From IMG/VR virus record IMGVR_UViG_3300043406_000028, positions 12,042-76,041 of that record: a stretch of DNA of 64,000 nucleotides; one strand, written 5' to 3'. Shown in pieces: positions 1-64,000 of the stretch; within the stretch, counting starts at the first letter, position 1, and each line of letters begins with the position of its first letter. The notes below the pieces were generated by a model. The model ran no database searches. It was not told where the DNA came from and saw only the letters and a program-made list of their open reading frames with translations. The position numbers and the translations under genes are program-made. This DNA is from a virus (taxonomy: Duplodnaviria > Caudoviricetes).

Positions 1-1
1 A

Positions 2-157
2 TTAGATGCGACGGCGCTCACGTTCGAGCATGAGTTCCCACATTGCTTCGCCATCAGGCTCTGCCTGATAAGCCGCTAGTATCTCGTCATCGGTCATAGA
101 CTGATACTCGGGACGAACCACAGTGATAGCCTCGTACAGAGCTTGCATGTCGATCAT
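2..157 (-). CDS. small hypothetical protein (51 aa, MIDMQALYEA...)
   Basis: Hand-translated ORF below the track cutoff, co-oriented with 224..613. Confidence 0.55.
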   Translation of the reverse strand: MIDMQALYEAITVVRPEYQSMTDDEILAAYQAEPDGEAMWELMLERERRRI

Positions 158-184
158 GTGCGCCTCTCAAGTTAAGATGATGAT

Positions 185-210
185 GGGCCAGGAGCTTTCG
201 CTCCCAGCCC
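185..210 (-). other. 11-bp hairpin with GAAA tetraloop between two minus-strand genes
   Basis: Minus strand GGGCTGGGAGC-GAAA-GCTCCTGGCCC (two G-U pairs). There is no U-tract, so a terminator role is uncertain. Confidence 0.5.
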
Positions 211-223
211 GGTTTAGTGTAGC

Positions 224-613
224 TTATGCAATGGCTTGGACAACAGGTTGTCCAGTGATTAGTGAGATCGGCATATCAGGAGCAACTTGACCCGAATGGA
301 ACAGAGTTCCAACACCCTTAACGAAGATACCATGCTGGCCCTTAACGACACGTTGGCCCTTCAGCAACCAGCCCTTATAGGTAAGGGCATCAACCCTCGG
401 AACCACAATGAATCCGGCCTTCTTGAAGGCTTTGGCGACTTTCACATCGTTGGTGATCTGACGGTCACTGAGGCCGTCTTGATGCTTGGGAGTGAACTTG
501 TTTGCAGGCTTGTAGGACGACTGCGGCTTGTGCTTGGCCTTACCCTTCGGGGCATTTAATGCGGCAATGACTGCGGCAGTAATCATGGCGATTTGGGCTT
601 GATTGACGGTCAT
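224..613 (-). CDS. hypothetical basic protein
   Basis: 129-aa ORF with GGAG SD upstream of the ATG. Confidence 0.75.
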   Translation of the reverse strand: MTVNQAQIAMITAAVIAALNAPKGKAKHKPQSSYKPANKFTPKHQDGLSDRQITNDVKVAKAFKKAGFIVVPRVDALTYKGWLLKGQRVVKGQHGIFVKGVGTLFHSGQVAPDMPISLITGQPVVQAIA

Positions 614-637
614 TGGTCGCTCCGTTCGGTTGCCGAG

Positions 638-966
638 CTTGTCTCTCTGAGTAAGCTCTCAAAGCGAAGCTAAGCGGAACGAAGTGAAGCGAAGAGCTTA
701 CGAAGAGAGCAAGTAAGGTGAGTGGCAGATTAGATGTGTGTGTGTTATCAATAGCTTGGCCCTTAGATGCCACAGTCTTTAGACTGTGAATCCTTCTGAC
801 CTACCCTGCCAAGCCTCGCATCTTCATCATTGATGATAGACTAGATGCGCGACCATTGACTCAGCGATGACCGCTGATGCGTTCTAGCCTCTTAGGCTAG
901 GGTAGCATGGACTGCTATGGTCTAGCTCACCAGTGCTTGTCCTAAGAGGACAATTCCCCAAGGGGA
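638..966. repeat. palindrome/inverted-repeat cluster in the divergent intergenic region
   Basis: GTAAGCTCT 651-659 / AGAGCTTAC 693-701; CACAGTCT-TT-AGACTGTG 771-788; CTAGCCT-CTT-AGGCTAG 884-900; TTGTCCT-AAG-AGGACAA 937-953; TCCCC-AA-GGGGA near 955-966. Confidence 0.8.
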
Positions 967-1054
967 GCCGTACTAGGGGGTAGGGGGCGCGTATTGAGGG
1001 CGGGCGTGTGTGCTTTTTTATCTGCGTCCACAGACATTACAAACAAAAAATCCA

Positions 1055-1106
1055 TTGACTTGTAGTATCTACATTGTAGTATCTACAGATAGATGTAGGA
1101 GCTACA
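1055..1106 (+). promoter_or_regulatory. sigma70-like promoter overlapped by three TGTAG-N3-CTACA operators
   Basis: TTGACT at 1055-1060 and TAGTAT at 1077-1082 (16-bp spacer). Palindromes at 1061-1073, 1075-1087 and 1094-1106; the last covers the AGGAG SD. Confidence 0.7.
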
Positions 1107-1400
1107 ATGAATCTCTGTGAGAAGTGTGGGAAGAACATGGATATTCATGGAAGAGTACATCACTGTGTACCTCAGACCAGAACTCACGATAAGGACATCC
1201 AGGGGGTCATTGAAATAGACCACAGCTATAAGCATCTGGTCTCACCTACTGAGGTCCCACCTACCCCCAAGCAAAAATTACTAGAAAAAAAGAAGGAGGT
1301 AATGGCTCGGTTGGGACATCACGATTGTCCAGTATGTGAGGCGAGGCGCAAGCTCAAGGCTCTCCAGATGAGACGCTACCGGGAGAAGAAGAATGCTTAG
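1107..1400 (+). CDS. small Cys/His-containing protein with basic C-terminus
   Basis: CxxC...HxC and HxCxxC motifs, RRYREKK tail, AGGAG SD. Confidence 0.7.
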   Translation: MNLCEKCGKNMDIHGRVHHCVPQTRTHDKDIQGVIEIDHSYKHLVSPTEVPPTPKQKLLEKKKEVMARLGHHDCPVCEARRKLKALQMRRYREKKNA

Positions 1401-1668
1401 GATTCCTAGAGACCTGTTGGATGCCGCTATCCAGGCCGTCCAGAAATGTTGCGCTAATGCAACAGATGTAAGTGGCCATCGTGTAGTGTTTACCGTGACG
1501 GATAAAGGGATTGAACACATGATCTGCGGCGGCCTTTCCATTGTGGCTCCTAATGGAGGGCCGGTAACTCCAGAGGATATTTTCTATGTGGTCGGCTTCG
1601 GAGGTAAAGATTTTCAGTCATTCCCTAAAAATAGGGTCCCATCCCACGGAGATAAGACGGGACCCTGA
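1393..1668 (+). CDS. hypothetical protein
   Basis: 91-aa ORF overlapping the previous stop. Confidence 0.65.
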   Translation: MLRIPRDLLDAAIQAVQKCCANATDVSGHRVVFTVTDKGIEHMICGGLSIVAPNGGPVTPEDIFYVVGFGGKDFQSFPKNRVPSHGDKTGP

Positions 1669-1728
1669 GTTTGTGTTTCGGGAGGAAACAGAGGGATTAT
1701 GTTTGATTTTTTGTGAAAGATCAACAGT

Positions 1729-1893
1729 CTAGCGTGGTGTTATCCTTCTCATTTCCGGAACTTCCTTGTCCCGCTCGGCCTTCCAGCACTTCTGGCATAG
1801 TTCGTGATCGGCCTTGCCTTGCTTGACGCCCTTAAAGCCCTTGCACTTGAACACCACGATCTTGCGTCCGCATTCACAGTACCTGCGGGCCAT
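1729..1893 (-). CDS. small Zn-finger-like protein (MARRYCECGRK...LCQKCW)
   Basis: Hand-translated 54 aa with GGAGG SD, CxC and CxxC motifs. Confidence 0.6.
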   Translation of the reverse strand: MARRYCECGRKIVVFKCKGFKGVKQGKADHELCQKCWKAERDKEVPEMRRITPR

Positions 1894-1902
1894 CTGCCCC
1901 TC

Positions 1903-2346
1903 CTATGAACAGCCTATTCCCTTAGTTCCTTTCTTACCGTCAGTGAAGACCTTCCAGTGCCTCCAGCCCTTTGGGCAATGGAACCCCCACTCCCTAACTA
2001 TAGGGCCTGTGATGAATAGGCTCCAGCACGGCTGATCAATCTCAATCCTATGAGCCGTCTTGGCCCTGCGGAACTTAAGATTCCCTGCCTTGTACCGGAT
2101 AGCCGTGGTTACCCCACCAGCCAGGATCGAGTACTCGATGTACTCTCCGTCCAGAAGATACGAAACATTCAGCCATGGATGGTCGTGGAGGGCCTCGTCA
2201 TCGTCCGAGCGCAGGAATCGATGGAGATAGATATTGAAGAGCGGGTTGCGTGGAATAACCCACCACCGTTGCATGTATGGGTTTTCTCTCCCGCCGACCA
2301 CAAAATCAGGTTCTCTGCTTTGGGAGATCTTCTCAAACCATCTCAT
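1903..2346 (-). CDS. cupin-like phage protein
   Basis: LHRF...LHDHPW...E...HRI metal-binding cupin pattern; ATGA overlap with the upstream gene. Confidence 0.65.
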   Translation of the reverse strand: MRWFEKISQSREPDFVVGGRENPYMQRWWVIPRNPLFNIYLHRFLRSDDDEALHDHPWLNVSYLLDGEYIEYSILAGGVTTAIRYKAGNLKFRRAKTAHRIEIDQPCWSLFITGPIVREWGFHCPKGWRHWKVFTDGKKGTKGIGCS

Positions 2347-3341
2347 CGCAGCGGGTCCCCCCTTCGATAATCCTGCCCAGCTTTTCTGCCAATCAAATTA
2401 GGCAAAAGCTTGCAGGGCAGGCCATAGCCTGGACGGATCGAGCCTATGTTCTTCTCGGAAAAGTTCTCGCCCTTTTTGATATCCGCTATGGCGTAGAGGC
2501 TACGCCTGATCTGCTTGGTCGGATTGCCATCCTGCTTGGTATGCTGCATCGCAGCGTAGGTCTTCTTCACGTCCACCACCATCTCGGCAAATTCCTCGAC
2601 GCTCATACTGAAGGCATCATCCTCGGACTTGACCCCAGGAAGGTGGCCGAAATGCTTCTCGATAATACAGGCTCCTAACGCCGTAGCAGCAATAGGAGCC
2701 AGACTTCCCTCAGAATGATCCGAAAGCCCCGCCACATTCGAGGGTAGCAGGTCCATAAGGTGGACGATTCCGCCAAGGTTCGACGTTTCAATAGTCCCTG
2801 GATATTCCGACATACAGTGTAGGAATGCGGCCTTTGGTGCCACGGCATGAGCATCGAGAATCTCCTGGTCGTTGGCCATTCCAGTCGAGATGATCATCGG
2901 CTTGCCGGTCGATGCCGCATACTCGATCAGCGGGATATCCACGATTTCCATGGATGCGATCTTGTAGGCCGGACAATCCAGCTTCTCCAGGAAGTCCACG
3001 GCAGTCTTGTCGAAGACGGAACTGAACACCGTGATCTTTTCGTCCCTGGCGACCTTGTACAAATCCGGATGCCAACTGAACGGCGTGTGCGCGGTCTTGT
3101 ACAGTTCCCACAAGGTGCGCCCCTTCCACAACCCGTCCTGGACGATGAAATCAGGCTTGTTCATCTCCATCGTGATCGTATGTGCTTCATAGCACTGGGT
3201 CTTAACCGCCGAGGCATTGGCTGCCTTGGCAAGCTTGATCAGCTTTTTGGCATTCTCCAGCTTGCCGCCGTGATTGCATGAAATTTCGGCTATGCAATAC
3301 GGAGAATTCTTCGGCCCGATCTTGATCCCCTCGATCTGCAC
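2343..3341 (-). CDS. pseI: NeuB/PseI-family nonulosonic acid synthase with C-terminal SAF domain
   Basis: IAEISCNHGG, KIASME, IISTGMA, LHCMSEYP, GLSDHS, IIEKHF, RRSLYA...IRPGYGL motifs. Confidence 0.92.
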   Translation of the reverse strand: MQIEGIKIGPKNSPYCIAEISCNHGGKLENAKKLIKLAKAANASAVKTQCYEAHTITMEMNKPDFIVQDGLWKGRTLWELYKTAHTPFSWHPDLYKVARDEKITVFSSVFDKTAVDFLEKLDCPAYKIASMEIVDIPLIEYAASTGKPMIISTGMANDQEILDAHAVAPKAAFLHCMSEYPGTIETSNLGGIVHLMDLLPSNVAGLSDHSEGSLAPIAATALGACIIEKHFGHLPGVKSEDDAFSMSVEEFAEMVVDVKKTYAAMQHTKQDGNPTKQIRRSLYAIADIKKGENFSEKNIGSIRPGYGLPCKLLPNLIGRKAGQDYRRGDPLR

Positions 3342-3599
3342 TCAATCCTCCTTCAGGGCTTTGTCGATTAAAGATTCCCACACCTTAGCAAGCTCTACGG
3401 CTGCCAGTGGTTCGTAGCCCAGCATCTCTGGTGTGGGCTCCCGCATTGCCTTGATGCAGGCCCGCGCGATCATCTTGACCCGACCTTGATCAAGGAAGTC
3501 CAATTCGTCATAGGCGGGAGCCCCCGCTGGCTGGTTCTCGCTCCAGATCGCCTTGGCGACCTTTTCTACCATCGTTGGGTCAACTGTGATTTCTGTCAT
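3342..3599 (-). CDS. small phage hypothetical protein inside the sugar operon
   Basis: VEKVAKAIW...ARACIKAMREPTPEM pattern typical of small phage proteins; coupled to both neighbours. Confidence 0.7.
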   Translation of the reverse strand: MTEITVDPTMVEKVAKAIWSENQPAGAPAYDELDFLDQGRVKMIARACIKAMREPTPEMLGYEPLAAVELAKVWESLIDKALKED

Positions 3600-4711
3600 T
3601 GCAAACTGTCTCCTACGACTTGAAAAATCTTTCGCATCACCCTTCGCTGCCTGCTTGTCGGCGAATAAGAACAGACATCGAAGGTCATCAGTTCCTTGTC
3701 CTCAAGATTCTCCGCTATCGGATGAACATCCGGGACATCGAAGACCCTATGCAACGGAGGTGAATACCCCTCACGCATCGGAATTCCGAGGTTAACCAGT
3801 CTGGATACAAAGGTATCCCGTGGCCATACCCCAACCTTGGCAGCCCAGATGTAATAGACATGCTTGCAGTCGTGTCTTTCCACAGGAGGCTTAATCTGTG
3901 GGAAGTCCTTGACCATATCGGTCATCTCAAGCGCCAGTTCGCGCCTGCCCTCCACAATCCATGGCCCCTTGCTCAATTGGGCGACGGCCAGGGCAGCAAT
4001 CGGCTCTGTCATGCGGAGGTTAAGCCCCATGATTCCGGGCCTCAGTTCCCCGTGGTTTACGGCATCCTTGATCTTGAGGGCGAGGTCAGAGTCGTTGGTA
4101 ACGACGACGCCTCCCTCGCCTGTCTGGATATGCTTATGAATATTAAGACTGAATACGCCAATGTCGCCGATAGTACCGCTATAAGCATCACGGGCCTTGG
4201 CGAAAGGCGCTTGGGCATTGTCCTCGATCATCCATACTTTGTTGATCCGGCACCACGAACGAATCTCCTGGAGGTATGCAGGATGCCCGAACAGGTTAGT
4301 GACGATGACAGCCTTCGGCTTCTTACCTCCTGGGAGGTTGAGCATGTTGATCGAAAAGGTTTTTGGCTCAACATCTATGAAACGTACCTCTGCGCCAAGC
4401 ACCTTTGCACATGCCGCCGTCGCGCTCATGGTGTAGGTTGGAGCCCACACAAGATCTCCAGGTCCGATTCCGACCGCAAGGCAGGCAGCCAGCAATCCTG
4501 ATGTACCCGAGTTGCAGGGAACGGCATGCTGACAACGGAAGGTTGACTTCCATTCATCAGATAGGCGCTCGACCCAATAACCACCGCGATGGTCACCGCC
4601 GAGGTAAGCACTAAAAGGGCGAGCGAGGGTAGAGAGTACATATCGGCGTTCCAAGTAATTCCTGGTTTCGAACGGAGGTAGAACTCCAAGCTTACGTCTC
4701 AATTGGTGCAT
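3596..4711 (-). CDS. DegT/DnrJ/EryC1/StrS PLP sugar aminotransferase (PseC-like)
   Basis: CNSGTSGL, IEDNAQA, VFSLNIHKHIQTGEGG, GLNLRMTE motifs. Confidence 0.92.
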   Translation of the reverse strand: MHQLRRKLGVLPPFETRNYLERRYVLSTLARPFSAYLGGDHRGGYWVERLSDEWKSTFRCQHAVPCNSGTSGLLAACLAVGIGPGDLVWAPTYTMSATAACAKVLGAEVRFIDVEPKTFSINMLNLPGGKKPKAVIVTNLFGHPAYLQEIRSWCRINKVWMIEDNAQAPFAKARDAYSGTIGDIGVFSLNIHKHIQTGEGGVVVTNDSDLALKIKDAVNHGELRPGIMGLNLRMTEPIAALAVAQLSKGPWIVEGRRELALEMTDMVKDFPQIKPPVERHDCKHVYYIWAAKVGVWPRDTFVSRLVNLGIPMREGYSPPLHRVFDVPDVHPIAENLEDKELMTFDVCSYSPTSRQRRVMRKIFQVVGDSLQ

Positions 4712-5571
4712 TTATAGTTCTCGCACATGGCCTTGATATCGCTCTCCAGGCTGGGGAGCCCTAGGCCGAATGCATGGTCGGCCCTGGTGATATCCATTCT
4801 GGTATCAAGGGGACGAATCACTCTCTGGGCTTGATCCGCCGCCGCGACAGGGCGAATCCCTTGGGCGCTCAGACCCATTCCATCTGCCAGCAGCATGGCA
4901 AACTTGGCCTTCGACATGGCGGTGGACGCACCGAGATTGAAGGTTCCGACCTTGTTGGTCTTAGCCATCTTCACCAGACAATCGGCTAAGGTCTTGGTCC
5001 ATAGCGGATTGAAGAACGAATCGGTGAAGGCGTTGAAGATATCTCCGCTCTTCATCTTGGTTAGAAAAAAATCAACTAGACTACTCTTCCTCGCAGACAA
5101 AGCCTTGCCATAGAGATTGGTCCTGACAATCAGATGATTCGTGGCCTTGGCTGCCGCAAACTCACCCATGAACTTGCTCATCCCATACATATTGATGGGA
5201 TTCTCACTTCGAGAATGCTCCTTGTGAGGCCCGTATCCGGAATAGACCATATCGGTCGATATGTAGATAAAACGGCATTCCTTCGACATATGAGTGACAA
5301 GATTCTCTGTCATCCCCGCATTGGCAATCACAGCCTTGTGCGGATGGAGTCCGCATTCATCCACGTTGGTCATGGCTGCTGCGTGGACGATGATTCCAGG
5401 TGTGTAGTTTTCTATGACGAATTTGGCGTTTCGCTCATCCGTCAGGTCGCAGACCTTAGTGGATATCCCATGCACTTCTCCAAGCTTGGAGAATGCCGTC
5501 ATCAGGTATGGACCCAGGAGACCTGTGGCCCCGGTAATAAGGATACGCATTACTTCAACCGCCTCATCCAC
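4699..5571 (-). CDS. RmlD-like NAD(P)-dependent SDR reductase
   Basis: ILITGATGLLG, HAAAMTNVD, YISTDMVY, YGMSK (YxxxK). Confidence 0.88.
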   Translation of the reverse strand: MDEAVEVMRILITGATGLLGPYLMTAFSKLGEVHGISTKVCDLTDERNAKFVIENYTPGIIVHAAAMTNVDECGLHPHKAVIANAGMTENLVTHMSKECRFIYISTDMVYSGYGPHKEHSRSENPINMYGMSKFMGEFAAAKATNHLIVRTNLYGKALSARKSSLVDFFLTKMKSGDIFNAFTDSFFNPLWTKTLADCLVKMAKTNKVGTFNLGASTAMSKAKFAMLLADGMGLSAQGIRPVAAADQAQRVIRPLDTRMDITRADHAFGLGLPSLESDIKAMCENYKCTN

Positions 5572-5789
5572 TTGGTTACGTTGCGATCATTCTCTGTGAT
5601 GGCAGCCATGATCTTCTTGGCTTGCCTAGGCCGCGCCTTGAATGCCAAGGCCAATAACTGCATCCAGCAGTTGTTATTTTTGCGGCGGATTCTTGTTACT
5701 TCTTTGACGACCAACCCATTGGTGATCTTGCGGTGAACGTACTTACGCTTCTTCATACGAGATCCTTTAATTGTTCGACGGTGAGCCAC
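5550..5789 (-). CDS. small basic hypothetical protein (probable start MKKRKY near 5756)
   Basis: K/R-rich ORF bridging pseB and the RmlD-like gene. Confidence 0.6.
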   Translation of the reverse strand: MAHRRTIKGSRMKKRKYVHRKITNGLVVKEVTRIRRKNNNCWMQLLALAFKARPRQAKKIMAAITENDRNVTKWMRRLK

Positions 5790-6724
5790 TGGGAGTTGGA
5801 GTCGCTGGAGTACCTCCAGCCGGACATGACCAGTGTTTCGTATTGTCTCTTGATGTATCCGGATGGATTGATGCAGTAATAGGTCTCGCCCTTGAGGCCG
5901 ATTCCCATCGTTGTTGTCACACTCTCATCTTCGGTGATCAGAGTTTCGTGGAGCTTCTCTCCGGGGCGGATTCCTGTGTTGAATTCCACAGTTCCTCCAT
6001 CATTGCCATGAACAGCATGAGCAAGATCAATGATTCTGATCGATGGGATCTTCGGGACCAGAATCTTCGAATGAAACCCCTCATCGGATATCTCCAGCGC
6101 GTTCATGACCAGATCGATGCTCTGATCCAGAGTGATCCAGAATCGCGTCATCCTTTCGTCTGTTACTTTGAGCGTCTTGCCTTCCGCCTTGAGTTTCTGG
6201 AAGAGCGGAAGAACAGAGCCGCGAGAACCAGAGACATTACCGTAGCGAACGACATTGAACCGGCATTTCCCCGCAGCCATTGCGTTAGCTGCAATAAAAA
6301 TCTTCTCCGCCGCGAGTTTCGATGCGCCGTATAGATTGATCGGATTAACCGCCTTATCTGTCGATAGTGCAACGACTCGTGAAACTGAAGTGCGTAACGC
6401 CGCTCGGATAACATTTTCGGCACCCGTGACATTTGTTGCTATGCACTCCGTTGGATTGTATTCTGCCGTTGGAACGATCTTCAGAGCCGCCGCATGGATA
6501 ACAGTGTCCACGCCACGCATGGCCATCTCAAGCCGACCCAGATCACGCACATCTCCGATGAAGAAGCGTAGTCGATCATCATTGAACTTTCGCTCCATCT
6601 CTTCTTGAAGATGCTCGCCACGGGAATAGATGGCGATACGCTCAATCTTATGGTTATTGAGGATGTGCCGGGTAAAGGCTTGGCCGAAGGAGCCAGAGCC
6701 GCCTGTGACGAGAATGGATTTCAT
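5753..6724 (-). CDS. pseB: UDP-N-acetylglucosamine 4,6-dehydratase (inverting), PseB
   Basis: LVTGGSGSFG, HAAALKIVP, ALSTDKAVNPINLYGASK, RYGNVSGSRGSV, GIRPGEKLHE. Confidence 0.93.
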   Translation of the reverse strand: MKSILVTGGSGSFGQAFTRHILNNHKIERIAIYSRGEHLQEEMERKFNDDRLRFFIGDVRDLGRLEMAMRGVDTVIHAAALKIVPTAEYNPTECIATNVTGAENVIRAALRTSVSRVVALSTDKAVNPINLYGASKLAAEKIFIAANAMAAGKCRFNVVRYGNVSGSRGSVLPLFQKLKAEGKTLKVTDERMTRFWITLDQSIDLVMNALEISDEGFHSKILVPKIPSIRIIDLAHAVHGNDGGTVEFNTGIRPGEKLHETLITEDESVTTTMGIGLKGETYYCINPSGYIKRQYETLVMSGWRYSSDSNSQWLTVEQLKDLV

Positions 6725-8727
6725 GCTGACTTTCGCAGTGCCTGACCCTGGATATGTCCCTTGAGATATTGCTTAATCTGCCCATGCGCGGACGCCTCGT
6801 CGATCAGATCGAGGGTATGTTTGTAAGCCTTCAGGATTCGCTGAATCTCTGGTTCTTTCATGGCATAGGATACGCAGTTGGCATTGAGGCACAGGACCCC
6901 TTGTTGGGCCATTTCCTGGATGAACAGTGCCTGAATATCCGAATCCTTGAATTTGATCTTCACAAGCGGCGAGATTCCGCTGAAGTCCATCGACTTTCCA
7001 GAGCGATGCGATATGGCCGACCTGATCTTGATCCCAGTATCGTGCAGATGACGGATGACACCCTCCCGCTCCATCTTCTTGATGGTTGCCAGGGCCGCAG
7101 CGATGGACAGCGTGTCGCCGAAGAACGTGCCGGAGAAGAACACGCCACTCTTGCCGTCCATCATCTTCATGATGTCGCGCTTGCCGACCAGGGCAGAGAT
7201 TGGCATTCCATTGCCCATCGACTTGCCGAAGCAGGCCAGATCAGGTGTGACACCAAAATACTCTTGCCCTCCGCCGAGCGCATAGCGGAAGCCGGTCTGA
7301 ATCTCGTCAAAGATCAGAATTACCCCGTTCTGGGAACACCAGAGTCTTAAAGCCCTGAGGTATTCAGGATCATGCGTCGGCTCTACGATGACCGCAGCAA
7401 TCCCGCCATTCAGAAACTGCCGACAGGATTCAATATCCTTCATATCTCCGTAACTGATGACCTGTGACACTCGCTTCACGCCATCAGGGATTCCAGCGTT
7501 TTTCCCTTCCAGCCAAGCGGCTGACCAATCCGCCCATCCGTGGTATCCTCCGACCAATACATGGTCCTGACCCGTGTAAGCCCTGGCAAGCCGAACTGCG
7601 GCGCTTGTCACATCGGTTCCTGACTTGCCGAATTGGACCATTTCCGCGCACGGGATTAGTTCACAGAGCTTCTCGGCCAGTTGACACTCAAGCTTGGTAG
7701 CCAAGCTGAAGCTCATTCCGGAATTTAACTGTCTCCGGACAGCCTCATCTACGTCAGGATCGCGGTATCCTAGGACGACAGGCAGGAGTGCGCTAACCAG
7801 ATCAACGTAATCGTTGCCATCGACATCAAATATCCGAGCGCCATCCCCATGAGAAACATAAAGCGGAGCGCCTCCCGCTGGGTACCATAGGTGCGATTTA
7901 GAAAATGTCTGTGACCCAAGTGGTATTGACTTGGTTGATCGCGCCAGTAGGGCGTCTGATCTGGTATATGTTCGTGGGGGTAATCGCTCTTCTGCGATTC
8001 CTTCGTAAAACCGTTCATTTCGAATGGCTCCGGCATTGATCCCCCTCAGGGCTGGATTCAGATCAAGGATTCGCATGATCTCGGTAGACGAAGGCGGCTT
8101 GCCCATAGGGACGCGCCGCGCAATCTCCTTGCACAATTCGTAGTCCTTCTGCGTATCCAGCACCCAGCGCTCCTTATGAGCCCCAGGAAACGGGCAAATC
8201 AGGTACTCGGCAGGGAAGCGATCCTGGTTACGGATGATCCATTGTGTCACACAGTCCCGATCAGAGGGTCTGGTGGCCTCTTTCCACGCCGCTTCGAGTG
8301 CTTCGAAGGTGAAGCACTCAACATCCAGGCCGTCAGGCCACGTTGGCTGGTTGGAGCAATAGGAGGAATTGGTCATCTCCATAAGCTGGATGACCTGCCC
8401 CACCACATTCGGATCAATAAACGGACAATCGCAGGTGATACGCAGGATCACATCGGCATTACGCTTGATGGCGCACTGATAGAACCGATCCAGCACATCG
8501 GATTCCGAGCCACGCGATACATCGACATTGTTCTCTACGCACCACTTAGCGATTACGTCATCCGCAGTCAGCGTAGAGGTGGCAATGCAGACCTGATCGA
8601 CGCCTGGAGACTCACGCAAAGCTCGAACCACCCACCCAAGGACCGGCATCTTCTCCAGCGGAGCCATAACCTTGCCAGGAAATCTCGTGCTGCCCATGCG
8701 GGCCTGGGCAATAGCTAAAGTTTTCAT
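6721..8727 (-). CDS. SpsF/PseF-like cytidylyltransferase fused to a class III (GSA-like) aminotransferase
   Basis: N-terminus QARMGSTRFPGKV...RITCDCPFID; C-terminus DEIQTGFR...DLACFGKSMGNG (PLP lysine). Confidence 0.9.
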   Translation of the reverse strand: MKTLAIAQARMGSTRFPGKVMAPLEKMPVLGWVVRALRESPGVDQVCIATSTLTADDVIAKWCVENNVDVSRGSESDVLDRFYQCAIKRNADVILRITCDCPFIDPNVVGQVIQLMEMTNSSYCSNQPTWPDGLDVECFTFEALEAAWKEATRPSDRDCVTQWIIRNQDRFPAEYLICPFPGAHKERWVLDTQKDYELCKEIARRVPMGKPPSSTEIMRILDLNPALRGINAGAIRNERFYEGIAEERLPPRTYTRSDALLARSTKSIPLGSQTFSKSHLWYPAGGAPLYVSHGDGARIFDVDGNDYVDLVSALLPVVLGYRDPDVDEAVRRQLNSGMSFSLATKLECQLAEKLCELIPCAEMVQFGKSGTDVTSAAVRLARAYTGQDHVLVGGYHGWADWSAAWLEGKNAGIPDGVKRVSQVISYGDMKDIESCRQFLNGGIAAVIVEPTHDPEYLRALRLWCSQNGVILIFDEIQTGFRYALGGGQEYFGVTPDLACFGKSMGNGMPISALVGKRDIMKMMDGKSGVFFSGTFFGDTLSIAAALATIKKMEREGVIRHLHDTGIKIRSAISHRSGKSMDFSGISPLVKIKFKDSDIQALFIQEMAQQGVLCLNANCVSYAMKEPEIQRILKAYKHTLDLIDEASAHGQIKQYLKGHIQGQALRKSA

Positions 8728-9620
8728 GTGAGTCCGGCCTGTTTACGAACCTCAAGACAGATTTTGAGAACCTCAAGACCTTCTTCGCCGCTGCATCCGA
8801 TTGTTTCCTTCCCATCGATTCTGCTGATGAACGCTTCCATCTCTTCGATGTAGTCCTCGTCGTAGGAACCGCTGAGGCGCTCCCAGCATCTTATGTCCCC
8901 AGCATTCTCATTTGGGACTAGGGCGATGTGTCTATCAGGTAGACTGCAATGGATGGATGCTTTCGACCCATGGATCGTGAATCTGCGCTGCTCTGGCTTG
9001 GTGATGTAATCCAGATGAACCGTAGACCGGCACCCACTCTCATGCGTGAGAAGGATATTGGTCATATCGTCTTTGCCATCAGTCAATCTTGTGGAAGAAC
9101 CCGCAACTTTCGCAGAGCCCAACAAATAAAGGGCAAGATCAATCTCGTGGCTCCAATTCAATATGCAACCGTCACGTAGATACGGAGGTTTTTCGCTATA
9201 CTGTCCGAGGGTAAAATTGGCCCAGATTGGCTTGCCGATGAGCCCGGCGTCCAGCCACTCCTTGGCTTTCTTGACGCAGCTATGGAATCGGAGGTTGTAG
9301 CCGACTGTCAGCGCATTCTTCGGATATGGCAATCCGCTATGGATCATCTTATCCGCTATCGGCTTTTCCACTAAGCATGGCTTTCCAGCCACCCATACTC
9401 GCCCAAGATGCTCGAAGTGATTTGGTGTTGGGCTAGCGATAACAATCGCCTCTGCATCCATAACATCGTCAATATTTTCTACGATGCGGCCTAGCGGTGC
9501 TGCTAACCATCGTCGCTCGTTGTCTGGATCATAGCCAATAATTTGATGTCCCATGGTGTGCAGATTCTTGGCATGCCTCATGCCGATACTGCCAAGTCCA
9601 ATGATTCCGATTGTTTTCAT
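8724..9620 (-). CDS. Gfo/Idh/MocA oxidoreductase
   Basis: IGIIGLGSIG, EKP motif, GYNLRFH. Confidence 0.9.
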   Translation of the reverse strand: MKTIGIIGLGSIGMRHAKNLHTMGHQIIGYDPDNERRWLAAPLGRIVENIDDVMDAEAIVIASPTPNHFEHLGRVWVAGKPCLVEKPIADKMIHSGLPYPKNALTVGYNLRFHSCVKKAKEWLDAGLIGKPIWANFTLGQYSEKPPYLRDGCILNWSHEIDLALYLLGSAKVAGSSTRLTDGKDDMTNILLTHESGCRSTVHLDYITKPEQRRFTIHGSKASIHCSLPDRHIALVPNENAGDIRCWERLSGSYDEDYIEEMEAFISRIDGKETIGCSGEEGLEVLKICLEVRKQAGLT

Positions 9621-10213
9621 TTTGCTGGGAATGCGTTCTTGGTGTCTTTTTGCAGGATAGTAACGCTGGTCTCACCCTGAACCGTTCTTCCGCATAGAGA
9701 GTATGTGGGATGAGCAAGCCATAGCTTCGAGAAGTCAAAATGATGGGAGAACAGACCAGCCTTGTGCTTGTAGGGGACCTTGAAGGTGTGGTCTGGATAG
9801 AAGTCATAGACAACGAGATGACCTCCATCTCTCAGGATTCTGTCGCCCTCTAGTGCGATTTTGAAGTAATCATCTGGGTCGCAGAGATACAGGCACCAGC
9901 CGTAAATCAGCATATCGAACTGTTCGTCGGAATACTGGAGACGATCAGCAGTTCCGGCCCAGACCTGAACCCTGGATGATCCACGCTTGCTGCCGTAGGC
10001 GGGGTCATAGCCCTCGACATGGCATCCCCACATACGCTGCATAACCTCAAGCCGGGCACCATCGGCACAGCCGACTTCCAGAACACGATCTGGAATGAGC
10101 TTATACTTGTCGATAGCTTCTAGGACTGGATCGCTGTTCTCGTCATAGCGGCCAGCATTCCGAGCCATCCAGGCTTCGCCTTCTCCGTGAAGAAAGGTCA
10201 GAGATTGTTTCAT
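9617..10213 (-). CDS. class I SAM-dependent methyltransferase
   Basis: VLEVGCADG motif I; resembles methylases found in pseudaminate clusters. Confidence 0.85.
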   Translation of the reverse strand: MKQSLTFLHGEGEAWMARNAGRYDENSDPVLEAIDKYKLIPDRVLEVGCADGARLEVMQRMWGCHVEGYDPAYGSKRGSSRVQVWAGTADRLQYSDEQFDMLIYGWCLYLCDPDDYFKIALEGDRILRDGGHLVVYDFYPDHTFKVPYKHKAGLFSHHFDFSKLWLAHPTYSLCGRTVQGETSVTILQKDTKNAFPAK

Positions 10214-10722
10214 CGCTGACCAAGGCTCCCATACAGGTGCATGCTGACTGGCTTCCCTTTCACCAGGAAATGATCCTGGACAATGGCCTCATGTCTCATC
10301 CCGTATTTGGTGCAGATTCTGATCATCGGGGCATTCAGGGACATGCAGCCAGCTTCGATCTTTCTGATCGACTTTTCGATGAACAGATAATTACAGACGC
10401 ACTCCCAAGCCTCAAAGCCGTAGCCTTTGCCCCATTGGGTCTTATCCCCAATCATGATTCCGACATTGGCGACATTGTTGGGCTGGTCTATGCGGACGGC
10501 TACAGACCCGATTGGCACTGTCGGTGAATAGATGCTGTAGACGAAGTTTGGTGCAGCGGTGGCTGCTGAGAGCCAGTAATCTCCCTGTGATTCCTCAGTG
10601 TGAGTTTTATGACGTTGCTCAGAATATTTAACGACTTCCGGATCATTCAGCCAACAAGCAAATAGACCAGCTTCATCCATATCTGGCGGCTCCATCAGAA
10701 GCCTTGGAGTTGCAAGAATCAC
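10210..10722 (-). CDS. GNAT/RimJ-type N-acetyltransferase (PseH-like)
   Basis: WLNDPEV...VGIMIGDKTQWGKGYG...N.PMI...KYG; GTG start. Confidence 0.85.
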   Translation of the reverse strand: MILATPRLLMEPPDMDEAGLFACWLNDPEVVKYSEQRHKTHTEESQGDYWLSAATAAPNFVYSIYSPTVPIGSVAVRIDQPNNVANVGIMIGDKTQWGKGYGFEAWECVCNYLFIEKSIRKIEAGCMSLNAPMIRICTKYGMRHEAIVQDHFLVKGKPVSMHLYGSLGQR

Positions 10723-10886
10723 TTCTTCCTCGGCATCTGATCTTTGAGGTGCTGGATAATGGCCAGCATCGTTTCTGACAGCATCAGAACTCCAGCCGCC
10801 TCGACTGAATAGCCGCCCAGCTTTCGCCGCTTGACCACTTCCTCCATCACCCGAGCCTCAAGCTCGATCATGTCGTCTCTGTGCAT
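10719..10886 (-). CDS. small hypothetical protein leading the sugar operon (MHRDDMIELE..., 55 aa)
   Basis: Hand-translated; AGGAG SD upstream; stop overlaps the GNAT GTG. Confidence 0.65.
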   Translation of the reverse strand: MHRDDMIELEARVMEEVVKRRKLGGYSVEAAGVLMLSETMLAIIQHLKDQMPRKK

Positions 10887-10982
10887 GTATTTCTCCTGTT
10901 GGTTTTAGGTAGCCCAAATTGGGCTTCGTTGCCCAGTTCGTATGTAGGAACTATAGTTTGATATCCACAGGCATCTAAATTC

Positions 10983-12647
10983 ATGAATTTCGCCAACAAG
11001 ATCGCCAAGGCTGGCATGCAGATCGCCAAGCTGAAGGAGCGCGAAATCTATGAAGGAGCCCTGATTGACTTTGCAGAATACGTCTGGCCCGTGGTTGAGC
11101 CCGCTATTCCATTCGTCAGAGGTTGGGCCATCGAAGCAATTGCCGAGCATCTTCAGGCAGTTACGGACGGTCAGATCAAGCGCCTTCTGATGAACGTCCC
11201 GCCCGGATTCACCAAATCCCTGATGACCGATGTGTTCTGGCCAGCCTACGAATGGGGTCCCAGGAACATGCCCTGGCTGCGGTATGTCTGCGCCTCCTAC
11301 TCCAACCACCTGACCGAGCGCGACAACATGCGCTGCCGCAACATCGTGATCTCGGATCGCTATCAAAAGATGTGGGGCTCCCGGTTCAAGATCTCGAACG
11401 AGCAGTTCACCAAGATCAAGTTCGCCAACGACCATACTGGGTGGAAATTGGCTACCTCCGTGGGAGGCATCGGCGTCGGAGAGCGCGGTGACAGGTTCAT
11501 TATCGACGACCCCAACAACACCATGGACATGGAGTCCGAGCAGGTCCGGGATACTACGAATCTGTGGTTTACCGAGGTCGTGCCCGACCGTCTTAACAAC
11601 CCACAGGATAGTGCTATCGTTATTATCCAGCAGAGGTTGCATGAAGACGATGTGAGCGGAGTCGCTCTCTCCAGAGAGATGGGATACACGCACTTGATGA
11701 TCCCGATGGAGCATGATGTTTCAAGGCATTGTGTGACCGTTTTGGGGCTAGACAGTGACGGAAATAAGAAAGTATGGGAAGACCCCAGGAAAGAGGATGG
11801 GGAACTGGCGTGGCCTAATCGGTTCACCCAGAAGGTCTGCGATGACCTGAAGCGGGATAAAGGCCCTCATGCATGGGCTGGGCAATACATGCAGAGCCCG
11901 GAGCCAAGGGGCGGTTCCATCATCAAGCGCGATTTCTGGCAGCTATGGGAGCAGCCTAAGTTCCCTCAGTTCGAGTATATCCTGGCTTCGGTCGATACCG
12001 CCTACACCGATAAAGAGGAAAACGATCCTAGTGCTTTGACAATCTGGGGTGTTTTCCGGGACGAATCCTCCCTTAGAACGACTGATTCCGACATCCTTTG
12101 GATGCCTCGCGATGGGCAGGCGCTACAATCCATCAAGGGAAATCCCAAGATTATGCTGATGTACGCTTGGCAGGAGCGGCTCCAATTCCACGAACTGCTT
12201 GAGAAGATTATGGATACCTGCGGGGCGGGGTCAAAAACCAAGCTGGGGGCCAAATTCCCAGTGGATCGGGTGCTTATCGAAGCCAAGGCTAGCGGCCAGT
12301 CGGTAGGCCAGGAAATGCACCGCATGCTACGCGGGACCGGGAAATTCGGGGTGGAGCTAAACCCGGTCGAAGGGGACAAGTACGCCCGGCTCCAATCCGT
12401 CCAGCACCTGTTCTCCGAGGGCATGATCTATGCTCCCGACAGGGCCTTTGCAGATATGGTGATCGACCAGTGCGCCGTGTTCCCCAAGGGCTCCCGAGAC
12501 GACTTGGTGGATACCACCTCGCAGGCACTGCGATACTTGAGAGATCAGGGCTTTGCGTTGAGGCGCGAAGAATACATCGTAGAAGAACGGGAAGAGATGA
12601 TGTATAAGGGCGCATCCTACAATGCGCCGCTTTACGGTAACTTCTGA
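10983..12647 (+). CDS. terL: terminase large subunit
   Basis: Walker A variant NVPPGFTKS, Walker B FIIDDP, nuclease SVDTAY, IEAKASG, DDLVD. Confidence 0.95.
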   Translation: MNFANKIAKAGMQIAKLKEREIYEGALIDFAEYVWPVVEPAIPFVRGWAIEAIAEHLQAVTDGQIKRLLMNVPPGFTKSLMTDVFWPAYEWGPRNMPWLRYVCASYSNHLTERDNMRCRNIVISDRYQKMWGSRFKISNEQFTKIKFANDHTGWKLATSVGGIGVGERGDRFIIDDPNNTMDMESEQVRDTTNLWFTEVVPDRLNNPQDSAIVIIQQRLHEDDVSGVALSREMGYTHLMIPMEHDVSRHCVTVLGLDSDGNKKVWEDPRKEDGELAWPNRFTQKVCDDLKRDKGPHAWAGQYMQSPEPRGGSIIKRDFWQLWEQPKFPQFEYILASVDTAYTDKEENDPSALTIWGVFRDESSLRTTDSDILWMPRDGQALQSIKGNPKIMLMYAWQERLQFHELLEKIMDTCGAGSKTKLGAKFPVDRVLIEAKASGQSVGQEMHRMLRGTGKFGVELNPVEGDKYARLQSVQHLFSEGMIYAPDRAFADMVIDQCAVFPKGSRDDLVDTTSQALRYLRDQGFALRREEYIVEEREEMMYKGASYNAPLYGNF

Positions 12648-15151
12648 TGGCCCCACGCTCTAAAGCTAAGAGGTTAGACAACCCTTATCCTGAGGTTGTG
12701 CCGCCTGCTTTGACTTTGGTGAAGAGCGATAGCGACGAGATGGGGGCTGATTCCGTCTCATTCGAGGATGGGACTCTAAGGGTCGAGCATCCGGACGGAT
12801 CGGTGACAATCGATTTGTCTCCGCCGGGAGACCAAGACGATCCCCCTGATGGCGATGAATTTGATCGTAACCTTGCTCTCAGCATGTCCGACGATGATCT
12901 TGGATCGATTTCAACGGACCTGATCGAAGGAATCGACCGGGATAACGAGTCCCGCAAGAAGTGGCTGGATACCAGAGCCCTTGGCATCGGTCTTCTTGGC
13001 CTTGAGCTTGAGAAGCCGAGGGCCGGGGCCGGGACAGAATCCGCACCCATCGAGGGCATGTCTACCGTTCGCCACCCGCTTCTATTGGAAGCCACTGTTT
13101 CCTTCCAGGCGACGGCTCGGGCCGAGCTTCTGCCTGCGTCCGGGCCGGTCAAGGTTCGCAACGATACGCCGACCCCGCCAAAAGAGATTGTCCAGGAAAC
13201 CTCTGCCCAGCCTCAATTGCTGGAGAGCATGCAATCCAACGATGAGCTTTCCCAGGCCCTGGAGAAGGACCTCAACCACTATCTGACAGCCGTTGCGACC
13301 GAATATGTTCCAGATACGGATCGTATGCTGTTCTACATTGGCTTCGGCGGAGACGGGTTCAAGAAGGTTTACAACTGCCCACTTCGCCGCAGGCCAGTCT
13401 CGGAATCGATTGATGCCGAGGATTTGATCATCTCGAATACCGCGACCGATCTCTGCAACTCTGGCCGCGTTACACACCGCATCAAGATGCGCCAATCGAC
13501 GCTGAAGCGCATGCAGATTCTGGGTGTCTACCGCGATGTGGAATTAAGCCCGCCGACCATCAGCAATCCAACCGCAGTTGACAAGAAACTTGAGGCTATC
13601 TCCGGTGTTACGGAAAGCAACAAGCTTCCTGAGGATCGTGATTTCGAAGTCTATGAGACCTACTGCGAACTCGATATCGACAAGTACGCCCCTGACCAAT
13701 TCAAGGGTAAGGGATTACCGCTGCCTTATCGCGTGACCATCGAGAAGGAATCAAAGAAGATTCTCGATATCCGCCGGAATTGGAAAGAAGAAGATGAGCA
13801 ATGTCTTGCCAAGCAATTCTTCGTCCAGTTTCCGTTTATCAGAGGTTTGGGCTTCTACGGGCTTGGATTCATACATCTGCTCGGCAATACAACCAACGCC
13901 CTTACCGCCGGATGGCGTGAAGCCCTGGATGCCGGGATGTTCGCCAACTTCCCTGGATTTATCTACGCTAAGGGCGCTGGGCGTCAGCTAACCAACCAAA
14001 TCCGTATTCCGCCTGGAGGCGGCTATGGCCTTGATATCGGCGCTGGACAGCGAATCCAGGACGCCATCATGGGAGTTCCATACAAGGAAGCTGGCGCTGG
14101 TTTCATCAACCTCCTTGGTAAGATTGAAGAGGGTGGGCGTCGCCTTGCGTCCACCGCAGAAGTCAGTGTCGGAGAGGGTAAGCAAGATGCTCCTGTGGGA
14201 ACCACCCTCGCCCTTATTGAGCAGGCATCGAAGGTCATGGATTCGGCGCATAAGCGCCTGCATGCCGCCCAGGCTGAGGAATTCAAGTTATTGAAGTGTC
14301 GTTTCCAGGAAGACCCTGAGTCCTTCTGGCGTCATAACAAGAAGCCTACCATTAAGTGGAAGAAGGACCAGTTCCTCGCGGCTTTGGACAACTGCGAGCT
14401 TGTCCCGGTAGCAGACCCTAACAACCCGACCAGCCTGCATCGCTTGGCGAAGGGTGCGATCATCAAGCAGCTTCAGACAGCAAACCCGGCTCTCTACGAT
14501 GCAGTAGCTGTCGATATGCGGGTGATGAGAATCTCCGATATCGACCCTGCTGGCCTGATGCGTCCGACGCCCGCCCCTGCTCCGCCTGATCCACGCATGG
14601 TTGCGATCCAGAAGAAGGCCGAAGCTCAAGAATTGATGAGCAAGATCCAGCTTATGGAAACCCAGATCAGGGCAGCAACTGCCGGTGCTCAGATCCAGGA
14701 CAAGGCCAAGGATCGTGAATCTCGTGAACGCATCGAGCAGATGAAGATCAGGCTTCAGCAGCTTGATCTTGAACAGTCTCAGATTCAGCACAAGGCCGAT
14801 GAAGAAAAGATCTATGCTCGCATGATGCACGAGCTAAACACCAAAGCACAGTTGGCGGCCCACGGTGCCCAGGTCGAGGCTGTCGAGGCTCAGCACGGCC
14901 TGCACCTGGATGCCGCTGAGACGGCCCATGGACTTCAGGTCGATAAGGCCAAGACCGATCACGAACTCCGCACCAATGCGGAGCGCACCGAGCATGAGAA
15001 GGAAATGGCAAGAGAGCGCCATAACGCCGAAATGACTCGCGCCCACGAGAAGCACCAACTAGACATGCAGCATGCTAAAGAACTTCATGCTCATAAGCTT
15101 GAGGCAGCCAAACAGATGGCTCGCGCCAAGCCTAAGAAAGCAAAGGAATAA
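12647..15151 (+). CDS. portal protein with long coiled-coil, His-rich C-terminal extension
   Basis: Follows terL; HPLLLEA...FQA, GFYGLG, GTTLALIEQ and HKRLH portal motifs. Confidence 0.9.
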   Translation: MAPRSKAKRLDNPYPEVVPPALTLVKSDSDEMGADSVSFEDGTLRVEHPDGSVTIDLSPPGDQDDPPDGDEFDRNLALSMSDDDLGSISTDLIEGIDRDNESRKKWLDTRALGIGLLGLELEKPRAGAGTESAPIEGMSTVRHPLLLEATVSFQATARAELLPASGPVKVRNDTPTPPKEIVQETSAQPQLLESMQSNDELSQALEKDLNHYLTAVATEYVPDTDRMLFYIGFGGDGFKKVYNCPLRRRPVSESIDAEDLIISNTATDLCNSGRVTHRIKMRQSTLKRMQILGVYRDVELSPPTISNPTAVDKKLEAISGVTESNKLPEDRDFEVYETYCELDIDKYAPDQFKGKGLPLPYRVTIEKESKKILDIRRNWKEEDEQCLAKQFFVQFPFIRGLGFYGLGFIHLLGNTTNALTAGWREALDAGMFANFPGFIYAKGAGRQLTNQIRIPPGGGYGLDIGAGQRIQDAIMGVPYKEAGAGFINLLGKIEEGGRRLASTAEVSVGEGKQDAPVGTTLALIEQASKVMDSAHKRLHAAQAEEFKLLKCRFQEDPESFWRHNKKPTIKWKKDQFLAALDNCELVPVADPNNPTSLHRLAKGAIIKQLQTANPALYDAVAVDMRVMRISDIDPAGLMRPTPAPAPPDPRMVAIQKKAEAQELMSKIQLMETQIRAATAGAQIQDKAKDRESRERIEQMKIRLQQLDLEQSQIQHKADEEKIYARMMHELNTKAQLAAHGAQVEAVEAQHGLHLDAAETAHGLQVDKAKTDHELRTNAERTEHEKEMARERHNAEMTRAHEKHQLDMQHAKELHAHKLEAAKQMARAKPKKAKE

Positions 15152-15153
15152 CC

Positions 15154-15369
15154 ATGGCAAAGAACGCAATCATCGGACTTATCGACCAACCCAAGCTGGA
15201 TGAAATGGGCCGCGTTATGCAGGCCCCTCAGGCCGTCAACGACGAGCATGGCCCTGGTTATGACAATGACGTGGGAGCCAACTGGCTTCGTGGCATGGGT
15301 AAGGGCGGGGCTTGCGGAAAGCCATCATTCGATTATCAGGCTGCCAATATTAGAAAGGCTAGGGGATAA
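15154..15369 (+). CDS. small head-module protein
   Basis: 71 aa, GGA SD, tightly packed. Confidence 0.65.
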   Translation: MAKNAIIGLIDQPKLDEMGRVMQAPQAVNDEHGPGYDNDVGANWLRGMGKGGACGKPSFDYQAANIRKARG

Positions 15370-15371
15370 CC

Positions 15372-15857
15372 ATGGCAAATCCTTACGCATCCCAGGCTAA
15401 GAGCGGCAATGCCGCCAAGATGAAGGCTCTGACCGGCAAGAAGTCGGGTGGGGCTGTTTATGCCGGTGAGTCTGCACCAAAGTACGCGCGCGGCGGAAGC
15501 GTCGTCGGTGAATTCAAGATCGGCGGCGCGGTATCAGCACCGAACTTCGCTCGGGGTGGTCGCTCCAAGGGCAAAGGCAAGCACAAGGGCACCCACATCA
15601 ATATTGCTGTAGTTGCTCCACACAAGGATGCCGCTCCAGAACCAGCGGGAATGCCGCCCAAGATGCCTGTAGGGCCTATGGCCCCGCCCCCAGGGATGGG
15701 TCCTCCAGGCGCTGGTGGCCCTCCAATGCCGCCCCCTCCTGGAATGCCGCCCATGAAGCGCGGTGGTAAGGTTCCGATGAAGGCTGGGGCCGGAACGGGC
15801 CAAGGCCGCAAGGAAAAGATCGCAGCCTACGGACTCGGCCCTAAGAAGGCTGGTTGA
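15372..15857 (+). CDS. basic Gly/Pro/Lys-rich protein with YARGG/FARGG/MKRGG motifs (putative internal head protein)
   Basis: Composition and repeated motif. Confidence 0.7.
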   Translation: MANPYASQAKSGNAAKMKALTGKKSGGAVYAGESAPKYARGGSVVGEFKIGGAVSAPNFARGGRSKGKGKHKGTHINIAVVAPHKDAAPEPAGMPPKMPVGPMAPPPGMGPPGAGGPPMPPPPGMPPMKRGGKVPMKAGAGTGQGRKEKIAAYGLGPKKAG

Positions 15858-16042
15858 TGGCGAAAACGCGCTTTCACGCTGAGCTTGAGGCCAGGATCAA
15901 CATTGCGGTGGAAAATAGAAGCAAATCCATAGCTTCTGGCGCAGCCTCTGACTATGCCCATTACAGAGAGAATGTAGGCTATATCCTTGGCCTACAAGAA
16001 GCTCTCAAGCTTTGTGATGACATAGAGGCGGAATCCAACTAA
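15857..16042 (+). CDS. small hypothetical head-module protein
   Basis: TGATG overlap; DYAHYRENVGYILGL pattern. Confidence 0.7.
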   Translation: MAKTRFHAELEARINIAVENRSKSIASGAASDYAHYRENVGYILGLQEALKLCDDIEAESN

Positions 16043-16455
16043 TGGCACTTGCATCCTCTAGCCGCGTTATTGAACTGGTATCGGCTTCGAAGAATCCAAA
16101 GCTTGAGATCATCAAGCTGATCGGTGATCTTTCTTCGGTCAGCGTTAAATTCAACATGGTGTTGCTGGCCACCTACTTTCGCCCAGAGAAGACTGCTGGC
16201 GGCATCATCAGGCCGGACGCCAACAAGGCTGAGGATGAATGGCAAGGCAAGGTCGGCCTCGTGATGAAGCTTGGCCCCATGGCCTACACGGACGATGACG
16301 AAACCCAGTTCCAGGGTGAGAAGGTCGAGGTTGGAGAATGGGCGGTCTACAAGATCGGCGATACCTGGAGCCTAAATATCAATGGCTATCCATGCCGGAT
16401 GATTCGGGACTCCAGCATCAAGATGACCGTTAAAGACCCGAATATGGTATTTTGA
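16042..16455 (+). CDS. groES: GroES-like co-chaperonin
   Basis: EKTAGGIIRPD mobile loop, GLVMKLGP, VEVGEWAVY. Confidence 0.8.
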   Translation: MALASSSRVIELVSASKNPKLEIIKLIGDLSSVSVKFNMVLLATYFRPEKTAGGIIRPDANKAEDEWQGKVGLVMKLGPMAYTDDDETQFQGEKVEVGEWAVYKIGDTWSLNINGYPCRMIRDSSIKMTVKDPNMVF

Positions 16456-16463
16456 GGCTCGGC

Positions 16464-17429
16464 ATGGCCAAGGCACCAGCAGTACAAGCGAAAGACCCTG
16501 AGCAGGCGGACCTGATCGATAAGATCGATGAGACTCCTGTAGAACAAACAGAGAACGAGATTACCCAAGATGAAGAGGTAATCGAGGATTCTGAAGTTCC
16601 TGAAGATGCCTCGATCAAGCTCCAAGAGCAGATTGCCGCTCTCAAGAAGTCCGAGGAAATCCAGAAGAATCGGGCCGAGCGCTACCGGCAGGATGCTGAG
16701 AAGGCCCAGCAACTCGTCAAGGATCGAGGGTCCGAGGTCGATAAGGTCCGCAAGGAAGCAGTTCAATCCCAGCTTGATGCCGTCAGCACGGCTCTTGGCG
16801 CGGCCCAATCCGAGTCTGAATCTGCCAAGCGGGATATCAAGACCGCCATCAACAGTGGTGATGTGGATGCTCAGGCCGAGGCTTATGAGCGCCTTGCCAC
16901 CGCAAGAGCCAACATCTCAAAGCTTGAGGATGGCAAGTTCGAGCTTGAGGCCCGGATCAAGAATCCGCCGAAGTCTGAAGAGCCTCCTGTTCAGCAGCAG
17001 AATGGGATGCCCCAGAGAATCCAGAACTGGGTCGCCAAGAACGAATCCAGGCTCAGCCCCAAGCTATGGGATAAAATCAAAGCCAATCACTGGGATATCG
17101 TTGACGATGAAGGTATTCCATTCGATTCCGACGAATATATCGAATCCATGGAAACCAGAATTGGCTGGCGAAAGGCAGAGACCGAAGATGAGCCAGTTGT
17201 CGTTCAGCAACGCCAGCCTCAACAAAGGACTTCCATTGTGAGTGCTCCGGTCAGCCGCGAGGCTCCATCGACTCCATCAAACGACAGGAATAGCGGTCAG
17301 GTCAAACTGACCGTAGCCCAACGCGAGGCCGCAAAGATCGCTGGTGTCAGCGAGAAGGTCTATGCCGAGCAATTGCAGAAGATCAATAAAGCCAAGGCAA
17401 ATGGCTCTTACGAGCTTAAAGGAGGCTGA
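16464..17429 (+). CDS. capsid scaffolding protein (putative)
   Basis: Acidic coiled-coil with C-terminal VKLTVAQREAAKIAGVSEKVYA, upstream of the capsid genes. Confidence 0.75.
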   Translation: MAKAPAVQAKDPEQADLIDKIDETPVEQTENEITQDEEVIEDSEVPEDASIKLQEQIAALKKSEEIQKNRAERYRQDAEKAQQLVKDRGSEVDKVRKEAVQSQLDAVSTALGAAQSESESAKRDIKTAINSGDVDAQAEAYERLATARANISKLEDGKFELEARIKNPPKSEEPPVQQQNGMPQRIQNWVAKNESRLSPKLWDKIKANHWDIVDDEGIPFDSDEYIESMETRIGWRKAETEDEPVVVQQRQPQQRTSIVSAPVSREAPSTPSNDRNSGQVKLTVAQREAAKIAGVSEKVYAEQLQKINKAKANGSYELKGG

Positions 17430-17431
17430 CC

Positions 17432-18007
17432 ATGAATGATACTCCAGTCGTAAAGCGCCCTCGTGGTCGTCCACGTAAGAACCCAATTCCAGGCGTGGAG
17501 CGTGAGCCGGTGCGCGAAGCCGTAAGCTCGAAGAAATTCAAGATGCGCGCTGCTCCTAACTGGGAGACGGTGGACCCTAATGCACAGGATTCTCCTGATC
17601 GCCTTAGAATCAATCCGGATCTGATCCCGGCGGGCATGTCGGCCCAGTGGGTGACGGATTCCGTCATTGGTCAAGGCGTCCCGCAGCACCGCTCCGAATT
17701 CGAGCGCAGGGGCTGGACCCCGGTTCACCAGGATGACTTTGACGGCCAATTCAACGGCATGTTCATGCCGAAGGATGCGGAAGGCGAGATCAATGTCGAG
17801 GGTCTCGTCCTGATGATGCGTCCCAAGGAGATGACTCTGAAGGCCGAGCGCGAGAATAAGCGCAAGGCTTATGAGCAGGTGGCAATCAAGGAAGCTGCAT
17901 TGACCGGCGGTGATTTGCCCGGAGTCAGCCTCGATACCAGCCACCCAAGCGCGAGAAATGCAAATCGCATTCGCAAGTCACGCGAGGCATTAGAAATTCC
18001 GGAGTGA
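17432..18007 (+). CDS. conserved head-module hypothetical protein
   Basis: AT-hook-like KRPRGRPRK N-terminus; GGAGG SD. Confidence 0.75.
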   Translation: MNDTPVVKRPRGRPRKNPIPGVEREPVREAVSSKKFKMRAAPNWETVDPNAQDSPDRLRINPDLIPAGMSAQWVTDSVIGQGVPQHRSEFERRGWTPVHQDDFDGQFNGMFMPKDAEGEINVEGLVLMMRPKEMTLKAERENKRKAYEQVAIKEAALTGGDLPGVSLDTSHPSARNANRIRKSREALEIPE

Positions 18008-18148
18008 GCTTGACGGACGGTAGTATTATACTGTAAGGAACAAATATCCGCCTGTATAGGCGGAGGGGGCGCTCCCCAAAGACTACACCTCACGCGCTGT
18101 GTGGCTATTCCGTAGCCGGTCGATTGACCGCTTCAAAGGAAGCTACAC

Positions 18149-18817
18149 ATGGCGAATACCAACAACCCATTCGGCTTCAAGCAGTATGGAATGCGCGAAG
18201 GTTCCGCGCCCACTGCTGGCTTCGACCGTAAATTCATCTCATCTGGCTACACGAATCCGGTCTTCACCGGAGACGCTGTGGTTCGCAGCACCACGGCTCC
18301 GTACCTTGTATCGGGCGGAAGCTCGCAGGGCACAGGTGGCGTGACTCTTGGTGCTTCCATTGCAATCAATGAAGGCATCTTCCTCGGCTGCAAGTATTAC
18401 AACACCAACGTCTCTCGTACCGTCTGGTCCAGCTATTGGCCCGGCTCCGGCGCGACTGGTGACGTTGAGGCTTACGTCTGCACCAATCCTGAAGAGCTTT
18501 ACATCGTCCAGGGCTCTACCGGCGGTGTTCTCGGCTCGTCCGTTATTGGATTTAACATCCCGCAGACCACCACAGGTTCTACCCAGGGCAGCCAGCTTAC
18601 TGGGCAGAGCGTGATGACGGTCGTTTCCAGCCTCGTTACCGGCCTGTCTTCTGGCGGCCAATGGCAGATCGTGGACATCTACTCAAACGTCGCGCCTCCA
18701 GGCGTCAACGGCACTTCTACGACCTCTGAAGGCTATCAGATCGTGGTCGTTCAGCCGAACAGCGCCATCCGCAAGACCCTGTACGGCGCTCAGGCATTGC
18801 AGCCGTTCTCGACCTAA
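18149..18817 (+). CDS. virion structural protein (capsid decoration/cement-like), Ser/Thr/Gly-rich
   Basis: MANTNNPFGF start; immediately upstream of the major capsid gene. Confidence 0.7.
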   Translation: MANTNNPFGFKQYGMREGSAPTAGFDRKFISSGYTNPVFTGDAVVRSTTAPYLVSGGSSQGTGGVTLGASIAINEGIFLGCKYYNTNVSRTVWSSYWPGSGATGDVEAYVCTNPEELYIVQGSTGGVLGSSVIGFNIPQTTTGSTQGSQLTGQSVMTVVSSLVTGLSSGGQWQIVDIYSNVAPPGVNGTSTTSEGYQIVVVQPNSAIRKTLYGAQALQPFST

Positions 18818-18833
18818 TAGGGAAGCTTTACGA

Positions 18834-18881
18834 CTTCTGGCGGTACTAACACGGCAGCGAGGGTTGCCATACCGCCAGAAG
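18834..18881 (+). promoter_or_regulatory. perfect 12-bp stem upstream of the capsid SD
   Basis: CTTCTGGCGGTA 18834-18845 / TACCGCCAGAAG 18870-18881, with inner GGCAGC-GAGG-GTTGCC. Confidence 0.65.
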
Positions 18882-18909
18882 AATAGACTAGGGATAAGGA
18901 TATACGGCG

Positions 18910-19824
18910 ATGCCCGTCGCACTTGGACAAATTCGCGATCTTCTGCTCCCTGGCCTGTGGGGTATCTCAGGCAAGTACGCCATGATCGAGCGTCAGTGGC
19001 CTAAGGTCTTCAGGCAGACTGATTCCAACATGGCTCTGGAACGTCGCGCTGCAATGCGCTACCTGGGCTTCGCTCAGCTAAAGACGGAAGGCGCACCGAC
19101 CGCGTTCGATAACAACGCCGGTCAGCGCTACGTCTACAACGCCGAGCATTTTGAGATCGGCCTTGGCTATGCGATCACCCGCAAGGCCATCGACGACAAC
19201 CTCTACAAGTCAGAGTTTGGCCCGTCCAATGACGGCCTGATGGAATCCTTCAAGGAAACCGAAGAGATCTACGCCGCCAACGTCTTCAACGCTGGAACCA
19301 CCTACGTTACGGCAGTCCAGGGTGACGGCGTGGCGCTGTTCAGCACCGCTCACCCGACCGATGCGGGCACCATCGGCAACCGTCCATCTCCGGACGTTGA
19401 CCTGAACGAAACCTCTCTTCTGAATGCCTTGATCGCCATCCGCTCGACCTGGACCGACAACGCCGGTCTGAAGATCCATGCACGTGGCCGCAAGGTCATG
19501 GTGCCGCCGAATCTTGAGCCGATTGCGCTTCGTCTGTTCCGCTCGGAGCTTCGCCCCGGCACCGCCAACAACGATGTGAACGCCATCCTTGGCATGAACG
19601 ATTCCTTGAAGGAAGGGTTCATGGTATGGGATTACCTCACCTCGTCTTACGCTTGGTTCATTGCGACCAACCACGATGGCCTGATCTTCTTCAATCGTAA
19701 GCCATTCGAGATGGATATGTCGGTTGAGTTCACGACCGACAACCTGTTGGTCAAGGGCTACCAGCGGTATGTGCCGACCTACTACGACTGGCGTTCAGTC
19801 TACGGTACGTTCCCGACTTCTTAA
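18910..19824 (+). CDS. major capsid protein
   Basis: LLPGL...KTEGAP...FEIGLGYAITRKAIDDNLY...ETEEIYAANVFN pattern; position and highly biased codons. Confidence 0.88.
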   Translation: MPVALGQIRDLLLPGLWGISGKYAMIERQWPKVFRQTDSNMALERRAAMRYLGFAQLKTEGAPTAFDNNAGQRYVYNAEHFEIGLGYAITRKAIDDNLYKSEFGPSNDGLMESFKETEEIYAANVFNAGTTYVTAVQGDGVALFSTAHPTDAGTIGNRPSPDVDLNETSLLNALIAIRSTWTDNAGLKIHARGRKVMVPPNLEPIALRLFRSELRPGTANNDVNAILGMNDSLKEGFMVWDYLTSSYAWFIATNHDGLIFFNRKPFEMDMSVEFTTDNLLVKGYQRYVPTYYDWRSVYGTFPTS

Positions 19825-19845
19825 TAAGGACTTAGGAGCCTAATA

Positions 19846-20859
19846 ATGGGCATTACCGCAGTCTCCGGTCCATTCCTTGGGTTTGGCATCACCCAGACCT
19901 CATCGGGTCTGGTTGGTGAATACAATGAAGAGCGCGGCCCAAGCCTGTTTGACTTGGGTGACGCGATTATGGACCCGCGCCCGCAGTTCAACTACAAGCC
20001 AGGGAATCCTCCTGGAACCCAGATCAAGGGGTTCTTCACTCGCGCCCCTGTGGTTGACTGCCAGCCCTTCACCATGAATGCCAGTGCTATCGTCGGCTCG
20101 ACCTCGAACGCCCCTGTGGCTGGTACTGCCCTGACTCTGGTTCCGCTATCGAGCTTTGGTGCAATCCAGACGACGATCACTGCGCCAGAGACTGGCTTGA
20201 GCGTCAGCGTCATCGCGCTGGACAGCACTGCCGCCTGCTATCTGTATGGGCAGTCCGGGACGATTGCGATCTGGAATCCTCAGGCAGTTCCTGGCCGCAC
20301 CATCTCCGTCATCAACAGCAGCAACGCCAATACTGAGCTTTACTATGTAAATGGCCGCGATCAGTACGGCTTCAAGATGACGGAACTGATTGCCGCGTCT
20401 ACCACTTCGACCGGCACCGGAATCGGTCTGAAAGCCTTCAAGTACATCACCTCGGTTATTCCGGCCACCAACACGACCATCAGCGCCACTGGCGTCAAGG
20501 TTGGATTCCGGGATACCTTCGGATTCCCGTTCAAGACCGATTATTTTGCGGCTACGACGCTTACGGTCTCATCTCTTCCGATGGTTCCGACGCTGATGGT
20601 GCTGAGCAGCGCCAATGCGGTTCCCGCCTCAACTGCGGCAACCCAGACTTCAACCACGCCTGATGTTCGTGGCACGTTTACTTCGACCATCGCCACAAAC
20701 GGTTCGACCTTGACCGGCGTAGGGGCATCTTCTCTTGGATCGCAATCTTCTGCGGTTCGCGTCACCCTTACGCAGGCGATTAGCCCTTATATGGTAAACA
20801 CCGTTACGGCCTCGGATCAGACCTATATCTTCGGCCCAACGCAGTACAGCAACTTCTAA
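19846..20859 (+). CDS. Ser/Thr-rich virion structural protein
   Basis: Follows the capsid gene; VKVGFRDTFGFP pattern; long S/T runs. Confidence 0.75.
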   Translation: MGITAVSGPFLGFGITQTSSGLVGEYNEERGPSLFDLGDAIMDPRPQFNYKPGNPPGTQIKGFFTRAPVVDCQPFTMNASAIVGSTSNAPVAGTALTLVPLSSFGAIQTTITAPETGLSVSVIALDSTAACYLYGQSGTIAIWNPQAVPGRTISVINSSNANTELYYVNGRDQYGFKMTELIAASTTSTGTGIGLKAFKYITSVIPATNTTISATGVKVGFRDTFGFPFKTDYFAATTLTVSSLPMVPTLMVLSSANAVPASTAATQTSTTPDVRGTFTSTIATNGSTLTGVGASSLGSQSSAVRVTLTQAISPYMVNTVTASDQTYIFGPTQYSNF

Positions 20860-20870
20860 GGAGAATAACG

Positions 20871-21125
20871 ATGGCCCATCGCCATAAGGTTCAGAAGTTC
20901 AATGTCGGCGGGGCTGCTGTCGCCTACGGCAACCAGGATGTGATCTCCGCTGCCAAGAAGGGCGGAACCAACCCAGGGATCAAACCCATCCAGAAGAAGG
21001 ATGGCGGCAAGGTCGAGGGTAGGGCCTCTGGAGGCCGCCTTGATAAGCGGGCTCGCGGCGGCAAGATCGGCAAGTTCGCTCGTGGCGGCTCGCCCTTCTC
21101 AAGCGCATCCAAGGTAAAGGGGTAG
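20871..21125 (+). CDS. small basic protein with multiple xxxGG repeats
   Basis: FNVGG, KKDGG, RASGG, RARGG and FARGG in 84 aa. Confidence 0.75.
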   Translation: MAHRHKVQKFNVGGAAVAYGNQDVISAAKKGGTNPGIKPIQKKDGGKVEGRASGGRLDKRARGGKIGKFARGGSPFSSASKVKG

Positions 21126-21169
21126 ACGGTCCTGCTGAATACGCATCCGGCGGTGGGACCGGACACTGG

Positions 21170-21328
21170 ATGCAACATGCCGTGAAGCACAAAGGCGCGC
21201 TTCGTCAGGCGGCTTCCAGGGCGGGAATGTCTACTTCTGAATTTGCTCACGCTCACAAGAATGATTCTGGCCCGATAGGTAGAAGAGCAAGATTAGCCTT
21301 AACATTCGCTAAATTCCGACCAGGATGA
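21170..21328 (+). CDS. small basic protein (MQHAVKHKGALRQ...RRARLALTF), possibly a -1 frameshift extension of 20871..21125
   Basis: Hand-translated; the frame is open back through 21116 and includes EYASGG. Confidence 0.65.
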   Translation: MQHAVKHKGALRQAASRAGMSTSEFAHAHKNDSGPIGRRARLALTFAKFRPG

Positions 21329-21394
21329 TACACTGCCGCCATGGAAATCATCCTACGCAAGATGGACCTATTCACTTGTCAGGCGGTGGCATAA

Positions 21395-21772
21395 ATGCCC
21401 TCGAACCCATACAGGATTCAGATTACCGCGTCGTCATCGACAGGCGGCTACGGGTTCTACGCGGCTGATTACGCCGTTAGACCATTCAATATTGGTATTG
21501 GTTGCGTTGTTTCGACTGCGATGACCGCCAGCACGGGGACCTATAGTATCCAGCATACGTTCGATTATACTGGGTCCAGTGCGTTTATCTCGTCAAATGC
21601 TACTTGGTTTGAGAATTCTGGCATATCGTCCAAGGTAGCAAACCAGGATGGTAACTACGCCTATAGCGTCACAGCGATTCGGCTAAACGTAACATCTACG
21701 TCCACGCAAGGCGCGACCGGCAGCACGTCGCAGCCTTACTTGGTAAGCGCAACAATCATACAGGCTGGCTAA
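21395..21772 (+). CDS. Ser/Thr-rich virion protein
   Basis: YSIQHTFD...DGNYAYSVTAIRL pattern of a beta-sandwich phage protein. Confidence 0.75.
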   Translation: MPSNPYRIQITASSSTGGYGFYAADYAVRPFNIGIGCVVSTAMTASTGTYSIQHTFDYTGSSAFISSNATWFENSGISSKVANQDGNYAYSVTAIRLNVTSTSTQGATGSTSQPYLVSATIIQAG

Positions 21773-22371
21773 TGGGCGTTTCCACAGGCGGTGGACCTGA
21801 TCTGGATCTAGCGGCGGTTGTCGCTGGCGGGGATGCTTTCGTGCAGCGTATCGCCGAAATGAAGTCCGCCAAGGACTCCATGGATGCCTCCCTGGCCCAA
21901 CTGAACCTCGGCAAGAGCGCGGTAGAGGCCAACAACAAGGCCCAGGCGATTCTGGAAGAGGCCAAGGCCAAGCGCGATGTGGATATGGCGGCCCTGGATA
22001 TTGAGTTAAAGGCCGCCAGAGATAACCTCGCCAAAGTTGCCGAGCAGACCAAAGATCTGAAGCAGCAGGCAGCAGATGCCTATGCCCAGGCCCAGGACTT
22101 GAAGTCAGCCGCCGAAGCAGACCGCGCTCAGGCCAGGAAAGAACTGACTGGCGCAGGCAATCTTGCTGCGAAGCAGATTTCCGATGCCAGGGCCGAAGCA
22201 GCCAAGATCGTATCGGATGCCATGGATTCCTCGGCTAAGCTGAATGCCGAAGTTCTGGCCCTCAAGGGCCAATTGTCAGCCGCGACGGAATCAGCAAGGG
22301 CGGCAGAGGCCAAGTTCAAGGCCAAACTCCAGATCCTCAACAGCGCGACTTCCGCAGCATTGACGGAGTAA
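21772..22371 (+). CDS. Ala-rich coiled-coil protein
   Basis: Heptad-like A/K/E composition. Confidence 0.7.
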   Translation: MGVSTGGGPDLDLAAVVAGGDAFVQRIAEMKSAKDSMDASLAQLNLGKSAVEANNKAQAILEEAKAKRDVDMAALDIELKAARDNLAKVAEQTKDLKQQAADAYAQAQDLKSAAEADRAQARKELTGAGNLAAKQISDARAEAAKIVSDAMDSSAKLNAEVLALKGQLSAATESARAAEAKFKAKLQILNSATSAALTE

Positions 22372-22377
22372 CCGTCA

Positions 22378-24105
22378 ATGGCAGTCGGAGCCGGTGGCGT
22401 TTCCGGTCTTTTCTGGGCACCTCCAGTTGTCTCAGGAAACCTAGCCTCCTGGCTATCTCCAGGGGTCCTGGTCGATAGTGGCATTGGGCCGACAGGGCCA
22501 TTCCCACCTTCTGGTGCCGCAGGCGGCGACCTCGCCGGGACCTATCCGAACCCGTCTCTGGCTACGACGATCAATACGGCGGTGTCGTTCACCGGGCTTG
22601 GGGCGACGACGATTGCGGATGCAACGCAATCTACATCAACAACGACGGGTTCGCTGAAAACTGCTGGCGGCCTCGGTGTAGTTAAGAATGCCACAATCGG
22701 CGGCACTGGAACATTCACTGGTGCCCTAAGAACAAATGCCGAATTGCTGGTAAACAGTGTCAGCGGCGGTGGAAATATTGCCGCCACAGTGATGTCGGTC
22801 AACAACACGGCTGGCACGCTTCAAAATGTCGCATTCTTTGGTAAGAATACGACCATTGGCCCAGGTCTTTTTGTTCGCTCTAAAGATTCCCAAGTCGATA
22901 TTTCTTCTAATTGGCTTTTGGCCGGGGCCAATATCGATCTAACGCTGAGTACAGTTGTATCTGGCGGAACTCTTACGGAGCAATTACGCGCACTCAGTTC
23001 CGGTGGCGTTCAGGTACAGGCCAATCCGATCTTAACCGGACCCGCCGCCGCCACTCTCCAACTCGGCGCAGCCGCAGCCGACACCACAGGCGTCTCGCAA
23101 ACCGTCCAAGCCCAAGGCGTCACCACCGGAGGAACGAACAATCAGGCGGGCGGCTCGCTTACGATCCAGCCGGGCCAAGGCAAAGGCACCGCCACTTCGG
23201 TCATCAATTTCGGGGTCTATGCTGCTGGCGCGAGCGGCAACACGCTACAGACCGCGACCAATCGTTTCATATTGGCGGATGGTTCTGCGGCATCCGGCAA
23301 GCTGGCATCGCTAGTCGCAGGCACCCTTGGCGACCAAGCGCAGGCATTCTCGCTCACAGCGACACAGCCGACGACGCCGACCAACGAGCAGATCGCCACG
23401 CAGATTGTCGTCACAAGCGCCGGTAGCGCGAGTTTCGCAAACGATGCGTTCTATCTGCAATACGCCGCTGGCTACACCGGGTCTAGCCGCACCACATCGT
23501 TTTTGATCGACAACAACGTTGCCGGAACCGGGTCAACCGCGATACCCGCATCTGGATCAAACAGCGTCGTTGGCAATATGTCGTTCAGTGCCAACACGGC
23601 CTCTACGACTACGGGGTTGAATGTTGGTGGTGTAAACCGTGCCGAGGGCGGCAACATCAACGTCGGTGTAATTGGCGTTGCACAGAAGGTCAAGAACTCC
23701 GCCACCAATATCGGTGTTGTTGGTTCGGCCATCAATACTGGATCGTCGCCGGTCCAGATTGGCGGCTTCTTCTCGCTCAACCAAACAACGGTTCCGACTG
23801 TCAGTGCCGCAGGTATTTTTGATAACGGCGCGCAGACTGATCCTATCGCACTGTTCCGCTCAGCCAACACCACACTGGTTAGTATTTTAGACAGCGGGGG
23901 CATTGATCTTGGCTCTGGAAGCGATCCTGGCGTGGGGCTTATCTATACAAACAGCGCGAGTTTCCTGCTGCGGACCAAAACATCGCTGACAGGCGGCGGC
24001 ACAGGCAACGTCCCTACTCTGACTGCGGGGCCGGTCACAGGCAATCCGACCAAGTGGCTACCCTACGACGACAACGGCACAACCAGATACATCCCAGCGT
24101 GGTAA
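22378..24105 (+). CDS. tail fibre/spike-like protein
   Basis: AGGDLAGTYPNP and TGSLKTAGGLGV fibre motifs; G/S/T/N-rich beta repeats. Confidence 0.75.
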   Translation: MAVGAGGVSGLFWAPPVVSGNLASWLSPGVLVDSGIGPTGPFPPSGAAGGDLAGTYPNPSLATTINTAVSFTGLGATTIADATQSTSTTTGSLKTAGGLGVVKNATIGGTGTFTGALRTNAELLVNSVSGGGNIAATVMSVNNTAGTLQNVAFFGKNTTIGPGLFVRSKDSQVDISSNWLLAGANIDLTLSTVVSGGTLTEQLRALSSGGVQVQANPILTGPAAATLQLGAAAADTTGVSQTVQAQGVTTGGTNNQAGGSLTIQPGQGKGTATSVINFGVYAAGASGNTLQTATNRFILADGSAASGKLASLVAGTLGDQAQAFSLTATQPTTPTNEQIATQIVVTSAGSASFANDAFYLQYAAGYTGSSRTTSFLIDNNVAGTGSTAIPASGSNSVVGNMSFSANTASTTTGLNVGGVNRAEGGNINVGVIGVAQKVKNSATNIGVVGSAINTGSSPVQIGGFFSLNQTTVPTVSAAGIFDNGAQTDPIALFRSANTTLVSILDSGGIDLGSGSDPGVGLIYTNSASFLLRTKTSLTGGGTGNVPTLTAGPVTGNPTKWLPYDDNGTTRYIPAW

Positions 24106-24109
24106 TCAT

Positions 24110-24385
24110 ATGACCGACTTCACCCTCTCCATCACCGACCCAGACGCGCTCGATGCGATTGACCACATCATCCAGGCCAACGGAACAGGCGAGAAGCCCG
24201 AGGACGTGATTAAGGGAATGGTCGAGCCGCAGCTTGTGGCGATGCGCGGCCAGCAAATCGAGAACGCCGCTGCGGATAAAGCCAAGCAGGACCCAGATAT
24301 CCTAGCCTTTCAAGCTAGACAAGAAGCCAAAATAGCGGCAAAAATAGAACCAGCATTAAATCCAGTAGTAATAGTTCAGCCGTAA
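24110..24385 (+). CDS. hypothetical protein (fibre-associated)
   Basis: 91-aa ORF directly after the fibre gene. Confidence 0.65.
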   Translation: MTDFTLSITDPDALDAIDHIIQANGTGEKPEDVIKGMVEPQLVAMRGQQIENAAADKAKQDPDILAFQARQEAKIAAKIEPALNPVVIVQP

Positions 24386-24396
24386 ATGGAGGAATC

Positions 24397-24570
24397 GTGG
24401 ATCTAACTAAGGATTATAGTCTCACGCTAACTGGGGCCGAGGTCAATTACATTGGCCAATTATTGGCTAGCCGCCCCTATTCTGAGGTATTCCAGGTCAT
24501 CCCTAAGATCCAGGCTCAGGTTGAGGCCCAGAACATAGTTAAACCAGAGAATACACCAGCAGAATCATGA
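24397..24570 (+). CDS. small protein (MDLTKDYS...RPYSEVFQVIPKIQAQ), fibre-chaperone-like
   Basis: Hand-translated; GTG start with GGAGG SD; ATGA overlap with the next gene. Confidence 0.7.
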   Translation: MDLTKDYSLTLTGAEVNYIGQLLASRPYSEVFQVIPKIQAQVEAQNIVKPENTPAES

Positions 24571-24944
24571 GCGTTATTTATTCACAATCAATGATTGATG
24601 CTCGATTGGACGGCCTTGTTACTGGCCTTGGGGCATTAGCCAATTTGTTACTTTTGGCCGGAGGAACTACTGTCTCTACCATTCAACTGGCAAGTCCAGT
24701 GGGTACAGTAAATGGCGGGGTTTTGACATTCAGCGGGACTTTGCTGGACCCCTCTGCGGCAGCAACTGGGATAGTAGAAACAGCAATAATCCAGGATTCC
24801 ACGGGCGCTACAGCAATATCCGGATTAACGGTGGGGATACCGGGTGGCCCCCAGGACATAATCCTTAGTAATGGTCTGAATTCTACGCTAATTACGGCAG
24901 GGCAGACAGTAGAACTGCTTAGCGCAACAATTACTGGGTCCTGA
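24567..24944 (+). CDS. virion structural protein
   Basis: 125 aa, G/T/L-rich; LITAGQTVELLSATIT C-terminus typical of phage structural proteins. Confidence 0.7.
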   Translation: MSVIYSQSMIDARLDGLVTGLGALANLLLLAGGTTVSTIQLASPVGTVNGGVLTFSGTLLDPSAAATGIVETAIIQDSTGATAISGLTVGIPGGPQDIILSNGLNSTLITAGQTVELLSATITGS

Positions 24945-24947
24945 TTC

Positions 24948-25907
24948 ATGCCAAAGCTTACCGACACAACCAACGATCAGCTTCACAAGCGCGGCCCTGG
25001 CCGTCCTCCGAAGGTCAAGACTCCGACCAATGGCGGCCTCCATATCGTCCCGGAGCATGAGCCGCTCGGTGAGGGCGGATTCCAACTGCCGCCCGTTGCA
25101 TTTGTGCCACAGGTCAATTATTCGATAAGCCAACAAGAACAAACCAAGAACGATGCCGCACTCCCAAAGCAGCCACTGAAGATCGCGCTAATCGGGACGG
25201 CCCCATCGAGCCGGATGCTAGCTCCGTATCACGACCCGTCTTGGACCATTTGGGCCTGCTCCCCAGGAAACATGGGGGCATTACCCCGCGTAGACGCATG
25301 GTTCGAAATCCATGGCAGCCTGCTTTGGCCCGAGAACAAGCACTATGGCGAACCCTACATCAAATTCCTGAGTGAGCTTAAAATCCCTGTTTACATGCAG
25401 GATAAGCGCTATTGCACCAATGCGATTCCGCTGCCGAAGGATGAACTGGTCAAGGAATTCGGACCTTACTACTTCACCTCGTCCTTCTCCTGGATGATGG
25501 CCTACGCCATGCACCGAGGATGTACGGAGATGGCTCTCTACGGCATCGATATGGCGAGCCGGGACGAGTACATTTTACAGCGTCCTGGGGCCTATCACTT
25601 CTTTAATGAAGCCAGGAAACGTGGTATCAAGATCTCCGCTCCGTATGAGAGCGATATCATGCAGCCTCCTGGTCTGTATGGATATTCCGAAGTTACGCCG
25701 TTCGGGCGCAAGCTGATTGCCCGGAGGCAGGAGTTGAAGGATAGGCTGAACGGGATGCGCCAGCAGCGCGATGGTCTGACTCAGAACATCACGTATCTTG
25801 AAGGTGCGATGGAAGACCTTGATTATGTTGAACAAATTTGGTCTGGGGCTCAGAACAATCCGCACCCTGACATGGATTCCGGAAACTACGGAATAGACAA
25901 GCCGTAA
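24948..25907 (+). CDS. putative CstII(GT42)/Maf-like nonulosonate transferase
   Basis: KIALIGTAPS...TIWACS and TSSFSWMMAYAMHRGCTEMALYGIDM resemble CstII VIIAGNGPS...VFRCN and TSGVYMCAVAIALGYKEIYLSGIDF (recalled from memory, not aligned). Confidence 0.6.
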   Translation: MPKLTDTTNDQLHKRGPGRPPKVKTPTNGGLHIVPEHEPLGEGGFQLPPVAFVPQVNYSISQQEQTKNDAALPKQPLKIALIGTAPSSRMLAPYHDPSWTIWACSPGNMGALPRVDAWFEIHGSLLWPENKHYGEPYIKFLSELKIPVYMQDKRYCTNAIPLPKDELVKEFGPYYFTSSFSWMMAYAMHRGCTEMALYGIDMASRDEYILQRPGAYHFFNEARKRGIKISAPYESDIMQPPGLYGYSEVTPFGRKLIARRQELKDRLNGMRQQRDGLTQNITYLEGAMEDLDYVEQIWSGAQNNPHPDMDSGNYGIDKP

Positions 25908-25917
25908 GGAGGCTTTA

Positions 25918-26469
25918 ATGGCTAACTTCGCTGTTACCAACGGTTCCACCCAGATTGGCGGAACTGCTGCTGGGTCAACCCAGGCTGCAATGACGACGAC
26001 CTACAAGACCCTCATCACCATCGGCAATTCTACAGGGTCTCTGACCACAGTTCCGGGCCAGCTTCGGCGTGGCAAGATCTATGATATTCTTGTCGGCACC
26101 AACGGGACCCCCGCAGACAACTTCATGGAGTTCGAGATTGGCCGCATTACCATGGGGGCGAGCACTGTTCTGGGCGGCGGCATCTCCAGCCTGTCTAGCT
26201 GGATTGGACTTGACCCAGCAGACAACACCGGCTGCGTTGCCAGCGTAGGCATGAACAGCAGCATTGAAACTGCCTATACCTACCTGACCCAGCCTTGGTA
26301 CGTTGGCATCAACCAGCGCGCTTCGTATCGCTGGGTATCGGCCCCTGGTGGCGAGATCGTCTATCCGGCAACTTCATCTGCGACCGGCAACAACGGTACC
26401 GGCCTTCGATGCCGCTCTGGTGGCTATACCGGCACAGCGACCGGCACCGTCCACTTCTCAGAGCAATAG
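25918..26469 (+). CDS. Thr/Gly/Ser-rich virion protein
   Basis: GGAGG SD; NQRASYRWV...GGEIVYP pattern. Confidence 0.75.
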   Translation: MANFAVTNGSTQIGGTAAGSTQAAMTTTYKTLITIGNSTGSLTTVPGQLRRGKIYDILVGTNGTPADNFMEFEIGRITMGASTVLGGGISSLSSWIGLDPADNTGCVASVGMNSSIETAYTYLTQPWYVGINQRASYRWVSAPGGEIVYPATSSATGNNGTGLRCRSGGYTGTATGTVHFSEQ

Positions 26470-26471
26470 AG

Positions 26472-26726
26472 ATGCGCGAGGGGGGTTATGCCTTTATTTG
26501 CGACCCCGTAGAGGGGATTCGAGAGGCATCAACCTTCACCTGCGTCCACTGCAACACAGTTGTTCATGTCAAGCCGAAGACCAATCCAGACGAATTCGGC
26601 AGCATGTGCCGCCTGTGCATGAAAATGGTGTGCAGACATTGCGCGAATCTAGGCTGCACGCCATTCGAGAAGAAGCTTGAGATGATGGAGAAGCGCGATA
26701 TAGCGCTGCGCTCCTATGGGGTCTGA
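26472..26726 (+). CDS. Cys-rich Zn-binding protein
   Basis: CVHC, CRLC, CRHC, C motifs. Confidence 0.7.
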   Translation: MREGGYAFICDPVEGIREASTFTCVHCNTVVHVKPKTNPDEFGSMCRLCMKMVCRHCANLGCTPFEKKLEMMEKRDIALRSYGV

Positions 26727-26728
26727 CA

Positions 26729-27928
26729 ATGCTAAGGGTGCAGTCCCCCGCCGTTATCCTGCCTCATAGAGGCATTCTACTTCCGCAAAAACGCCTTGAA
26801 TGGCTTGGGCCATCAACCGAACTGGGAATCCAACGGCGCTGGAAGCTCACTGGCCGTCTCCACGATGGTCTTATCCGCGATATCCGCTGGTTCGATGATC
26901 GGGAAGAGATTGATGCTTTCCTCTCCACACTAGAGCCGGGCCTTCTTTATACGGTCGGCAGCTTCAGCTTTCTAACTAGCCCGACTGGTAGCAATCAAAC
27001 CTTCAACGTCCCCAATGACTGGAATAGTGCTGGTAACACCGCAGAAACCATAGGAGGCGGAGGCGGCGGTAATTCCGCTGCTGGGTTTGGCGGAGCGGGA
27101 GGCGGTGGAGCTTATTCAGCGGAGCCCAATGTTGTCCTAACCCCAGGCGGGACGGCGACATACCGCATTGGCGTTCTAGGTCCCCTATCCACAGCCGGTG
27201 GCGATTCCTGGTTTAACGGCACGACCCTTGCCGGGGCCTCGGTTGGATCGAAGGGTGGCTCTCCAGGCACCTCGACTGGAGGCGCTGGCGGCGTAGCCGC
27301 GAGTGGCGTCGGCACCACAAAAACCTCTGGCGGCGCTGGTGGTAGTACATCTGGGGCGGCGGGCGCAGGTGGAGGTGGCGGCGGCGGCGCGGGCGGCGCT
27401 CTGGGCGATGGCAAAACCAGCACTATTGGAACCAATGTTGGTGGTTCTGGTGGCGGCGCAGCCAACAATGGCAGCGATGGTGCGGCTGGTGCCAATGCCG
27501 GGGGCACTGGCGGTAATGGTCATGGCGGTACGGGCGGGGGCACTGCGGGTACATTCCCAGGCGGAGCGGGCGGGAACGGCACTGCAACAACGGGGGCTGG
27601 CGGCGGTGGTGGTGGTGGTAATACCAATGCAGGCGGTGGTGCTGGTGGCAACGGGGCCACGGGCAACGAGTGGGATAGCACGCATGGGTCTGGTGGTGGA
27701 GGTGGGGGCGGTGGTGGAGACAACGGCTCAGGCAACGGCGCGAATGGAGGCGCGGCTGGCTTGTATGGCGCAGGCGGCGCTGGCCGAGGGACAGGCACTG
27801 CAAACGGCAACTCTACTGTAGGCGCTCAAGGCATCGTCGTTCTAATCAACACGATATTTCAGGGATGGGACGCGGAAATCCCAGAAGTTCGCACACGGCT
27901 CTGGCCGCGCATGACGGCGGATTATTGA
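26729..27928 (+). CDS. glycine-rich virion protein
   Basis: Long GGxGG repeats; ends GAQGIVVL as in phage Gly-rich domains. Confidence 0.75.
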   Translation: MLRVQSPAVILPHRGILLPQKRLEWLGPSTELGIQRRWKLTGRLHDGLIRDIRWFDDREEIDAFLSTLEPGLLYTVGSFSFLTSPTGSNQTFNVPNDWNSAGNTAETIGGGGGGNSAAGFGGAGGGGAYSAEPNVVLTPGGTATYRIGVLGPLSTAGGDSWFNGTTLAGASVGSKGGSPGTSTGGAGGVAASGVGTTKTSGGAGGSTSGAAGAGGGGGGGAGGALGDGKTSTIGTNVGGSGGGAANNGSDGAAGANAGGTGGNGHGGTGGGTAGTFPGGAGGNGTATTGAGGGGGGGNTNAGGGAGGNGATGNEWDSTHGSGGGGGGGGGDNGSGNGANGGAAGLYGAGGAGRGTGTANGNSTVGAQGIVVLINTIFQGWDAEIPEVRTRLWPRMTADY

Positions 27929-27929
27929 G

Positions 27930-28505
27930 ATGCCGACCCGGATTCTTACTCAATACCAGCAAAAAGCTGAGCCACCTGCTCAATCTGTTCAGCCCGGACA
28001 ATCCAACGCGGCCCCGTGGCTTTATCGATGGTCCGAACCAGTCCGCATAAAACCCGGCCTGAACGCGGCCCTTCAGCAATCTTATACGATGGACCCAAGC
28101 TGGATACCGAATCCAGCAAGGCAACTGGAGGGCTGGTATAATTGGTGGTCTGAGCCGGTTCGGCAAAAGCCAGGACTTGGGGCCGCCAATCAAGCTTTCT
28201 TCTTCTATGAAACTGAATTCCCGGAGGATATGGATGTTGATTGGTATCGTCCATTCTCGGAGCCGGTGCGCTTCAAACAAGGGCTCAGACCCGACCTCCA
28301 GCAATTCCTGGCCTATCATCCAAGGATACTGCCTACACCGAACGTGACCGGAGTAATGGCGGCCACGGAAACCAACACCGATGTATTCTTGGGCGCTATA
28401 AACGTATATAGTGGAGGAAGTTCAACGACCTCCGGCGGTCAGGCCAGCGTCTCTGTCGTCGAATCAGGCCCAGGTGGCGATGGGATCAGCATCGTAGAGA
28501 GCTAA
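27930..28505 (+). CDS. hypothetical protein with internal WSEPVR repeats
   Basis: Three (W/F)SEPVRxKxGL repeats. Confidence 0.7.
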   Translation: MPTRILTQYQQKAEPPAQSVQPGQSNAAPWLYRWSEPVRIKPGLNAALQQSYTMDPSWIPNPARQLEGWYNWWSEPVRQKPGLGAANQAFFFYETEFPEDMDVDWYRPFSEPVRFKQGLRPDLQQFLAYHPRILPTPNVTGVMAATETNTDVFLGAINVYSGGSSTTSGGQASVSVVESGPGGDGISIVES

Positions 28506-28822
28506 TGACTGTAGTTTACAACAGCGGTCCGATCAATCTGGAGACAGGAAATACTGCGAACTTTACCTTGCAGTTTCTTAGCTCGTCTGGAGCTTTGACG
28601 GTTCCATCGACCACGAATATGACAATTACCTACACGAATACGTCTAATGCTTCGGCATCTGAGACGATTACTTTGTCAGAAAGCAATAGTTTCTTCACGG
28701 GCACATGGTCATCGACTTCTGCTGCCTTGGGTCTGGCAACATGGCAAGTAACGATGACGGGAAGCACTGAGATTCAGGCGACCGGGCAGATCCGCGTGCT
28801 TCAACGCCAATCGACTCTGTAG
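28505..28822 (+). CDS. Ser/Thr-rich Ig-like small virion protein
   Basis: 105 aa, beta-strand pattern, S/T-rich. Confidence 0.7.
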   Translation: MTVVYNSGPINLETGNTANFTLQFLSSSGALTVPSTTNMTITYTNTSNASASETITLSESNSFFTGTWSSTSAALGLATWQVTMTGSTEIQATGQIRVLQRQSTL

Positions 28823-28831
28823 GAGGCGGCT

Positions 28832-29539
28832 ATTTTCAGCACAGCACAGACCTACTCAGGCAGCTACAATTTTGCTCCCAGCGGGGGCGAAATCATCATG
28901 AATGCCTATCAGAGGATAGCTATCCGCCCGACCGAGTTATTGACCACCCATGTCCAGACCGGGGTGATGGAACTAAACCTTCTGTTGGCTAAAATGTCCA
29001 ACATGCAGCCGAACCTATGGTCAGTGGATTTGCAATCCCTGCCGGTCACACAGGGCACTGCGACTTATTCCCTTCCTGCCGAAACAGTGATGATCACCAA
29101 TGCCTACCTCAGCACCGGGTCAGGCACCTCAAGGATCGACCGATTGATCTGGCCACTGAGCCAGACCGAATACGCCGCGATTGCCAACAAGGCATCGCAG
29201 GGCACTCCGACCACCTTCTGGTTCAACCGAACCATATCGCCGACGATCACGCTCTATCTGACCCCCGATGGCAATGGGCCGTATACGATCAATTATTACC
29301 GCGTCAGACAGATCCAGGATGCCACGCTTCCAAGCGGCGTTAACGTCGAAGTCCCGTATCTATGGCTGGATGCCTTGGTGGCCGGGCTGGCCCACAGGCT
29401 AGCGCGAATCTACCAGCCGCAGCTTGAGCAGATTCGGAAGATGGATGCAGACGAGGCTTGGACCATCGCAGCAAGTCAAAATGTGGAAAATGTCGCACTC
29501 AACATAACCCCAGGTTTGGGTGGATACTTCGTTCGATGA
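28832..29539 (+). CDS. head-to-tail adaptor protein (likely start upstream of ATG 28898, possibly ATT 28832)
   Basis: SGSYNFAPSGGEII N-terminal pattern in frame; LNLLLAKMSN...NLW, GTPTTFWFNR and WLDALVAGLAHRLA motifs. Confidence 0.75.
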   Translation: MFSTAQTYSGSYNFAPSGGEIIMNAYQRIAIRPTELLTTHVQTGVMELNLLLAKMSNMQPNLWSVDLQSLPVTQGTATYSLPAETVMITNAYLSTGSGTSRIDRLIWPLSQTEYAAIANKASQGTPTTFWFNRTISPTITLYLTPDGNGPYTINYYRVRQIQDATLPSGVNVEVPYLWLDALVAGLAHRLARIYQPQLEQIRKMDADEAWTIAASQNVENVALNITPGLGGYFVR

Positions 29540-30360
29540 GACAGCATGGCCGCGCCAATATCAGTCAGATCTACCCAAGGGCGCTGGCCATCTGCGACCG
29601 TTGCGGGTTCATGTACAATCATGACGATCTGACTTGGCAGTACCAGTGGCGTGGCACCAAACTTCAGAATATTCGCTTTCTGGTTTGCGAGACTTGCCTC
29701 GACATTCCTCAGGAGCAATTGCGGACCATCATCATCCCGATGGACCCGGTTCCAATCATGAATGCGAGACCGGAGGATTACATCAACGCCGACAATCCAA
29801 TGTCGGCACTTGGATATAGTGCTATCTCCAATACAGTCACCCCAATATCTCAGACTGTTGGCGGCAGAATCGGCAATCTTCTCGGTGGCGGAGGACTCAA
29901 TGCCGCCTTCGACGGCAATCCATACAAGCCGTCATGGCAGAGCGCATCCAATACGCTGTCGAATTCCAGCTACAGCAACTATGTCGGTATCAACTGGAGC
30001 GGGGCGAATGCCGCAGATCTTGGCGGTAATTCCGATCTACTGCCTCCGGTTATCCGTCATTCCCTGACAAGCTTTACCATCACCGCTCCGAATGACAGAT
30101 CGTTCCTGGGTACGACTCCGACTGATTACCTGATCCAATCGTCTCCGGTCGATACCTCGCTCTATGGAGCCTGGACCACGATATCGAGCGGGACCACGGC
30201 TGGAACGGCTGGAGAAACCATCACCGGCACCTGCACCGGGGGCAGCGAGCAATTCCATCGCGTAGCGATTCTCGGCGATGGATTGAATTACGTGTCTATC
30301 GCTCAGGTTCAATTCAATGTCGCCCAGACCGGCGAGATAGCGACTGGAGGATCGCCGTGA
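29536..30360 (+). CDS. Zn-finger tail-module protein
   Basis: AICDRCGF...VCETCLDIPQEQL...DPVPIMNARP. Confidence 0.75.
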   Translation: MRQHGRANISQIYPRALAICDRCGFMYNHDDLTWQYQWRGTKLQNIRFLVCETCLDIPQEQLRTIIIPMDPVPIMNARPEDYINADNPMSALGYSAISNTVTPISQTVGGRIGNLLGGGGLNAAFDGNPYKPSWQSASNTLSNSSYSNYVGINWSGANAADLGGNSDLLPPVIRHSLTSFTITAPNDRSFLGTTPTDYLIQSSPVDTSLYGAWTTISSGTTAGTAGETITGTCTGGSEQFHRVAILGDGLNYVSIAQVQFNVAQTGEIATGGSP

Positions 30361-31067
30361 GCTTGAATTACGCCACTTATGTCGCACAGGTATCGAATCT
30401 TCTGGTTATCGGCTCCACGGATGCCAATTTCCAGACGATGCTTCCTGGCATGATCGACTATGCGGAGCAGAGAATCTACCGTGAGCTTGATCCTCTTTAT
30501 TCCCAGGTAACGGATGCAACAGCGTCAGTCTCATCCGGCAATAGAGATTTTACCCCGCCTACAGGAATTGGCACTTTCATCACTATCGATAGCTTCAACA
30601 TCATCACGCCGGTCGGCACGACTTCATCTAATGGAACGAGAGTCCCGCTGACTCCGGTTTCTCCTGAAGTCATGGATGCCTTCTGGCCCTCAGGTCAGAC
30701 CGCCACAAGCGTTCCGTCGATGTATGCGATGCGATCACCAACGACCGTTCTTCTTGGCCCAGCCCCGGACGCCGCCTATGCAACGGAGGTGATTGGCATC
30801 CAGCGTCCAGCCGCCTTGAGCAGCGCCAACTCCAGCACCTTCCTGACGCAGTATTGCCCAGATCTACTGATCGCCGCCTCGATGGTCTTCGGCTTTGGCT
30901 ACATGCGCGATTTCGGCGGGATGACCGACAATCCGCAGGCCGGAGCTTCGTGGGAGTCGCAATACAAGACTCTATTCCAGTCGGCTGGAATGGAGCAGGC
31001 TCGCGCCAAATGGGAGAGTGATGGGTGGACATCCCAAGCCCCGGCACCGGCTGGGAAGAGGAACTGA
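30357..31067 (+). CDS. tail adaptor/tubular protein A-like
   Basis: IDYAEQRIYREL, LGPAPD, TFLTQYCPDLL motifs. Confidence 0.75.
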   Translation: MSLNYATYVAQVSNLLVIGSTDANFQTMLPGMIDYAEQRIYRELDPLYSQVTDATASVSSGNRDFTPPTGIGTFITIDSFNIITPVGTTSSNGTRVPLTPVSPEVMDAFWPSGQTATSVPSMYAMRSPTTVLLGPAPDAAYATEVIGIQRPAALSSANSSTFLTQYCPDLLIAASMVFGFGYMRDFGGMTDNPQAGASWESQYKTLFQSAGMEQARAKWESDGWTSQAPAPAGKRN

Positions 31068-31070
31068 TCC

Positions 31071-33089
31071 ATGCCAATGGCGGCCATGCTGCTGCGGCCT
31101 ACGGTCGATCTCGAAAAGACTCCTTCGCTCAACGAGGCTGGGATTTCCCAGTCTCAGTTGATCCGATTCAAGGGGGATCTTGTCGAGACCTATGGCGGCT
31201 GGACGCAGTATCTGGCGACCTTGATCCCATCGACCGTAAAAGACCTGCACGCTTGGCAGGATGTCGCCGGTAGCCAACATCTTGGGATTGCCGCAACGCA
31301 GAATCTGATGGTGGCAACAAGCGGGTTGGTAACTGATCTAACGCCACAGATCCTGACAACGAATCCATCCGTCAGTCTTTCCATCTCAAGCGGAAGCTAC
31401 GCGGTTAGTGTCTTTGATCCAAATAGCGGTCCAACCGTCTACAATTCGGTATACTTCAATACGCCGGTATCTATAGGCAATCTATTCCTCAATGGCGCTT
31501 ATCAGATCGCGTCGGTCCTTAGCACCGGCTCATACACGATCACATCCAGCGTAATTGCGGCCACAACCATCGTTACCAGCGGTGTGTTGCCGACATTCTC
31601 GGTTTCTTCCGGATCTCCGACCGTTACGGTATCTATTCCAAACAATGGATTTACCGCTACCCCAGGCATCCAGCAGCAATTCATTGCCCCTACAACGATA
31701 GGGAATCTAACGATTTCTGGGCCATACAACATCAATTCTGTCCTCGACTCGACAAACTTTACAATCGTTGCAAATACGCAGGCCAGCACTACCCTGGTTT
31801 CCACCATGAACGGTGGGTTAGCTCAATACGAATACTTCATCACAATTGGCCCTGCGGCTACTGGAACTGGTTTCGGTGCTGGTGGATTTGGATCTGGTGG
31901 GTTTGGTGGTGGAGGTGGTGGGTTTGCTGGAGCCACTGGGACACCGATTACCGCTACGGACTGGAGCCAGGATAACTGGGGTGAGATACTCCTGGCGTGC
32001 CCAACTGATGGGCCGATCTATACTTGGTCTCCGCAGAGCGGCTTCTCGACTGCCCAAGTCGTTGCAACTGCACCGTTCTTCAACGGCGGCATCTTTATCT
32101 CTCAGCCGCAGCAGATCCTGGTGGCGTGGCGCTCCACTCAGTCTTCAGGGGTACAAGATAATCTGAGGGTCCGCTGGTCCAATGCCCTCGATTATACGAA
32201 CTGGACCATCTCCAATGCAACGACAGCGGGTTCCTTTCACATCCCGACCGGCTCCCTCATCATGGGAGGGCTCCAGGCCCCGAATTACGGAGTTATCTGG
32301 ACCGATATAGATGCCTGGGTCATGCAGTATGTTGGCGGTACCGTTGTATTCAACTTCACCAGGGTTGGTAGCGGATGCGGCCTGATCGGTCAGCACGCGG
32401 CTGGTGTTATTTCAGGAAGTGTTTATTGGTGCGGCACCAATAACTTCTTCACAATGGGCCAGAGCGGGGTTCAGGTCATCCCGTGTAGCGTCTGGGATTA
32501 TATCTTCCAGAATCTGAACACCGCTCAGGTTGCCAAGATCAGATGTGCCACCAATACGGCATTTAACGAGGTTAGCTGGTTCTTTCCTTCGTCGGGATCC
32601 ACCGAGAACGATTCCTACGTCAAACTGAACATCAATACCGGCTCGTGGGATTATGGGAGAATGCCAAGGACCGCCTGGGTGGATGTGTCGATCCTGGGAA
32701 ATCCAATCGGGGCCGATACTTCTGGTACTATCTTCCAGCATGAAATGGGAACCGTTCAGTCCGGAGTAAGCTCGACCTCATTCCAGACCGGCTGGTTCTC
32801 CATTACCGAGGGCAACGACTTGGCGGTTGTCGATTATGTTCTTCCTGACTTCATCTGGGGTCTGTTCGATGGGGCCAAGGATGCATCGGTCAATGTGACG
32901 TTCTATAGTGCGGATTACCCCGGAGATACCCCGCGCCAGTATGGCCCCTATACAGTGACAAGCGCCACGGAATACATCACCCCAAGACTTCGTGGCCGCC
33001 TTATGTCAATATCGATTCAAAGCAATAGCCAGTCGTTCTGGAGACTCGGTAGGGTCCGCTACAGATACGCACTGGCTGGGAGACGTTGA
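31071..33089 (+). CDS. tail tubular protein B / DNA stabilization (P22 gp10-like) protein
   Basis: WSQDNWGEILLA, VRWS, VYWCG, WDYIF, VSWFFPS, RLRGR..., WRLG motifs. Confidence 0.8.
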   Translation: MPMAAMLLRPTVDLEKTPSLNEAGISQSQLIRFKGDLVETYGGWTQYLATLIPSTVKDLHAWQDVAGSQHLGIAATQNLMVATSGLVTDLTPQILTTNPSVSLSISSGSYAVSVFDPNSGPTVYNSVYFNTPVSIGNLFLNGAYQIASVLSTGSYTITSSVIAATTIVTSGVLPTFSVSSGSPTVTVSIPNNGFTATPGIQQQFIAPTTIGNLTISGPYNINSVLDSTNFTIVANTQASTTLVSTMNGGLAQYEYFITIGPAATGTGFGAGGFGSGGFGGGGGGFAGATGTPITATDWSQDNWGEILLACPTDGPIYTWSPQSGFSTAQVVATAPFFNGGIFISQPQQILVAWRSTQSSGVQDNLRVRWSNALDYTNWTISNATTAGSFHIPTGSLIMGGLQAPNYGVIWTDIDAWVMQYVGGTVVFNFTRVGSGCGLIGQHAAGVISGSVYWCGTNNFFTMGQSGVQVIPCSVWDYIFQNLNTAQVAKIRCATNTAFNEVSWFFPSSGSTENDSYVKLNINTGSWDYGRMPRTAWVDVSILGNPIGADTSGTIFQHEMGTVQSGVSSTSFQTGWFSITEGNDLAVVDYVLPDFIWGLFDGAKDASVNVTFYSADYPGDTPRQYGPYTVTSATEYITPRLRGRLMSISIQSNSQSFWRLGRVRYRYALAGRR

Positions 33090-33313
33090 TGGCTTGGGGC
33101 GGGGATATTCTTTCTGCTCTCCAGAACGGAGTTATTGCCGTTCAGGAACTGAACACGAGACTTCAGAATACCTTTCTACAACAAGGTACTGTAGTATCTT
33201 CGGCGATAACCACGGCGAACTCCACGATTACCTTTACTTCATCGCAGGCCGCTGGGTTTATCGCGGTCACGACCAGTTCCGGGGCGGCTGGCTACATCGC
33301 TTGGTACAGATAG
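33089..33313 (+). CDS. small tail protein
   Basis: DILSALQNGVIAVQEL...AGYIAWY pattern. Confidence 0.7.
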   Translation: MAWGGDILSALQNGVIAVQELNTRLQNTFLQQGTVVSSAITTANSTITFTSSQAAGFIAVTTSSGAAGYIAWYR

Positions 33314-33322
33314 GGCTGAATC

Positions 33323-34261
33323 ATGGTCGCTTATACAACCGCCAAGGGACTCTATCAGGTCGCCAACAGCAGCTATGTCGGCACCTGGGATGTGCCCGAG
33401 AACTCCAACTGGGGCGTCGTCGATGCGGCCCTGGGTCAGATAACGACCATTCAGCTTAACAATACTCCCGTAACGCTGACGGCGGCGCAGGTCCAAAGCT
33501 GCCAACTTGTGTTTTCTTCTTCTGCCGCCCCAGGCGGGAATCTGGCTGGCAATGTAGCGATTACATTCGCAACGGTTAGCCCATCATCGTCAGTTTTGAC
33601 TGGCCCCTATATCATTCAGAATCTTTGCGGAAATTCCAGCCTGTATGTTGTTACTCTGCAAACAACGGTGGCCGGTGGGCAGGCTATTGCCTGCAAGCCC
33701 GGCGAGGCGTTTGATGTCGTCAATGACGGCACCAATTTCAAGTTCAAAAACATGGGCCATATTGGCTCCTATTGGGATTATGCGGGATCATCGGTGCCAA
33801 ATTGGGTCACGGCATGCACCGTACCCCCGTACCTGAACTGTGACGGCACCTCGTTTTCTTCGGCTACTTATCCAACACTTGCCGCAATTCTAGGAACAAC
33901 CCTGCCAGATTCAAAGGGAAGAACTCGTTTTACCCTTAACCAAGGCTCAACCCGCATCACCTCTTCAGCCACTTATGGTATCGACGGGAATACCATCCTG
34001 GCTGGCGGCGGCAGCCAAACCCTTGCTCAAGCTCAATTGCCGAATGTCACACTCAGTTCGACTGGACTTTCCGTGCCGTCTCTTAGTGGGGCCGTGGCTG
34101 GGACAATATTCTCATTTCTTGCTCTTGGTGGACAAGCTGGCCCCATCGGAAATGCTGTTCTTAGCTCCGCTATTGCTGGTTCGGTCCCATTGGGCGGCTC
34201 CGGTTATAATCTCCTGCCTCCCGGCTACGTTTCCGGAATAACGATGATAAGAGCCGCATAG
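33323..34261 (+). CDS. tail fibre protein with tail-collar domain
   Basis: YLNCDGTSFSSATYPTLAAILG...LPDSKGR. Confidence 0.8.
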   Translation: MVAYTTAKGLYQVANSSYVGTWDVPENSNWGVVDAALGQITTIQLNNTPVTLTAAQVQSCQLVFSSSAAPGGNLAGNVAITFATVSPSSSVLTGPYIIQNLCGNSSLYVVTLQTTVAGGQAIACKPGEAFDVVNDGTNFKFKNMGHIGSYWDYAGSSVPNWVTACTVPPYLNCDGTSFSSATYPTLAAILGTTLPDSKGRTRFTLNQGSTRITSSATYGIDGNTILAGGGSQTLAQAQLPNVTLSSTGLSVPSLSGAVAGTIFSFLALGGQAGPIGNAVLSSAIAGSVPLGGSGYNLLPPGYVSGITMIRAA

Positions 34262-34432
34262 ATGCGGATGATAGGTACAAAGCCATTGACTAGAGCCGAG
34301 ATACAATCTCGGCGTGTGGTTCGTGGTATTCTTTGTACTCACTGCAATAGAATGTTGGCTGGGGCCGTAGATAATCCAGAGAACTTATCTCGTGGAGTAA
34401 CTTATCTTCTAAGGTCTAGAAATGCCGTATAA
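34262..34432 (+). pseudogene. remnant of endonuclease VII-type homing endonuclease
   Basis: VRGILCTHCNRMLAGAVDNPENLSRGVTYL matches the EndoVII C-terminal half; the DHxH and first CxxC are missing; lower GC than neighbours. Confidence 0.6.
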
Positions 34433-37400
34433 GAGCGCCGCCCAAAGGGGGTACTTTCACGCCAATCGAGCCAAACTCGAAGCGCAGGGCGTCAATGTAT
34501 CTGAGTGGGACCGATCCTCGAAGGGAAAGAAACTGCCCTATCACGCCAGCCGTGGCGGCTCGATCCAATCAGCGCTGAGAACGGCCCGTAAGTATGCCGA
34601 TGGCGGCGAGGTTAATGAATGGGAAGATCTTCCAAAGTCACCAGAGGATCGCCCGCAGATCACGGTTACCCCTCCGCAAGCTCCGGGTGATTTGGTCTCT
34701 AAGTATACCAGCAAGGCGCGTGATTGGTTCAACCAGCCATCGCAGTCGAATCCCCTCCGTGGATACGAGCCTTCACCGCAGCCTGATTTTATTCCAGTCC
34801 CAGGAGCCGAGATTGGTGACGCTGTGCGTCATGCTGGCTCTGGTATTGTTCAGGGATATAAGGATCTTATTGATCCACTCGAAAAGAACGATGAGGGTGA
34901 ATACAACTACATCGCCAATGAGAAGAAATATCCCAAGGATTATGTAGGTAAAGTTGCTCCAGTTTTCAAAGACCCTATTTCTTTTGGGGCTCCAATTATA
35001 GGTGAAACAATTGGGACCTTCGGTGGCGTGCCGGGCCAAGGAGCCCTGTGGGGAGGCTTGAAGGCGGCTGGCTACGGGATCAACCACGCGGCTATTGCCT
35101 TTGGTCTAAAGGCATCCCAGGCCGCTAAAAGCGTCCCTAAAGCTGCCAATATGGCGGCCAAAGTCGCCGCTGAGCAAGGCTTTCTCGATACCTCTAAATT
35201 CAAACAGGTTGGCCACCAACTTGGTTTTATGCCTGGAGGTGTCTACAAGGACCCGACAGGTGTTCCGTATTACCTGAAGTTCGGCACCGACCTTGAGCAA
35301 GTCAAGAACGAGAACCTTGCGTCCAAGCTATATCAATTGGCCGGAACCCCGGCGGCAGATACCAGTGTAACGCACATTGGCGGCAAACCAGGAATCGCCA
35401 GCAAGCTATTGCAAAACTCTCATCAGCTTTCCGAGACCAAGGTTCCGTACAGTCAGATCCCAGGATTACACGATAACTTCGTGGTGGATGCTTGGCTGGC
35501 CAATCATGACGCGGTTGGAACCGGGGGAGAGAACCCGCTCGGTAACATCATGATCCAGGACGGCAAGGCCGTCCGCATCGACGGTGGCGGGGCTCTGCGC
35601 TACAAGGGATCGGGAGAAATCAAGGGCCATTTCCATGATGAGGCCGACGAAATCTTCAGCATGCGGAACCCTGAGTTCAGCAAGCGCTCGGCTCAGGTCT
35701 TCGGAGATATTTCTCCTGAAGCTCTGAAAGAGGGCGCTCAGAAGGTTGCCGATGTCGATATCAGGAAGCTAACCGATCTTATCGCCCGCTATGGTCCCGG
35801 AGACGACGCCGAGAAGGCCGCGCTCGTAACCAAACTGGTGAAGCGCCGCCAGTACATCATGGATCATTTCGGAGTTCAGCCACAGAATGCAGCGAAGCCG
35901 GTTCCGGCACCGCATGAGTTGCCGCCAAACCCAACCAATATGCCTCGGGAGAAATATGAGCAGATTCCGTTTACGGAGGAAGACTACGAGAAATTCGGTA
36001 AGGAGATCCCGCCGCACCAGCCGGAAGATATCATCAATCACGGGAGACCGCCCCAGCCAACTCAAAAGGAGCTTCCTCCCAACCTAACGCGACCTGACGT
36101 TGATCATAACATCGATCAGCTTAAGGAAGCCTCGATCCTAAGCCCCAGTGAAATCGATAAGCTTCTCCAGCAGAAGAAGCTTGGAAAGACTGAGCTTGAG
36201 AACATTGCCAAGAAACTGGTCGCGGGGACCTTCAGTCATGATCACTGGAAGGGCGCGGTGTCGCTTTGGAAGATTGCTGAGAACGTGAATCCGCAAACCG
36301 CCGAGGCACTATTCCGTAATCTACCCCCATCGGTCCAGCCTAGTGTTGGCTACGCTATTAAGGCAATGGCGGATAAGATCGGTCATTCCCCGTGGGATAC
36401 GGTTGAGAAGGGTAGCGGCTTTCTCTACGCCGGAAAATATCCGACCGAGTATGATTACTTCTCCACGCAGACCAACAAATTTCCAGTCCCAGAAGGTTTG
36501 AAGAAGGACAAGTCTTTTCTTGATAACGTCAAGAAAGGTCTTGAGGCAATCGCTCCTAATGAGCCCAAGCTACCGCAGCAGGTGGTGGATACACCGCAGC
36601 CGAAGAAGCCGTCGCTCATTATTCCTCCCAAGGAGCTTGTTCAGTCGCTGAGTCACTTCAAATACACCCCCGGCACTACGGCCACGAAGCTTGTGAATGC
36701 TTATGGCGAGGATGTGTCAAAGATCGCAAATTCGATGTATCGCCTTACGGGTACGAAGGGCACGGAATTTGTAGACGAGATCTACAAGAAGCTACCGTTC
36801 GAACTTCAGGTCGGAGTCAACGGAGACCTGTCGGAGCTTTATACCAAATTTGGTGACCCGGAGGCTAAGGCTTTCAAGGGTGCGATTCCGAGCCCAGAAG
36901 GCAAGAAGATTCTCAATGCTTTTGAGCAAATTCCGAACTGGCAGAGCTATATCCCAAAGCTAGGAAAGTTTGAAACTCCAAAGTTTCCTGATGAGGCGAC
37001 AAAAAAGCTGGCAGAAAATACCGGCCACAACATCAATGTGCTGTTCTGGAAGGGCAATTACAAAGCAGAGAAGTATCCAGAACAGATCAAGGATTTTGCA
37101 ACGAAGTCAAAGGAAAGAGCAAATTACCTAACTCATGAAAAGGCTATTGCAGCGTCCGGCAACTATGGTGGCAACAAAGCTCCCTACGTTGCTAGAGCGC
37201 CTAAGGCGCTTAGGGTCGATTACTCTGATCTGGTCCAGGACGCCACCTACAACAGCCATGACATGCACAATATTATTGAGGCAGCCCGCAAGGAAAAGGC
37301 TGATGTTCTGGTCATCGATAACATCAAGGATTATGGCTATTCGACTGGAGACGGCTTTAATCACACGCAGACCCAGTACGCCTTCATCAATCAGAATGTA

Positions 37401-38063
37401 TTGAGAGCGCCAAAGGCCAAGTTCGATCCAAATATGCTACATTTAGCGAAGCCATTATTGGGTCTGGCTGGTGGAGGATTGTTCGTCTATGGCACCGTTG
37501 CTGGACAAGAGGACAAGATGAATCGCGGTGGAATCCCAGCCCTGATGCATCGGGCTAAGACACTAGCGCGCGGCGGTGCCGCCAATCATCCACGACACCC
37601 GGCAGGCATGATCAAATCATCGATCCCAGGCAGAACCGACAAGATTCCGATGAATTTGCCATCTGGATCATTCGTGATCCCGGCTGATATCCCCTCCGCC
37701 TTGGGGCAGGGCAACACAATGGCAGGGGAGAAAATCCTGGGAGCTATGTTTAAGTCTGGCCCCTATAGCCCAGGATCAACTCAATCGCTGACCGGAAAAC
37801 TACCGAAAGCCAAGGGCTTTAGGACCGGAGTGGATAATTTGCTCGGGGCGCGGAAGCGGTTTGCTGATGGTGGAGAGGTTCCTGATGACGGTGGCGTTGA
37901 TATAATCGCGGCTGGCGGAGAGAGCATTCTCTATCCCGACCAAGTAAGGGCGGTGGGCCACGGTGATCTGGACGCGGGGCACAAAGTTCTCAAACAGTTT
38001 GTCCTCCATGTGCGAAAACAGAACATTGAAACGCTCAAGAAATTAAAAGGTCCAAAGGACTGA
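34422..38063 (+). CDS. polyvalent ejection protein with kinase-like and ART-like domains
   Basis: GGVY...YYLK...ENLASKLY...DAWLANHD...N...RIDGGG (kinase-like); YLT...NYG...DVLVIDNI...AKFDP (ART-PolyVal-like); AxGG motifs at both ends. Confidence 0.7.
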   Translation: MPYKSAAQRGYFHANRAKLEAQGVNVSEWDRSSKGKKLPYHASRGGSIQSALRTARKYADGGEVNEWEDLPKSPEDRPQITVTPPQAPGDLVSKYTSKARDWFNQPSQSNPLRGYEPSPQPDFIPVPGAEIGDAVRHAGSGIVQGYKDLIDPLEKNDEGEYNYIANEKKYPKDYVGKVAPVFKDPISFGAPIIGETIGTFGGVPGQGALWGGLKAAGYGINHAAIAFGLKASQAAKSVPKAANMAAKVAAEQGFLDTSKFKQVGHQLGFMPGGVYKDPTGVPYYLKFGTDLEQVKNENLASKLYQLAGTPAADTSVTHIGGKPGIASKLLQNSHQLSETKVPYSQIPGLHDNFVVDAWLANHDAVGTGGENPLGNIMIQDGKAVRIDGGGALRYKGSGEIKGHFHDEADEIFSMRNPEFSKRSAQVFGDISPEALKEGAQKVADVDIRKLTDLIARYGPGDDAEKAALVTKLVKRRQYIMDHFGVQPQNAAKPVPAPHELPPNPTNMPREKYEQIPFTEEDYEKFGKEIPPHQPEDIINHGRPPQPTQKELPPNLTRPDVDHNIDQLKEASILSPSEIDKLLQQKKLGKTELENIAKKLVAGTFSHDHWKGAVSLWKIAENVNPQTAEALFRNLPPSVQPSVGYAIKAMADKIGHSPWDTVEKGSGFLYAGKYPTEYDYFSTQTNKFPVPEGLKKDKSFLDNVKKGLEAIAPNEPKLPQQVVDTPQPKKPSLIIPPKELVQSLSHFKYTPGTTATKLVNAYGEDVSKIANSMYRLTGTKGTEFVDEIYKKLPFELQVGVNGDLSELYTKFGDPEAKAFKGAIPSPEGKKILNAFEQIPNWQSYIPKLGKFETPKFPDEATKKLAENTGHNINVLFWKGNYKAEKYPEQIKDFATKSKERANYLTHEKAIAASGNYGGNKAPYVARAPKALRVDYSDLVQDATYNSHDMHNIIEAARKEKADVLVIDNIKDYGYSTGDGFNHTQTQYAFINQNVLRAPKAKFDPNMLHLAKPLLGLAGGGLFVYGTVAGQEDKMNRGGIPALMHRAKTLARGGAANHPRHPAGMIKSSIPGRTDKIPMNLPSGSFVIPADIPSALGQGNTMAGEKILGAMFKSGPYSPGSTQSLTGKLPKAKGFRTGVDNLLGARKRFADGGEVPDDGGVDIIAAGGESILYPDQVRAVGHGDLDAGHKVLKQFVLHVRKQNIETLKKLKGPKD

Positions 38064-38066
38064 ATA

Positions 38067-38573
38067 ATGGAAACTGTACGCGCCGCAACGATGAGAGATT
38101 ATCAGGAATGCCTCCGGCTCTTCCTGCAAAGCCACAATGAGAACGGCCTCTTTATGCTGGCCCCAGACAAACTCCATTGGATGCTGTCTCGCTTTCTGAT
38201 GCCGGAAGCGATTCCAGAGGATGATCCTGGACTCCGGGGTATTATCGGCGTCATTGGCAAGGAGGGGGCGTTGGAGGCCCTCTGTGGCCTATGTATCTCG
38301 GATTTGTGGTACACTCACGAAAAGCACTTGGCTGATTTCTTGGTTTTTGTTGACCCTGAGTATCGGACAACCAACCACGCCAAGACGCTGATCAACTGGA
38401 TGAAGGCCCAGTCGGATATCATTGGTCTGCCTTTAATGTCCGGCGTTGTGGCTAACCACCGCACTGAAGCCAAGTGCAGGCTATTCCGCAGGATGTCACC
38501 GAAGGTGGGCGAATTGTTTCTCTATCAGCCAGGATTAACCGCAGGTTCAAGCCTGTCACAAACGGCTCATTAG
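38067..38573 (+). CDS. GNAT-like acetyltransferase in the ejection module
   Basis: VRAATMRD, DLWY...LADFLVFVDPEYR; typical position in podoviruses. Confidence 0.7.
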   Translation: METVRAATMRDYQECLRLFLQSHNENGLFMLAPDKLHWMLSRFLMPEAIPEDDPGLRGIIGVIGKEGALEALCGLCISDLWYTHEKHLADFLVFVDPEYRTTNHAKTLINWMKAQSDIIGLPLMSGVVANHRTEAKCRLFRRMSPKVGELFLYQPGLTAGSSLSQTAH

Positions 38574-38582
38574 GGGTGAGAA

Positions 38583-40742
38583 ATGGGTTCGTTTTGTACG
38601 AGCGGTCCATCCAAGCAAGTCCAGGACACAACACAAAGTTATACGGCTGACCCGCGTGTTGCGGCGGCTGGCACACAAGCCCTGGATATGGCCCAAAACT
38701 GGGCGAGCCAGCCATTCTCAGCCCCCGCTGCCCCGGTTGCCGGGCTAAACCCATTCCAGAACCAAGCTTTCGGCCAGATTCAGGGCATGCAGGGAGGTTT
38801 GCAGCCATATTTCCAGAATGCCGGTGCCGACATGACCAGGGGCGAAGCCCCTGTGACACAGGCCGAGACCGCCTCCTACATGAATCCCTACGCCGACCAA
38901 GCTCTGGCGGCGATGAAGAAGTACGTCTTCGATCCACAGCGCGTATCCACCACGGGGAGCGCAGTTCAAAGCGCGGGTGGTGTTGGCGCTGACAGGCTCG
39001 CCCTGACAAGCCAGAATCTCGACAAGACCCAGGCCGATGCCGTGGGTACGGCCCAGGCTGGATTCTATGGCCAAGCGCTCAGCGCCGCTCAAGAAGCTAA
39101 GCAAAGGGCTCTACAGTCGGCTCAGGGCTGGGCGAATCTTGGTCTTGGCAACCAAAGCGGCCAGCTTCAGGGAACCCAGGCCTTGCTCGGCGCTGGTAAT
39201 CAACAACAGGCCCAGACCCAGCGCGAACTGATGAGCCCTTATGAGCAGACTCTGGCTCGTATCGCTTATCCAGGGCAAATGGCAAGCTTCCTGTCAGGAA
39301 TAACTGGCGATATGTCGAATGTGTTCAAGGGTACTACGCAGGGTCAGAGCACAACGACCAATCAAGCTGCTACGCCCAGCATGTTCAACCAAATAGCTGG
39401 CCTTGGTATGGCCGGGGCCGGTCTGATGATGGGCAATCCCATGATGGCTATGGGCGGCCTTGGGTCCATGGGCGGCGGCATGGGTATGAGCGGCGGCGCT
39501 GGCTCTGGCTACAATCCAAATACCAACATGCCGCTTTGGTCTTCTGACGGGCAGCGCCCGCTGTATGCCGCTGGAGGGTCAGTCAATCCCTGGGATATGG
39601 GCCAGGGCTTCGCTCCAGGCGGCGATGTAGAGGAAGTCTCCCCCGACGAATATAATCGCATAGACGACCAATTGGCGCGTCCTATCGAGGGTCCAGCGCC
39701 AAACCTAGGCATGTGGCCATTCAATCGCGGCATGGCCGATGCCTCTGGCAATGTGACTATGTATCCGGAAGCCCCAGCCGCACCTATGCCGCCTGCGACG
39801 GCCCCTCCTATTGCGCCGCAGCAAAATCCTTATGGCGTCCCACCAAACGCCGGGACACTTCCTATGCCGGGTGCCTATAGAACGCCGCTCCCACCAGCTA
39901 TTCCAACTCCGGCCCCGCAGCCTACCGCTGTTGCACAAAGGCCACAGCCGCCAGACCGTATTGGTGGTTATGGCCCCCGCTCTGGTGGCATCAACTCGGA
40001 CATGAAGATCAGCGACTTCGAAATGCCGCGTGAGAATCGTCCGTACCCGGACGCCACAGACCGTGATTGGGGTCAGAATCTTGCCCGCTCACCGTGGATG
40101 AGCCTGATCCATGCCGGGCTCAAGACCGCGCAAAGCACCAAGTCTGGTGCCGCTGGTCTAGCCGAGGGCCTAGAGGCAGGGGCTACGCATCTTGATGTTC
40201 AGCGTAAGGAATTGCGCTCCGAGCAACAGATCAATCAAAGGGCCGAAGAGCTTTACCGTCACGCTAGGTCTGAGTTGAATAAGTATACTCGCAAGACCCC
40301 GCATGAATTGGCCACGGAAGGACACCAAGCCCAAGCGCTCGCGCAGGGCCGCTTCCAGCCGATCAACTACCCTGATCCTGTAACCGGTCAGCTTAGGATG
40401 GGTAACTATGATGCCAAGCGCGGCATCCTGATCGACTCTGTAACTCGTCAACCTGTGACAGACGCAGTAAGGCTTCTTGGCCGAAATGCCGGGCTGCCGA
40501 TGACAGAAGCCCAGATCGAGATGGCCGCCAAGAACCGCTTCGTCAACGAGCCTGGGAAATACGCCAGCATCGATGAGGCGAGGGAGGCCGTGAAGAAGCA
40601 GATTCAGGCCGCCCAGACCACGGGAGCATCTCAGCCTGGATCGACTGCCGAAAGCGCAATTCCGGACCCAGGCGACGGTAACAGGGTAAGCGGAACGTGG
40701 TATATCAATCCCGCGACAGGCAAGCCTGATCGCTGGAGATAG
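38583..40742 (+). CDS. DNA ejection (internal virion) protein
   Basis: Q/G/A-rich, YMNPY motif, YAAGG/FAPGG. Confidence 0.75.
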   Translation: MGSFCTSGPSKQVQDTTQSYTADPRVAAAGTQALDMAQNWASQPFSAPAAPVAGLNPFQNQAFGQIQGMQGGLQPYFQNAGADMTRGEAPVTQAETASYMNPYADQALAAMKKYVFDPQRVSTTGSAVQSAGGVGADRLALTSQNLDKTQADAVGTAQAGFYGQALSAAQEAKQRALQSAQGWANLGLGNQSGQLQGTQALLGAGNQQQAQTQRELMSPYEQTLARIAYPGQMASFLSGITGDMSNVFKGTTQGQSTTTNQAATPSMFNQIAGLGMAGAGLMMGNPMMAMGGLGSMGGGMGMSGGAGSGYNPNTNMPLWSSDGQRPLYAAGGSVNPWDMGQGFAPGGDVEEVSPDEYNRIDDQLARPIEGPAPNLGMWPFNRGMADASGNVTMYPEAPAAPMPPATAPPIAPQQNPYGVPPNAGTLPMPGAYRTPLPPAIPTPAPQPTAVAQRPQPPDRIGGYGPRSGGINSDMKISDFEMPRENRPYPDATDRDWGQNLARSPWMSLIHAGLKTAQSTKSGAAGLAEGLEAGATHLDVQRKELRSEQQINQRAEELYRHARSELNKYTRKTPHELATEGHQAQALAQGRFQPINYPDPVTGQLRMGNYDAKRGILIDSVTRQPVTDAVRLLGRNAGLPMTEAQIEMAAKNRFVNEPGKYASIDEAREAVKKQIQAAQTTGASQPGSTAESAIPDPGDGNRVSGTWYINPATGKPDRWR

Positions 40743-40745
40743 TGA

Positions 40746-43700
40746 ATGGCCTGGGAGTCTCAGGAAACAGCAGAGCCACAGCCAGCCGCTCCGGTCCAGA
40801 CCACAGGCTGGGAATCACAGTCGGCTGCGCCCAAAGCCCCAGAGCCACCCAAGCCAGAAGCCAGGGGCTGGGAATCCGACTTCACCCCAGGTCGGATGCC
40901 GGGGATTATCGAGGCGACCGGCCAGGGTGTTAAATCAGCTATTACGGGTCTGGGGCAGACCGCAACCTCGTTTAGCTCTGTGGCCCCCGAGCCGGTCAAG
41001 GAAACAAGCCCGGCAGCCGCTCCGTTCGAATGGAAGGACTTGGTTGAGCCTGTAGGGCGCGGGCTGCCCAAGGTTGCCTATCGTATGGGTAGTGCATCGC
41101 CTACGCTGGCGGCTGGTGTCGTTGGCGGCGCAGCCGGGGCCGGTCTTGGTACTTTGGCCGCCGGTCCAGCGGGCTCGGTTGCTGGCGGTATTGGCGGCGG
41201 CGTTATCGGATCTGCGGCTGGCGCTGCATTGCAGACCCTTGGTCCAAGTTTCGCCGATGAGCTTAAGAAGAGCCCAAACGATCCCAACGGGGCTTGGGAC
41301 AGGGCCATAAAGCAGGCTGAAATCTCCGGAGCTTTCTCCGGTGCCTCGTGGGCCGCTTTCCCCGTCAGATTCTTTCAAGGCCCGGTCAAGCAACTGGCTT
41401 TCCAGGCTTTCGGCGTTCAGCCAGCGATTGGGGTCGCCGAGCAAGCCACTAAGAATGTCGTTGCTGATAAACCAATCACCGAAAATCTCGGCCATGCTTA
41501 TGTCGAAGGCGCTGTGGGTACAGCGGTCCCGGCTTTTGGCCACGCAGTAGTATCCGGCGGATTAAGAGCAAAGCCACCCGTGGCTGAGCCACCACCAACC
41601 CCAGCCCAGATCTTTCTCAAGAACGAGGCCCAGAATAAACGCACTCAGGCCGATGCCGTCGAAGCTATGGGCACCCTCCCAGGCGTGACGCCAGCCGATA
41701 AGTGGGCCTTTACCAAACAGGCTGACGAGATCAGACAACAAGCAAATCATGATGATTTCCAGGCAAGTCTGCCAACTGACCCGATTAAGAACCGGAAGGG
41801 CCTAGCCAAGACCTGGGTGGAGAACTTCCAGCCTGAACTCGTCAGCGATAAGGCCCTCAAGACCGAGCCGTTGTTCGCCAAGTTCAAGTCTGGCGTGGCC
41901 CAGATGAAGGATGCCGTCATCGCGAGGGCGGAAGAGAACTACTACCGCTGGAATAAGGTGCCGTTCGGTGACACCCGGCGCTTCCTTGAAGCCTATGAGA
42001 CTGGACAAGCCATACCCCCTGACCTCATGACCAGACATCCATGGATGCAGGAGCGGGCGGATAAGTATCGTGAGTGGCTGAAGCAGGCTTACGAGGACGA
42101 GAATCGTTCGGGCTCGAAGGCTGCATTCTTCGAGGATTACTTCCCTCACATCTGGAAGGATCCGGCGGCGGCCCGCAAGGTCTTCCAGAATGCGAATCTG
42201 CCGCAAGCTCTTGGGCCAAAGTGGTTCCAGAAGGCGCGCTATTACGACCTGATCGAACATGGCATCCAGAATGGATTGGAGCTTAAGTCCAGGAACCCGG
42301 AGGACCTCGTGGCCATGCGCCTTGTCTCTGGCGCTGACATGCGGGCTAAACAGGACCTTCTTGGTGAACTCCACGCTAATGGAGTGGCCGTGCCGACCAA
42401 GGATGCGCCGCCTCATATCCTGAACCCTGGGCGGGGCGACCCTCATCCATGGAAGGAAGTCACCGCACCAAACAGCACCAAATGGATGATCGCTCCTGAC
42501 GTTCAGCCATTGTGGGAGCATGCCGTTGTAGCCAAGGGTCTATGGGCCAACGAGGCATTGCCTGGAACGCTCTTCCACAAATGGATGACCCTGAAGAACG
42601 CATGGGTGCCGATCAAGCTTGGCCTCAGCCTGTTCCACCCGGTCCACGTTGCTCACATCAGCGTCAGCAACAATATCTCCCGCGCCCTTGGCGAAACCTT
42701 TGGCAAAGGCCAGCAAAGCCTGGGCCGTAGGTTTGCGGCGTTGCCTGAGGCGGTCGCGCAATCGGTGATGGACACCGCTTTGGCTCTGCCGATTGGGACT
42801 CCATACAAGGGCAAGGAGCTTCGCCGGGCTTGGATGACGACACAGGACAAGCAAACTCCGCAGCAAAAGGCCGATGTGAAGCTGATGAACGAGGCTGGCA
42901 TTAGTGCCCAACTTCCAGAACAGATGCGGATTGCCGCCAAGCGCGACTTCCACAACGCCATCAACGATGGGAAATACCTGAAGGCGATCTACCCAGGCGT
43001 TCGCCGTGGCATGGAAAAGGCCACGGGGTGGATCTTCGAGCAATGGATTCCGAATCTCAAGGTCGCCGCCGTCAAGCGTGAGGCCGAAACTTTGTTCAGA
43101 CGGAACCCATCCCTGTTGAACGATCCAGCGCGGCGCATGACGGCGATGCGCGCTATCGGCAAACAGGTCGATAACCGCTTCGGCGAGATGTTCTACGGCA
43201 GCCTGTTCTGGAACAGGACCGTCAAGGACGCATCGATTGGTTCGTTCCTGTCACTCGGCTGGAATCTAGGCTTTGCCAGAGAGTTCATCGGCGGTGCGCT
43301 GGAGCCAGCGGCCCGGCGGATGATTGATGCCCCAACGCCAACCCGGCAACTGATCCGCGACACCACCAACAAGGGCACCAACGCCTTCATCTATGCCTTC
43401 ACGGCAATGTCCATCAACGCCATCATCAACAAGTCCATGACGGGGGAGAATCCGGATGGCATGGACTATATTTTCCCGCGTATTGGCGGCCTTAACCCTG
43501 ATGGCTCTCCGCGCCGCATTTCAAATCCATTTTATACGCGCGAAGTACCGATGGCTACAAAGAACATCGAGGAACGGCAGTCCGTAGTTGGCGGCCTATC
43601 CCAGATGCTCTATCACAAGCTGATGTTCGCTCCGTTTGTCGAGATGGGAACCAACCGTGATTACTTTGGTCGCCAGATTTACGACGAGAACGCGCCTGGA

Positions 43701-44276
43701 TTCAAACAGGTCTATCAGTTCGGCAAGCATCTCCTGGGAGAGCAACTGAACCCAATGTCTATATCGGGCGCGAAGAAGGCTTTGGAGCTTTCCGGCAAGC
43801 CGCACACCACTCTCGATGTGTTCAAGCAGATTACAGACCCGGACGTTTACGCACCGATTATGGGATTTGGTCCTGCTCCGGCCTATGCGTCGAAGTCCGA
43901 AATACAGAACCGCATCTCGTTCCTGTATAACAAATACGTCGCGCCAAGCTCCAAGCCATACACCGAATCCGAGAATGCCAAGGAACGTATGGAGGCGCGC
44001 ACCGCGTATCTCATGGCCCAGCAGAAGGGCGATAGAGAGAAGATCCAGGCTGCGGCCAAGAAGATGGCTGAGTTGGGCGTCAAGGGTCAGAACATCGTCA
44101 AGATGCGTCCAGGTGGGAACATGGAGTATATGTTCCAGAGACTGCCTGAGTCCCAGCAGATCGACCTGATGAAGAAGATGACCCAAACCGAGTTCAAGGA
44201 GTTCTATCCGAAGGCCAGCCGCAAATCGCGCGGCGACCCTGAAATCAGGCTATTGTCGCAATTCTACTATAGGTGA
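40746..44276 (+). CDS. large internal virion/ejection protein
   Basis: 1176 aa, helical, Gly-rich hydrophobic segment, last gene before the lysis module. Confidence 0.7.
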   Translation: MAWESQETAEPQPAAPVQTTGWESQSAAPKAPEPPKPEARGWESDFTPGRMPGIIEATGQGVKSAITGLGQTATSFSSVAPEPVKETSPAAAPFEWKDLVEPVGRGLPKVAYRMGSASPTLAAGVVGGAAGAGLGTLAAGPAGSVAGGIGGGVIGSAAGAALQTLGPSFADELKKSPNDPNGAWDRAIKQAEISGAFSGASWAAFPVRFFQGPVKQLAFQAFGVQPAIGVAEQATKNVVADKPITENLGHAYVEGAVGTAVPAFGHAVVSGGLRAKPPVAEPPPTPAQIFLKNEAQNKRTQADAVEAMGTLPGVTPADKWAFTKQADEIRQQANHDDFQASLPTDPIKNRKGLAKTWVENFQPELVSDKALKTEPLFAKFKSGVAQMKDAVIARAEENYYRWNKVPFGDTRRFLEAYETGQAIPPDLMTRHPWMQERADKYREWLKQAYEDENRSGSKAAFFEDYFPHIWKDPAAARKVFQNANLPQALGPKWFQKARYYDLIEHGIQNGLELKSRNPEDLVAMRLVSGADMRAKQDLLGELHANGVAVPTKDAPPHILNPGRGDPHPWKEVTAPNSTKWMIAPDVQPLWEHAVVAKGLWANEALPGTLFHKWMTLKNAWVPIKLGLSLFHPVHVAHISVSNNISRALGETFGKGQQSLGRRFAALPEAVAQSVMDTALALPIGTPYKGKELRRAWMTTQDKQTPQQKADVKLMNEAGISAQLPEQMRIAAKRDFHNAINDGKYLKAIYPGVRRGMEKATGWIFEQWIPNLKVAAVKREAETLFRRNPSLLNDPARRMTAMRAIGKQVDNRFGEMFYGSLFWNRTVKDASIGSFLSLGWNLGFAREFIGGALEPAARRMIDAPTPTRQLIRDTTNKGTNAFIYAFTAMSINAIINKSMTGENPDGMDYIFPRIGGLNPDGSPRRISNPFYTREVPMATKNIEERQSVVGGLSQMLYHKLMFAPFVEMGTNRDYFGRQIYDENAPGFKQVYQFGKHLLGEQLNPMSISGAKKALELSGKPHTTLDVFKQITDPDVYAPIMGFGPAPAYASKSEIQNRISFLYNKYVAPSSKPYTESENAKERMEARTAYLMAQQKGDREKIQAAAKKMAELGVKGQNIVKMRPGGNMEYMFQRLPESQQIDLMKKMTQTEFKEFYPKASRKSRGDPEIRLLSQFYYR

Positions 44277-44279
44277 TCA

Positions 44280-44864
44280 ATGAGCGCGGGCATCGATGTT
44301 CTTTTCCGACAGAGGGTCCTGGCTTGTTCTGGCCTGAATCCAGGCCCCCTGGATGGCCGGTGGGGTCCTAAGACAGACGCGGCAGACAAAGCCTTCCATG
44401 CCGAATATCTGCGGCTACAGACGGTCGGCGGGACCTTTGATCCCCGCACCGAGAAAGCCATTGAGACCCTGCTATTGCAGGCCCAGGCCAAGGCCAGAGA
44501 CTTTATGCGGGTGGCTGGTCCAACCTGTAAGCTTCTATCCGGAACCCGCACCTACGCCGAGCAGGATGCCTTATTCAACCAAAGGCCGGTGGTTACCAAG
44601 GCTCGTGGAGGCCAATCCAACCACAACTTCGGTATTGCCTGGGATGTCGGGATTTTCCTCAATGGCCATTACCTGACTGGGGCCACTCATTCGGAAGAGG
44701 CCGCTTACGATGCCTTGGCCCAGAAGATAAAGGCCAACATTCAAGGACTTGAATGGGGCGGGGATTGGCGGTCAATCGTCGATAAACCGCATTATCAGCT
44801 AGTGACCGGGAAGACGACTTCCCAGGTGCGCGTTGCCTTTGAATCTGGTAAGCCTTTTGTCTGA
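44280..44864 (+). CDS. endolysin, M15 (L-Ala-D-Glu) peptidase with N-terminal peptidoglycan-binding motif
   Basis: DGRWGPKT; RTYAEQ, SNHNFGIAWD, WGGDW, DKPHYQ. Confidence 0.9.
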   Translation: MSAGIDVLFRQRVLACSGLNPGPLDGRWGPKTDAADKAFHAEYLRLQTVGGTFDPRTEKAIETLLLQAQAKARDFMRVAGPTCKLLSGTRTYAEQDALFNQRPVVTKARGGQSNHNFGIAWDVGIFLNGHYLTGATHSEEAAYDALAQKIKANIQGLEWGGDWRSIVDKPHYQLVTGKTTSQVRVAFESGKPFV

Positions 44865-44881
44865 ACCGTTTAGGAGGGGAA

Positions 44882-45205
44882 ATGCCCACATTCAATATCC
44901 AGATGCTGACCAACATCCTGGCGTCAGCATTGACCGCAACGGTCGCCTCCTGGCTCTCCTACCTTGCCGCATGGTCTCACTTCTCCAGTGAGAGCAACAC
45001 GGCCCTGGCTACCGTTATTGCCGCAGGAATGGCCATCATGGTAGGGCAAATCCTCACAATCGTCATCAACCGGTGGAGCGTTATTGCCAACAATATGGCA
45101 CAAGATGGCACCAAGGTTGTGACCACGACCCAGGCCCAGGCCGACTTAGTTCCAAACAATCCCAACGTGATGGGTCCTCAAGACGCAAAGGTGATCAAGC
45201 AATGA
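44882..45205 (+). CDS. holin-like membrane protein
   Basis: Two hydrophobic helices; follows the endolysin. Confidence 0.6.
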   Translation: MPTFNIQMLTNILASALTATVASWLSYLAAWSHFSSESNTALATVIAAGMAIMVGQILTIVINRWSVIANNMAQDGTKVVTTTQAQADLVPNNPNVMGPQDAKVIKQ

Positions 45206-45612
45206 AGAAGATTCTAGCGGTTCTCGCTGTCTCGTTTGCTCTTTCCGGCTGCGCCCAGCTTGGGCAGATTGTTTCAACAGCAACCACTACGATTACGAAT
45301 CCGGTCAATGCGGTCGATATCTACCGGGTCAAGAACGTCTATGCAGCAACCCTCCAAGCTGCCGAGGATTGGCGGATATTCTGCTGGGCCAAGCCTTATG
45401 CAGCTATCATGGCTGATCCAATAGCCAAACCCATCTGTCAGCATCGCCGACCTTGGCTCCGCGCCATCCAGGCTGCCCAGGTCAAGGCAAGCTCGGCGGT
45501 CACGAGCGCCACGGCCTTCGTCCGAAACTACCCGACCCTGGATGCCTCTACCGCGATTGCAGCCGCATGGGCCGCAGTTAATGATTTCAAGAACGCCGTA
45601 CCGGCCAAGTAA
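45202..45612 (+). CDS. lipoprotein (spanin-like, uncertain)
   Basis: MKKILAVLAVSFALSGC lipobox. Confidence 0.7.
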   Translation: MKKILAVLAVSFALSGCAQLGQIVSTATTTITNPVNAVDIYRVKNVYAATLQAAEDWRIFCWAKPYAAIMADPIAKPICQHRRPWLRAIQAAQVKASSAVTSATAFVRNYPTLDASTAIAAAWAAVNDFKNAVPAK

Positions 45613-45623
45613 GGAAACAGACA

Positions 45624-45932
45624 ATGGCAACCATCTCAGACATTCTCGAAGCCATCGACAAGGCCATGGGCGTGGTCAAGACCATCGCTGATACGCCTGG
45701 GGTTAACCTGATTCCATACGTCAGCACCCTGTCCGGTGTGATCGGAACAGTCCACGCGGCCTATACAGCGGGTAAAAACATCGAGCCCTATATCCAGGCC
45801 ATCAGCGATACATTCACGAAGCCAGGAATGCCTACCGAGGCTGATATGGCTGCCCTGGATGCCAAGATCGCTGATCTTGAAGCCCAGATTCAAGCTCCGC
45901 TTCCGCCCAAGGAAGACGGCGAAGAAGACTAA
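45624..45932 (+). CDS. hypothetical lysis-module protein
   Basis: AAGGA SD; amphipathic helices. Confidence 0.65.
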   Translation: MATISDILEAIDKAMGVVKTIADTPGVNLIPYVSTLSGVIGTVHAAYTAGKNIEPYIQAISDTFTKPGMPTEADMAALDAKIADLEAQIQAPLPPKEDGEED

Positions 45933-45962
45933 GGGCTTCAATGGGTCACGGTAGCGCCGGAA

Positions 45963-46172
45963 ATGCAAAAATCCAAGGATGATGGAGAAGCAGACCCGTG
46001 GACCCAGTACGAATTGAACCTCCTGCACGAAATGGTGCGGGAGTACGACAGGGCCAAGTGGTTCAAGGGTCAGCTATGGTGGTGGGGCGGCTGGGTTCTC
46101 GGACTCCCAGCACTTGCCCTTACAATCTGGGAACCACTTGTCCGCTTATGGAAATCGTTGAAGGGCGGCTGA
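45963..46172 (+). CDS. small membrane protein
   Basis: Single C-terminal TM segment. Confidence 0.6.
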   Translation: MQKSKDDGEADPWTQYELNLLHEMVREYDRAKWFKGQLWWWGGWVLGLPALALTIWEPLVRLWKSLKGG

Positions 46173-46246
46173 TGTATCGCAATGAGATCCTCAAATGGTC
46201 CAGGATATCCGCAGTTGTCCTCGGAATCGCGGTATCGATCAGCAGC

Positions 46247-46516
46247 CTAGTTATCGTTTACCATTAGGCGGATGATCCCACCCCTACTGTTGATCCGCTT
46301 CGGCTTGATGACCTTGTTGATGTAGTGGATGGTCGTTCTGAGGATCGTCTCCGATCCACAGGCCGCAAAGAACTTCTCGATCATTTCCTCTTTCTTGACC
46401 CCCTTCGGCCCAGCCTTAGCGATATAGTCGTAGACCGCCCGCCGCTTGAACGACATAGGCAGATGCTCTGGCTCTGGATGGGCCATCTGGGTTCCGCAGT
46501 ACGGGCATCTGAACAT
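46247..46516 (-). CDS. Zn-ribbon plus winged-HTH-like protein
   Basis: CPYCG; RTTIHYINKVIK. Confidence 0.65.
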   Translation of the reverse strand: MFRCPYCGTQMAHPEPEHLPMSFKRRAVYDYIAKAGPKGVKKEEMIEKFFAACGSETILRTTIHYINKVIKPKRINSRGGIIRLMVNDN

Positions 46517-46833
46517 TAGAGTCTAAGCTCGGCTCGGGCGTTGGCTTCGCGCCCCTGATTCTCATGGAATCGCATCTTCTCGACTTCCATCTTGACCTTG
46601 GCAAGATTGGCTACCCTCCGGGCCTCGACGATTTTCTCCACATGCTCCATCCATCCCGGAGATGCCTTAATGGTCTGCTCCGCCCTATTAACAGGGATGT
46701 CTCCGAGTTGAGCTTGCCGCTGAGCCATTACGAGGCTCTTAGTTTCCTCCAGAATCTGGGCAGCGTTCTCTCGGTCTACCCATTCTTCTGCTGCAAGTCT
46801 GAAGTTTTCTGAGAAGTGGAATTCGTTGCTCAT
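46516..46833 (-). CDS. coiled-coil hypothetical protein
   Basis: 105 aa, coupled to neighbours. Confidence 0.65.
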   Translation of the reverse strand: MSNEFHFSENFRLAAEEWVDRENAAQILEETKSLVMAQRQAQLGDIPVNRAEQTIKASPGWMEHVEKIVEARRVANLAKVKMEVEKMRFHENQGREANARAELRL

Positions 46834-47229
46834 TTATCCCAACCAGATAGCTAGAGCGCATGATCCGAATAGAAGCGGGGCCACGATAACAGATGGCCAG
46901 TAGAGCCCGATGAACTCTTTCATCAGAAGCCATTTCCGGAAACGGTGTAGCCAAAGATACAGATGGCTAGTACGGCCCCAGCAATCCATACAGCACACCA
47001 GCCGGTGGCTTTAACCAGAGTTACGGCTCTATCACTAACCGTAACGTCACTTACTCCGAGCTTCATCTTCATCGTTTTTTACCTTTGCTAGGTTAATGAT
47101 TGATGCTTGAGATTTATCAAGCATCATGGCGGCGACATACGAAGTATCCGCCGAACCCCTGAACCGTTCTGGGTGAGGCCGGAATGAGTCCCAAAGCTTA
47201 TCAAGGATTCGGCGGATCATTGTTTGTCC

Positions 47230-48543
47230 TTAGTTGGATGTTGGACGGGCGCGTGGCAACGGGATGCTAGAGCCGCCCGGCTGCATGGTGATGTCCAAGG
47301 CCAAATCCTTGGCGGTCTTTGCCGTCAGGAGGTTGATCAGATCACCCGCATTGGTGTTCTGAGAGCCACCACCGCCCATGACCACGGAAGGCACAAACGC
47401 CGTCCCGCGCAATGCCTCGAAGATCTTAGGCATGACGTTGGTATAGGCAGCAAGCTTGGCTTCCAGAGCGCCGTCAGCCTCGATGACGAGCTTCTTACGT
47501 GCCGATTCGCCCTCACCCAGCAGGATTTGCTGGAGCTTGGTCTGCTCGGCAGCCTTACGGTCCAGATCAGCAACGGCAAGGCGTTGTGCGCCCTGGGTCT
47601 CAGCCACCTCCTTGTCACGGGAGGCGTTGGTCACCTGGACCTGCTTCTCGCGGTCGGCTTGAATGAGCGCAACCTGACGCTCTTGGTCGGCTCTCGTGGT
47701 CTCGGTGGCCTTGATGGTCTCCTGCTTCCACTTGGCCTCCGTGGCGTTGGCTCGACCGTTGGCCTCCGCCGTCAGAGCGCGCTGCTCTGCCAACACCTTG
47801 TCGGCGACGGACGTTTGCACGTTCATCGTGATGGCCTGCTGTTGCTTGATCTGCTGCTCAATCGCAGGGTCATAAGCAATCCGGTTTACGATGAACTGAT
47901 AGCAACGTAGACCGAAGGCGCTGATGGTGGACTTTTCCTGACGCTCAGGATTCCCATCCTTGCCGATGACGATTTCAGCCGCGATGACTTCCTTACTTTC
48001 GTTGGTCACCGGGTCCTTGATCCACTCTCGCTTCTGACGAGTGCGGTAGGGTCCGTTCTGGACTTGATCCGTAACGTAGTGGATCAGGTCATTCTTCTTC
48101 TCGGCGTAGGATTCCCGAGACGACATGAGGGTGCCGACAAGATAGATCGCACCTTCGGTCGAGGTCTTGACCAGACCAGACTCGACAAGCTCCTGAGTCG
48201 GGAATTTCCGATGCATGGAGGTCAGGGTATCGATATCGCCTGGAAGCTCGCATTGAATCGATCCGAAGATCGTCCCATGTCCGCCGTCATTGAACTGGAC
48301 GTTGTAACCCTTCTCACGGAAGTCATACATCATCCGAATGTCGTAGGCCGTGACATTGCCGAAGCCCTGCCAAGCAACGCCGGGCTTGATCTGCCAGTTC
48401 AGGTCACCGGCAACCGGGCTTTGAATGACAACGTACTTGTTGGCTGGGACGTTTTCCCAGATCATTCCTGCGGCTAGGAGAGTGCAGACCGCGCTGGCAG
48501 CAACAAAGATTCCGATGCCAGCTTTAATTGGAGAGATACTCAT
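47230..48543 (-). CDS. SPFH/band-7 (flotillin-like) membrane protein
   Basis: N-terminal TM, VQFNDGGHG, A/E/Q-rich coiled coil; GGAGA SD at ATG 48543. Confidence 0.8.
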   Translation of the reverse strand: MSISPIKAGIGIFVAASAVCTLLAAGMIWENVPANKYVVIQSPVAGDLNWQIKPGVAWQGFGNVTAYDIRMMYDFREKGYNVQFNDGGHGTIFGSIQCELPGDIDTLTSMHRKFPTQELVESGLVKTSTEGAIYLVGTLMSSRESYAEKKNDLIHYVTDQVQNGPYRTRQKREWIKDPVTNESKEVIAAEIVIGKDGNPERQEKSTISAFGLRCYQFIVNRIAYDPAIEQQIKQQQAITMNVQTSVADKVLAEQRALTAEANGRANATEAKWKQETIKATETTRADQERQVALIQADREKQVQVTNASRDKEVAETQGAQRLAVADLDRKAAEQTKLQQILLGEGESARKKLVIEADGALEAKLAAYTNVMPKIFEALRGTAFVPSVVMGGGGSQNTNAGDLINLLTAKTAKDLALDITMQPGGSSIPLPRARPTSN

Positions 48544-48547
48544 CGTT

Positions 48548-48805
48548 TCAATTTCTCCGTTTGGGTTTGTTGGTGGCCTGTGCCGGTTTTTCTTCAACTG
48601 GTCTGATTGTCGCGGCTTCCGCGAGCGTTTCGCTGATATGACGCTCTTCGTAAGCTTCCGAGAGGGCTTTTTCCGCGTCACGGGGAGCCCTACGGAATAG
48701 GGGAAACCATGGCATCCGATAGATCATCGGTACAATGATCTGGAATACGAGCATCCAGAGCATCATAAACCATAGAACAATCTCAAGCAGTAACGTCCAC
48801 TTCAT
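48548..48805 (-). CDS. small membrane protein upstream of SPFH
   Basis: Hydrophobic N-terminus followed by WFPLFRR. Confidence 0.65.
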   Translation of the reverse strand: MKWTLLLEIVLWFMMLWMLVFQIIVPMIYRMPWFPLFRRAPRDAEKALSEAYEERHISETLAEAATIRPVEEKPAQATNKPKRRN

Positions 48806-48816
48806 TAAGTCCTCCG

Positions 48817-49305
48817 CTAGAAGGGAATCGAGTCATCCATATCGTTTCTTGATTGGCTCTTACCGAGCGTAGCTCTCCATGCTGATCTCGCCTTATCGAC
48901 CATAGTGATCAATTCCGTCAGAGTAATCTCGAACGGATTGATGTTGGTGTTGGACATGGAATTGTTGACGATTCCGCAGACGAAGATCATCTCGTCCTTG
49001 GCATTCGGAGGAATGATTGCGTTCTGTACTGCCTGCCTTGGAGCAGCGGCGGGACGCTCTGGTGGATTTGGGGTATATTGCTGGCCACCAACATTAGACG
49101 GATTCGCAGTCTTGATGGTGTTGAAGCGATGGCCGTTGAACTCACCTTCTTCATAGGTGATATCGTAGGTAACCCCCTCACGGTAGGTGGCGAGTTTGTC
49201 ACCCCATACGTTCCAGAGGCCACCCGCCGTGTCCTGAATCTTGCCTTGTTTCTTACCAATTGCAGGAGACTGCTTGGCGGCAACAGTGATAATTGCGGTT
49301 GGCAT
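48817..49305 (-). CDS. putative ssDNA-binding protein
   Basis: OB-like N-terminus and acidic DDSIPF C-terminal tail. Confidence 0.55.
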   Translation of the reverse strand: MPTAIITVAAKQSPAIGKKQGKIQDTAGGLWNVWGDKLATYREGVTYDITYEEGEFNGHRFNTIKTANPSNVGGQQYTPNPPERPAAAPRQAVQNAIIPPNAKDEMIFVCGIVNNSMSNTNINPFEITLTELITMVDKARSAWRATLGKSQSRNDMDDSIPF

Positions 49306-49306
49306 C

Positions 49307-49636
49307 TTAATCTTTCCTTGGATCGGTGGTGGCTGGGGGCTGCTTGTTCAACTCGAAATATTTACACGATGGAGTTTCAAACGGAACCTTAGCGCCATTC
49401 GATTTCATCATCGATAGATATTTGTTGCATATCCCCAACTTCAAGGTGCCGCCGGTAATTCCTCCGCGCTTGGATTTGTAACCGGAGAATTGATAGTGGA
49501 CACACTCACGGCATGTGGTTCCAGCGGGGCCAGTTCCAGCCCAATGCGCCATCCCAGGCGGCGTCTTGGCCACCATCGCATCATGGCCCGGATTTACGGA
49601 AGTCAAATGTGGTTTTAAGTGATCTGGAGTTTTCAT
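49307..49636 (-). CDS. Cys-containing hypothetical protein
   Basis: TTCRECVHY...C...SCKYF. Confidence 0.65.
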   Translation of the reverse strand: MKTPDHLKPHLTSVNPGHDAMVAKTPPGMAHWAGTGPAGTTCRECVHYQFSGYKSKRGGITGGTLKLGICNKYLSMMKSNGAKVPFETPSCKYFELNKQPPATTDPRKD

Positions 49637-50364
49637 ATCTCTTCCGTGAAAGTGGATTCCACGCCGTTAGGGAGCTTGCCATGCAGTTTACGGTAGGCTC
49701 TAGCACCTTTGATGATTGCCTCATCGATATCCTTGGTATGGCCAAGGTCCTCGATGGCTGTCACAACGTCCGTAACGGTTAGCGTTTCTTTCTTCTTGAG
49801 CCCAATCGCCCGCGAGAACCCGCCGCCGATCCTGACACGAGTTTCTCTCTCCGCGAGTAACGCCGCTCTCTGTGCTTTTTCAAAGTCTCGGAAGGCATTG
49901 TCGGCCTCAACCACATGAGCCGCGATGTCAACTCCAAGCTCTCCACTGCTATTTGATCCAAGAGCTTCTTGTTCAAGCCGCTCGGCCTCTCTAGCTTTTC
50001 GTTCAGCGTCTTCAGCGATTCGAGCAGCTTCTCTAGCTGCTTCTTCTCTCTTTCGCTTTTCCTCTTTAAGGAATTCAGATACTCTTTCCCCCAGAGCATC
50101 GAGAGTTCTCGTGAGCGTCTCCTTTGCAGGGCGGTAGTAGTCATTGATTTCTTTGACCCTTTCATTAAGCGGTCTAACCTTGGAGTCGCGCTCGTCGTCA
50201 AGATCCTTGAGGGCCAACTTACCTCTATCGACATAGACCTTTGCCTCCTTGGCGGTATCTTCGGTTATGACGACATTCTCGGAGAGCCATGCGGAAATGT
50301 CCCGCATGGTCTCTCCGGCAGTATCCACCATTGACGGCGGCGCGTTATGGCCGATTCCAGCCAT
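49633..50364 (-). CDS. coiled-coil protein (recombination-associated, uncertain)
   Basis: MAGIGHN start; KPLNERVKEINDYY pattern. Confidence 0.6.
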   Translation of the reverse strand: MAGIGHNAPPSMVDTAGETMRDISAWLSENVVITEDTAKEAKVYVDRGKLALKDLDDERDSKVRPLNERVKEINDYYRPAKETLTRTLDALGERVSEFLKEEKRKREEAAREAARIAEDAERKAREAERLEQEALGSNSSGELGVDIAAHVVEADNAFRDFEKAQRAALLAERETRVRIGGGFSRAIGLKKKETLTVTDVVTAIEDLGHTKDIDEAIIKGARAYRKLHGKLPNGVESTFTEEI

Positions 50365-51167
50365 TATTTCTTGATTCCGACGCGGAGCTTGTTCTTGTCG
50401 CCACGAACCTGAGAGTTATAGCGGGCCACCAAGATGTCACGGATGATCGTGGGTCCCACACCACCAGCCATTTCCTTTGCGGTCTTGGCAGCGCCCAGCA
50501 ACCGGGCCGGGGTGTACTTGCTGGAGATAGCGGTAGCGAGGCGCTCAAAGTCGAGGTGACGGAACTCCGACAGCAGCATACCGATTCCTCTGACGATCAG
50601 GGCTCCACAGGCGGAGTTTTCCTCACCCCACATCTTGCGGATCAACCGCAGCGTGGCCTCAAGGACAATCGGACCATAGCTCTGGTAAACTACTTCCAAC
50701 GCTCCAACGCACTGGATGGAATTTGCATTCCGGTGGCCAACAAAGTAACCGCACTTGATGACGATCTTGTTGACCTCGACCTGAAGCTCCTTGCCAGCAG
50801 TCACACGAACCTTGAACAGTTCGATGGGCTGTAACGCCCGGCGTCCGGAGTTGACGCTATCGAAGATTTGGGCCGCGCGGGAAGGATCAACCGCATCGAA
50901 GACCTGACACGGGACCTTTTCATCGTGACCCCATTTCTCGGTCACGGCCACAACACGGTGCTGGCCATCGATAACGTGATAGATGCCTTTGCCGTTCGGC
51001 TTGGTCACCGAGATGGTGCCAAACATATCCGGGTCAAAGTTGTCAGCAAGGCGCTGAGCATGCAGCTTGTTCAGAGGACGTTGAGCCTCGGTCCAGACGA
51101 TGGAGAGGTTCTTGACGGGAATCCATTCCGTCTCGTGGAATCCGCGATCTTGATCGTGCTTAGTCAT
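50364..51167 (-). CDS. ParB/Srx-like (DGQHR) domain protein
   Basis: YHVIDGQHRV; QRPL...FDPDMFGTISV. Confidence 0.8.
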   Translation of the reverse strand: MTKHDQDRGFHETEWIPVKNLSIVWTEAQRPLNKLHAQRLADNFDPDMFGTISVTKPNGKGIYHVIDGQHRVVAVTEKWGHDEKVPCQVFDAVDPSRAAQIFDSVNSGRRALQPIELFKVRVTAGKELQVEVNKIVIKCGYFVGHRNANSIQCVGALEVVYQSYGPIVLEATLRLIRKMWGEENSACGALIVRGIGMLLSEFRHLDFERLATAISSKYTPARLLGAAKTAKEMAGGVGPTIIRDILVARYNSQVRGDKNKLRVGIKK

Positions 51168-52038
51168 TCTTCGATCTCCTGATTGCTTCTGCTACTTTTC
51201 TGATGATAGTCCCAGCTTCGCTCAGTTCATTGATTGCCTTATCGGCATCTTCGATGGACATATACGGCCTGTCCATATCAGACAGGCGTTGAGCGCTGAC
51301 TCCCAGAAGGAAAACCGAGTTGAGGTAGGCTTCAACTCTCTTCTGAGAGACCTTGCCACTGAAGACCTTATTCCTTCCGCTGCCCCAGATTTTCTCGATC
51401 AGGGGCTTGGCCTTGAGGTAATACTCGCGGACGTTTCTTGTTTTATTGATCTTATCGATCAACGATTGGACCAATTCCGAATCTGCATTCGATAGATCGG
51501 GGTGCCGCGAGAGCAGAATGATCGCCCTGACGTTACGGTATGTCAAATCTCCAATGCCGAGATTCTTGGCGACTGCCGGTATATCGTTACCGAAATCAAC
51601 CTCTCTCTGCATCCCGGCGCTGACGTAGGCAGCCAGAGTAACATTATCGGGAATCTTGACACGGTTACCTTCATTGTAGCCAACCGGCCCCTTGGTCTTT
51701 ATGCCGCGCCAATCCCACACCTTGTACTTAGAAGCCTTCCTCAACTCACCATTCTTGAGCTTTTCGAGAAGCACTTCATCTGGAAGAAACCGCATCTCAT
51801 AAAGAAGAGCCCATGAGTTTGGGAGCTTGTCAGTATGAACGGGATTGGAAAGGATCGGGTGGGTGGCAATCCTGATGATCTTGTTGATTGAACTGGCGGC
51901 GATGCCAAAATCAGCATTGACCTTCTTGGTTAGGGCGTCTCGATCCAACTCCTTGCTCATTTGCTGAAGATTTCTACCCATCTCGATGATGCTGCGAGCG
52001 CTCTCATTCCACTTTGGCTTTATGGCTTCTGGTGTCAT
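51160..52038 (-). CDS. hypothetical DNA-binding protein
   Basis: IIEMGRNL...LPNSWALLYEM pattern. Confidence 0.65.
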   Translation of the reverse strand: MTPEAIKPKWNESARSIIEMGRNLQQMSKELDRDALTKKVNADFGIAASSINKIIRIATHPILSNPVHTDKLPNSWALLYEMRFLPDEVLLEKLKNGELRKASKYKVWDWRGIKTKGPVGYNEGNRVKIPDNVTLAAYVSAGMQREVDFGNDIPAVAKNLGIGDLTYRNVRAIILLSRHPDLSNADSELVQSLIDKINKTRNVREYYLKAKPLIEKIWGSGRNKVFSGKVSQKRVEAYLNSVFLLGVSAQRLSDMDRPYMSIEDADKAINELSEAGTIIRKVAEAIRRSKND

Positions 52039-52040
52039 GA

Positions 52041-52292
52041 TTATTTCACTTTTTCTTTCTCGTGATACGCCTCAAGCGCCATGTGAATCTCGTTCAGTGC
52101 TAGTTCCAGTTCTGTCGTGGCATCCTGGAGCTTCCCTATTGCTTCTGTAGGGAACGCCGGAGCGACAGGAAGCAGTCTCACCCACTCGGTAATCTGTCTT
52201 GCATCATTCTCGATATGCTTGGCTCTTATTCCAATCGTAGCCAGGAATGGCGCTACACGGCGGTCCCATTCCTCAAGTGTCATGTGTTTCAT
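52041..52292 (-). CDS. hypothetical protein
   Basis: 83-aa ORF, coupled. Confidence 0.6.
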   Translation of the reverse strand: MKHMTLEEWDRRVAPFLATIGIRAKHIENDARQITEWVRLLPVAPAFPTEAIGKLQDATTELELALNEIHMALEAYHEKEKVK

Positions 52293-52501
52293 TTCTTTGC
52301 TTTTGTTTTCTCAAATCCAAGCAGACAAAGCTGCCGTACATGCTCTTGGAAGCCGATGCCTTCCTTGAAGGCCTTGTCAGCTATGCGGTCAAACAGTTCC
52401 TTGGGGAAGGAACACGCAATCTTGACGCGGCCTCCTTCAGTCATACCGATGGCGCGGCCCTTGGCTTTAGTCGTAATGTTCCGGTGATAGATCCTGGTCA
52501 T
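52289..52501 (-). CDS. ribbon-helix-helix-like regulator
   Basis: KIACSFPKELFDRIADKAFKEGIGFQEHVRQL; GAGGG SD at ATG 52501. Confidence 0.65.
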   Translation of the reverse strand: MTRIYHRNITTKAKGRAIGMTEGGRVKIACSFPKELFDRIADKAFKEGIGFQEHVRQLCLLGFEKTKAKK

Positions 52502-52509
52502 GTGTTCCC

Positions 52510-52553
52510 TCTCTTCTTCTCTCTTCTCGAAGAGAAGAAGAGAGAAGAAGAGA
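52510..52553. repeat. perfect 18-bp polypyrimidine/polypurine inverted repeat
   Basis: 52510-52527 / 52536-52553; alternative 7-bp stem closing a C-GAA-G triloop. Confidence 0.85.
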
Positions 52554-52554
52554 C

Positions 52555-52875
52555 CTATCTCGGTTCGTAGGAAAAACTCTTCGCCTTTCGGCACCTCTTC
52601 AGCAGGTTCTCTCGTTCGCTCCACCCAGATTCCGGCAGATGTTCAAGAGCATCAATTACCTCGTCTAAGGCACATCCAAGTTCGCCAATCCACTCCCACA
52701 TGAAGTCCTTTGGCGGATTGTTTCTTTTAATGTCCTTATGTTTCTCGCTTCCGATTTCGATCATTCCCTTGTCACAAAATCCGCATTCGTAGGTGGGGCC
52801 GGAGCCATCATCGAGAACTGGCTCGACCCAAGAGTAGTTGCCTTTGCAGTACGGGCACGGGAAATGGTTGGACAC
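52555..52875 (-). CDS. Zn-finger hypothetical protein
   Basis: CPYC and CGFC motifs; GGAG SD. Confidence 0.65.
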   Translation of the reverse strand: MSNHFPCPYCKGNYSWVEPVLDDGSGPTYECGFCDKGMIEIGSEKHKDIKRNNPPKDFMWEWIGELGCALDEVIDALEHLPESGWSERENLLKRCRKAKSFSYEPR

Positions 52876-52953
52876 GCTCCTTCTCCGTTGGTTGATTGTT
52901 CATATAGCCCAATATGGGTTGCAGTCAAGGACAAAATAGGCTACCTCTAACTC

Positions 52954-53145
52954 ATGACGCTAGAACGATATTTATTGAAATACGGAATCAGCACCGCTAG
53001 GTTTGCGAGAGCCAACGGCTTCTCGTTCCACAGTTGCGTCAAGTGGCGGCAGCGGATCAGAATCCCAAGGTCAAAATCCCTCATCAAGATCGAGAAATTA
53101 ACCAAAGGCGAGGTATCTGCCAGTGATTGGTACAGTACAAAGTAA
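52954..53145 (+). CDS. Cro-like HTH regulator
   Basis: MTLERYL...ARFARANG...WRQRIRIP...KIEKLTKGEVS. Confidence 0.75.
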   Translation: MTLERYLLKYGISTARFARANGFSFHSCVKWRQRIRIPRSKSLIKIEKLTKGEVSASDWYSTK

Positions 53146-53575
53146 CCGCAAGACTGTCTGGAATCCGGAGAACATCGAACTGCTAAAGCGCCTCTGGAGC
53201 GAGGGGCTGTCGGCCACTCAGATTGCCATGCAGATTCCACGGGCTACCAGGAATGGGGTAATCGGCAAGAAACACCGCTTGGGCCTGGAGAACCGTAAGC
53301 AGGCTCCATCGCAGAATCCCATTCGTATCAAGGCCAAGAAGGAGAGGTCCATGCCGGAATTCAAGCCAGCGCCCCTTCCTCCACCTCCAGAGCCGCCGAA
53401 GGGCGACCTGATCCCATTCATGAAGGCAGGTGCGACAACTTGTCGCAGCGTCGAGGGTTACGGCGAGGATTCCAAAGGGCGGAAGCTTGCCATGTTCTGT
53501 CCGAATCCCAAGGATTTCGAGGCTTCGTTCTGTGCCTATCACCAGAACATCTATTACCGGAAGGATGCCCGGTGA
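53123..53575 (+). CDS. gcrA: GcrA-like cell-cycle regulator
   Basis: WNPENIELLKRLWSEGLSATQIA...TRNGVIGKKHRLGL; C-terminal C...FC...FCAYH. Confidence 0.88.
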   Translation: MIGTVQSNRKTVWNPENIELLKRLWSEGLSATQIAMQIPRATRNGVIGKKHRLGLENRKQAPSQNPIRIKAKKERSMPEFKPAPLPPPPEPPKGDLIPFMKAGATTCRSVEGYGEDSKGRKLAMFCPNPKDFEASFCAYHQNIYYRKDAR

Positions 53576-54162
53576 GCGCCCAGGATCTGATCGACGAAGC
53601 CAAGCGTATACGCCAAAGGCTCCGTTATCCACCGAACGCGGTCCATGACCCTGGAATCGACCTGACGCGGAAATCCACAGCCCATAAGGGTTCTGAGCCT
53701 GTTCCGGACCCTCCGGTGAGGAAGGTCCTGGCCGATCCTGTGCCGGAACCAAGTTATCCACCATTGGATGTGAAGTTCCCGATCACCTTCGACGATATCC
53801 TGGATGCCGTGTCCATCCACTACGGGGTATCCGTAGGAGCCCTCAAGGGAGCCAGCAGACGGGCGCACACGTGTTTTGCCCGCTTCGTGGTGGTCTACCT
53901 ATCCCTGCGGCTTTTAGCGCGCCGTAGCCTATCCTCCATCGCCAGGGATCTGGACAAGGACCACACCTCGATCCTGCATGCCCGGAACCGGATCAATGCT
54001 ATCATCGCGGGGAATCCAGCCGTAGCGTCGGAAGTCCTGATGATAGAGGCTTACATTGCAGCTAACCATCGATCTGCCGTTTCCACCATCGGTCAATGCA
54101 GTATGGCGCTCCAATCGAGGCCGGGTCCATCGGGACAAGAAATACTCAGCCTGGGAGGCTGA
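53572..54162 (+). CDS. protein with DnaA C-terminal (domain IV) HTH-like domain
   Basis: ILDAVSIHYGVS...ARFVVVYL...SLSSIARDLDKDHTSILHA. Confidence 0.8.
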   Translation: MSAQDLIDEAKRIRQRLRYPPNAVHDPGIDLTRKSTAHKGSEPVPDPPVRKVLADPVPEPSYPPLDVKFPITFDDILDAVSIHYGVSVGALKGASRRAHTCFARFVVVYLSLRLLARRSLSSIARDLDKDHTSILHARNRINAIIAGNPAVASEVLMIEAYIAANHRSAVSTIGQCSMALQSRPGPSGQEILSLGG

Positions 54163-54418
54163 CGCCTGGGGCCACTGGCTTCAGCAGAAGCCCACCCAGA
54201 AGCTGAAATCGATTGAGGGCCACTACGCCCTCAAGATCATCCTGAATCCACCTGACAAGCGCCTCCGAGACTTGGGAAACTATGACAAGGCGCTCAGCGA
54301 CTTCCTACAAACGGCAGGAATAGTCCATAACGACTGCTTATGCCTCGATCTACATATAGTATGGGGCTCGGCAGAAGACGCTCCTAATGGAGCCAGGATG
54401 ATTGTAAGTCCTTGTTGA
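54056..54418 (+). CDS. rusA: RusA-family Holliday junction resolvase (D72 equivalent is Gly)
   Basis: LPFPPSVN, PDKRLRDLGNYDKALSDFL, IVHND. Confidence 0.8.
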   Translation: MQLTIDLPFPPSVNAVWRSNRGRVHRDKKYSAWEADAWGHWLQQKPTQKLKSIEGHYALKIILNPPDKRLRDLGNYDKALSDFLQTAGIVHNDCLCLDLHIVWGSAEDAPNGARMIVSPC

Positions 54419-54831
54419 CGAACGAGTAAAACGGTTCTACAAAAGAAAACCCCCGCGAGACGGTGAATCTCCGGGGGCGTGATCGGTGGATTGGATAAGG
54501 CAGGGCTTACCGATGGGTCCTAAATACCCATTTATTTGCCCCAGCACAACCCCCTTCCTCCGCCCACTCCACAGAGCATCACCTTCACGAGGGGTGCCTG
54601 TTCCGGGCTCATGCGGGACAGGGAAACGGGATAAGGTAGGCGGACAGCCACAGGGCCGGTTTCATTCCACCGGAAGACAACGGGATTCCCGATAGTTTTG
54701 CTCAAGACTAAACGTGGGTAGGAAGCAAGAAGCCTCCAGGAACTTCCTGGGAAGCCCCTTCCTGATCTGTGGCGACGTGTTCTTGGACACGTCCCGCTTG
54801 TGGAAGTATGTCAAAAATCTAGAACTTCTTA

Positions 54832-55260
54832 GTGCTCACTAAGAATCAGGGAAGAGCTATGGACGAGACAGACTTTGATCGTTTTTGGGAATCCTATCCT
54901 CCGCGAAAGGGAGATAGAGGGAAGACCCCGGCCAAGGTCTTGTTTGAGAAGGCCGTGAAATCTGGTGTTGATGCTGAAACTATCATTGAGGCCGCGTCAA
55001 AGTATGCCGTTTCCGAGCAGGCAAATCTCAACACCCCCTTCATCATGCAGGCCCAGCGGTGGCTCAGGAACAAGCGGTGGAAGGACTTCACCTACACGTC
55101 CGACAAGCCAAGGACCGACGTTACCATCAAGGGTAAGCCAGCGGTCTTTATCCGCGAGGATTCCCCACAATGGAAGGCGTGGCAGAAGGTCAAGAAAACC
55201 CCATGCGTTAATTTCGGCTGGTGGTTCCCATCAGAATGGCCCCCAGGAGTAAGTTCATGA
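54832..55260 (+). CDS. replication-initiator C-terminal-like protein
   Basis: FDRFWESYPPR...AK..F.KAV...AQRWLRNKRWKD pattern. Confidence 0.6.
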   Translation: MLTKNQGRAMDETDFDRFWESYPPRKGDRGKTPAKVLFEKAVKSGVDAETIIEAASKYAVSEQANLNTPFIMQAQRWLRNKRWKDFTYTSDKPRTDVTIKGKPAVFIREDSPQWKAWQKVKKTPCVNFGWWFPSEWPPGVSS

Positions 55261-55457
55261 ACAAGTCTGAGCTATGGGCCGATCCTGAGTGGCGTGGCAG
55301 TCATTGGGGAAATCGCCGTGGTCGGCCCTGGGGGCAGGAGGAAATCACCCAGGCCGTTACCATGCGATTGAGCGGCCACTCCAACGCCGAAATTGCGGCT
55401 GAGCTTGGCCGAACCCTCAGGTCCGTTGAGGGCAAGATTGGCTATGTAAAATCATGA
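55257..55457 (+). CDS. small HTH protein
   Basis: PWGQEE...IAAELGRTLRSVEGK. Confidence 0.6.
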   Translation: MNKSELWADPEWRGSHWGNRRGRPWGQEEITQAVTMRLSGHSNAEIAAELGRTLRSVEGKIGYVKS

Positions 55458-55461
55458 AAAT

Positions 55462-55536
55462 TGGCAAGGGTGGCAGGTTTCGAACCCGCTCCGCATGGAT
55501 TTGGAGGCCAGCATGCTACCGTTACAACACACCCCT
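55462..55536 (-). tRNA. tRNA-Trp(CCA)
   Basis: 7-bp acceptor stem, loop CTCCAAA, TTCGAAA, CCA end; weak anticodon stem. Confidence 0.8.
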
Positions 55537-55538
55537 AT

Positions 55539-55612
55539 TGGTACCGCCTTCAGGGATTGAACCTGATTTTCCGGGGCCACAACCCAGCGTTCTGCCATTG
55601 AACTAAGGCGGC
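55539..55612 (-). tRNA. tRNA-His(GUG), no G-1, A73
   Basis: Loop TTGTGGC; full cloverleaf; CCA end. Confidence 0.9.
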
Positions 55613-55616
55613 GTAT

Positions 55617-55687
55617 TGGTTGGGGACGAGTGGATTCAAACCCTCTTCATCCGGCTCAAAACCGGATTTACCATCTTGGAATCCCCA
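55617..55687 (-). tRNA. tRNA-Gln(UUG), degenerate D-arm
   Basis: ATCCGG-TTTTGAG-CCGGAT; 3' D-strand missing; T-loop TTTGAAT. Confidence 0.6.
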
Positions 55688-55691
55688 GTAT

Positions 55692-55765
55692 TGGTAGAGC
55701 CTGAGGGGGACGATCCCTCGTCTCCTGAGTGAAAATCAGGTATGCTGCCGTTGCACTAAGGCTCC
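55692..55765 (-). tRNA. tRNA-Glu(UUC)
   Basis: CCTGA-TTTTCAC-TCAGG; T-loop ATCGTCC. Confidence 0.85.
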
Positions 55766-55770
55766 GTATT

Positions 55771-55845
55771 TGGTGCGGACTGGGAGAATCGAACTCCCTT
55801 CACTAGGTTGGAAGCCTAGGGCATCAGCCAATATACCAAGCCCGC
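55771..55845 (-). tRNA. tRNA-Gly(UCC)
   Basis: CTAGG-CTTCCAA-CCTAG. Confidence 0.9.
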
Positions 55846-55849
55846 GTAT

Positions 55850-55938
55850 TGGCGGAAAGCTGAGGTCTTGATCCCCACACCCGTTAAGGTGCCATCTCCT
55901 TAGCAGGGAGCGGCAGGCACTTGCCTGCTTAACTTTCC
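55850..55938 (-). tRNA. tRNA-Ser(GCU)
   Basis: Loop CTGCTAA; long variable arm; G73. Confidence 0.85.
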
Positions 55939-56079
55939 GTGTTCTTTGCAAAGTGTTTCAAATTCTTCCATCGACCAGTCTGAAGACGGGGTCTTAAGCT
56001 CCCGAACAGCGCCGTGGTCGAAATCATCCATCGAGATGAATTTTCCACACACATCACAGCGATTCCAATGCTCGTCCAT
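55900..56079 (-). CDS. small Zn-finger ORF (MDEHWNRCDVCGKF...LCKEH), stop inside tRNA-Ser(GCU)
   Basis: Hand-translated 59 aa; GGAG SD. Confidence 0.6.
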   Translation of the reverse strand: MDEHWNRCDVCGKFISMDDFDHGAVRELKTPSSDWSMEEFETLCKEHGKLSRQVPAAPC

Positions 56080-56095
56080 GACAGTCTCCGTTAAT

Positions 56096-56172
56096 TGGTC
56101 TTGCCGGGAGAACTCGAATCTCCATACAATCGCTTAGGAGGCGAAGGCTCTGTCCTGTTGAGCTACGGCAAG
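56096..56172 (-). tRNA. tRNA-Arg(CCU)
   Basis: TCGC-CTCCTAA-GCGA. Confidence 0.85.
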
Positions 56173-56176
56173 GTAT

Positions 56177-56251
56177 TGGCGACCACGGGAAGACTCGAAC
56201 TTCCATCCCAGCCTTTAGAAGAGGCGGCTTTATCCAGTTAAATACGTGGCC
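56177..56251 (-). tRNA. tRNA-Arg(UCU)
   Basis: GCCT-CTTCTAA-AGGC. Confidence 0.85.
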
Positions 56252-56255
56252 TTAT

Positions 56256-56330
56256 TGGAGTAGCAGGCCGGTGCTGACCCGGCTCATGGAGGTTTTGCAG
56301 ACCACCGCGTTCCCGTTTCGCCACTGCTAC
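56256..56330 (-). tRNA. tRNA-Cys(GCA)
   Basis: Loop CTGCAAA; U73; T-loop GTCAGCA. Confidence 0.85.
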
Positions 56331-56334
56331 ATAT

Positions 56335-56408
56335 TGGCACCGCTTGATGGTACTGCCCCACCGTCATCTGGTTCAGAGCCAGAGGTCCTACTTTTGAACG
56401 AAAGCGGT
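56335..56408 (-). tRNA. tRNA-Gln(CUG)
   Basis: CTGG-CTCTGAA-CCAG; T-loop GGCAGTA. Confidence 0.85.
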
Positions 56409-56410
56409 AT

Positions 56411-56485
56411 TGGTCCGGGTGGGGTGACTCGAACACCCATAGTCTCCGCCCCAAACGGAGTGACCAGCCTTTGGCCCACACCCGG
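56411..56485 (-). tRNA. tRNA-Pro(UGG)
   Basis: CTCCG-TTTGGGG-CGGAG. Confidence 0.9.
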
Positions 56486-56489
56486 ATAT

Positions 56490-56566
56490 TGGTCCTCACG
56501 GGACGATTCGAACGCCCACCTCCCGGATTCGTAGTCCGGCGCATTCTCCAGTTGTGCTACGTGAGG
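56490..56566 (-). tRNA. tRNA-Arg(ACG)
   Basis: CCGGA-CTACGAA-TCCGG. Confidence 0.92.
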
Positions 56567-56570
56567 GTAT

Positions 56571-56645
56571 TGGAGCAGCTAGCGGGTACTGACCCCGCGT
56601 TACATCCTTGAGAGGGATGCGTCCTGGCCATTAGACGATAGCTGC
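56571..56645 (-). tRNA. tRNA-Glu(CUC)
   Basis: CATCC-CTCTCAA-GGATG; T-loop GTCAGTA. Confidence 0.87.
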
Positions 56646-56651
56646 GTGTTA

Positions 56652-56763
56652 CTGGAGGTTCCGAGTGTTCCCGGATTACCATCTCCCCTCCAAGAGACCG
56701 CCAATCTACCCCAAGGTACGAAATCCCAGAGTTCCTTGGTGTCGGCTAGGATGGCTACTCCAG
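56652..56763 (-). ncRNA. candidate structured ncRNA
   Basis: CTGGAG/CTCCAG closing stem, CCATC/GATGG, CCAAGG/CCTTGG and TCCG/CGGA helices. Confidence 0.45.
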
Positions 56764-56794
56764 CGGATTCTGGGTTTGCGCTGGGAGCGCCAAT

Positions 56795-56869
56795 TGGCTG
56801 GCAAGGCAGGGATCGAACCTGCGACGGGATGGTTAACAGCCACCTGATCTACCGCTGATCTACTTGCCA
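56795..56869 (-). tRNA. tRNA-Asn(GUU)
   Basis: GGTGG-CTGTTAA-CCATC. Confidence 0.9.
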
Positions 56870-56872
56870 AAA

Positions 56873-56944
56873 TGGTGGACCAACCGGGTACTGCCCCCGG
56901 CTTTCAATGCTTGCAAGGCATCGATGCAGCCTTCTGCTTGGCCC
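56873..56944 (-). tRNA. tRNA-Ala(UGC)
   Basis: G3-U70 pair; loop CTTGCAA; short D-loop; T-loop GGCAGTA. Confidence 0.85.
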
Positions 56945-56995
56945 GTAACTTTATTGCTCCATCTGTGTTATACTGGGCATAGATAGGAGGCTTCC

Positions 56996-57211
56996 ATGCC
57001 TGATCTGATTATCCAACTTATTATCGTGATGCTGGTCTGTGGATTCCTTTATTGGGTTTGGCTCAAGCTTTCTCCATTGCTACCCATTGCCGAGCCATTC
57101 GCTCAAATCGTCAATGTCCTGATCGTCATCCTGATCGGAGCCATTGTCTTGTTCTACGCCGTCATCCCTCTACTCCGGGCCATGGGCCACATGAGTCTTG
57201 GACTTCGGTAA
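56996..57211 (+). CDS. small two-TM membrane protein, antisense within the tRNA array
   Basis: AGGAGG SD; TGtTATACT extended -10-like motif upstream; two hydrophobic helices. Confidence 0.75.
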   Translation: MPDLIIQLIIVMLVCGFLYWVWLKLSPLLPIAEPFAQIVNVLIVILIGAIVLFYAVIPLLRAMGHMSLGLR

Positions 57212-57213
57212 AT

Positions 57214-57288
57214 GGTGCCCACTCCTGGTTACGATCCAGGCTCTCTTCCTCTTCAGGGAAGCGCTTTCACCAGATTAGCTTAGTAGGC
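57214..57288 (-). tRNA. tRNA-Phe(GAA)
   Basis: CTTCC-CTGAAGA-GGAAG; T-loop ATCGTAA. Confidence 0.87.
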
Positions 57289-57291
57289 ATT

Positions 57292-57365
57292 TGGTGCGGG
57301 CTGGCGGAATCGAACCGCCGCATTCTCGTTGGCAACGAGAGAGTCTACCATTAACCTAAGCCAGC
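57292..57365 (-). tRNA. tRNA-Gly(GCC)
   Basis: CTCG-TTGCCAA-CGAG; U3-C70 mismatch. Confidence 0.85.
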
Positions 57366-57369
57366 ATAT

Positions 57370-57456
57370 TGGTGGGAAGGGGATGGATTTGAACCTCCGA
57401 ACCCCGAAGGGACTGCGTTTACAGCGCAGTTGCTTTGGCCACTTGCATACCTTCCC
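57370..57456 (-). tRNA. tRNA-Tyr(GUA)
   Basis: CTGCG-CTGTAAA-CGCAG; long variable arm. Confidence 0.92.
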
Positions 57457-57461
57457 ATAAT

Positions 57462-57537
57462 TGGTTGCGGGTGTCGGGAACGATCCGACCTGATCGGCTT
57501 ATGAGACCGTGCTGGAGCCACTCCAGTCCAACCCGCA
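57462..57537 (-). tRNA. tRNA-Met(CAU), initiator-like acceptor sequence
   Basis: Loop CTCATAA; TGCGGGT/ACCCGCA; T-loop ATCGTTC; initiator vs elongator unresolved. Confidence 0.8.
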
Positions 57538-57540
57538 AAA

Positions 57541-57676
57541 TGGTGCCGGGCTAGAACTCCCAGGCGATGCTTACTGTACATCCGAGCTTAGCATGATAAT
57601 TATTCGGCACGCGCCCAAGGGGCATCTCCTGGTATGCTGCCGCTCTCGTAGGTTTCCCAGTTCCTACGCTGCGCTT
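57541..57676 (-). ncRNA. candidate 136-nt structured RNA ending in ACCA
   Basis: Occupies a tRNA slot; CGTAGG/CCTACG, GCAT/ATGC, ATGCT/AGCAT and terminal GCC-GGG/CCC-GGC helices. Confidence 0.45.
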
Positions 57677-57769
57677 TGGCGGAGAGGGCGTGGATTCGAA
57701 CCCGCGAGACGCTTTCACGTCTGCTCGTTTTCAAGACGAGTGCCTTCAGCCAGACTCGGCCACCTCTCC
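57677..57769 (-). tRNA. tRNA-Ser(UGA)
   Basis: CTCGT-CTTGAAA-ACGAG; long variable arm. Confidence 0.92.
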
Positions 57770-57934
57770 AAGTTCTTGCCAGAAGAAATAGGAAGCATCC
57801 TCCTGGCCAAAATCTTTCTCTTTCCTCGCGTGTTCGTCGCAAAATGGATGGTCGCCAGAAAACTGCGTTCTTCGCATCCACTTAGCTGGTTTATTGCACT
57901 CCACACAATGTCGATCTAGCCCCATTTTACTCAT
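57746..57934 (-). CDS. small Zn-finger ORF (MSKMGLDRHCVEC...FCDEH), stop inside tRNA-Ser(UGA)
   Basis: GGAGA SD; CxxC...CxxH. Confidence 0.65.
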   Translation of the reverse strand: MSKMGLDRHCVECNKPAKWMRRTQFSGDHPFCDEHARKEKDFGQEDASYFFWQELGEVAESG

Positions 57935-57949
57935 GGTATTCTCCCATAT

Positions 57950-58026
57950 TGGTGAATGCGGCAAGACTCAAACTTGCATCTCCGGCCTTCGGAGGGCCGC
58001 GCTCTATCCAGTTGAGCTACGCATCC
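57950..58026 (-). tRNA. tRNA-Arg(CCG)
   Basis: CGGCC-CTCCGAA-GGCCG. Confidence 0.9.
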
Positions 58027-58358
58027 TTAGAACTGTATTTCGCTAGCCTCCGTATCGTCCCGATTAGGCTGTCATCAACCAGGATTCCTGGTGGCTTCAA
58101 TGTCTTGCCATCCATAGCCTGATACAATGCCGCTAACAAATTGTCATAATCAGGGCTGGTTGGATCAACAAATAAAACAGCCAAATCAACCGTAGAATCT
58201 ATCGGAGTTGCGATCTTAGCTGCATCGCAGGCTCTACGGATTTCCTCCCGATACTGCTGGATCATCCTGATGTGCATCCGTCTATGCGGCGCACCATGGA
58301 CAACCAATGAGAACGTAGCCGGAACAGTCTTACCATCCATTGTGGCAATGACACGCAT
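58017..58358 (-). CDS. second RusA-like protein (K76 equivalent is Ala), stop inside tRNA-Arg(CCG)
   Basis: SPDYDNLLAALYQAMDG...ILVDDSLI; GAGG SD at ATG 58358. Confidence 0.65.
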   Translation of the reverse strand: MRVIATMDGKTVPATFSLVVHGAPHRRMHIRMIQQYREEIRRACDAAKIATPIDSTVDLAVLFVDPTSPDYDNLLAALYQAMDGKTLKPPGILVDDSLIGTIRRLAKYSSKDA

Positions 58359-58370
58359 GATATCCTCTAA

Positions 58371-58465
58371 TGGTCGGCGTTGCGGGTATTGAACCCGCCC
58401 GTCTACAGCCATCTGCTGCGAAATCCGGGTTTATAAGGCCCAGCCGCTCACCTGAGCTAACGCCG
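58371..58465 (-). tRNA. tRNA-Ile(UAU) with long variable arm
   Basis: Loop CTTATAA; about 25-nt V-region containing a CAGC/GCTG stem; 95 nt. Confidence 0.75.
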
Positions 58466-58468
58466 TAA

Positions 58469-58543
58469 TGGCGCTCCGTAGGGGTTTTGATCCCCTCTCA
58501 CTGAATTGACAATCCAGCCGCCTCACCAGATGCGTAACGGAGC
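58469..58543 (-). tRNA. tRNA-Asp(GUC)
   Basis: CTGGA-TTGTCAA-TTCAG; T-loop ATCAAAA. Confidence 0.87.
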
Positions 58544-58547
58544 TTAT

Positions 58548-58621
58548 TGGTGGACCACCACGGTACTGACCCGTGTTCACAGGCTTAAGAGGCGAGTGCA
58601 TCACCTTAATGCTTGTGGTCC
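58548..58621 (-). tRNA. tRNA-Lys(CUU), mismatched anticodon stem
   Basis: Loop CTCTTAA; T-loop GTCAGTA. Confidence 0.7.
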
Positions 58622-58625
58622 GTAT

Positions 58626-58701
58626 TGGTGAACCCGGCAGGCCACGATCCTGCATCTGGTCGATTAAAAGTCGTCCGCTCTGCCAATTGAGCTACGGGTC
58701 C
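58626..58701 (-). tRNA. tRNA-Lys(UUU)
   Basis: CGA-CTTTTAA-TCG; T-loop ATCGTGG. Confidence 0.85.
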
Positions 58702-58756
58702 ATTCAAGCTGCGCTGACTTCGTTCGCATGAAGGGCATCTGCCCTGCTTGAGGTAT

Positions 58757-58830
58757 TGGTCGCTCTTCACGGTATCGATCCGTGGTCTATCGGTTATCGG
58801 CCGATTGCTCTGCCTTTGAGCTAAAGAGCG
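58757..58830 (-). tRNA. tRNA-Ile(GAU)
   Basis: ATCGG-CCGATAA-CCGAT; T-loop ATCGATA. Confidence 0.87.
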
Positions 58831-58834
58831 GTAT

Positions 58835-58909
58835 TGGTACTCCCTCCGTGACTCGAACACGGGATCACCGGGTGTAGGCCGGATGCTTTGGCCGCTAAGC
58901 TAAGGGAGC
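58835..58909 (-). tRNA. tRNA-Val(UAC)
   Basis: CCGG-CCTACAC-CCGG. Confidence 0.88.
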
Positions 58910-58914
58910 GTATT

Positions 58915-58991
58915 TGGTGCCTACACCAGGATTTGAACCTGGACTGTGAGTTATTTTGAGTAACTGGCCTCTTCCATTGGGCTATGTAGGC
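58915..58991 (-). tRNA. tRNA with CAA anticodon (Leu) and short variable loop
   Basis: AGTTA-CTCAAAA-TAACT; 6-nt V-region CACAGT; A73. Confidence 0.8.
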
Positions 58992-58992
58992 G

Positions 58993-59072
58993 TACCCCTG
59001 GGGAGACTTGAACTCCCAATCCTTTCGGCGGCAGTTTCTAAGACTGCTGTGTATGCGTTCCACCACAGGGGC
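58993..59072 (-). tRNA. tRNA-Leu(UAG), CCA not encoded
   Basis: GCAGT-CTTAGAA-ACTGC; long V-arm; 1 nt from the next tRNA. Confidence 0.85.
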
Positions 59073-59076
59073 TTAT

Positions 59077-59151
59077 TGGTGCTGTCTGGTGGCTTCGATC
59101 CACCCTCGCTGAGATACCAACTCAGTGCTCTGCCGAATGAGCTAAGACAGC
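59077..59151 (-). tRNA. tRNA-Thr(GGU)
   Basis: CTGAG-TTGGTAT-CTCAG; T-loop ATCGAAG. Confidence 0.88.
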
Positions 59152-59196
59152 GACGAGTAGGCGTGGATTATGACGCCTCGTTCGATACGGAAATGC

Positions 59197-59269
59197 ATGC
59201 TGGGCACGGTATTACACCGTTGCGACCTTCAAGGAGTTACCCCTAACGCTCTCTACTGAGCTACCAGCA
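59197..59269 (-). pseudogene. degenerate tRNA-like element (possible UAA anticodon)
   Basis: TGCTGG/CCAGCA acceptor, GCTC/GAGC D-stem, atypical anticodon loop, no CCA. Confidence 0.5.
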
Positions 59270-59306
59270 GTTCTGCGAGAACTTCCCTTTCCGCTCTCGT
59301 CTATCT

Positions 59307-59381
59307 TGGAGCCCGGTGCAGGTTTTTATCCCGCTCTTCAGCCATACAAAGGGTGCGTGCTGTCATTGACACTAACCGGGC
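59307..59381 (-). tRNA. tRNA-Thr(UGU)
   Basis: Loop TTTGTAT; T-loop ATAAAAA; D-loop lacks GG. Confidence 0.75.
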
Positions 59382-59388
59382 AATCTCT

Positions 59389-59435
59389 CACTCTCTACTT
59401 CTTCTCTTCGAAGAAGAGAGAAGAAGTAGAGAGTG
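59389..59435. repeat. perfect 19-bp polypyrimidine/polypurine inverted repeat
   Basis: 59389-59407 / 59417-59435; alternative 7-bp stem closing a C-GAA-G triloop. Confidence 0.85.
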
Positions 59436-59507
59436 GTGCTGGTGGGAGGGGTTGATTCTCCGCGCTTTCCCTTACGAAGGGACTGCTCTACGCTGAGCTA
59501 CACCAGC
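59434..59507 (-). tRNA. tRNA-Thr(CGU)
   Basis: TCCC-TTCGTAA-GGGA; first tRNA of the array. Confidence 0.85.
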
Positions 59508-59876
59508 AAATTCATCAACGCCCGCCGGAAACCAGAACCGCCAAGATGGGCGTGCCTACCGCGTCAGGTGCTATCAAGGGGGGATTTTGGGGATTCCCTG
59601 GTCCTCTTGCCTTGATCGGCAGAGGACTCTTTGGGGGTCCGCTACCGTTAGTCTCTAGTCTGTCGCCCTTTAATGGGGCATTCCACGAAATCGACGCACA
59701 AAAACGACCGTTGCCAATTACTCGGCGCGGCGCTTGTGAGTGGATATGAGTGTATCGAAAACATGGCTCTTCCGTTGTTGGTCCAGAGCTAGCCGGTCGT
59801 TCCGATTTAGTCAAGGGGTTGATCTGAGATTTAATTCGGCTAGCTTCCCCTCCATCGTCAACGACTGTCGAGGGAC

Positions 59877-60374
59877 ATGATGAGAAAGCTGCTCACCGGC
59901 CTTGCGCTGGTTCTGACTCTTTGCGCCATCTCCACCCAAGCCGATGCTAGACGCTATAGAATCCGAGTAGCTTCCACAGAAGGACAAATCGTAAGCCACC
60001 CTGAAGGTTGCCCACGGACTGCATTTTGCGGCTGCGGGGTTTCCAAACGTGTCTGGGGCGTAGCCAAGAAGGAATTCTACACCGCTAGATCGTATTACTC
60101 CCTTCCAAGAGCCTCTTGCGCTCCTGGGATGGTAGCTATCCTGCATGCCCATCACGTTGCAGCCATCGAATCCTGTGATGGCAATGGATTGGCAACTCTC
60201 TATGACCCTAATTCCGGAGGGCACCAGACGAGGATTCATCAGCGGGATATCAGCCACGCCACAATCGTAAATCCAAATGGCGGGACGCAGTTTGCTTCTC
60301 GTTCAAAAAACAAAACCAAATCAAATGTGCAATTCGCTTCCTATTCCCCACAAGATCGTCATGGAGCACAGTAA
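59877..60374 (+). CDS. exported CHAP/NlpC-P60-like Cys-His peptidase (putative)
   Basis: Signal peptide; AFCGCG; HHV; DPNSGGH. Confidence 0.55.
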   Translation: MMRKLLTGLALVLTLCAISTQADARRYRIRVASTEGQIVSHPEGCPRTAFCGCGVSKRVWGVAKKEFYTARSYYSLPRASCAPGMVAILHAHHVAAIESCDGNGLATLYDPNSGGHQTRIHQRDISHATIVNPNGGTQFASRSKNKTKSNVQFASYSPQDRHGAQ

Positions 60375-60634
60375 TGCGTACAATCATCCTCATGTGTTGC
60401 TTAATTGCAACACCAGCTACGGCGCAGGTTAACGTGCCATTGGCTTGCCGTGATCTTGCCATCAGGGCCGGATATCACTCTGCAACATTATCCAGCGAAC
60501 AGGCTCAGAGAGCCTACCAAGAACTAGGACAAAAAGACCCCAATAATCCTGACGTAAGACGCTGCAAGAGAGCGGTGGATGCCAGGATTCAAAGAGCGCT
60601 TGAGGATACAGCTTTAACAGGAGTGGTTCAGTGA
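60374..60634 (+). CDS. small exported protein with a Cys pair
   Basis: Signal peptide ending ATA-QV. Confidence 0.65.
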   Translation: MRTIILMCCLIATPATAQVNVPLACRDLAIRAGYHSATLSSEQAQRAYQELGQKDPNNPDVRRCKRAVDARIQRALEDTALTGVVQ

Positions 60635-60996
60635 GAGTATTGGTAGTGTTGTGTGTTGTGGTCTTGACCAATCAAATCAGTCATGCGGCAGAGATAGGAA
60701 TCGCATCCACATTCACCGATAGCCGCGTGGCTTGTGCCCCATACCGGATAAACCCATACAAAGTCATGGGAATCGCCCATAAAACCCTTCCATGCGGGAC
60801 GCCGGTAGAGATAACCAATATCCGCAATGGAAAGAAAGCCAATGCGGTGGTGGTGGATCTTGGCCCATGCACAACCGTCTTTTGCAGAACAAAGATGCCA
60901 GCGAGAATCCGCAAGAGGCTATTTGACCTCCTACCAATGGTAGCAAAGGCAATTGGTTCGGACGGACTAACTACAGTCAAAGTCGCTGGGCGGTGA
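60631..60996 (+). CDS. rlpA: RlpA-like double-psi beta-barrel (lytic transglycosylase-like), exported
   Basis: IAHKTLPCGTPVEITNIRNGK...VVDLGP...LFDL. Confidence 0.8.
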   Translation: MRVLVVLCVVVLTNQISHAAEIGIASTFTDSRVACAPYRINPYKVMGIAHKTLPCGTPVEITNIRNGKKANAVVVDLGPCTTVFCRTKMPARIRKRLFDLLPMVAKAIGSDGLTTVKVAGR

Positions 60997-61013
60997 TGTG
61001 ATGTATCCGCGTG

Positions 61014-61175
61014 TCAGCTTGTCATGTGGCGGAGCCCGACAAGCGCCCAAAGGAAGATGCCTGCGCCAGCAAACACGTAGATCAACGGTAGAGGCATCGG
61101 GCCAGCAACCTGTGACGCGGCTCCAGCCAAGGCGGATACGAGGCAGATGAAGCCAAGCCAAATGAGCCCAATCAT
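61014..61175 (-). CDS. small two-TM membrane protein
   Basis: MIGLIWLGFICLV... Confidence 0.55.
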   Translation of the reverse strand: MIGLIWLGFICLVSALAGAASQVAGPMPLPLIYVFAGAGIFLWALVGLRHMTS

Positions 61176-61405
61176 TTTTCTTTTCCTAACTGCTGAATAA
61201 CGCACTCGGCTGGATCGACACCCGCTTGCATTGCCGTTCTCAATTCTTCTTCGGCGGCACCCCGCCAAGCATCCGCTGCGCGGATATATGCTGGTTCCGG
61301 GCCTTCCGGCCCGACGCCGTAGTGGCTAAAATCCGGCCTGCTGCGCTCAAGAAAGAACTCACGCATCGCGTCGATCTCCTTGAGAGTGTAACGCCTATCA
61401 CTCAT
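61172..61405 (-). CDS. hypothetical protein
   Basis: MSDRRYTLKEIDAMR...AEEELRT; GGAG SD. Confidence 0.6.
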   Translation of the reverse strand: MSDRRYTLKEIDAMREFFLERSRPDFSHYGVGPEGPEPAYIRAADAWRGAAEEELRTAMQAGVDPAECVIQQLGKEK

Positions 61406-61598
61406 GTTTTTCTCCCATTGAACTGCTGTTAGCGGCTCGCGCATCGCGTGCCCGTAGATATTCTTGCCAGATGGCAACAGCAGCAGCCAGTAACACCACT
61501 ACCCAGCCGCCAGCCCATCCCCAATCACGAAAGACATGCAGGACAAGCGCGATCAAAAGCAGACGTGTGAAATTGTCTTTGATGTGATCCAGGTTCAT
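61398..61598 (-). CDS. small membrane protein
   Basis: Two hydrophobic segments. Confidence 0.55.
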   Translation of the reverse strand: MNLDHIKDNFTRLLLIALVLHVFRDWGWAGGWVVVLLAAAVAIWQEYLRARDARAANSSSMGEKHE

Positions 61599-61605
61599 TC
61601 GCTAC

Positions 61606-61758
61606 CTATGACCGATAGCCGTGCGCCTGGGCGCGTTCTTTCTCGGTGTCGCGCAATCCTTCGATGGCGCGCTGCAAGACTGGAATGAGGTCGCCGGGCT
61701 CGTGGTGTTCGTATTTGGCGAGAAGGTCGGCCAAGGCTTCATCAAATGGTGGGATCAT
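61606..61758 (-). CDS. hypothetical protein (MIPPFDEALADLL...)
   Basis: GGAGA SD. Confidence 0.55.
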   Translation of the reverse strand: MIPPFDEALADLLAKYEHHEPGDLIPVLQRAIEGLRDTEKERAQAHGYRS

Positions 61759-61789
61759 AGTTATCTCCCTCGGGTTCAGTTTCGACACG

Positions 61790-62008
61790 TTAGCGATTGC
61801 CTCGGATTTGAGGCGTTCCGGTGGATGAGGACTTAGATGCCTCAGATTTGGGGCGGCACAGGGCTTGAGGGCATTCACAGTGCGGGTATTCGCACGGGGT
61901 GGACGTGCCAGCCCAATTGCAGACCATATCTGGATGTTGCGGAGTACGGGTGCCTGACATCAGATAATCGAATTGATCTGGGGGGGATCGCTGATCTCTG
62001 TGGGTCAT
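61790..62008 (-). CDS. Cys-rich hypothetical protein
   Basis: C...PCEYPHCECP. Confidence 0.5.
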   Translation of the reverse strand: MTHRDQRSPPDQFDYLMSGTRTPQHPDMVCNWAGTSTPCEYPHCECPQALCRPKSEASKSSSTGTPQIRGNR

Positions 62009-62156
62009 CGCTTAGCCTCCAACGCAGCCCGGACCTGACCCATCGCAAAATCAGCCTGCGGTGAATCCAATAGCCGCTGTTCCGCGCGAGTAAGGGGTTG
62101 CCCGGCAATCATTTTATCGGCGGCTTCTTCGATCATGTCGTCCGTAGTTTTTCGCT

Positions 62157-62321
62157 TCATGGCTTCCAACTCCCATCAGGCAACCAGCCATCGGGGATGG
62201 CTTCGTCCTCGGCCTCTGTCGAGTCGCACCCAAACGAGCAGGACCATGTTTCCAGTCCCGCAAGCTCGCTGCGGCTCAATTCGACGTTCTGCGCTTCGCA
62301 GCAGTCGCATGTGCCGATCAT
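62157..62321 (-). CDS. small acidic Cys-rich protein (MIGTCDCCEAQ...)
   Basis: Hand-translated; ATGA overlaps on both sides. Confidence 0.5.
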   Translation of the reverse strand: MIGTCDCCEAQNVELSRSELAGLETWSCSFGCDSTEAEDEAIPDGWLPDGSWKP

Positions 62322-62539
62322 GGCGCGCTGTGCTTTCTCGCCCGGAGCCAGTGCTGAGCTTCTTCGATCTTGGTCAGCGCTAGAAAATAGGTGCGGTGTC
62401 TGCCGAGTTCTTCGATCTCAAGGCGCGTCCGGGTTAAAGCGATCATCAGGTCGTCCAGCTTGTCGTCCTGTTCCGGCGTCAGGCCATTGTTGAATGCCAT
62501 AGGAGATGGCTCGGTCGCGGTCGGTGCATTCGCATTCAT
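62318..62539 (-). CDS. hypothetical protein
   Basis: RTYFLALTKIEEAQHWL resembles the small phage helical-bundle proteins with an LAxTKIEEA motif. Confidence 0.6.
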   Translation of the reverse strand: MNANAPTATEPSPMAFNNGLTPEQDDKLDDLMIALTRTRLEIEELGRHRTYFLALTKIEEAQHWLRARKHSAP

Positions 62540-62632
62540 AGATTTGTCTCACTTTCTGGCTGTAGGAGGGTCCGATAGCTTTGTGACAAACATCGAAGAG
62601 ACATTTGAATCTGCGTTCGGGCATGTCATTGA

Positions 62633-63196
62633 CTAGCCATTAACGGGCAGCGCGATTCGCAGGAACGCCCGCTGTACCGGCTGGTCGAAGATTATGCTTT
62701 CGTGGATGCAGTCGGGCGATAGCCAATAGCCCATGTTGGCGGGGAGCAATTCGCCAGCACCAAGGCGATCCGCGATGTGCGACAGATCGCCATCGTTGCG
62801 CGGCTCCGCATCGAACTCGCCCTGCCACGCTCTACAGCCAGTGACAGACGCCGCAACGATGACCGACATGCGGGCGACTGGCAGATTGTTGCAGTAGTGC
62901 GCCCAGCCGGGAGCGGGATGGCCCCACGTCTTCTTGGCGGGCATGAAGCATCCATCGACATGCGGCCTAGGACGCCGCTGCGACATTCCGGCCCCGACCA
63001 CCTTTTCATCGACGGTCATGTGAGCAATGCCGCTGGAGGCCCCCGCAGCACGGCAAAGGGCCACCACCGGCTCAAGATAGTCCTCGAACCCCGCAGCCAT
63101 GATCGGGGCAGCTAGATCGAACGAGTGCATGTATTTCTGGCGGCCAGCGTAGGGAAGCGCGACGGGGCAGAGTTGGCGGTAGGTGCTGTGCAACAT
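62633..63196 (-). CDS. 2OG-Fe(II) dioxygenase-like protein
   Basis: RPHVDG (HxD) ... CIHES (distal His) ... R; GGAGA SD at ATG 63196. Confidence 0.6.
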   Translation of the reverse strand: MLHSTYRQLCPVALPYAGRQKYMHSFDLAAPIMAAGFEDYLEPVVALCRAAGASSGIAHMTVDEKVVGAGMSQRRPRPHVDGCFMPAKKTWGHPAPGWAHYCNNLPVARMSVIVAASVTGCRAWQGEFDAEPRNDGDLSHIADRLGAGELLPANMGYWLSPDCIHESIIFDQPVQRAFLRIALPVNG

Positions 63197-63471
63197 TTGA
63201 AATCTCCGTGAGTAAGCGGCCACGCATCGAAGGCGTCCTTTGCTGACAAGACGCGGTAGGTTTCATCGAATCGCCGCCTTGCCCGATCCTGCTCATCCGG
63301 TGGGACGCTCGGATGCGTGGCTGAGCGATGCTGTATGTCGAGATATTCCCGTTGTTCGTCGGTCATCAGCCGAACACCTTCTCGACCAGCCACGATGCGT
63401 TCCAAATAAAGAGCAGCGTCGCTGCGGTCACGGCCCACGAAAATGCGGTCATCTTGTTCTCCTTGCGGCGG

Positions 63472-63693
63472 TTAACGCTGGCGGCTCAAAAGGCAAAGCG
63501 CCTCATAAGCAAACTCAAGTCGCTGCCAAACCGTTGTTTCGAGCAGCGAGTTGCGACCGTCATGCTCACCGAAGCCGGGGCCGTGCATTATGGCCTCAAG
63601 CATTTCGCGGCGCTTTGTCTGCGATGCTCGTTTCCGCTTTAGCGCGGCTTCGGCTTGATCCTGTAGATATTCCTTGTGGGGGCTTTCACCCAT
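63472..63693 (-). CDS. hypothetical protein (MGESPHKEY...)
   Basis: GGAGA SD. Confidence 0.5.
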   Translation of the reverse strand: MGESPHKEYLQDQAEAALKRKRASQTKRREMLEAIMHGPGFGEHDGRNSLLETTVWQRLEFAYEALCLLSRQR

Positions 63694-63727
63694 TGCCGTT
63701 CTCCATGTCAGTGTGGGCGCAGTAACG

Positions 63728-63958
63728 TCACGAAAATAGGTTGCTGCAATCGACGCCTGCTTTCGCAAGCCGCTCGAACAGCACACCCATCGCCTCGTCC
63801 TTCTGGCGCAGCGCAGTGGCCAGTCTTTCGCGGCCCTCGCGCTCACTGCAAACCTCGCGCCTCAGCTGAATTATCTCAGCGTCTTGCTCGATGGCGCGGG
63901 CTTGTAGCCACTCCCGCGTGACGTTCGAGAAGTTTCGATTGGCACCTATTGCTGTCAT
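63728..63958 (-). CDS. coiled-coil hypothetical protein
   Basis: 76 aa; AAGG SD. Confidence 0.55.
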   Translation of the reverse strand: MTAIGANRNFSNVTREWLQARAIEQDAEIIQLRREVCSEREGRERLATALRQKDEAMGVLFERLAKAGVDCSNLFS

Positions 63959-64000
63959 GTTCTTTTGCCCTTATGGAAATGTAACGTCACGCTAGGGCTT

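Follow-up and report, generated by a model that had tools for sequence, protein, structure and literature searches.

The locus considered here raises two questions: how did about nine kb of sugar-enzyme genes come to lie between the terminase genes of a phage, and what might the phage use them for? The window, that is the whole stretch of 64,000 nucleotides that was analysed, belongs to the complete 76-kb genome of an uncultured phage with direct terminal repeats. No match to an integrase or resolvase was found in this genome, in which 22 tRNA genes are present; taken together, these four features make a virulent lifestyle probable. The large terminase gene terL (10983..12647, plus strand; Pfam Terminase_6C, with tblastn matches to annotated large terminases of GenBank phages) is the first gene of a plus-strand structural block and is followed by an SU10-type portal protein (12647..15151, plus strand; Pfam SU10_portal, 55 bits). 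TerS is located at 10127-10723 in genome coordinates, and the operon fills the gap between terS and terL on the opposite strand.

Organization of the operon

The operon consists of eight genes for enzymes, accompanied by four small ORFs, tightly overlapping on the minus strand from 10886 to 1903 of the window. An earlier sequence-only reading had described eight co-oriented sugar enzymes with ATGA-type overlaps and interleaved small ORFs, all of which are present. It had placed them at 2343-10886; the genes are there but these limits do not hold, as the unit reaches 1903 and perhaps 1729. Among the 4-bp junction overlaps, six are ATGA and one is GTGA. If the more likely internal starts are used, PseB and the small ORF behind it meet in ATGA, and this ORF and the RmlD-like gene in TAATG. 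The PseI start directly adjoins the stop of orf85, and the DegT and RmlD-like genes overlap by 13 bp. A terminator-like hairpin with a 15-pair stem and a T run is found 3' of the operon (1633..1666, minus strand); it also follows the stop of a plus-strand ORF at 1393-1668. At the other end, the gap to terL had been put at about 96 bp and measures exactly that (10887..10982, between divergent genes). It contains the palindrome GCCCAAATTGGGC at 10912-10924, and the sigma-70-like hexamers sought in it amount to two back-to-back pairs scoring 9/12 each, which is not above chance. That a divergent promoter region shared with terL may time the operon with late genes, as the earlier reading proposed, is conjecture.

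Curated equivalog cut-offs are passed by only two of the enzymes, namely PseB, an inverting UDP-GlcNAc 4,6-dehydratase (5753..6724, minus strand; TIGR03589, 421.1 bits for a cut-off of 407.75), and PseI, a pseudaminic acid synthase of the NeuB family (2343..3341, minus strand; TIGR03586, 376.2 bits for a cut-off of 340.25) that falls under the NeuB equivalog cut-off. The exact sugar product is for this reason undetermined. A DegT/DnrJ/EryC1 sugar aminotransferase (3596..4711, minus strand; Pfam DegT, 173 bits) is a candidate for the PseC-like step and fails TIGR03588 (151 bits, cut-off 423.5), while a GNAT N-acetyltransferase (10210..10722, minus strand; Pfam Acetyltransf_3, 74 bits) is a candidate for the PseH-like step and fails TIGR03585 (21.8 bits, cut-off 93.1). 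The cytidylyltransferase is the N-terminal CTP_transf_3 domain (90 bits) of a 668-aa fusion (6721..8727, minus strand) whose C-terminal part is a class-III, GSA-aminomutase-like aminotransferase (Aminotran_3, 172 bits). With 17 bits against a cut-off of 205.7, this domain was ruled out as a PseF equivalog. In the PDB matches of the fusion, GSA aminomutases come first, and sugar C-6' aminotransferases, 7lld and NeoN among them, follow.

Three further enzymes are attributed to tailoring: a SAM-dependent methyltransferase (9617..10213, minus strand; Pfam Methyltransf_11/25/23), a Gfo/Idh/MocA NAD-dependent oxidoreductase (8724..9620, minus strand; Pfam GFO_IDH_MocA N- and C-terminal domains) and an RmlD-like NAD(P)-dependent sugar reductase (4699..5571, minus strand; Pfam RmlD_sub_bind, 166 bits). 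The oxidoreductase, whose closest solved structures are inositol 2-dehydrogenases, is inferred to oxidise a sugar hydroxyl. The RmlD-like protein remains under the rmlD cut-off (154 versus 224), and its gene likely starts at an ATG near 5550, the Pfam profile beginning at residue 8.

The small ORFs had been regarded as phage-type. All four exist, and the one at 1903 turned out not to be anonymous. This gene, orf147 (1903..2346, minus strand; ATGA overlap with PseI), is the last sizeable one of the operon and matches phrog_4786 (E 6e-57), a phage protein family annotated 'cysteine dioxygenase'. Its closest Atlas clusters are mostly viral; no homologue was found in any related locus examined and no sequence match in Pfam, NCBIfam or PDB, and it lies outside the conserved operon core. 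The other three are real genes, given that their pN is far below their pS against the closest relative, L154. The first gene of the operon, orf55 (10719..10886, minus strand; GTGA overlap with the GNAT gene), has no match in Pfam or PHROG and encodes a small conserved protein with homologues of 31-51% identity at the same position in nine relatives (pN 0.11, pS 0.70). The ORF whose ATG overlaps the PseB stop (5550..5756, minus strand, 68 aa; 79 aa and 5550..5789 if the GTG at 5789 is used) is 76% identical in L154 (pN 0.125, pS 0.765), with weak homologues in L016, L007 and L009. Finally, orf85 (3342..3599, minus strand; ATGA overlap with DegT) encodes a small conserved protein with 60% identity to its counterpart in L016 and 74% to that in L154 (pN 0.19 versus pS 0.68 for L154).

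Conservation in the phage lineage and search for a bacterial source

Relatives were drawn from IMG/VR, ENA, NCBI and Logan phage contigs. Those that carry the operon form a large lineage of uncultured phages with genomes of about 62-77 kb and an SU10-type portal. The same operon was found at the same place in every related contig with enough flank (TerL 63-86% identical): the gene set diverges from terL in L002/L016, L003, L004, L006, L007, L008, L009, L010 and L012, and the operon is also carried by L145, L146, L147, L152, L153 and L154. It occupies the terS-terL gap in L060, L145 and L154 as well, and terS directly adjoins terL in the outgroups L033 and L054. The ten viral loci in which TerL identity is 48% or less and 8 kb or more of sequence precedes terL show none of the operon genes. 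The fusion is full length in all relatives, and the DegT and oxidoreductase genes are kept in all those covering their positions. In the same way, the GNAT gene is present in every operon-bearing contig covering its position, with only a weak partial match in L009. The methyltransferase is missing from L145 and L146, and L006, L012 and L147 have one additional methyltransferase gene each. Among the contigs examined, the RmlD-like gene is restricted to the window, L002/L016 and L154; it is a lineage-specific tailoring gene.

The enzymes are of bacterial families, and a Dehalococcoidia MAG (L076) has a distant bacterial cluster composed of the same parts. Both points would suit a recent capture of host O-antigen or flagellin-glycosylation DNA, or a misassembly or host contamination. 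This explanation is given next to no credence, being contradicted by low bacterial identity, synteny, composition and saturated synonymous sites. Identity to the closest PseI from a bacterial context is 49%. A pattern scan for the fusion, covering 185,579 bacterial and archaeal species through representative genomes, had a best match of 38%, and only one match, that in L076, was full length; this is the one cluster found with partial synteny (27-47% identity). The same layout recurs in independent IMG/VR, ENA, NCBI and Logan assemblies, and the genome, which has direct terminal repeats, is complete. None of the contigs carrying the best 120 PseB homologues (58-100% identity) exceeds 75 kb, and the two homologues checked at 58% identity both lie within the same phage operon.

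Phylogeny points in the same direction. The PseI homologues sampled at 55% identity or above, 29 in number, group in a single clade with a support of 100 and a stem of 0.36, and every member whose context was checked is in this phage layout; a PseI phylogeny had been proposed earlier as a test for phage-only clades. When all 31 phage-lineage PseI rows were forced together, the likelihood rose above that of the free tree (p-AU 0.945).

The composition of the operon had been likened to that of the phage core, and codon usage and tetranucleotide comparisons both proved typical of the genome. GC is 0.524 in the operon and 0.547 in the rest of the genome, with a GC3 of 0.60 in both. RSCU values of the operon correlate with those of the remaining genome at 0.859 (null 0.863 +/- 0.039), and the tetranucleotide correlation equals the median of all windows; by its composition, the operon cannot be told apart from the genome around it. 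Between relatives, synonymous sites in operon genes are saturated (pS 0.6-0.8, pN 0.08-0.27), and dN/dS is about 0.05-0.2, for 0.07 in TerL. Purifying selection on the operon genes is comparable to that on TerL. Neither of the findings set beforehand as refuting a long-resident, selected module, a near-identical syntenic bacterial locus or an atypical composition, was made. Synteny, the PseI clade, the low best match of the fusion in the pattern scan, dN/dS and composition show that the operon is ancestral to this phage lineage, vertically inherited and kept under purifying selection. Single genes depart from strictly vertical inheritance, since exchanges between lineages have affected PseB and the methyltransferase: PseB of L154 is only 47% identical, whereas its operon neighbours are 70-89% identical. 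The correlation between TerL and operon-gene divergence depends largely on one close pair.

Predicted pathway and candidate transferase

Judging from family membership, the product is inferred to be a CMP-activated 5,7-diamino-nonulosonic acid of pseudaminic type. PseB would dehydrate and invert UDP-GlcNAc, the DegT enzyme would aminate C4, the GNAT would carry out the acetylation, PseI would condense the hexose with PEP, and the CTP_transf_3 domain would add CMP. The oxidoreductase and the fused class-III aminotransferase would probably replace one hydroxyl by an amine, after which the methyltransferase may modify the product; the RmlD-like reductase would add a further step in this sub-lineage. 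No PseG or NeuC-type hydrolase was found anywhere in the genome, so that the encoded pathway is incomplete, and the PseG-type UDP-sugar hydrolase step would have to come from the host or from an unrecognised protein.

The canonical CMP-pseudaminic acid pathway of Campylobacter jejuni and Helicobacter pylori (PseB/PseC/PseH/PseG/PseI/PseF) is thus matched at equivalog level in PseB and PseI. In the phage, DegT, GNAT and CTP_transf_3 proteins far under the equivalog cut-offs fill the PseC, PseH and PseF positions, PseG is lacking, the cytidylyltransferase forms one protein with a class-III aminotransferase, and the set is enlarged by an oxidoreductase, a methyltransferase and an RmlD-like reductase; moreover, all of it is phage-borne. 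A dehydrogenase paired with a class-III aminotransferase also acts on sugar in the case of the aminoglycoside C-6' aminotransferases GenB and NeoN, and KdnA/KdnB of Shewanella, in Kdo8N synthesis, are another sugar oxidation-transamination pair. Unlike in these pairs, the phage dehydrogenase is of Gfo/Idh/MocA type, the aminotransferase is fused to a cytidylyltransferase and the substrate is undetermined.

A candidate transferase for the CMP-sugar, proposed on its predicted fold alone and with no acceptor identified, is a 319-aa protein of the virion module (24948..25907, plus strand) whose activity is inferred. It matches none of the Pfam, NCBIfam and PHROG models, MptE-like PF01973 included. 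Its AlphaFold2 model (56 sequences, pLDDT 78) has a disordered N-terminus, a long C-terminal helix and a Maf/CstII sialyltransferase-like fold. The best 15 Foldseek matches listed are sialyltransferases, mostly CstII and Cst-I, with CstII ranked first (E 1e-5, the lowest) and TM-scores of 0.3-0.5. The best VIA-align matches are Maf 5mu5, on which the core (residues ~72-240) superposes with Z 11.1 and an rmsd of 3.1 over 154 residues, and the GT42 sialyltransferase Cst-I (Z 10.8). Sequence identity to Maf, CstII and Cst-I is only 12-18%, and the protein differs from them in being encoded among virion genes. It is present in three of three operon-bearing genomes and in neither of two without the operon, a co-occurrence confounded with relatedness; ten contig sizes are common to the match lists of PseI and of this protein.

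Use of the sugar

Virion glycosylation is the likeliest use of the operon, although not demonstrated, because a Maf/CstII-fold protein in the virion module co-occurs with it. Fold and co-occurrence suggest that the 319-aa protein attaches the sugar to a protein acceptor, for which a virion protein rich in serine and threonine is the most likely candidate. Glycosylated mycobacteriophages reportedly rely on glycosyltransferases using host sugar pools. Their capsid and tail proteins are described, in the account of Freeman et al. 2023 relayed by PMC12619734, as decorated with glycans by phage-encoded enzymes. The present phage, whose virion glycosylation is inferred, differs in carrying biosynthesis of a rare nine-carbon acidic sugar as well.

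The same inherited operon could instead serve to remodel flagellin, LPS, capsule or S-layer on the surface of the infected host cell and leave the virion undecorated, which might block superinfection or keep progeny from sticking to debris. The phage-borne nonulosonate precedent, EpaA/EpaB of Acinetobacter baumannii prophages, acts on pseudaminic acid and targets the host capsule (PMC12053666). There, EpaA is a CTP_transf_3 domain fused to an aldo-keto reductase with a separate dehydrogenase as partner, and these two genes of temperate prophages only perform C8 epimerisation of host-made pseudaminic acid (PMC12053666). The present phage likewise fuses CTP_transf_3 to a tailoring enzyme, but this is an aminotransferase, and the phage, probably a virulent one, carries nearly the whole pathway. 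Flagellin is the normal target of glycosylation by Maf-family enzymes, and Maf 5mu5 is the best structural match; the absent PseG would also suit a host already making pseudaminic acid. Three points weigh on the other side. With terminal repeats, 22 tRNA genes and no integrase or resolvase match, lysogenic conversion is unlikely; the gene of the candidate transferase is located within the plus-strand virion module, where it adjoins serine/threonine-rich ORFs; and the scanned proteins included none for membrane-associated assembly or export of glycans. Host-surface remodelling is therefore retained as a minority possibility.

Another ulosonic or amino sugar, destined for instance for DNA hypermodification, is considered highly improbable. 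Four of the six canonical steps fail equivalog tests, and DNA hypermodification with diverse glycans is known in phages (bioRxiv 10.1101/2023.12.21.572611). Nevertheless, PseB and PseI are both above curated cut-offs, and no DNA-modification genes were seen among the proteins scanned, in a scan that was not exhaustive. CMP-activated sugars and Maf/CstII-fold enzymes serve transfer to protein or glycan acceptors, which also counts against such a product.

As a whole, an ancestral operon of this phage lineage that would make a CMP-activated pseudaminic-type sugar for transfer to a virion protein is held to be a probable explanation of the locus. Tailoring genes differ between relatives, and this variation suggests that the structure of the sugar is itself diversifying.

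A gapless operon in a complete phage genome

The window covers bases 12042-76041 of a single IMG/VR virus record of 76,041 bp. This record has direct terminal repeats and a completeness rating of 100%, and no match to a tyrosine or serine recombinase was found in the genome. Taken together, these features indicate a complete and probably virulent phage genome rather than a prophage with host flanks. The large terminase gene terL is located at 10983-12647 and an SU10-type portal gene at 12647-15151; the other structural genes recognised encode a head protein, a virion structural protein and a tail-collar-domain protein. ARAGORN identified 22 tRNA genes in a single minus-strand array (55539-59151). 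Outside the structural block, a DUF6551/GmrSD_N-like protein, a DnaA C-terminal helix-turn-helix protein and an endonuclease VII were also observed (50364-51167, 53440-54162 and L001:9655-10107, L001 being the window's own genome).

The sugar operon is a gapless run of 12 minus-strand ORFs from 10886 to 1903. The sequence-only reading had described eight co-oriented sugar enzymes joined by 4-bp ATGA-type overlaps, interleaved with four small ORFs and divergent from terL across about 96 bp, all of which was borne out. The enzymes are a GNAT, a SAM methyltransferase, a Gfo/Idh/MocA oxidoreductase, a 668-aa fusion of CTP_transf_3 and class-III aminotransferase domains (6721-8727), PseB (5753-6724), an RmlD-like reductase (4699-5571), a DegT aminotransferase and PseI (2343-3341). 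Six junctions are ATGA and one is GTGA, and two more become ATGA and TAATG if more likely internal starts are used; the four small ORFs all exist and the gap to terL measures 96 bp. The extent first given to the operon did not stand, as the unit runs past its given start. Its last ORF (orf147, 1903-2346) is a member of the known phage family phrog_4786; no relative by sequence is known in the PDB at E <= 1, and the Atlas clusters nearest to it are mostly viral, all of hypothetical proteins. A terminator-like hairpin with a 15-pair stem (1666-1633) lies downstream of the last operon ORFs.

A phage-like composition had also been claimed, and comparison of codons and tetranucleotides confirmed that the operon is like the remainder of the genome. 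Both have a GC3 of 0.60, their RSCU values correlate at 0.859 (null 0.863 +/- 0.039), and the tetranucleotide similarity of the operon equals the median of all windows. As regards the suggestion that the shared divergent region might time the operon with late genes, a sigma-70/terminator scan of 1-13000 gave 7 promoter-like sites for 11 expected; since this count is not above expectation, the two promoter-like sites in the 96-bp gap carry no weight. The same divergent region contains a perfect palindrome, GCCCAAATTGGGC, at 10912-10924, which L016 and L003, the closest relatives, retain in part. It shows no enrichment in the window (3 occurrences with at most 2 mismatches vs 3.5 expected) and is not a repeated motif, and the alignment of terL-upstream regions of relatives is informative for the closest pair at most.

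The small terminase gene terS (Pfam Terminase_2; genome 10127-10723, window -1914 to -1318) is found just before the window, so that the operon and a few small genes occupy the terS-terL gap of about 12 kb on the opposite strand. The operon lies between terS and terL in the related phages L060, L145 and L154 as well, and terS adjoins terL in two outgroup phages, L033 and L054.

Conservation and origin of the operon

Megablast of the operon and of the terL-portal region against GenBank phages gave no match, and relatives are detectable at the protein level only. PseI matches just three records in the GenBank phage collection, and no PHROGs family matches it. A TerL search of IMG/VR yielded 58 loci. 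In every relative with TerL identity of at least 63% and enough upstream DNA, gene set, position and orientation are all as in the window (L002/L016, L003, L004, L006, L007, L008, L009, L010 and L012); patchy presence among close relatives was not seen, and it is separate tailoring genes that vary between them. In the ten loci with TerL identity of 48% or lower and at least 8 kb upstream of terL, no operon gene was found. The order portal, terL, divergent operon recurs in independent NCBI, ENA, JGI and Logan assemblies, one of them a TARA ocean scaffold, which were found through PseI or PseB homologues of 51-89% identity.

Comparison with the closest relative, L154 (PseI 89% identical), revealed saturated synonymous sites, a sign of long divergence: leaving aside PseB and the methyltransferase, the operon genes show a pS of 0.60-0.77, a pN of 0.08-0.21 and, where computable, a dN/dS of about 0.05-0.19. 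The three small ORFs common to the window and L154 are constrained as much as the other operon genes. For TerL against L016, pS is 0.62, pN 0.084 and dN/dS 0.07.

Inheritance was nevertheless not strictly vertical for each gene. The PseB of L154 is only 47% identical to that of the window, while its neighbours reach 70-89%. The methyltransferase gene is absent from L145 and L146, L006, L012 and L147 have an extra one, a formyltransferase occurs in L009 and L152, and among the contigs examined the RmlD-like gene is restricted to the window's closest relatives. The conserved core comprises the GNAT, the Gfo-type oxidoreductase, the fusion, a PseB-type dehydratase, DegT and PseI, with only a weak partial match to the GNAT in L009. 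Divergence of TerL and of the operon genes is correlated (Mantel r 0.58-0.70, p about 0.01 or lower; Spearman 0.2-0.6); because the Mantel correlation rests mostly on one close pair, the window and L016, strict co-phylogeny is not claimed.

Two PseB alleles circulate in the lineage and have been swapped between otherwise close phages (window 5753-6724 vs L154:6639-7493). One has 323 aa and scores above the PseB cut-off; the other, 43-47% identical, has about 280 aa. HNH homing-endonuclease genes were observed within the operon of L146 and L154 and between terL and portal in relatives (insertions at L154:5845-6642, L146:4346-4849 and L146:250-756). The terL product of L154 (905 aa) has an intein_splicing match, and L150 encodes a 905-aa product with a LAGLIDADG match. 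The operon of L152, a relative from TARA ocean data, contains, just upstream of PseB, a gene of 71 aa (L152:7786-8001) for which the precomputed Pfam match is Acb2/Tad1-hairpin.

For PseI (55-100% identity) and PseB (58-100%) alike, the best 120 homologues are all on contigs of 76 kb or less, many of them of phage-genome size. Among 1.84 billion representatives, PseI identity drops from 56% and 51% to 49%, then to 47% or lower; the 51% match has a phage context, and the 49% match is the first in a bacterial context, where it sits in a canonical PseB-PseC-PseG::PseH-PseI cluster. A phage-only clade had been proposed as a phylogenetic test, and for PseI, the one gene so treated, an 85-sequence tree placed the window and 28 sampled homologues in a clade with support 100 and a long stem. 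Two phage PseI with variant gene order fell just outside this clade in a quick tree search. A single origin is not rejected, since the tree constraining the 31 phage-lineage PseI together has the higher likelihood (p-AU 0.945).

A bacterial source was sought with a pattern built from the fusion alignment, scanned against genomes representing 185,579 species of bacteria and archaea. The best match to the fusion was 38% identical, and all matches but one covered the aminotransferase half only. The exception, a Dehalococcoidia MAG (L076), encodes the only full-length bacterial homologue of the fusion (37%) in a cluster (L076:5058-17616) with PseB, DegT, methyltransferase, Gfo-type and NeuB proteins, these and the fusion at 27-47% identity. 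A Wzt ABC transporter, a CDP-alcohol phosphatidyltransferase and a radical SAM protein are encoded there as well, and the methyltransferases of the cluster number two. The cluster demonstrates that cells, too, have this combination of enzymes, but it is no donor.

The possibility that the operon is a recent host gene cassette was considered and rejected. That one partly syntenic bacterial cluster is distant, no close syntenic homologue was found (fusion 38%, bacterial-context PseI 49%), and GC3, RSCU and tetranucleotides are all inside the genome's own spread. A near-identical syntenic bacterial locus or an atypical composition would have refuted long residence, and neither was met. Domestication of the operon in the phage lineage is well supported, and the initial view of a long-resident, selected module rather than fresh host O-antigen DNA agrees with synteny, the PseI clade, purifying selection and composition.

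Two further clusters were recorded. The nearest bacterial-context cluster (L148:6243-15659) begins with PseB-PseC-PseG::PseH-PseI and continues with a Gfo-type oxidoreductase, an unknown protein of 356 aa, a cytidylyltransferase that stands alone, and a further DegT and GNAT; in this arrangement cells may have their equivalent of the additional amination steps of the phage. L150, a 33.8-kb phage-like contig of other layout, carries PseB-like, DegT, stand-alone CTP_transf_3, GNAT and NeuB genes (L150:3033-7894; PseI 45%), and because of it phage-borne nonulosonate pathways may extend beyond one lineage.

Predicted pathway and product

Two enzymes of the operon resemble the canonical CMP-pseudaminic acid pathway at equivalog level, namely PseB (TIGR03589, inverting UDP-GlcNAc 4,6-dehydratase; 421.1 bits, cut-off 407.75) and PseI (TIGR03586, pseudaminic acid synthase; 376.2 bits, cut-off 340.25). 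In contrast, the DegT, GNAT and cytidylyltransferase are assigned at broad-family level only. At the PseC position, TIGR03588 (UDP-4-amino-4,6-dideoxy-AltNAc transaminase) failed with 151 bits against a cut-off of 423.5, and the broad DegT family alone matched (173 bits). TIGR03585 for the PseH N-acetyltransferase reached 21.8 bits (cut-off 93.1), an Acetyltransf_3-type GNAT being present. TIGR03584 for PseF scored 17.2 bits (cut-off 205.7) on the N-terminal 250 residues of the fusion, where Pfam CTP_transf_3 gave 90 bits. PseG is missing: the UDP-sugar hydrolase model TIGR03590 had no match at E <= 10 across the 76-kb genome, the genome has no NeuC-type epimerase/hydrolase, and a PseG-type domain (Glyco_tran_28_C) is absent from the gene lists of relatives with called genes. 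Because no PseG- or NeuC-type hydrolase is encoded in the genome, the encoded pathway has no step to release the hexose from UDP; the host or an unrecognised protein would have to supply it.

Among solved relatives of the fused aminotransferase, GSA aminomutases come first, followed by a group including sugar C-6' aminotransferases, and the oxidoreductase next to the fusion resembles inositol dehydrogenases. It may be inferred, and is not a result, that one nonulosonate hydroxyl is oxidised and transaminated and then methylated or acylated. Among published cases the nearest is EpaAB, a two-gene module of prophages, in which EpaA, a CTP_transf_3 domain joined to a tailoring enzyme, acts with a partner dehydrogenase, EpaA and EpaB epimerising C8 of pseudaminic acid (PMC12053666). 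The phage fusion and its adjacent Gfo/Idh/MocA gene have the same architecture. However, EpaAB belongs to a temperate prophage and needs host pseudaminic acid genes, whereas the window phage has no integrase/resolvase match and carries its own PseB and PseI.

A candidate transferase and the target of the sugar

A 319-aa protein encoded in the plus-strand virion block (24948-25907) is a candidate for transferring the sugar. No profile of Pfam, NCBIfam or PHROGs matches it, and neither an MptE-like PF01973 nor a GT1 or GT2 match was found anywhere in the genome. A four-sequence AlphaFold2 model (pLDDT 57) was superseded by a 56-sequence model (pLDDT 78) with a core mostly at 85-97. With this model, the 15 best listed Foldseek matches are sialyltransferases, mostly CstII/Cst-I, with E down to 1e-5 (CstII). 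Independently of Foldseek, VIA-align against 48,161 chains placed 5mu5, a Maf flagellin glycosyltransferase, at the top (Z 11.1), ahead of Cst-I (2p56; Z 10.8) and then MptE-like HPPK. On these model comparisons, the protein is predicted to share the nucleotide-sugar-binding fold of Maf/GT42 CMP-nonulosonate transferases; transfer itself is inferred.

The protein was found in all three complete operon-bearing relatives and in neither of the two relatives without the operon, and ten contig sizes are common to its match list and that of PseI. ORFs around its gene in the virion block contain 23-36% serine plus threonine (genome mean 13%), a richness common in structural proteins and only a lead as acceptor evidence. 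Pfam and PHROGs leave the majority of structural proteins without a name, and therefore no acceptor protein can be named. Virion glycosylation has a precedent in mycobacteriophages, at least as summarised in PMC12619734. Given the fold of the 319-aa protein, its co-occurrence with the operon, the lack of GT1 or GT2 and the Ser/Thr-rich setting, glycosylation of virion proteins is the most economical reading of the sugar's use. It is not excluded that the sugar serves to remodel a surface protein of the host, for instance flagellin, the substrate of the top-ranked Maf enzyme. The full proposal, with virion proteins as target, is that a widespread lineage of virulent phages makes its own, structurally diversifying pseudaminic-type nonulosonate with an extra methylated or acylated amino group, attached by an unrecognised Maf/CstII-fold transferase family; it remains tentative, with chances put somewhat short of even.

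Nonulosonic acids are regarded as sugars of the cell surface. A large 2021 phylogeny of nonulosonate synthases makes no mention of phages or viruses, and in the literature collection searched by full text neither a nonulosonate pathway encoded by a phage nor a nonulosonate on a phage particle is described. The operon is a variant within two known fields, auxiliary metabolism and glycosylation encoded by phages. Through it, virion glycosylation becomes testable beyond mycobacteriophages; it is also a source of new enzymes for nonulosonate tailoring and of a new family of transferases, and it cautions against taking such virome genes as host contamination or transient auxiliary genes. As nearly the whole pathway was kept through long divergence while the tailoring steps were reshuffled, the sugar is implied to be central to phage fitness. 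If the proposal is true, this would be the first bacterial virus to 'sialylate' its own particle with a self-made nonulosonate.

Follow-up and report, generated by a model that had tools for sequence, protein, structure and literature searches.

A phage operon predicted to encode a variant of the CMP-pseudaminic acid pathway with a tailored nine-carbon product

Introduction

The canonical route to CMP-pseudaminic acid (Pse) in Campylobacter jejuni and Helicobacter pylori proceeds through PseB-PseC-PseH-PseG-PseI-PseF. Which sugar would then be made by an operon of an uncultured phage that keeps the logic of this route (dehydratase, aminotransferase, acetyltransferase, synthase, and cytidylyltransferase) but has no PseG and adds a dehydrogenase, an aminotransferase, and a methyltransferase? 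A preliminary description of the locus proposed an unusual nonulosonate, the UDP-sugar hydrolase step being left to the host or to a small open reading frame (ORF) such as a cupin. All coordinates given here refer to the window, the whole stretch of 64,000 nt that was analysed, and the profile searches spanned the entire 76,041-bp phage genome.

Organisation and conservation of the operon

A survey of gene order revealed a gapless operon of 12 genes on the minus strand (window 1903-10886), which runs in the order of Table 1 from o55 to the cupin gene. Since these 12 co-directional genes either abut or share up to 37 nt with their neighbours, and the core comprising GNAT, methyltransferase, GFO (the Gfo/Idh/MocA dehydrogenase), CT-AT3 (a cytidylyltransferase fused to a class III aminotransferase), PseB, DegT, and PseI is kept in 11 related viral contigs, the operon is not a chance assembly. 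The extra enzymes listed in the preliminary description were all found, intact, by Pfam and NCBIfam profiles together with motif inspection. They do lie in the range formerly assigned to them (3596-10722), but this range leaves out PseI, three small ORFs, and the cupin gene, all of them members of this gapless operon.

Table 1. Genes of the operon, with positions in the 64,000-nt window.
Gene product	Position	Strand	Evidence
o55, first small ORF of the operon, 55 aa	10719..10886	-	4-nt overlap with the GNAT start; no Pfam family
GNAT N-acetyltransferase (Acetyltransf_3, RimL-like), probable PseH stand-in	10210..10722	-	PF13302 E 2e-20
Class I SAM-dependent methyltransferase (Methyltransf_11)	9617..10213	-	PF08241 E 1e-7; motif I LEVGCADG
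GFO, Gfo/Idh/MocA NAD(P) dehydrogenase, partner of the fusion	8724..9620	-	PF22725, PF02894, PF01408
CT-AT3 fusion, 668 aa	6721..8727	-	PF02348 E 2e-25; PF00202 E 3e-50
PseB, inverting UDP-GlcNAc 4,6-dehydratase	5753..6724	-	TIGR03589 421.1 bits, above the 407.75 cut-off
o79, small basic two-helix protein	5550..5789	-	conserved in relatives; no Pfam family
RmlD-like SDR 4-ketoreductase, lineage-specific accessory	4699..5571	-	PF04321 E 1e-48
DegT-family sugar aminotransferase, presumed PseC analogue	3596..4711	-	PF01041 E 1e-50
o85, small ORF	3342..3599	-	no Pfam family
PseI, pseudaminic acid synthase, NeuB and SAF domains	2343..3341	-	TIGR03586 376.2 bits, above the 340.25 cut-off
o147, metal-binding cupin, last gene of the operon	1903..2346	-	AlphaFold model and Foldseek

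Canonical enzymes and their stand-ins

PseB and PseI, the first and fifth enzymes of the canonical pathway, pass their curated models and are, by these equivalog cut-offs, bona fide. The phage PseB is 52% identical to the PseB of Desulfobacterota Pse operons and, like the RmlD-like reductase, has the YxxxK motif. The DegT protein and the GNAT are present and intact; it had been overlooked that neither is orthologous to its canonical counterpart. DegT scores 151 bits against the PseC equivalog TIGR03588 (cut-off 423.5), a model with which the PseC of the syntenic bacterial operons reaches 545 bits. Its identity to bacterial PseC is 27-29%, and a second DegT encoded in the Pse loci of Bacteroidota aligns with it along the full length at 31-36%; among the PDB matches of the phage protein, perosamine synthetase and KdnA outscore PseC. 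DegT would thus be a PseC analogue rather than an orthologue, with the role of C4 aminotransferase assumed from gene adjacency. The GNAT scores 21.8 bits with the PseH equivalog TIGR03585 (cut-off 93.1). It shares the family Acetyltransf_3 with the acetyltransferase half of the PseG-PseH fusions of bacteria (25% identity, E 1e-6), reaches 36-38% identity with a second GNAT encoded in the Pse loci of Bacteroidota, and has the motif QWGKGYG; in one relative (L084), a formyltransferase takes its slot. It is probably a stand-in for PseH and not an orthologue.

For the cytidylyltransferase step, no match to the PseF equivalog TIGR03584 was found at E<=1e-3; the N-terminal 250 residues of CT-AT3 match KdsB-type models alone, all under cut-off, and the structure closest to this domain is 6oew, an unnamed cytidylyltransferase. 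The DegT protein, the RimL-type GNAT, and the SpsF/KdsB-type domain are therefore predicted from these scores to fill the roles of PseC, PseH, and PseF without orthology.

The methyltransferase is present in one or two copies in all 11 related loci. The RmlD-like reductase had been counted as part of the unusual sugar chemistry, a view that does not hold for the family core, because among the 11 relatives its gene is found only in the two closest (L082 and L083). Its nearest structures are dTDP-4-dehydrorhamnose reductases, and it falls short of the rmlD equivalog (TIGR01214, 154 bits; cut-off 224).

The dehydrogenase and the fused aminotransferase

The second, class III aminotransferase of the preliminary description does exist; what had escaped notice is its fusion to the only cytidylyltransferase of the phage. 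Residues 1-245 of CT-AT3 form the SpsF/KdsB-type cytidylyltransferase, the sole CTP_transf_3 domain in the genome, and residues 250-668 form a class III, GSA-aminomutase-like aminotransferase (Pfam, NCBIfam) with its PLP lysine present in FGKSMGNGMP. A true HemL was considered and rejected (TIGR00713, 246-248 bits; cut-off 527), and a FastTree tree, read for topology only, places the AT3 domain in a clade separate from the HemL-like outgroup. GFO lies directly upstream with a 4-nt overlap. Its GxGxxG and EKP motifs are intact, and its closest structures are inositol 2-dehydrogenases and 7bvj, the latter of which we take to be a UDP-GlcNAc 3-dehydrogenase. Full-length homologues of CT-AT3 occur in 11 viral contigs (50-71% identity).

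Such homologues were also found in 10 of 251 Desulfobacterota genomes (40-44% identity) and in about 5 of 301 Bacteroidota genomes (34-36% identity). The operon order is PseB-PseC-GFO-[CT-AT3]-[PseG-GNAT]-PseI in Desulfobacterota, where no cytidylyltransferase other than CT-AT3 was seen within the 20-kb loci and the GFO homologue directly upstream of it is 26-29% identical to that of the phage (E 1e-22 to 1e-27). The order in Bacteroidota is PseB-PseC-AKR-[CT-AT3]-[PseG-GNAT]-PseI, AKR being an aldo-keto reductase, with PseC, PseG, and PseI exceeding their cut-offs. The oxidoreductase upstream of the fusion is GFO in loci L123-L127 and an aldo-keto reductase in L104 and L130, and in L129 GFO sits on the opposite side of the fusion. 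Of the 14 bacterial genomes with the fusion that were tested, at least 10 have a PseG match adjoining it or within a few kb of it, and in two further genomes PseG lies elsewhere or on a contig outside the fetched set. No methyltransferase was found beside the bacterial GFO/AKR and CT-AT3 module.

Judged from this synteny, GFO and CT-AT3 are not a phage invention but a unit seated between PseC and the PseG-PseH fusion in Pse operons of Desulfobacterota and Bacteroidota. The extra dehydrogenase/aminotransferase step originally proposed gains from these operons, in which the same unit (with GFO or AKR) stands beside a full PseB, PseC, PseG-PseH, and PseI. Because the module comes on top of a complete canonical set, a non-standard nonulosonate is a reasonable prediction. 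Stand-alone AT3 genes lie within a few kb of a cytidylyltransferase in 8 of 10 fetched Bacteroidota loci, 7 of which also hold a NeuB-type synthase; none has PseB or DegT nearby, and an SDR is present in the one locus annotated. This company points to action on an ulosonic acid rather than on a UDP-hexose. Most likely, as far as gene content can indicate, GFO and AT3 constitute a tailoring step by which the nine-carbon acid exchanges a hydroxyl for an amine.

Ordinary Pse5Ac7Ac has a mass of 316 Da. An unfused form of the oxidoreductase, cytidylyltransferase, and class III aminotransferase is found in the Aeromonas group I flagellin glycosylation islands (PMC7874193), and Pse derivatives of 376 and 403 Da have been reported from the Aeromonas strains studied (PMC7874193, PMC4691044). 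Tenacibaculum (Flexibacter) maritimum has an 8-amino-3,5,7,8,9-pentadeoxy-nonulosonate (PMC3210612).

The missing PseG, the small ORFs, and the cupin

That no PseG is recognisable was borne out by a PseG/NeuC profile search. In six frames of the 76,041-bp genome, PseG (TIGR03590), Epimerase_2/NeuC, and Glyco_tran_28_C gave no match at E<=10, and no Nudix, metallophosphatase, HAD, DUF218, or endonuclease-IV-like match was found anywhere in the phage. In the four complete relatives, PseG was detected neither with the family model nor with a profile built from seven bacterial PseGs. The extra enzymes do not account for this absence, because GFO and CT-AT3 accompany PseG in bacterial operons. By their genomic context they are an add-on for tailoring, not a PseG replacement. 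The phage "extras" thus appear to be mostly a module already widespread in bacterial operons, leaving the missing PseG as the one phage-specific feature. Our best guess is that the hydrolase step would be supplied by a host PseG.

Among the small ORFs, o55 has homologues at the same position in 3-4 relatives. Those of o85 are confined to L082 and L083, and two ORFs that lie outside the L089 operon are weakly linked to it. Counterparts of o79, 59-79 aa long, are encoded in 6-8 related operons and share R, NN, W, L, P, and D as invariant residues; o79 itself is modelled as a helical hairpin (pLDDT 79), and its candidacy as an enzyme was rejected in favour of a conserved small basic two-helix protein. 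The cupin suggested as a possible hydrolase has a genuine cupin fold (AlphaFold pLDDT 79; Foldseek matches to cysteine dioxygenase, TM1459, and cupin-type PGI, E about 1e-6) and the invariant residues HDH...H. With 2,733 homologues, mostly viral, o147 is widespread among phages and has no particular tie to the sugar pathway. It cannot be the hydrolase of the family, because it belongs to this mostly phage family of about 2,700 and is present in none of the 11 related operons, which equally lack PseG.

Discussion

With a probability of roughly 55%, the operon is read from its gene content as a variant of the bacterial CMP-pseudaminic acid pathway whose product would be a tailored nine-carbon sugar. 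PseB, DegT, and the GNAT would yield UDP-2,4-diacylamido-2,4,6-trideoxy-L-altrose or a stereoisomer, from which UDP would be removed by an enzyme not recognisably encoded by the phage, and PseI would join the free sugar to PEP. GFO may then turn one of the two remaining secondary hydroxyls into a ketone, C8 being a likelier target than C4 by analogy with EpaA/EpaB and the natural 8-amino nonulosonate. Transamination of this ketone by the class III domain would follow, the methyltransferase could act on the product at the new amine or elsewhere, and the fused cytidylyltransferase domain would make the CMP-sugar. The RmlD-like reductase and the cupin would be later additions of this sub-lineage, through which the 4-keto intermediate may be drawn off into a second 6-deoxy sugar.

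A working analogy is offered by the Kdo8N pathway of Shewanella, in which a free ulosonic acid is oxidised by KdnB, transaminated by KdnA, and CMP-activated by a KdsB-type enzyme. The two differ in that KdnA (PDB 5k8b) is DegT-type rather than class III, KdnB is an iron-type alcohol dehydrogenase rather than a Gfo/Idh/MocA enzyme, and the carbon attacked in Shewanella bears a primary alcohol, a group absent from 9-deoxy sugars. The bacterial Pse operons (L123-L130, L104-L106, and Aeromonas group I, the last likened by its published description, PMC7874193) have in common with the phage PseB, PseI, and the order of oxidoreductase, cytidylyltransferase, and class III aminotransferase. They have a canonical PseC and, directly after the aminotransferase, the PseG-PseH fusion, whereas the phage lacks both and has a divergent DegT, a stand-alone GNAT, and one or two added methyltransferases. 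In Acinetobacter baumannii prophages, EpaA and EpaB convert Pse into 8ePse (PMC12053666); there too, a CTP_transf_3 domain is fused to a tailoring enzyme and served by a separate dehydrogenase on a Pse-type sugar. In EpaA, however, the fused domain is an aldo-keto reductase and the product an 8-epimer, the class III aminotransferase taking its place in the present phage, and those prophages depend on the host for Pse itself.

Aldo-keto reductases normally reduce rather than oxidise. The AKR partner of many bacterial operons is therefore as compatible with deamination and subsequent reduction as with oxidation and subsequent amination, and this counts against the tailoring reading, as do the closer kinship of DegT, by identity, to the second, uncharacterised Bacteroidota DegT than to PseC and the oddity of a phage that has five of six steps yet drops one. 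It is conceivable, though unlikely, that GFO and AT3 add no backbone amine and instead remodel an N-acyl substituent (aminoacyl to hydroxyacyl by transamination then reduction, for example) or epimerise through a keto intermediate, giving a Pse derivative of unusual side chain or stereochemistry that still has two nitrogens. Known Pse and Leg derivatives often bear glyceroyl, hydroxybutanoyl, or N-methyl-glutamyl groups. The typically reductive aldo-keto partner in many bacterial operons (loci here; PMC7874193) and the C8 epimerisation of Pse by the fusion and dehydrogenase of EpaA/EpaB (PMC12053666) also speak for such remodelling. The partner in the phage and in Desulfobacterota is nevertheless a Gfo/Idh/MocA enzyme, its nearest structures oxidise inositol ring hydroxyls, and profile searches of the operon disclosed neither a ligase nor an acyl carrier that could provide an aminoacyl side chain.

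Quite improbable is the notion that PseG is unneeded, either because a conserved operon protein frees UDP or because the route bypasses the UDP-sugar hydrolase, as the Gfo/Idh/MocA enzyme might do by NAD-dependent C3 oxidation and elimination in the manner of GH4 and GH109 glycosidases. Glycosidases of the Gfo/Idh/MocA fold that use transient oxidation are known, and neither PseG nor any other hydrolase family was found in the phage, nor PseG in its four complete relatives. PseG-less Aeromonas islands that retain the class III aminotransferase have likewise been reported (PMC7874193). The bacterial homologues, standing as they do beside PseG, are nonetheless not PseG substitutes there, and the phage GFO sequence shows nothing that marks a hydrolase. 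There is, finally, only a slim chance that the phage makes plain Pse5Ac7Ac (7-formyl in some relatives) and that the extras are dispensable or have a different role, for example in a second sugar formed by PseB and the RmlD-like reductase. PseB and PseI are indeed canonical, and the pairing of PseB with an RmlD-like reductase recalls the WbvB/WbvR-type route to 6-deoxy-L-hexosamines. Dispensability sits poorly with GFO, CT-AT3, and a methyltransferase that are intact, conserved, and translationally coupled across a clade diverged to about 50% protein identity; moreover, the fusion holds the only cytidylyltransferase, which couples the AT3 domain physically to CMP activation.

The boldest form of the tailoring reading, a long shot, is that members of the family produce a triamino nonulosonate (5,7,8- or 4,5,7-triamino), N-methylated and CMP-activated, without a PseG-type hydrolase, UDP being freed by a conserved operon enzyme or an unrecognised phage protein. 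Were this reading true, it would give a function to the widespread oxidoreductase/class III aminotransferase module and reveal a new way of freeing the hexose for the synthase.

The phage sugar operon

The phage record of 76,041 bp, of which the window covers bases 12042-76041, carries direct terminal repeats of 127 bp. Among its genes are those for a large terminase, a portal, and the tail, together with a sugar operon divergent from the terminase gene. The operon runs in the order of o55, a GNAT acetyltransferase (Acetyltransf_3), a class I SAM methyltransferase, a Gfo/Idh/MocA dehydrogenase (GFO), CT-AT3, PseB, o79, an RmlD-like reductase, a DegT aminotransferase, o85, PseI, and o147 (the numbered members being small ORFs), and it contains no intergenic gaps since adjacent genes abut or share 4-37 nt. 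CT-AT3 (668 aa) is a fusion of a cytidylyltransferase (CTP_transf_3), the single occurrence of this domain in the phage genome, with a class III, GSA-aminomutase-like aminotransferase domain (AT3). The natural substrate of the GSA-aminomutase family is derived from Glu-tRNA, but nothing was found that ties the AT3 domain to tRNA-Glu-like genes of the phage. Away from the operon, the window holds an array of tRNA genes; none was detected by ARAGORN in genome positions 1-14500 (L001, including a part about 4.7 kb before the window). The phage terminase is 47% identical to that of an uncultured spring-water phage, the nearest isolated-phage terminases otherwise being those of Paracoccus, Roseobacter (alphaproteobacterial), and Aeromonas phages at 35-37% identity, values that give no indication of the host.

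Coordinates of the features discussed in the text
Feature	Sequence	Position	Details
Sugar operon	window	10886 to 1903	minus strand; 12 co-directional genes
Terminase gene	window	10983	
Gene without a Pfam family at E<=0.1	window	24948-25907	
tRNA array	window	55539-59151	minus strand; 22 canonical tRNA genes, including 2 tRNA-Glu and 4 tRNA-Arg
Endonuclease VII gene	L001, phage genome	9655-10107	
Small terminase subunit gene	L001, phage genome	10127-10723	separated by about 12 kb from the gene for the large subunit, beyond the sugar operon
Formyltransferase gene	L084, related viral contig	19-591	replaces GNAT
Calcineurin-like phosphoesterase gene	L088, related viral contig	2919-3629	between terminase gene and operon
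Second module	L104, Bacteroidota (G124)	10071-14522	3' of PseI
Second module	L105, Bacteroidota (G228)	2452-7310	3' of PseI
Cluster without PseB	L113, Bacteroidota (G131)	6687-14994	similar in L108, L110, L111, L114-L116

All of the operon enzymes retain intact cofactor and catalytic motifs, and the enzymes additional to the canonical pathway that the preliminary description had listed are indeed present. Only PseB (421 bits against a cut-off of 407.75) and PseI (376 against 340) pass the NCBI equivalog cut-offs, with DegT on the PseC model (151 against 423), GNAT on the PseH model (22 against 93), and the RmlD-like protein (154 against 224) all falling below, as does the cytidylyltransferase domain on its sole matches, the KdsB-type models.

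With CT-AT3 as the query, 11 viral contigs were retrieved whose full-length identity to it is 50-71%, and the fusion was found in no isolated phage of INPHARED. Comparison of every operon protein with these contigs defined a conserved core of GNAT, one or two methyltransferases, GFO, CT-AT3, PseB, DegT, and PseI. The replacement of GNAT by a formyltransferase in one relative fits an N-acylation slot at this position. The RmlD-like gene and o85 lie inside the operon in the two closest relatives only; the reductase is therefore outside the core chemistry, and its proposed part in a redox pair does not hold for the family. The small ORF o79 recurs in 6-8 of the related operons.

The missing PseG step

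The absence of the UDP-sugar hydrolase PseG, first noted from the operon, extends to the whole genome and to the phage family. The PseG and NeuC profile search that had been suggested was run in six frames over the entire phage genome and returned no match at E<=10 to PseG (TIGR03590), NeuC-type Epimerase_2, or the GT28 C-terminal domain; Nudix, Metallophos, DUF218, AP_endonuc_2, and HAD families were without a match at E<=1 anywhere in the phage. Four complete relatives (73-75 kb) likewise yielded no PseG with either the family model or a profile built from seven bacterial PseGs, and no substitute was recognisable in the phage or its relatives.

Several candidates for the hydrolase were considered and set aside. 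The cupin o147, to which the step had been tentatively ascribed, is a genuine cupin (pLDDT 79, with Foldseek matches to cysteine dioxygenase, TM1459, and cupin-type PGI), yet it cannot be the substitute used by the family because it occurs in none of the 11 related PseG-less operons and belongs to a generic metal-cupin family whose approximately 2,700 members closely resemble one another and are mostly viral. The product of o79, a basic helical hairpin of 60-79 aa, is for that reason not regarded as an enzyme. A calcineurin-like phosphoesterase is present in one relative and is not conserved, and replacement of PseG by the CT-AT3/GFO module is ruled out by bacterial synteny, as described below.

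The reading that we favour, at a probability of roughly 45%, is that a host PseG or another host hydrolase performs the step. A phage protein that the profiles fail to recognise would be a rather less likely source. Some explanation of another kind is improbable, and double duty by a conserved operon enzyme, for instance GFO acting by oxidation and elimination, is more improbable still.

The module in bacterial Pse operons

Bacterial loci were found by phylum-wide six-frame searches with the CT-AT3 fusion as query; a separate scan of genome contigs with the fusion recovered only HemL-like aminotransferases without sugar neighbours. Full-length homologues are carried by 10 of the 251 Desulfobacterota genomes (40-44% identity) and about 5 of the 301 from Bacteroidota (34-36%), and by none of the 251 from Verrucomicrobiota. 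Five Desulfobacterota loci share the order PseB, PseC, GFO, CT-AT3, PseG fused or adjacent to GNAT, and PseI, with a GFO of 26-29% identity to that of the phage in the same position and with the fusion as the only cytidylyltransferase seen across these 20-kb loci. In the Bacteroidota loci, as in one from Desulfobacterota, the place of GFO is taken by an aldo-keto reductase, and the accompanying PseC (545 bits), PseG (322 bits), and PseI (498 bits) each belong to the canonical type. Of the 14 bacterial genomes bearing the fusion, at least 10 have PseG adjoining it or within a few kb of it, and two more have PseG elsewhere in the genome or on an unfetched contig; in one of the last two the only PseG-like match is weak, and the other lacks any.

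Judged from this gene content, the module, namely an oxidoreductase and a class III aminotransferase beside the cytidylyltransferase, is an add-on to a complete Pse pathway and for this reason does not replace PseG. The phage differs from the module-bearing bacterial operons in lacking PseG, a canonical PseC, and a canonical PseH. Aeromonas flagellin glycosylation islands are reported to include two subgroups without PseG, one of them having a methyltransferase and a HAD hydrolase, to which no function was assigned (PMC7874193). The sugar is predicted to be a non-standard one of the Pse type, probably additionally aminated and methylated. The earlier prediction of such a product was sound, although its RmlD and cupin elements fail for the family, and its basis is a bacterial module that had previously been noted in publications.

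Whereas the PseB of the syntenic bacterial operons is 52% identical to that of the phage, their PseC shares only 27-29% identity with the phage DegT. A second module in two Bacteroidota genomes comprises a cytidylyltransferase, a Gfo/Idh/MocA dehydrogenase, a DegT, and a GNAT, the last two being the closest bacterial relatives found of the phage pair: the phage DegT is 31-36% identical over its full length to the second DegT downstream of Bacteroidota Pse operons, and the phage GNAT is 36-38% identical to the second GNAT as against 25% to the PseH domain. The phage GFO is closer by far to the GFO adjoining the fusion than to the second Bacteroidota GFO. Because of this pairing, and because PseB needs a C4 aminotransferase, sequence comparison leads us to assign DegT and GNAT as non-orthologous replacements in the PseC and PseH roles; the product stereochemistry at C7 may be different.

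Predicted site of action

Of the 301 Bacteroidota genomes, about 45 have a stand-alone AT3 homologue (38-44% identity to the domain), a count that refers to the aminotransferase itself. In 8 of 10 fetched loci a cytidylyltransferase is encoded no more than a few kb away, seven of these also having a NeuB-type synthase, and none of the fetched loci has PseB or DegT nearby; the one locus that was annotated additionally has an SDR, a HAD phosphatase, and a split transketolase. The cluster typified by L113, seen in the loci tabulated, contains a fatty-acid hydroxylase, a NeuB-like synthase, a HAD phosphatase, an SDR, a class III aminotransferase, a split transketolase, a cytidylyltransferase, and a Glyphos_transf-like protein, and probably makes another aminated ulosonic acid. 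A nonulosonic-acid synthase, an oxidoreductase, and an activating enzyme are therefore the constant partners of AT3, which points to an ulosonic acid rather than a UDP-hexose as its site of action. In the AT3-domain tree (FastTree, read for topology only), the sequences from phages fall into a single clade that is sister to those of the bacteria; the kind of partner enzyme (aldo-keto reductase, GFO, or SDR) tracks the tree, and all are set apart from the HemL-like outgroup.

Three known systems serve as precedents. In Shewanella, Kdo is oxidised, transaminated, and then CMP-activated. The Shewanella KdnA (5k8b) is nevertheless of the DegT type, matching the phage DegT and not the class III domain. 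EpaA, a cytidylyltransferase-aldo-keto reductase fusion, and EpaB, an SDR, convert Pse into its 8-epimer in Acinetobacter prophages (PMC12053666), and a natural 8-amino-3,5,7,8,9-pentadeoxy-nonulosonate is known from Tenacibaculum maritimum (PMC3210612), whose O-antigen contains an 8-amino nonulosonate. Since C4 and C8 bear the only free hydroxyls of such a 9-deoxy sugar, we favour C8 as the position at which oxidation and transamination would take place, to be followed by methylation and then CMP activation.

Biological implications

The module recurs in Pse operons from several bacterial phyla as well as throughout this phage clade, with well over a hundred near homologues in public protein data, and its reaction is unassigned; some of the Pse-derivative masses on flagellins that lack an explanation are probably due to it. 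The phage version offers a compact, self-contained, and intact gene set that could be expressed to define this reaction. The conserved loss of PseG raises the question of dependence on a Pse-making host as against an unrecognised hydrolase. The activated sialic-acid-like sugar probably serves the phage's own particle, and a phage making such a sugar for itself would be an uncommon example of glycosylation of the virion or the host surface.

Follow-up and report, generated by a model that had tools for sequence, protein, structure and literature searches.

The contact between U54 and A58 is a near-universal element of the T-loop of tRNAs. Departures from it have been described in eukaryotic initiator tRNA-Met and tRNA-Ala(AGC), in which T54-A58 gives way to an A54-A58 pair of the trans Watson-Crick/Hoogsteen type and a purine occupies position 60 (PMC7566577; PMC7912444), the association of purine 60 with A54/A58 being reported for tRNA-Ala (PMC7566577). 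These cases are single tRNA species and carry m1A58, linked 15-48 changes (R15/A48) and an extra D-loop residue. A bacterial counterpart is found in Actinomycetota, whose chromosomal tRNA-Phe(GAA) displays A54-A58 within the T-loop ATCGA in 89 of 116 hits. This tRNA shows that A54-A58 is functional in cells and that bacterial translation accepts the pair, since the cell must use that tRNA for all Phe codons. Elsewhere in the molecule, changes in the anticodon loop let phage tRNAs evade anticodon nucleases (PMC10264068; for PARIS and Retron-Eco7, PMC11464382, PMC11555353); such tRNAs differ from those of the host at the positions read by host nucleases and keep their use in translation.

The window analysed here is a stretch of 64,000 nucleotides from a 76-kb phage. 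Four detection methods (a geometry-only scan, a loop-agnostic cloverleaf finder, ARAGORN and Rfam) were combined to delineate a tRNA cluster at 55462..59507 on the minus strand, which contains 33 tRNA or tRNA-like genes and is broken up by a few small ORFs. Nearly all genes of the cluster encode NCCA followed by AT(A/T) at their 3' end. A previous reading of the sequence alone had counted a purine at position 54 in 15 of 32 tRNAs; the 15 are exactly the genes it named, and the total is 33 (45%). These genes, together with tRNA-His, are the following.

59434..59507, minus strand: tRNA-Thr(CGU), T-loop ATCAACC (A54/A58, C60), 53-61 is A.C; Rfam 50.2 bits, geometry scan, cloverleaf finder
59307..59381, minus strand: tRNA-Thr(UGU), T-loop ATAAAAA (A54/A58/A60, A56); Rfam 35.7 bits, cloverleaf finder
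59077..59151, minus strand: tRNA-Thr(GGU), T-loop ATCGAAG (A54/A58/G60); ARAGORN, Rfam 55.2 bits, cloverleaf finder
58757..58830, minus strand: tRNA-Ile(GAU), T-loop ATCGATA (A54/A58/A60), C33; ARAGORN, Rfam 59 bits, cloverleaf finder
58626..58701, minus strand: tRNA-Lys(UUU), T-loop ATCGTGG (A54/U58); ARAGORN, Rfam 49.8 bits, cloverleaf finder
58548..58621, minus strand: tRNA-Lys(CUU), T-loop GTCAGTA (G54/G58/A60), weak anticodon stem with 3/5 pairs; Rfam 32.1 bits, geometry scan
58469..58543, minus strand: tRNA-Asp(GUC), T-loop ATCAAAA (A54/A58/A60); ARAGORN, Rfam 43.4 bits, cloverleaf finder
57462..57537, minus strand: tRNA-Met/Ile2(CAU), T-loop ATCGTTC (A54/U58), odd D-arm; ARAGORN, geometry scan
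57213..57288, minus strand: tRNA-Phe(GAA), T-loop ATCGTAA (A54/U58); ARAGORN, Rfam, cloverleaf finder
56873..56944, minus strand: tRNA-Ala(UGC)-like, T-loop GGCAGTA (G54/G55/G58/A60), G3.U70, 4-nt D-loop, 7-bp anticodon stem; geometry scan
56571..56645, minus strand: tRNA-Glu(CUC), T-loop GTCAGTA (G54/G58/A60); ARAGORN, Rfam, cloverleaf finder
56335..56408, minus strand: tRNA-Gln(CUG), T-loop GGCAGTA (G54/G55/G58/A60), D-loop AAAAGTA giving A18 G19; Rfam 40.2 bits, geometry scan, cloverleaf finder
56256..56330, minus strand: tRNA-Cys(GCA), T-loop GTCAGCA (G54/G58/A60); ARAGORN, Rfam 41 bits, cloverleaf finder
55850..55938, minus strand: tRNA-Ser(GCU), T-loop ATCAAGA (A54/A58/A60); ARAGORN, geometry scan, orthologue
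55692..55765, minus strand: tRNA-Glu(UUC), T-loop ATCGTCC (A54/U58); ARAGORN, Rfam 58.3 bits, cloverleaf finder
55539..55612, minus strand: tRNA-His(GUG), canonical T-loop, G1.U72 and A73 with no G-1; ARAGORN, cloverleaf finder

Three classes of loop are apparent among the purine-54 genes. G54 is always paired with G58, in five genes carrying either GTCAG (Lys-CUU, Glu-CUC, Cys) or GGCAG (Gln-CUG, Ala). A54 is found with U58 in four genes, all ATCGT (Lys-UUU, Met, Phe, Glu-UUC), and with A58 in six (Thr-CGU, Thr-UGU, Thr-GGU, Ile-GAU, Asp, Ser-GCU), while the 18 T54 genes all keep A58. The covariation proposed by the earlier reading therefore holds without exception in the window; when the letters at position 58 are dealt randomly over the 33 genes, the exact probability of obtaining only class-consistent combinations is 4.3e-8, an optimistic value because of paralogy, although the tRNAs pooled from other phages obey the same rule. 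Position 60 covaries as well, with A60 in all five G-G loops and a purine in 5/6 A-A loops. Measured against the T54-Psi55-C56/A58 standard, T54 is missing in 15 genes, A58 in nine, U55 in two and C56 in one; U54 and U55 are thus both absent in two of the 15. These two G55 loops (Gln-CUG and Ala) are accompanied by an A-G D-loop. The stems were said to stay paired, which is correct for 14 of the 15 T-stems (5/5 pairs), the exception being Thr-CGU with A53.C61.

The six A54/A58 genes and their preference for purine 60 recall the eukaryotic tRNAs cited above, and the same pair is that of actinobacterial tRNA-Phe. The eukaryotic examples differ in being isolated species, whereas the bacterial virus studied here shows the change across many amino-acid families; similarly, the actinobacterial case is one species fixed in one phylum, while the window displays several classes, several amino acids and frequent switching. 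Our literature search found no published description of the A54-U58 and G54-G58/A60 classes.

The covariation analysis suggested by the earlier reading was performed on other phages. The loop-agnostic finder, which on shuffled sequence makes 0.2 false calls per 76 kb, was applied to two IMG/VR samples, one of them drawn by a G54 pattern; this genome and the search-pattern matches were left out. The resulting 661 unique tRNAs are a subset, because the finder requires an encoded CCA. Their 54-58 pairs are T-A in 560, A-U in 44, G-G in 18, A-A in 17, C-A in 13 and others in nine, so that mixed pairs are almost absent (chi-square 1009 for the 54-58 classes, with related tRNAs counted as independent). 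The three alternative classes originate from 22, 13 and 11 separate loci, and the same three alternatives thus recur across many unrelated phages. In the pooled set, 97% of T-A loops have a pyrimidine at position 60, 16/18 G-G loops have A, 17/17 A-A loops have a purine, and no A-U loop has U. The D-loop follows the T-loop in the same manner: GG in 707/725 U55-C56 phage tRNAs, AG in 55/58 with G55 (G55 with A18) and GA in 20/27 with U56 (U56 with A19). In Thr-UGU of the window, A56 has no matching D-loop partner.

A rather different reading treats the purine-54 genes as pseudogenes or as duplicates in decay, whose pattern would stem from the common descent of a small number of mutated copies. 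Lys-CUU, Met and Thr-UGU indeed look impaired, and several purine-54 genes are missed by ARAGORN and Rfam. At default settings ARAGORN detected 8/15 of them, as did a whole-window Rfam run at gathering score; a sensitive Rfam run added four genes at or above that score, bringing membership of RF00005 to 12/15 at 32-59 bits (gathering score 29 bits). Met, Ser-GCU and Ala were not among the RF00005 matches listed in either run, and the Ala(UGC)-like gene was detected by neither ARAGORN nor Rfam. Standard tRNA finders overlook many purine-54 genes. However, their cloverleaf quality is like that of the T54 genes: a cloverleaf with at least 19 of its 21 pairs formed, made up of a 7-bp acceptor stem, a 5-bp T-stem, a 7-nt T-loop and a 7-nt anticodon loop, is reached by 11/15 against 11/18. 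The 15 genes also serve 11 amino acids, nine of which are unserved by any T54 gene of the cluster. As side observations, the anticodon stem of Lys-CUU is weak, the D-arm of Met is odd and the core of Ala is minimal; minimum-energy folds of Ala and Met are cloverleaf-type with four helices, and that of Lys-CUU has no cloverleaf, its D and anticodon arms failing to form.

Comparison with orthologues argues further against decay. Between the stems of the window and those of a close relative (L009), 24 double compensated changes were counted for two single changes and one lost pair, the count including the purine-54 genes Phe, Glu-CUC and Thr-UGU. Ser-GCU is confirmed by its stem geometry and by an L009 orthologue with an identical loop and 82/89 identical bases. 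Identity elements are retained, namely G3.U70 in Ala and G1.U72/A73 in His. Some of the loops switch class. The Thr-UGU orthologue of L009 (87% identical) has a canonical TTCGATT in place of ATAAAAA, and that of Phe (92% identical) has ATCGAAA with A58, its stem changes being compensated. The L010 orthologue of Lys-CUU reads ATCGTTA. The Glu-CUC T-loop is identical in L009, and its homologue in the cultured Arthrobacter phage Atuin is ATCGTTA. The switches of Lys-CUU (GTCAG/ATCGT), Phe (ATCGT/ATCGA) and Glu-CUC (GTCAG/ATCGT) take place on unchanged T-stems. Recurrence of the classes in many unrelated contigs, compensated changes, amino-acid coverage and cloverleaf quality largely refute decay, to which we give very little credence, as the earlier reading had argued on the pattern itself. 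Structural selection is established by the strict 54/58/60 classes, the 18-55 and 19-56 covariation and the 24 compensated changes against one broken pair, because of which the purine-54 genes are, on comparative grounds, to be regarded as tRNAs under purifying selection and not as decaying copies.

Host mimicry, in which the loops would be taken over from host tRNAs that themselves have unusual T-loops, was also considered. Actinobacterial tRNA-Phe, with its A54-A58, is an instance of a T-loop peculiar to one cellular lineage. A tRNA-His with G1.U72, A73 and no G-1 is of the alpha-proteobacterial type (PMC3064791), and the nearest cultured TerL relatives of the phage infect Paracoccus and Roseobacter; both features point to a probable host in Pseudomonadota. 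In a sample of 400 genomes of this phylum, where each genome gave about 10.5 canonical hits, a single purine-54 hit was obtained, or about 1 in 4,200 comparable tRNAs, and in Atuin A54-U58 is limited to 1/25 tRNAs. Sharing with the host, which the earlier reading had named as a refutation, was thus not observed in the likely host phylum, and mimicry appears the least credible of the explanations considered.

The reading that we favour, at a probability of about 0.5, is that these are working phage tRNAs in which 54-58 exists in three co-adapted versions and which, no longer held to T-Psi-C by the constraints acting on cellular tRNAs, wander among allowed states. The first version is A54-U55-C56-G57-U58 with position 60 never U, the second A54...A58 with a purine at 60, and the third G54-(U/G)55-C56-A57-G58-Y59-A60. 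Each is expected to retain a 54-58 pair that is not of the Watson-Crick kind and stacks on G53-C61, a geometry we infer, so that the elbow and the L-shape would survive the loss of T-Psi-C and the tRNAs could be charged and used in translation. The window is one instance of a general property of phage tRNA clusters, in which the contacts 54-58, 18-55 and 19-56 shift among few compensated states and mixed states are purged by purifying selection. The products would be tRNAs without m5U54, without Psi55 in the G55 versions and without the U54-U55 site of T-loop nucleases. The purine-54 tRNAs have lost T-Psi-C, a sequence recognised by modification enzymes of the host and by no fewer than two T-loop nucleases known from the literature. 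Plain wandering is disfavoured by two observations: deviations at 54 and at 55-56 are uncorrelated across phage clusters (rho 0.16), and U54-U55 is lost in 50-74% of tRNAs in some lineages, each by its own route (70-74% in L011 and L031), which looks directional. As to the driver, the data are explained about as well by an alternative state that is tolerated because constraint is weaker as by enzyme avoidance.

Counter-defence, a tentative alternative, supposes that positive selection keeps the compensated loops and that loss of U54-U55 confers resistance to nucleases cutting the T-loop between 54 and 55. In E. coli tRNAs, the T-loop UUC is the main cleavage site of activated Cash Schlafen, and a single change of U54 or U55 abolishes cleavage, the case of phage tRNAs being left open by the authors (PMC13462974). 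CdiA-CT E479 cleaves between T and Psi, with tRNA-Arg as reported substrate (PMC9086364). Evasion of both by purine-54 tRNAs is plausible. The share of purine 54, about 8% in phage tRNA clusters and 45% in this one, against its rarity in Pseudomonadota, also speaks for counter-defence, as do the different uncorrelated routes to U54-U55 loss and the frequent class switches between close orthologues though mixed states are nearly absent. Such resistance would parallel, in the T-loop, the known anticodon-loop escape, which was demonstrated experimentally; here the elbow is involved, through compensated tertiary pairs, and escape is only deduced. However, 15/33 genes keep TTC, including all those for Arg, Leu, Gly, Val, Pro, Asn, His and Trp, and a general T-loop nuclease would still halt translation. 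Arg and Leu tRNAs are almost never altered in any phage (2/145), yet tRNA-Arg is the E479 substrate, and in T5, the model phage for escape by means of tRNAs, 0/25 tRNAs have purine 54. That some lineages rebuilt the elbow (purine 54 here, G55/A18 elsewhere) against such nucleases, candidates being Cash and other prokaryotic Schlafens and CdiA-CT E479-type PD-(D/E)XK tRNases, is rather unlikely; if true, the tRNA arms race would be fought at the elbow as well as at the anticodon loop. The earlier reading, in which selected pairs keep the elbow while avoiding enzymes, thus stands for compensation and purifying selection; avoidance would be a candidate for the selected benefit, against which speak the retained TTC, the nearly unchanged Arg and Leu tRNAs and actinobacterial A54-A58. 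No link to the ADP-ribosyltransferase (ART) toxins that it mentioned was found.

Independence from modification is an improbable driver. Swapped or purine-purine 54-58 pairs would fold stably without m5U54 and Psi55, which are described as stabilising the T-loop (PMC7912444), and this might be of benefit when tRNAs are synthesized in a burst during infection and host TrmA and TruB are limiting. The alternative loops cannot carry m5U54, nor the G55 versions Psi55. Most phage tRNAs, half of the present set included, nevertheless keep the modifiable sequence, and the amino-acid bias is left unexplained. G52-C62 is present in 103/112 tRNAs of the alternative classes against 72% of canonical loops, and a need for extra stem stability is suggested because this pair is nearly fixed in those classes. 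The covariation of position 60, the A-G D-loop accompanying G55 and the genes missed by standard finders are features beyond those of the sequence-only reading.

The contact between T54 and A58 is regarded as invariant in tRNA. The tRNA cluster examined here belongs to an IMG/VR virus record of 76,041 bp (window, bases 12042-76041) that carries direct terminal repeats, is rated complete and encodes, within the window, a large terminase, a portal and tail proteins.

tRNA cluster: window 59507 to 55462, minus strand (ARAGORN, Rfam and geometry scan combined)

ARAGORN with default settings reports 22 genes in the window and Rfam, at its gathering score, 21. Further genes were retrieved with sensitive Rfam and relaxed ARAGORN searches and the remainder with a scan on stem geometry and encoded CCA, for a total of 33 tRNA or tRNA-like genes, nearly all of which end in NCCA followed by AT(A/T). 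Of the 15 genes displaying a purine at T-loop position 54 (purine-54 genes), default ARAGORN finds 8; phage tRNA repertoires are under-counted because standard finders miss many such genes. No tRNA-processing or tRNA-modifying gene was detected among 10 ORFs scanned near the cluster. ORF 58020-58361, inside the cluster, was considered as RusA and rejected, being without Pfam match; RusA is located at 54056-54418. Leu-UAG (58990-59072, minus strand) is the sole clear cluster tRNA without encoded CCA and directly adjoins Leu-CAA (…GGGGTAC/GCCTACA…).

The seven bases between the 5-bp T-stem and the acceptor strand were read as the T-loop, and the genes were sorted by their bases at 54 and 58.

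T-loop classes in the window
T54/A58 (canonical): 18 genes of the cluster, minus strand (geometry scan and loop-agnostic finder)
G54/G58: Lys-CUU, Glu-CUC, Cys (GTCAG); Gln-CUG, Ala (GGCAG), minus strand
A54/U58: Lys-UUU, Met, Phe, Glu-UUC (ATCGT in all four), minus strand
A54/A58: three Thr genes, Ile-GAU, Asp, Ser-GCU, minus strand

Mixed combinations are absent from the 33 genes, and random dealing of the letters at position 58 yields a class-consistent set with a probability of 4.3e-8. Position 60 follows the classes as well, with A in 5/5 G-G loops, a purine in 5/6 A-A loops and mostly T or C in T54 loops. The sequence-only reading had paired G54 always with G58, which is borne out by all five G54 genes, and A54 with U58 or mostly A58, as found in four and six genes, respectively. 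Its count of 15 purine-54 genes stands, out of 33 tRNAs and not the 32 it gave; its statement that stems stay paired is correct with one exception, the T-stem being fully paired in 14/15 purine-54 genes. Gln-CUG, which has G55, displays the D-loop AAAAGTA.

Two other explanations of the loop classes were discarded. In the window, Lys, Glu and Gln combine U34 with ATCGT and C34 with G-G, a tie to the wobble base that is not present in the pooled phage data described below. Avoidance of restriction sites (TTCGAA/TCGA) was rejected on sequence, since other palindromes (ATCGAT, GATC) arise in the loops that take their place. Departures of another kind were also observed on the minus strand. The T-stems of Ser-UGA (57677-57769, GCGGG/CC-A-CGC), Tyr-GUA (57371-57456, GGAGG/CC-A-TCC) and Gln-UUG (55616-55689, GAGGG/CC-A-CTC) apparently contain one bulged A after C62; that of Gln-UUG is visible in the fold, and this gene is missed by Rfam and, except on the opposite strand, by ARAGORN. 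In Arg-CCU (56096-56172), A53-U61 replaces the conserved G53-C61; the T-loop is otherwise canonical. Val-UAC (58835-58909) and Ile-GAU (58757-58830) carry C33 instead of the near-universal U33 (loops CCTACAC and CCGATAA).

Despite their altered loop, 12/15 purine-54 genes reach the Rfam gathering score. In a loop-agnostic finder, 11/15 of them pass the cloverleaf threshold vs 11/18 T54 genes, so that purine-54 is not linked to a worse structure. Although neither ARAGORN nor Rfam detects the Ala gene, it folds as a compact cloverleaf with G3.U70 kept; the weak-looking features are the Lys-CUU anticodon stem, the Met D-arm and A56 of Thr-UGU. Two relatives of the phage in IMG/VR, L009 and L010, were located via a small ORF inside the cluster (95% and 84% identical, respectively). 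Their clusters are similar in kind and contain all three alternative loop classes. Comparison of orthologue stems between the window and L009, including those of purine-54 Phe, Glu-CUC and Thr-UGU, revealed 24 compensated double changes, 2 single changes after which the bases still pair, and 1 broken pair. This is a signature of selection on tRNA structure, under which the purine-54 tRNAs evidently stand. Combined with the probability of 4.3e-8, it agrees with the earlier view that random decay would not give the pattern.

Orthologues can also switch class. Lys-CUU has GTCAGTA in the window and ATCGTTA in L010 with an identical T-stem (CACGG/CCGTG); Glu-CUC has GTCAGTA in the window and L009 and ATCGTTA in its homologue from the cultured Arthrobacter phage Atuin, again with an identical T-stem (GCGGG/CCCGC). 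Phe is ATCGTAA in the window vs ATCGAAA in L009, and Thr-UGU is ATAAAAA vs the canonical TTCGATT.

The covariation analysis on phage tRNAs proposed in the sequence-only reading was performed with a cloverleaf finder that disregards all loop sequence and returns 0.2 false matches on the two strands of a shuffled 76-kb genome. It was applied to two IMG/VR samples, each about 1 Mb in size, the first drawn by the pattern GTCAGTA and the second by the canonical pattern GGTTCGAATCC; the results were pooled after exclusion of the window genome and of the tRNAs matching the search patterns.

Bases at 54-58 in 661 unique pooled phage tRNAs
T-A: 560
A-U: 44
G-G: 18
A-A: 17
C-A: 13
All others: 9, close to the number of false positives expected

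The same 54/58/60 classes were recovered. The association between 54 and 58 has a chi-square of 1009, related tRNAs being counted as independent, and the three alternative classes come from 22, 13 and 11 different loci. At position 60, T-A loops have a pyrimidine in 97% of cases, G-G loops have A in 16/18, A-A loops have a purine in 17/17, and A-U loops never have U. By these counts, the rule is general in phages. The D-loop partners are likewise matched: GG accompanies U55-C56 in 707/725 phage tRNAs, AG accompanies G55 in 55/58 and GA accompanies U56 in 20/27. The comparisons show that the loop exists in three compensated versions, that mixed states are selected against and that the cloverleaf itself is under selection. 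The alternative T-loops of these tRNAs form a small set that obeys fixed rules (A-U; A-A with purine-60; G-G with A60) and provide naturally occurring covariation data on a non-Watson-Crick tertiary pair.

Judging from published structures, A54-A58 would form a longer trans Watson-Crick/Hoogsteen pair accompanied by a purine at 60 (PMC7566577; PMC7912444), and the A-A class resembles eukaryotic initiator tRNA and tRNA-Ala, where it is already known. G54-G58/A60 may form a comparable purine-purine pair, and A54-U58 a reverse-Hoogsteen pair with partners exchanged. The literature searched, of incomplete coverage, contained no description of the A54-U58 or G54-G58/A60 classes and no report that 54, 58 and 60 covary systematically in the tRNAs of phages, so that priority is not certain. 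As a consequence of their sequence, purine-54 loops would provide no m5U54 substrate and no U54-U55 step, and G55 loops no Psi55 substrate either. That the loops serve independence from modification is improbable. Elbows compensated in this way could serve as scaffolds for tRNAs unrecognised by host T-loop enzymes.

The abundance of purine-54 genes varies widely: 15/33 (45%) in the window, about 35-39% in L009, 11-18% in L010, 26/320 (8%) among the tRNAs not matched by the pattern in the canonical-pattern sample (highest cluster, 25%), 1/25 in Atuin and 0/25 in T5. The best-studied phage tRNA set, that of T5, is unfit as a model here because it lacks purine-54. In the unrelated phage clusters L011, L031, L064 and L107, U54-U55 is absent from 52-74% of tRNAs, with 70-74% in two clusters; L011 and L107 lose it mainly via TGCAA/TGCGA loops (G55) with A-G D-loops.

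These losses bear on the reason for the rewiring, for which we favor, with a probability of about 0.5, a compensated neutral network under weaker constraint. General relaxation as sole cause is weakened, since it predicts a joint rise of deviations at 54 and at 55-56, and the differing routes by which phage lineages lose U54-U55 are uncorrelated (rho 0.16). Because of these separate routes and of the extent of loss in the two clusters, the loss looks directional and not a general loosening. Both points favor escape from T-loop nucleases as the driver, which we consider possible, though less so than the neutral network. In E. coli tRNAs, the main cleavage site of Cash, a CRISPR-associated Schlafen nuclease, is the T-loop UUC, 5' of U55, and cutting is lost when either U54 or U55 alone is changed; phage tRNAs were, as the authors state, outside their own tests (PMC13462974). 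CdiA-CT E479 cleaves between T and Psi (PMC9086364). Reports of T-loop nucleases in bacterial immunity are recent, and the cluster offers ready-made natural substrates and revertants for the question whether elbow rewiring is an escape route. Against escape, however, 15/33 window genes keep TTC, and all phages show a strong amino-acid bias (Glu, Phe, Asp and Lys about 22-33% vs 2/145 for Arg plus Leu), which suggests that synthetases or other partners impose constraints. The tRNA-Phe of actinobacteria, moreover, shows that A54-A58 can be merely tolerated.

This last case emerged from a search of a genome collection with a common D-arm anchor plus purine-54. Among the matches listed, at least 116 were structurally confirmed; of these, 89 are Actinomycetota tRNA-Phe(GAA) with ATCGA, whereas the others occur here and there as single genes or in tRNA arrays. 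In Actinomycetota, A54-A58 is thus fixed as a cellular trait, found in the chromosomal tRNA-Phe(GAA) gene of many members (Acidimicrobiia, Microbacteriaceae, Arthrobacter, Bifidobacterium and Actinomyces; loci L249-L368), so that a cellular tRNA departs from T54 throughout a phylum.

The phage tRNA-His (55539-55612, minus strand) has G1.U72 and A73 with no G-1, a type special to alpha-proteobacteria that lost G-1 (PMC3064791). TerL is at best 47% identical to an uncultured spring phage, followed by Paracoccus and Roseobacter phages (36-37%); no close cultured relative was found by TerL, whose matches do not name the host directly, and no close phage relative by DNA similarity. Searching the tRNA-His in 401 Pseudomonadota genomes gave 2 weak matches only. 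Given the tRNA-His type and the nearest TerL relatives, the host is probably an alpha-proteobacterium. As to whether host tRNAs share these loops, the D-arm pattern with purine-54 matched one gene in 400 evenly drawn genomes of Pseudomonadota, the probable host phylum; this gene is a tRNA-Phe with A54-A58-G60. The canonical version of the D-arm pattern gave 641 matches in 61 Pseudomonadota genomes (about 10.5 per genome), hence a purine-54 rate of roughly 1 in 4,200 comparable tRNAs; matching pattern counts in phage loci (1 vs 41) are too small for comparison with this rate. Host mimicry is unlikely because purine-54 is nearly absent from the sampled Pseudomonadota, and decay and mimicry taken together are very improbable.

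Several further sequences were noted in or near the cluster. The tRNA-like sequence at 59194-59269 (minus strand) may be a degenerate tRNA; its T-loop is TGTAATA, its anticodon loop starts G-G and CCA is not encoded, and no orthologue was found in L009 or L010. Between Thr-CGU and Thr-UGU lies a long, near-perfect, TC/GA-rich inverted repeat (59385-59440, centre TTCGAA), for which Rfam returned spurious microRNA matches only. A similar palindrome (genome about 7290-7340, upstream of the window) adjoins two tandem tRNA-Glu-like genes outside the main cluster (genome 7128-7285, minus strand), and both repeats may be terminators or processing sites. One of these genes has the loop GTCGGTA (G54-G58-A60 motif) flanked by C and A, not G53-C61, and just beyond the pair, hexamers of the GACCYA type are repeated in a row (genome about 7400-7500). 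Finally, a 95-nt tRNA-like gene at 58371-58465 (minus strand) combines a canonical T-loop (TTCAATA) with a variable arm of roughly 24 nt. Its anticodon region, CCUUAUAAA, can be read in two ways: with a loop of 9 nt, or with one of 7 nt, CUUAUAA, which has the anticodon UAU and is closed by C.A. An AUA-reading tRNA with a long variable arm would be unusual; the gene is conserved at 88/95 bases in L009 and 70/95 in L010, and the unrelated phage locus L011 likewise contains a UAU tRNA, whose variable arm is 22 nt long.
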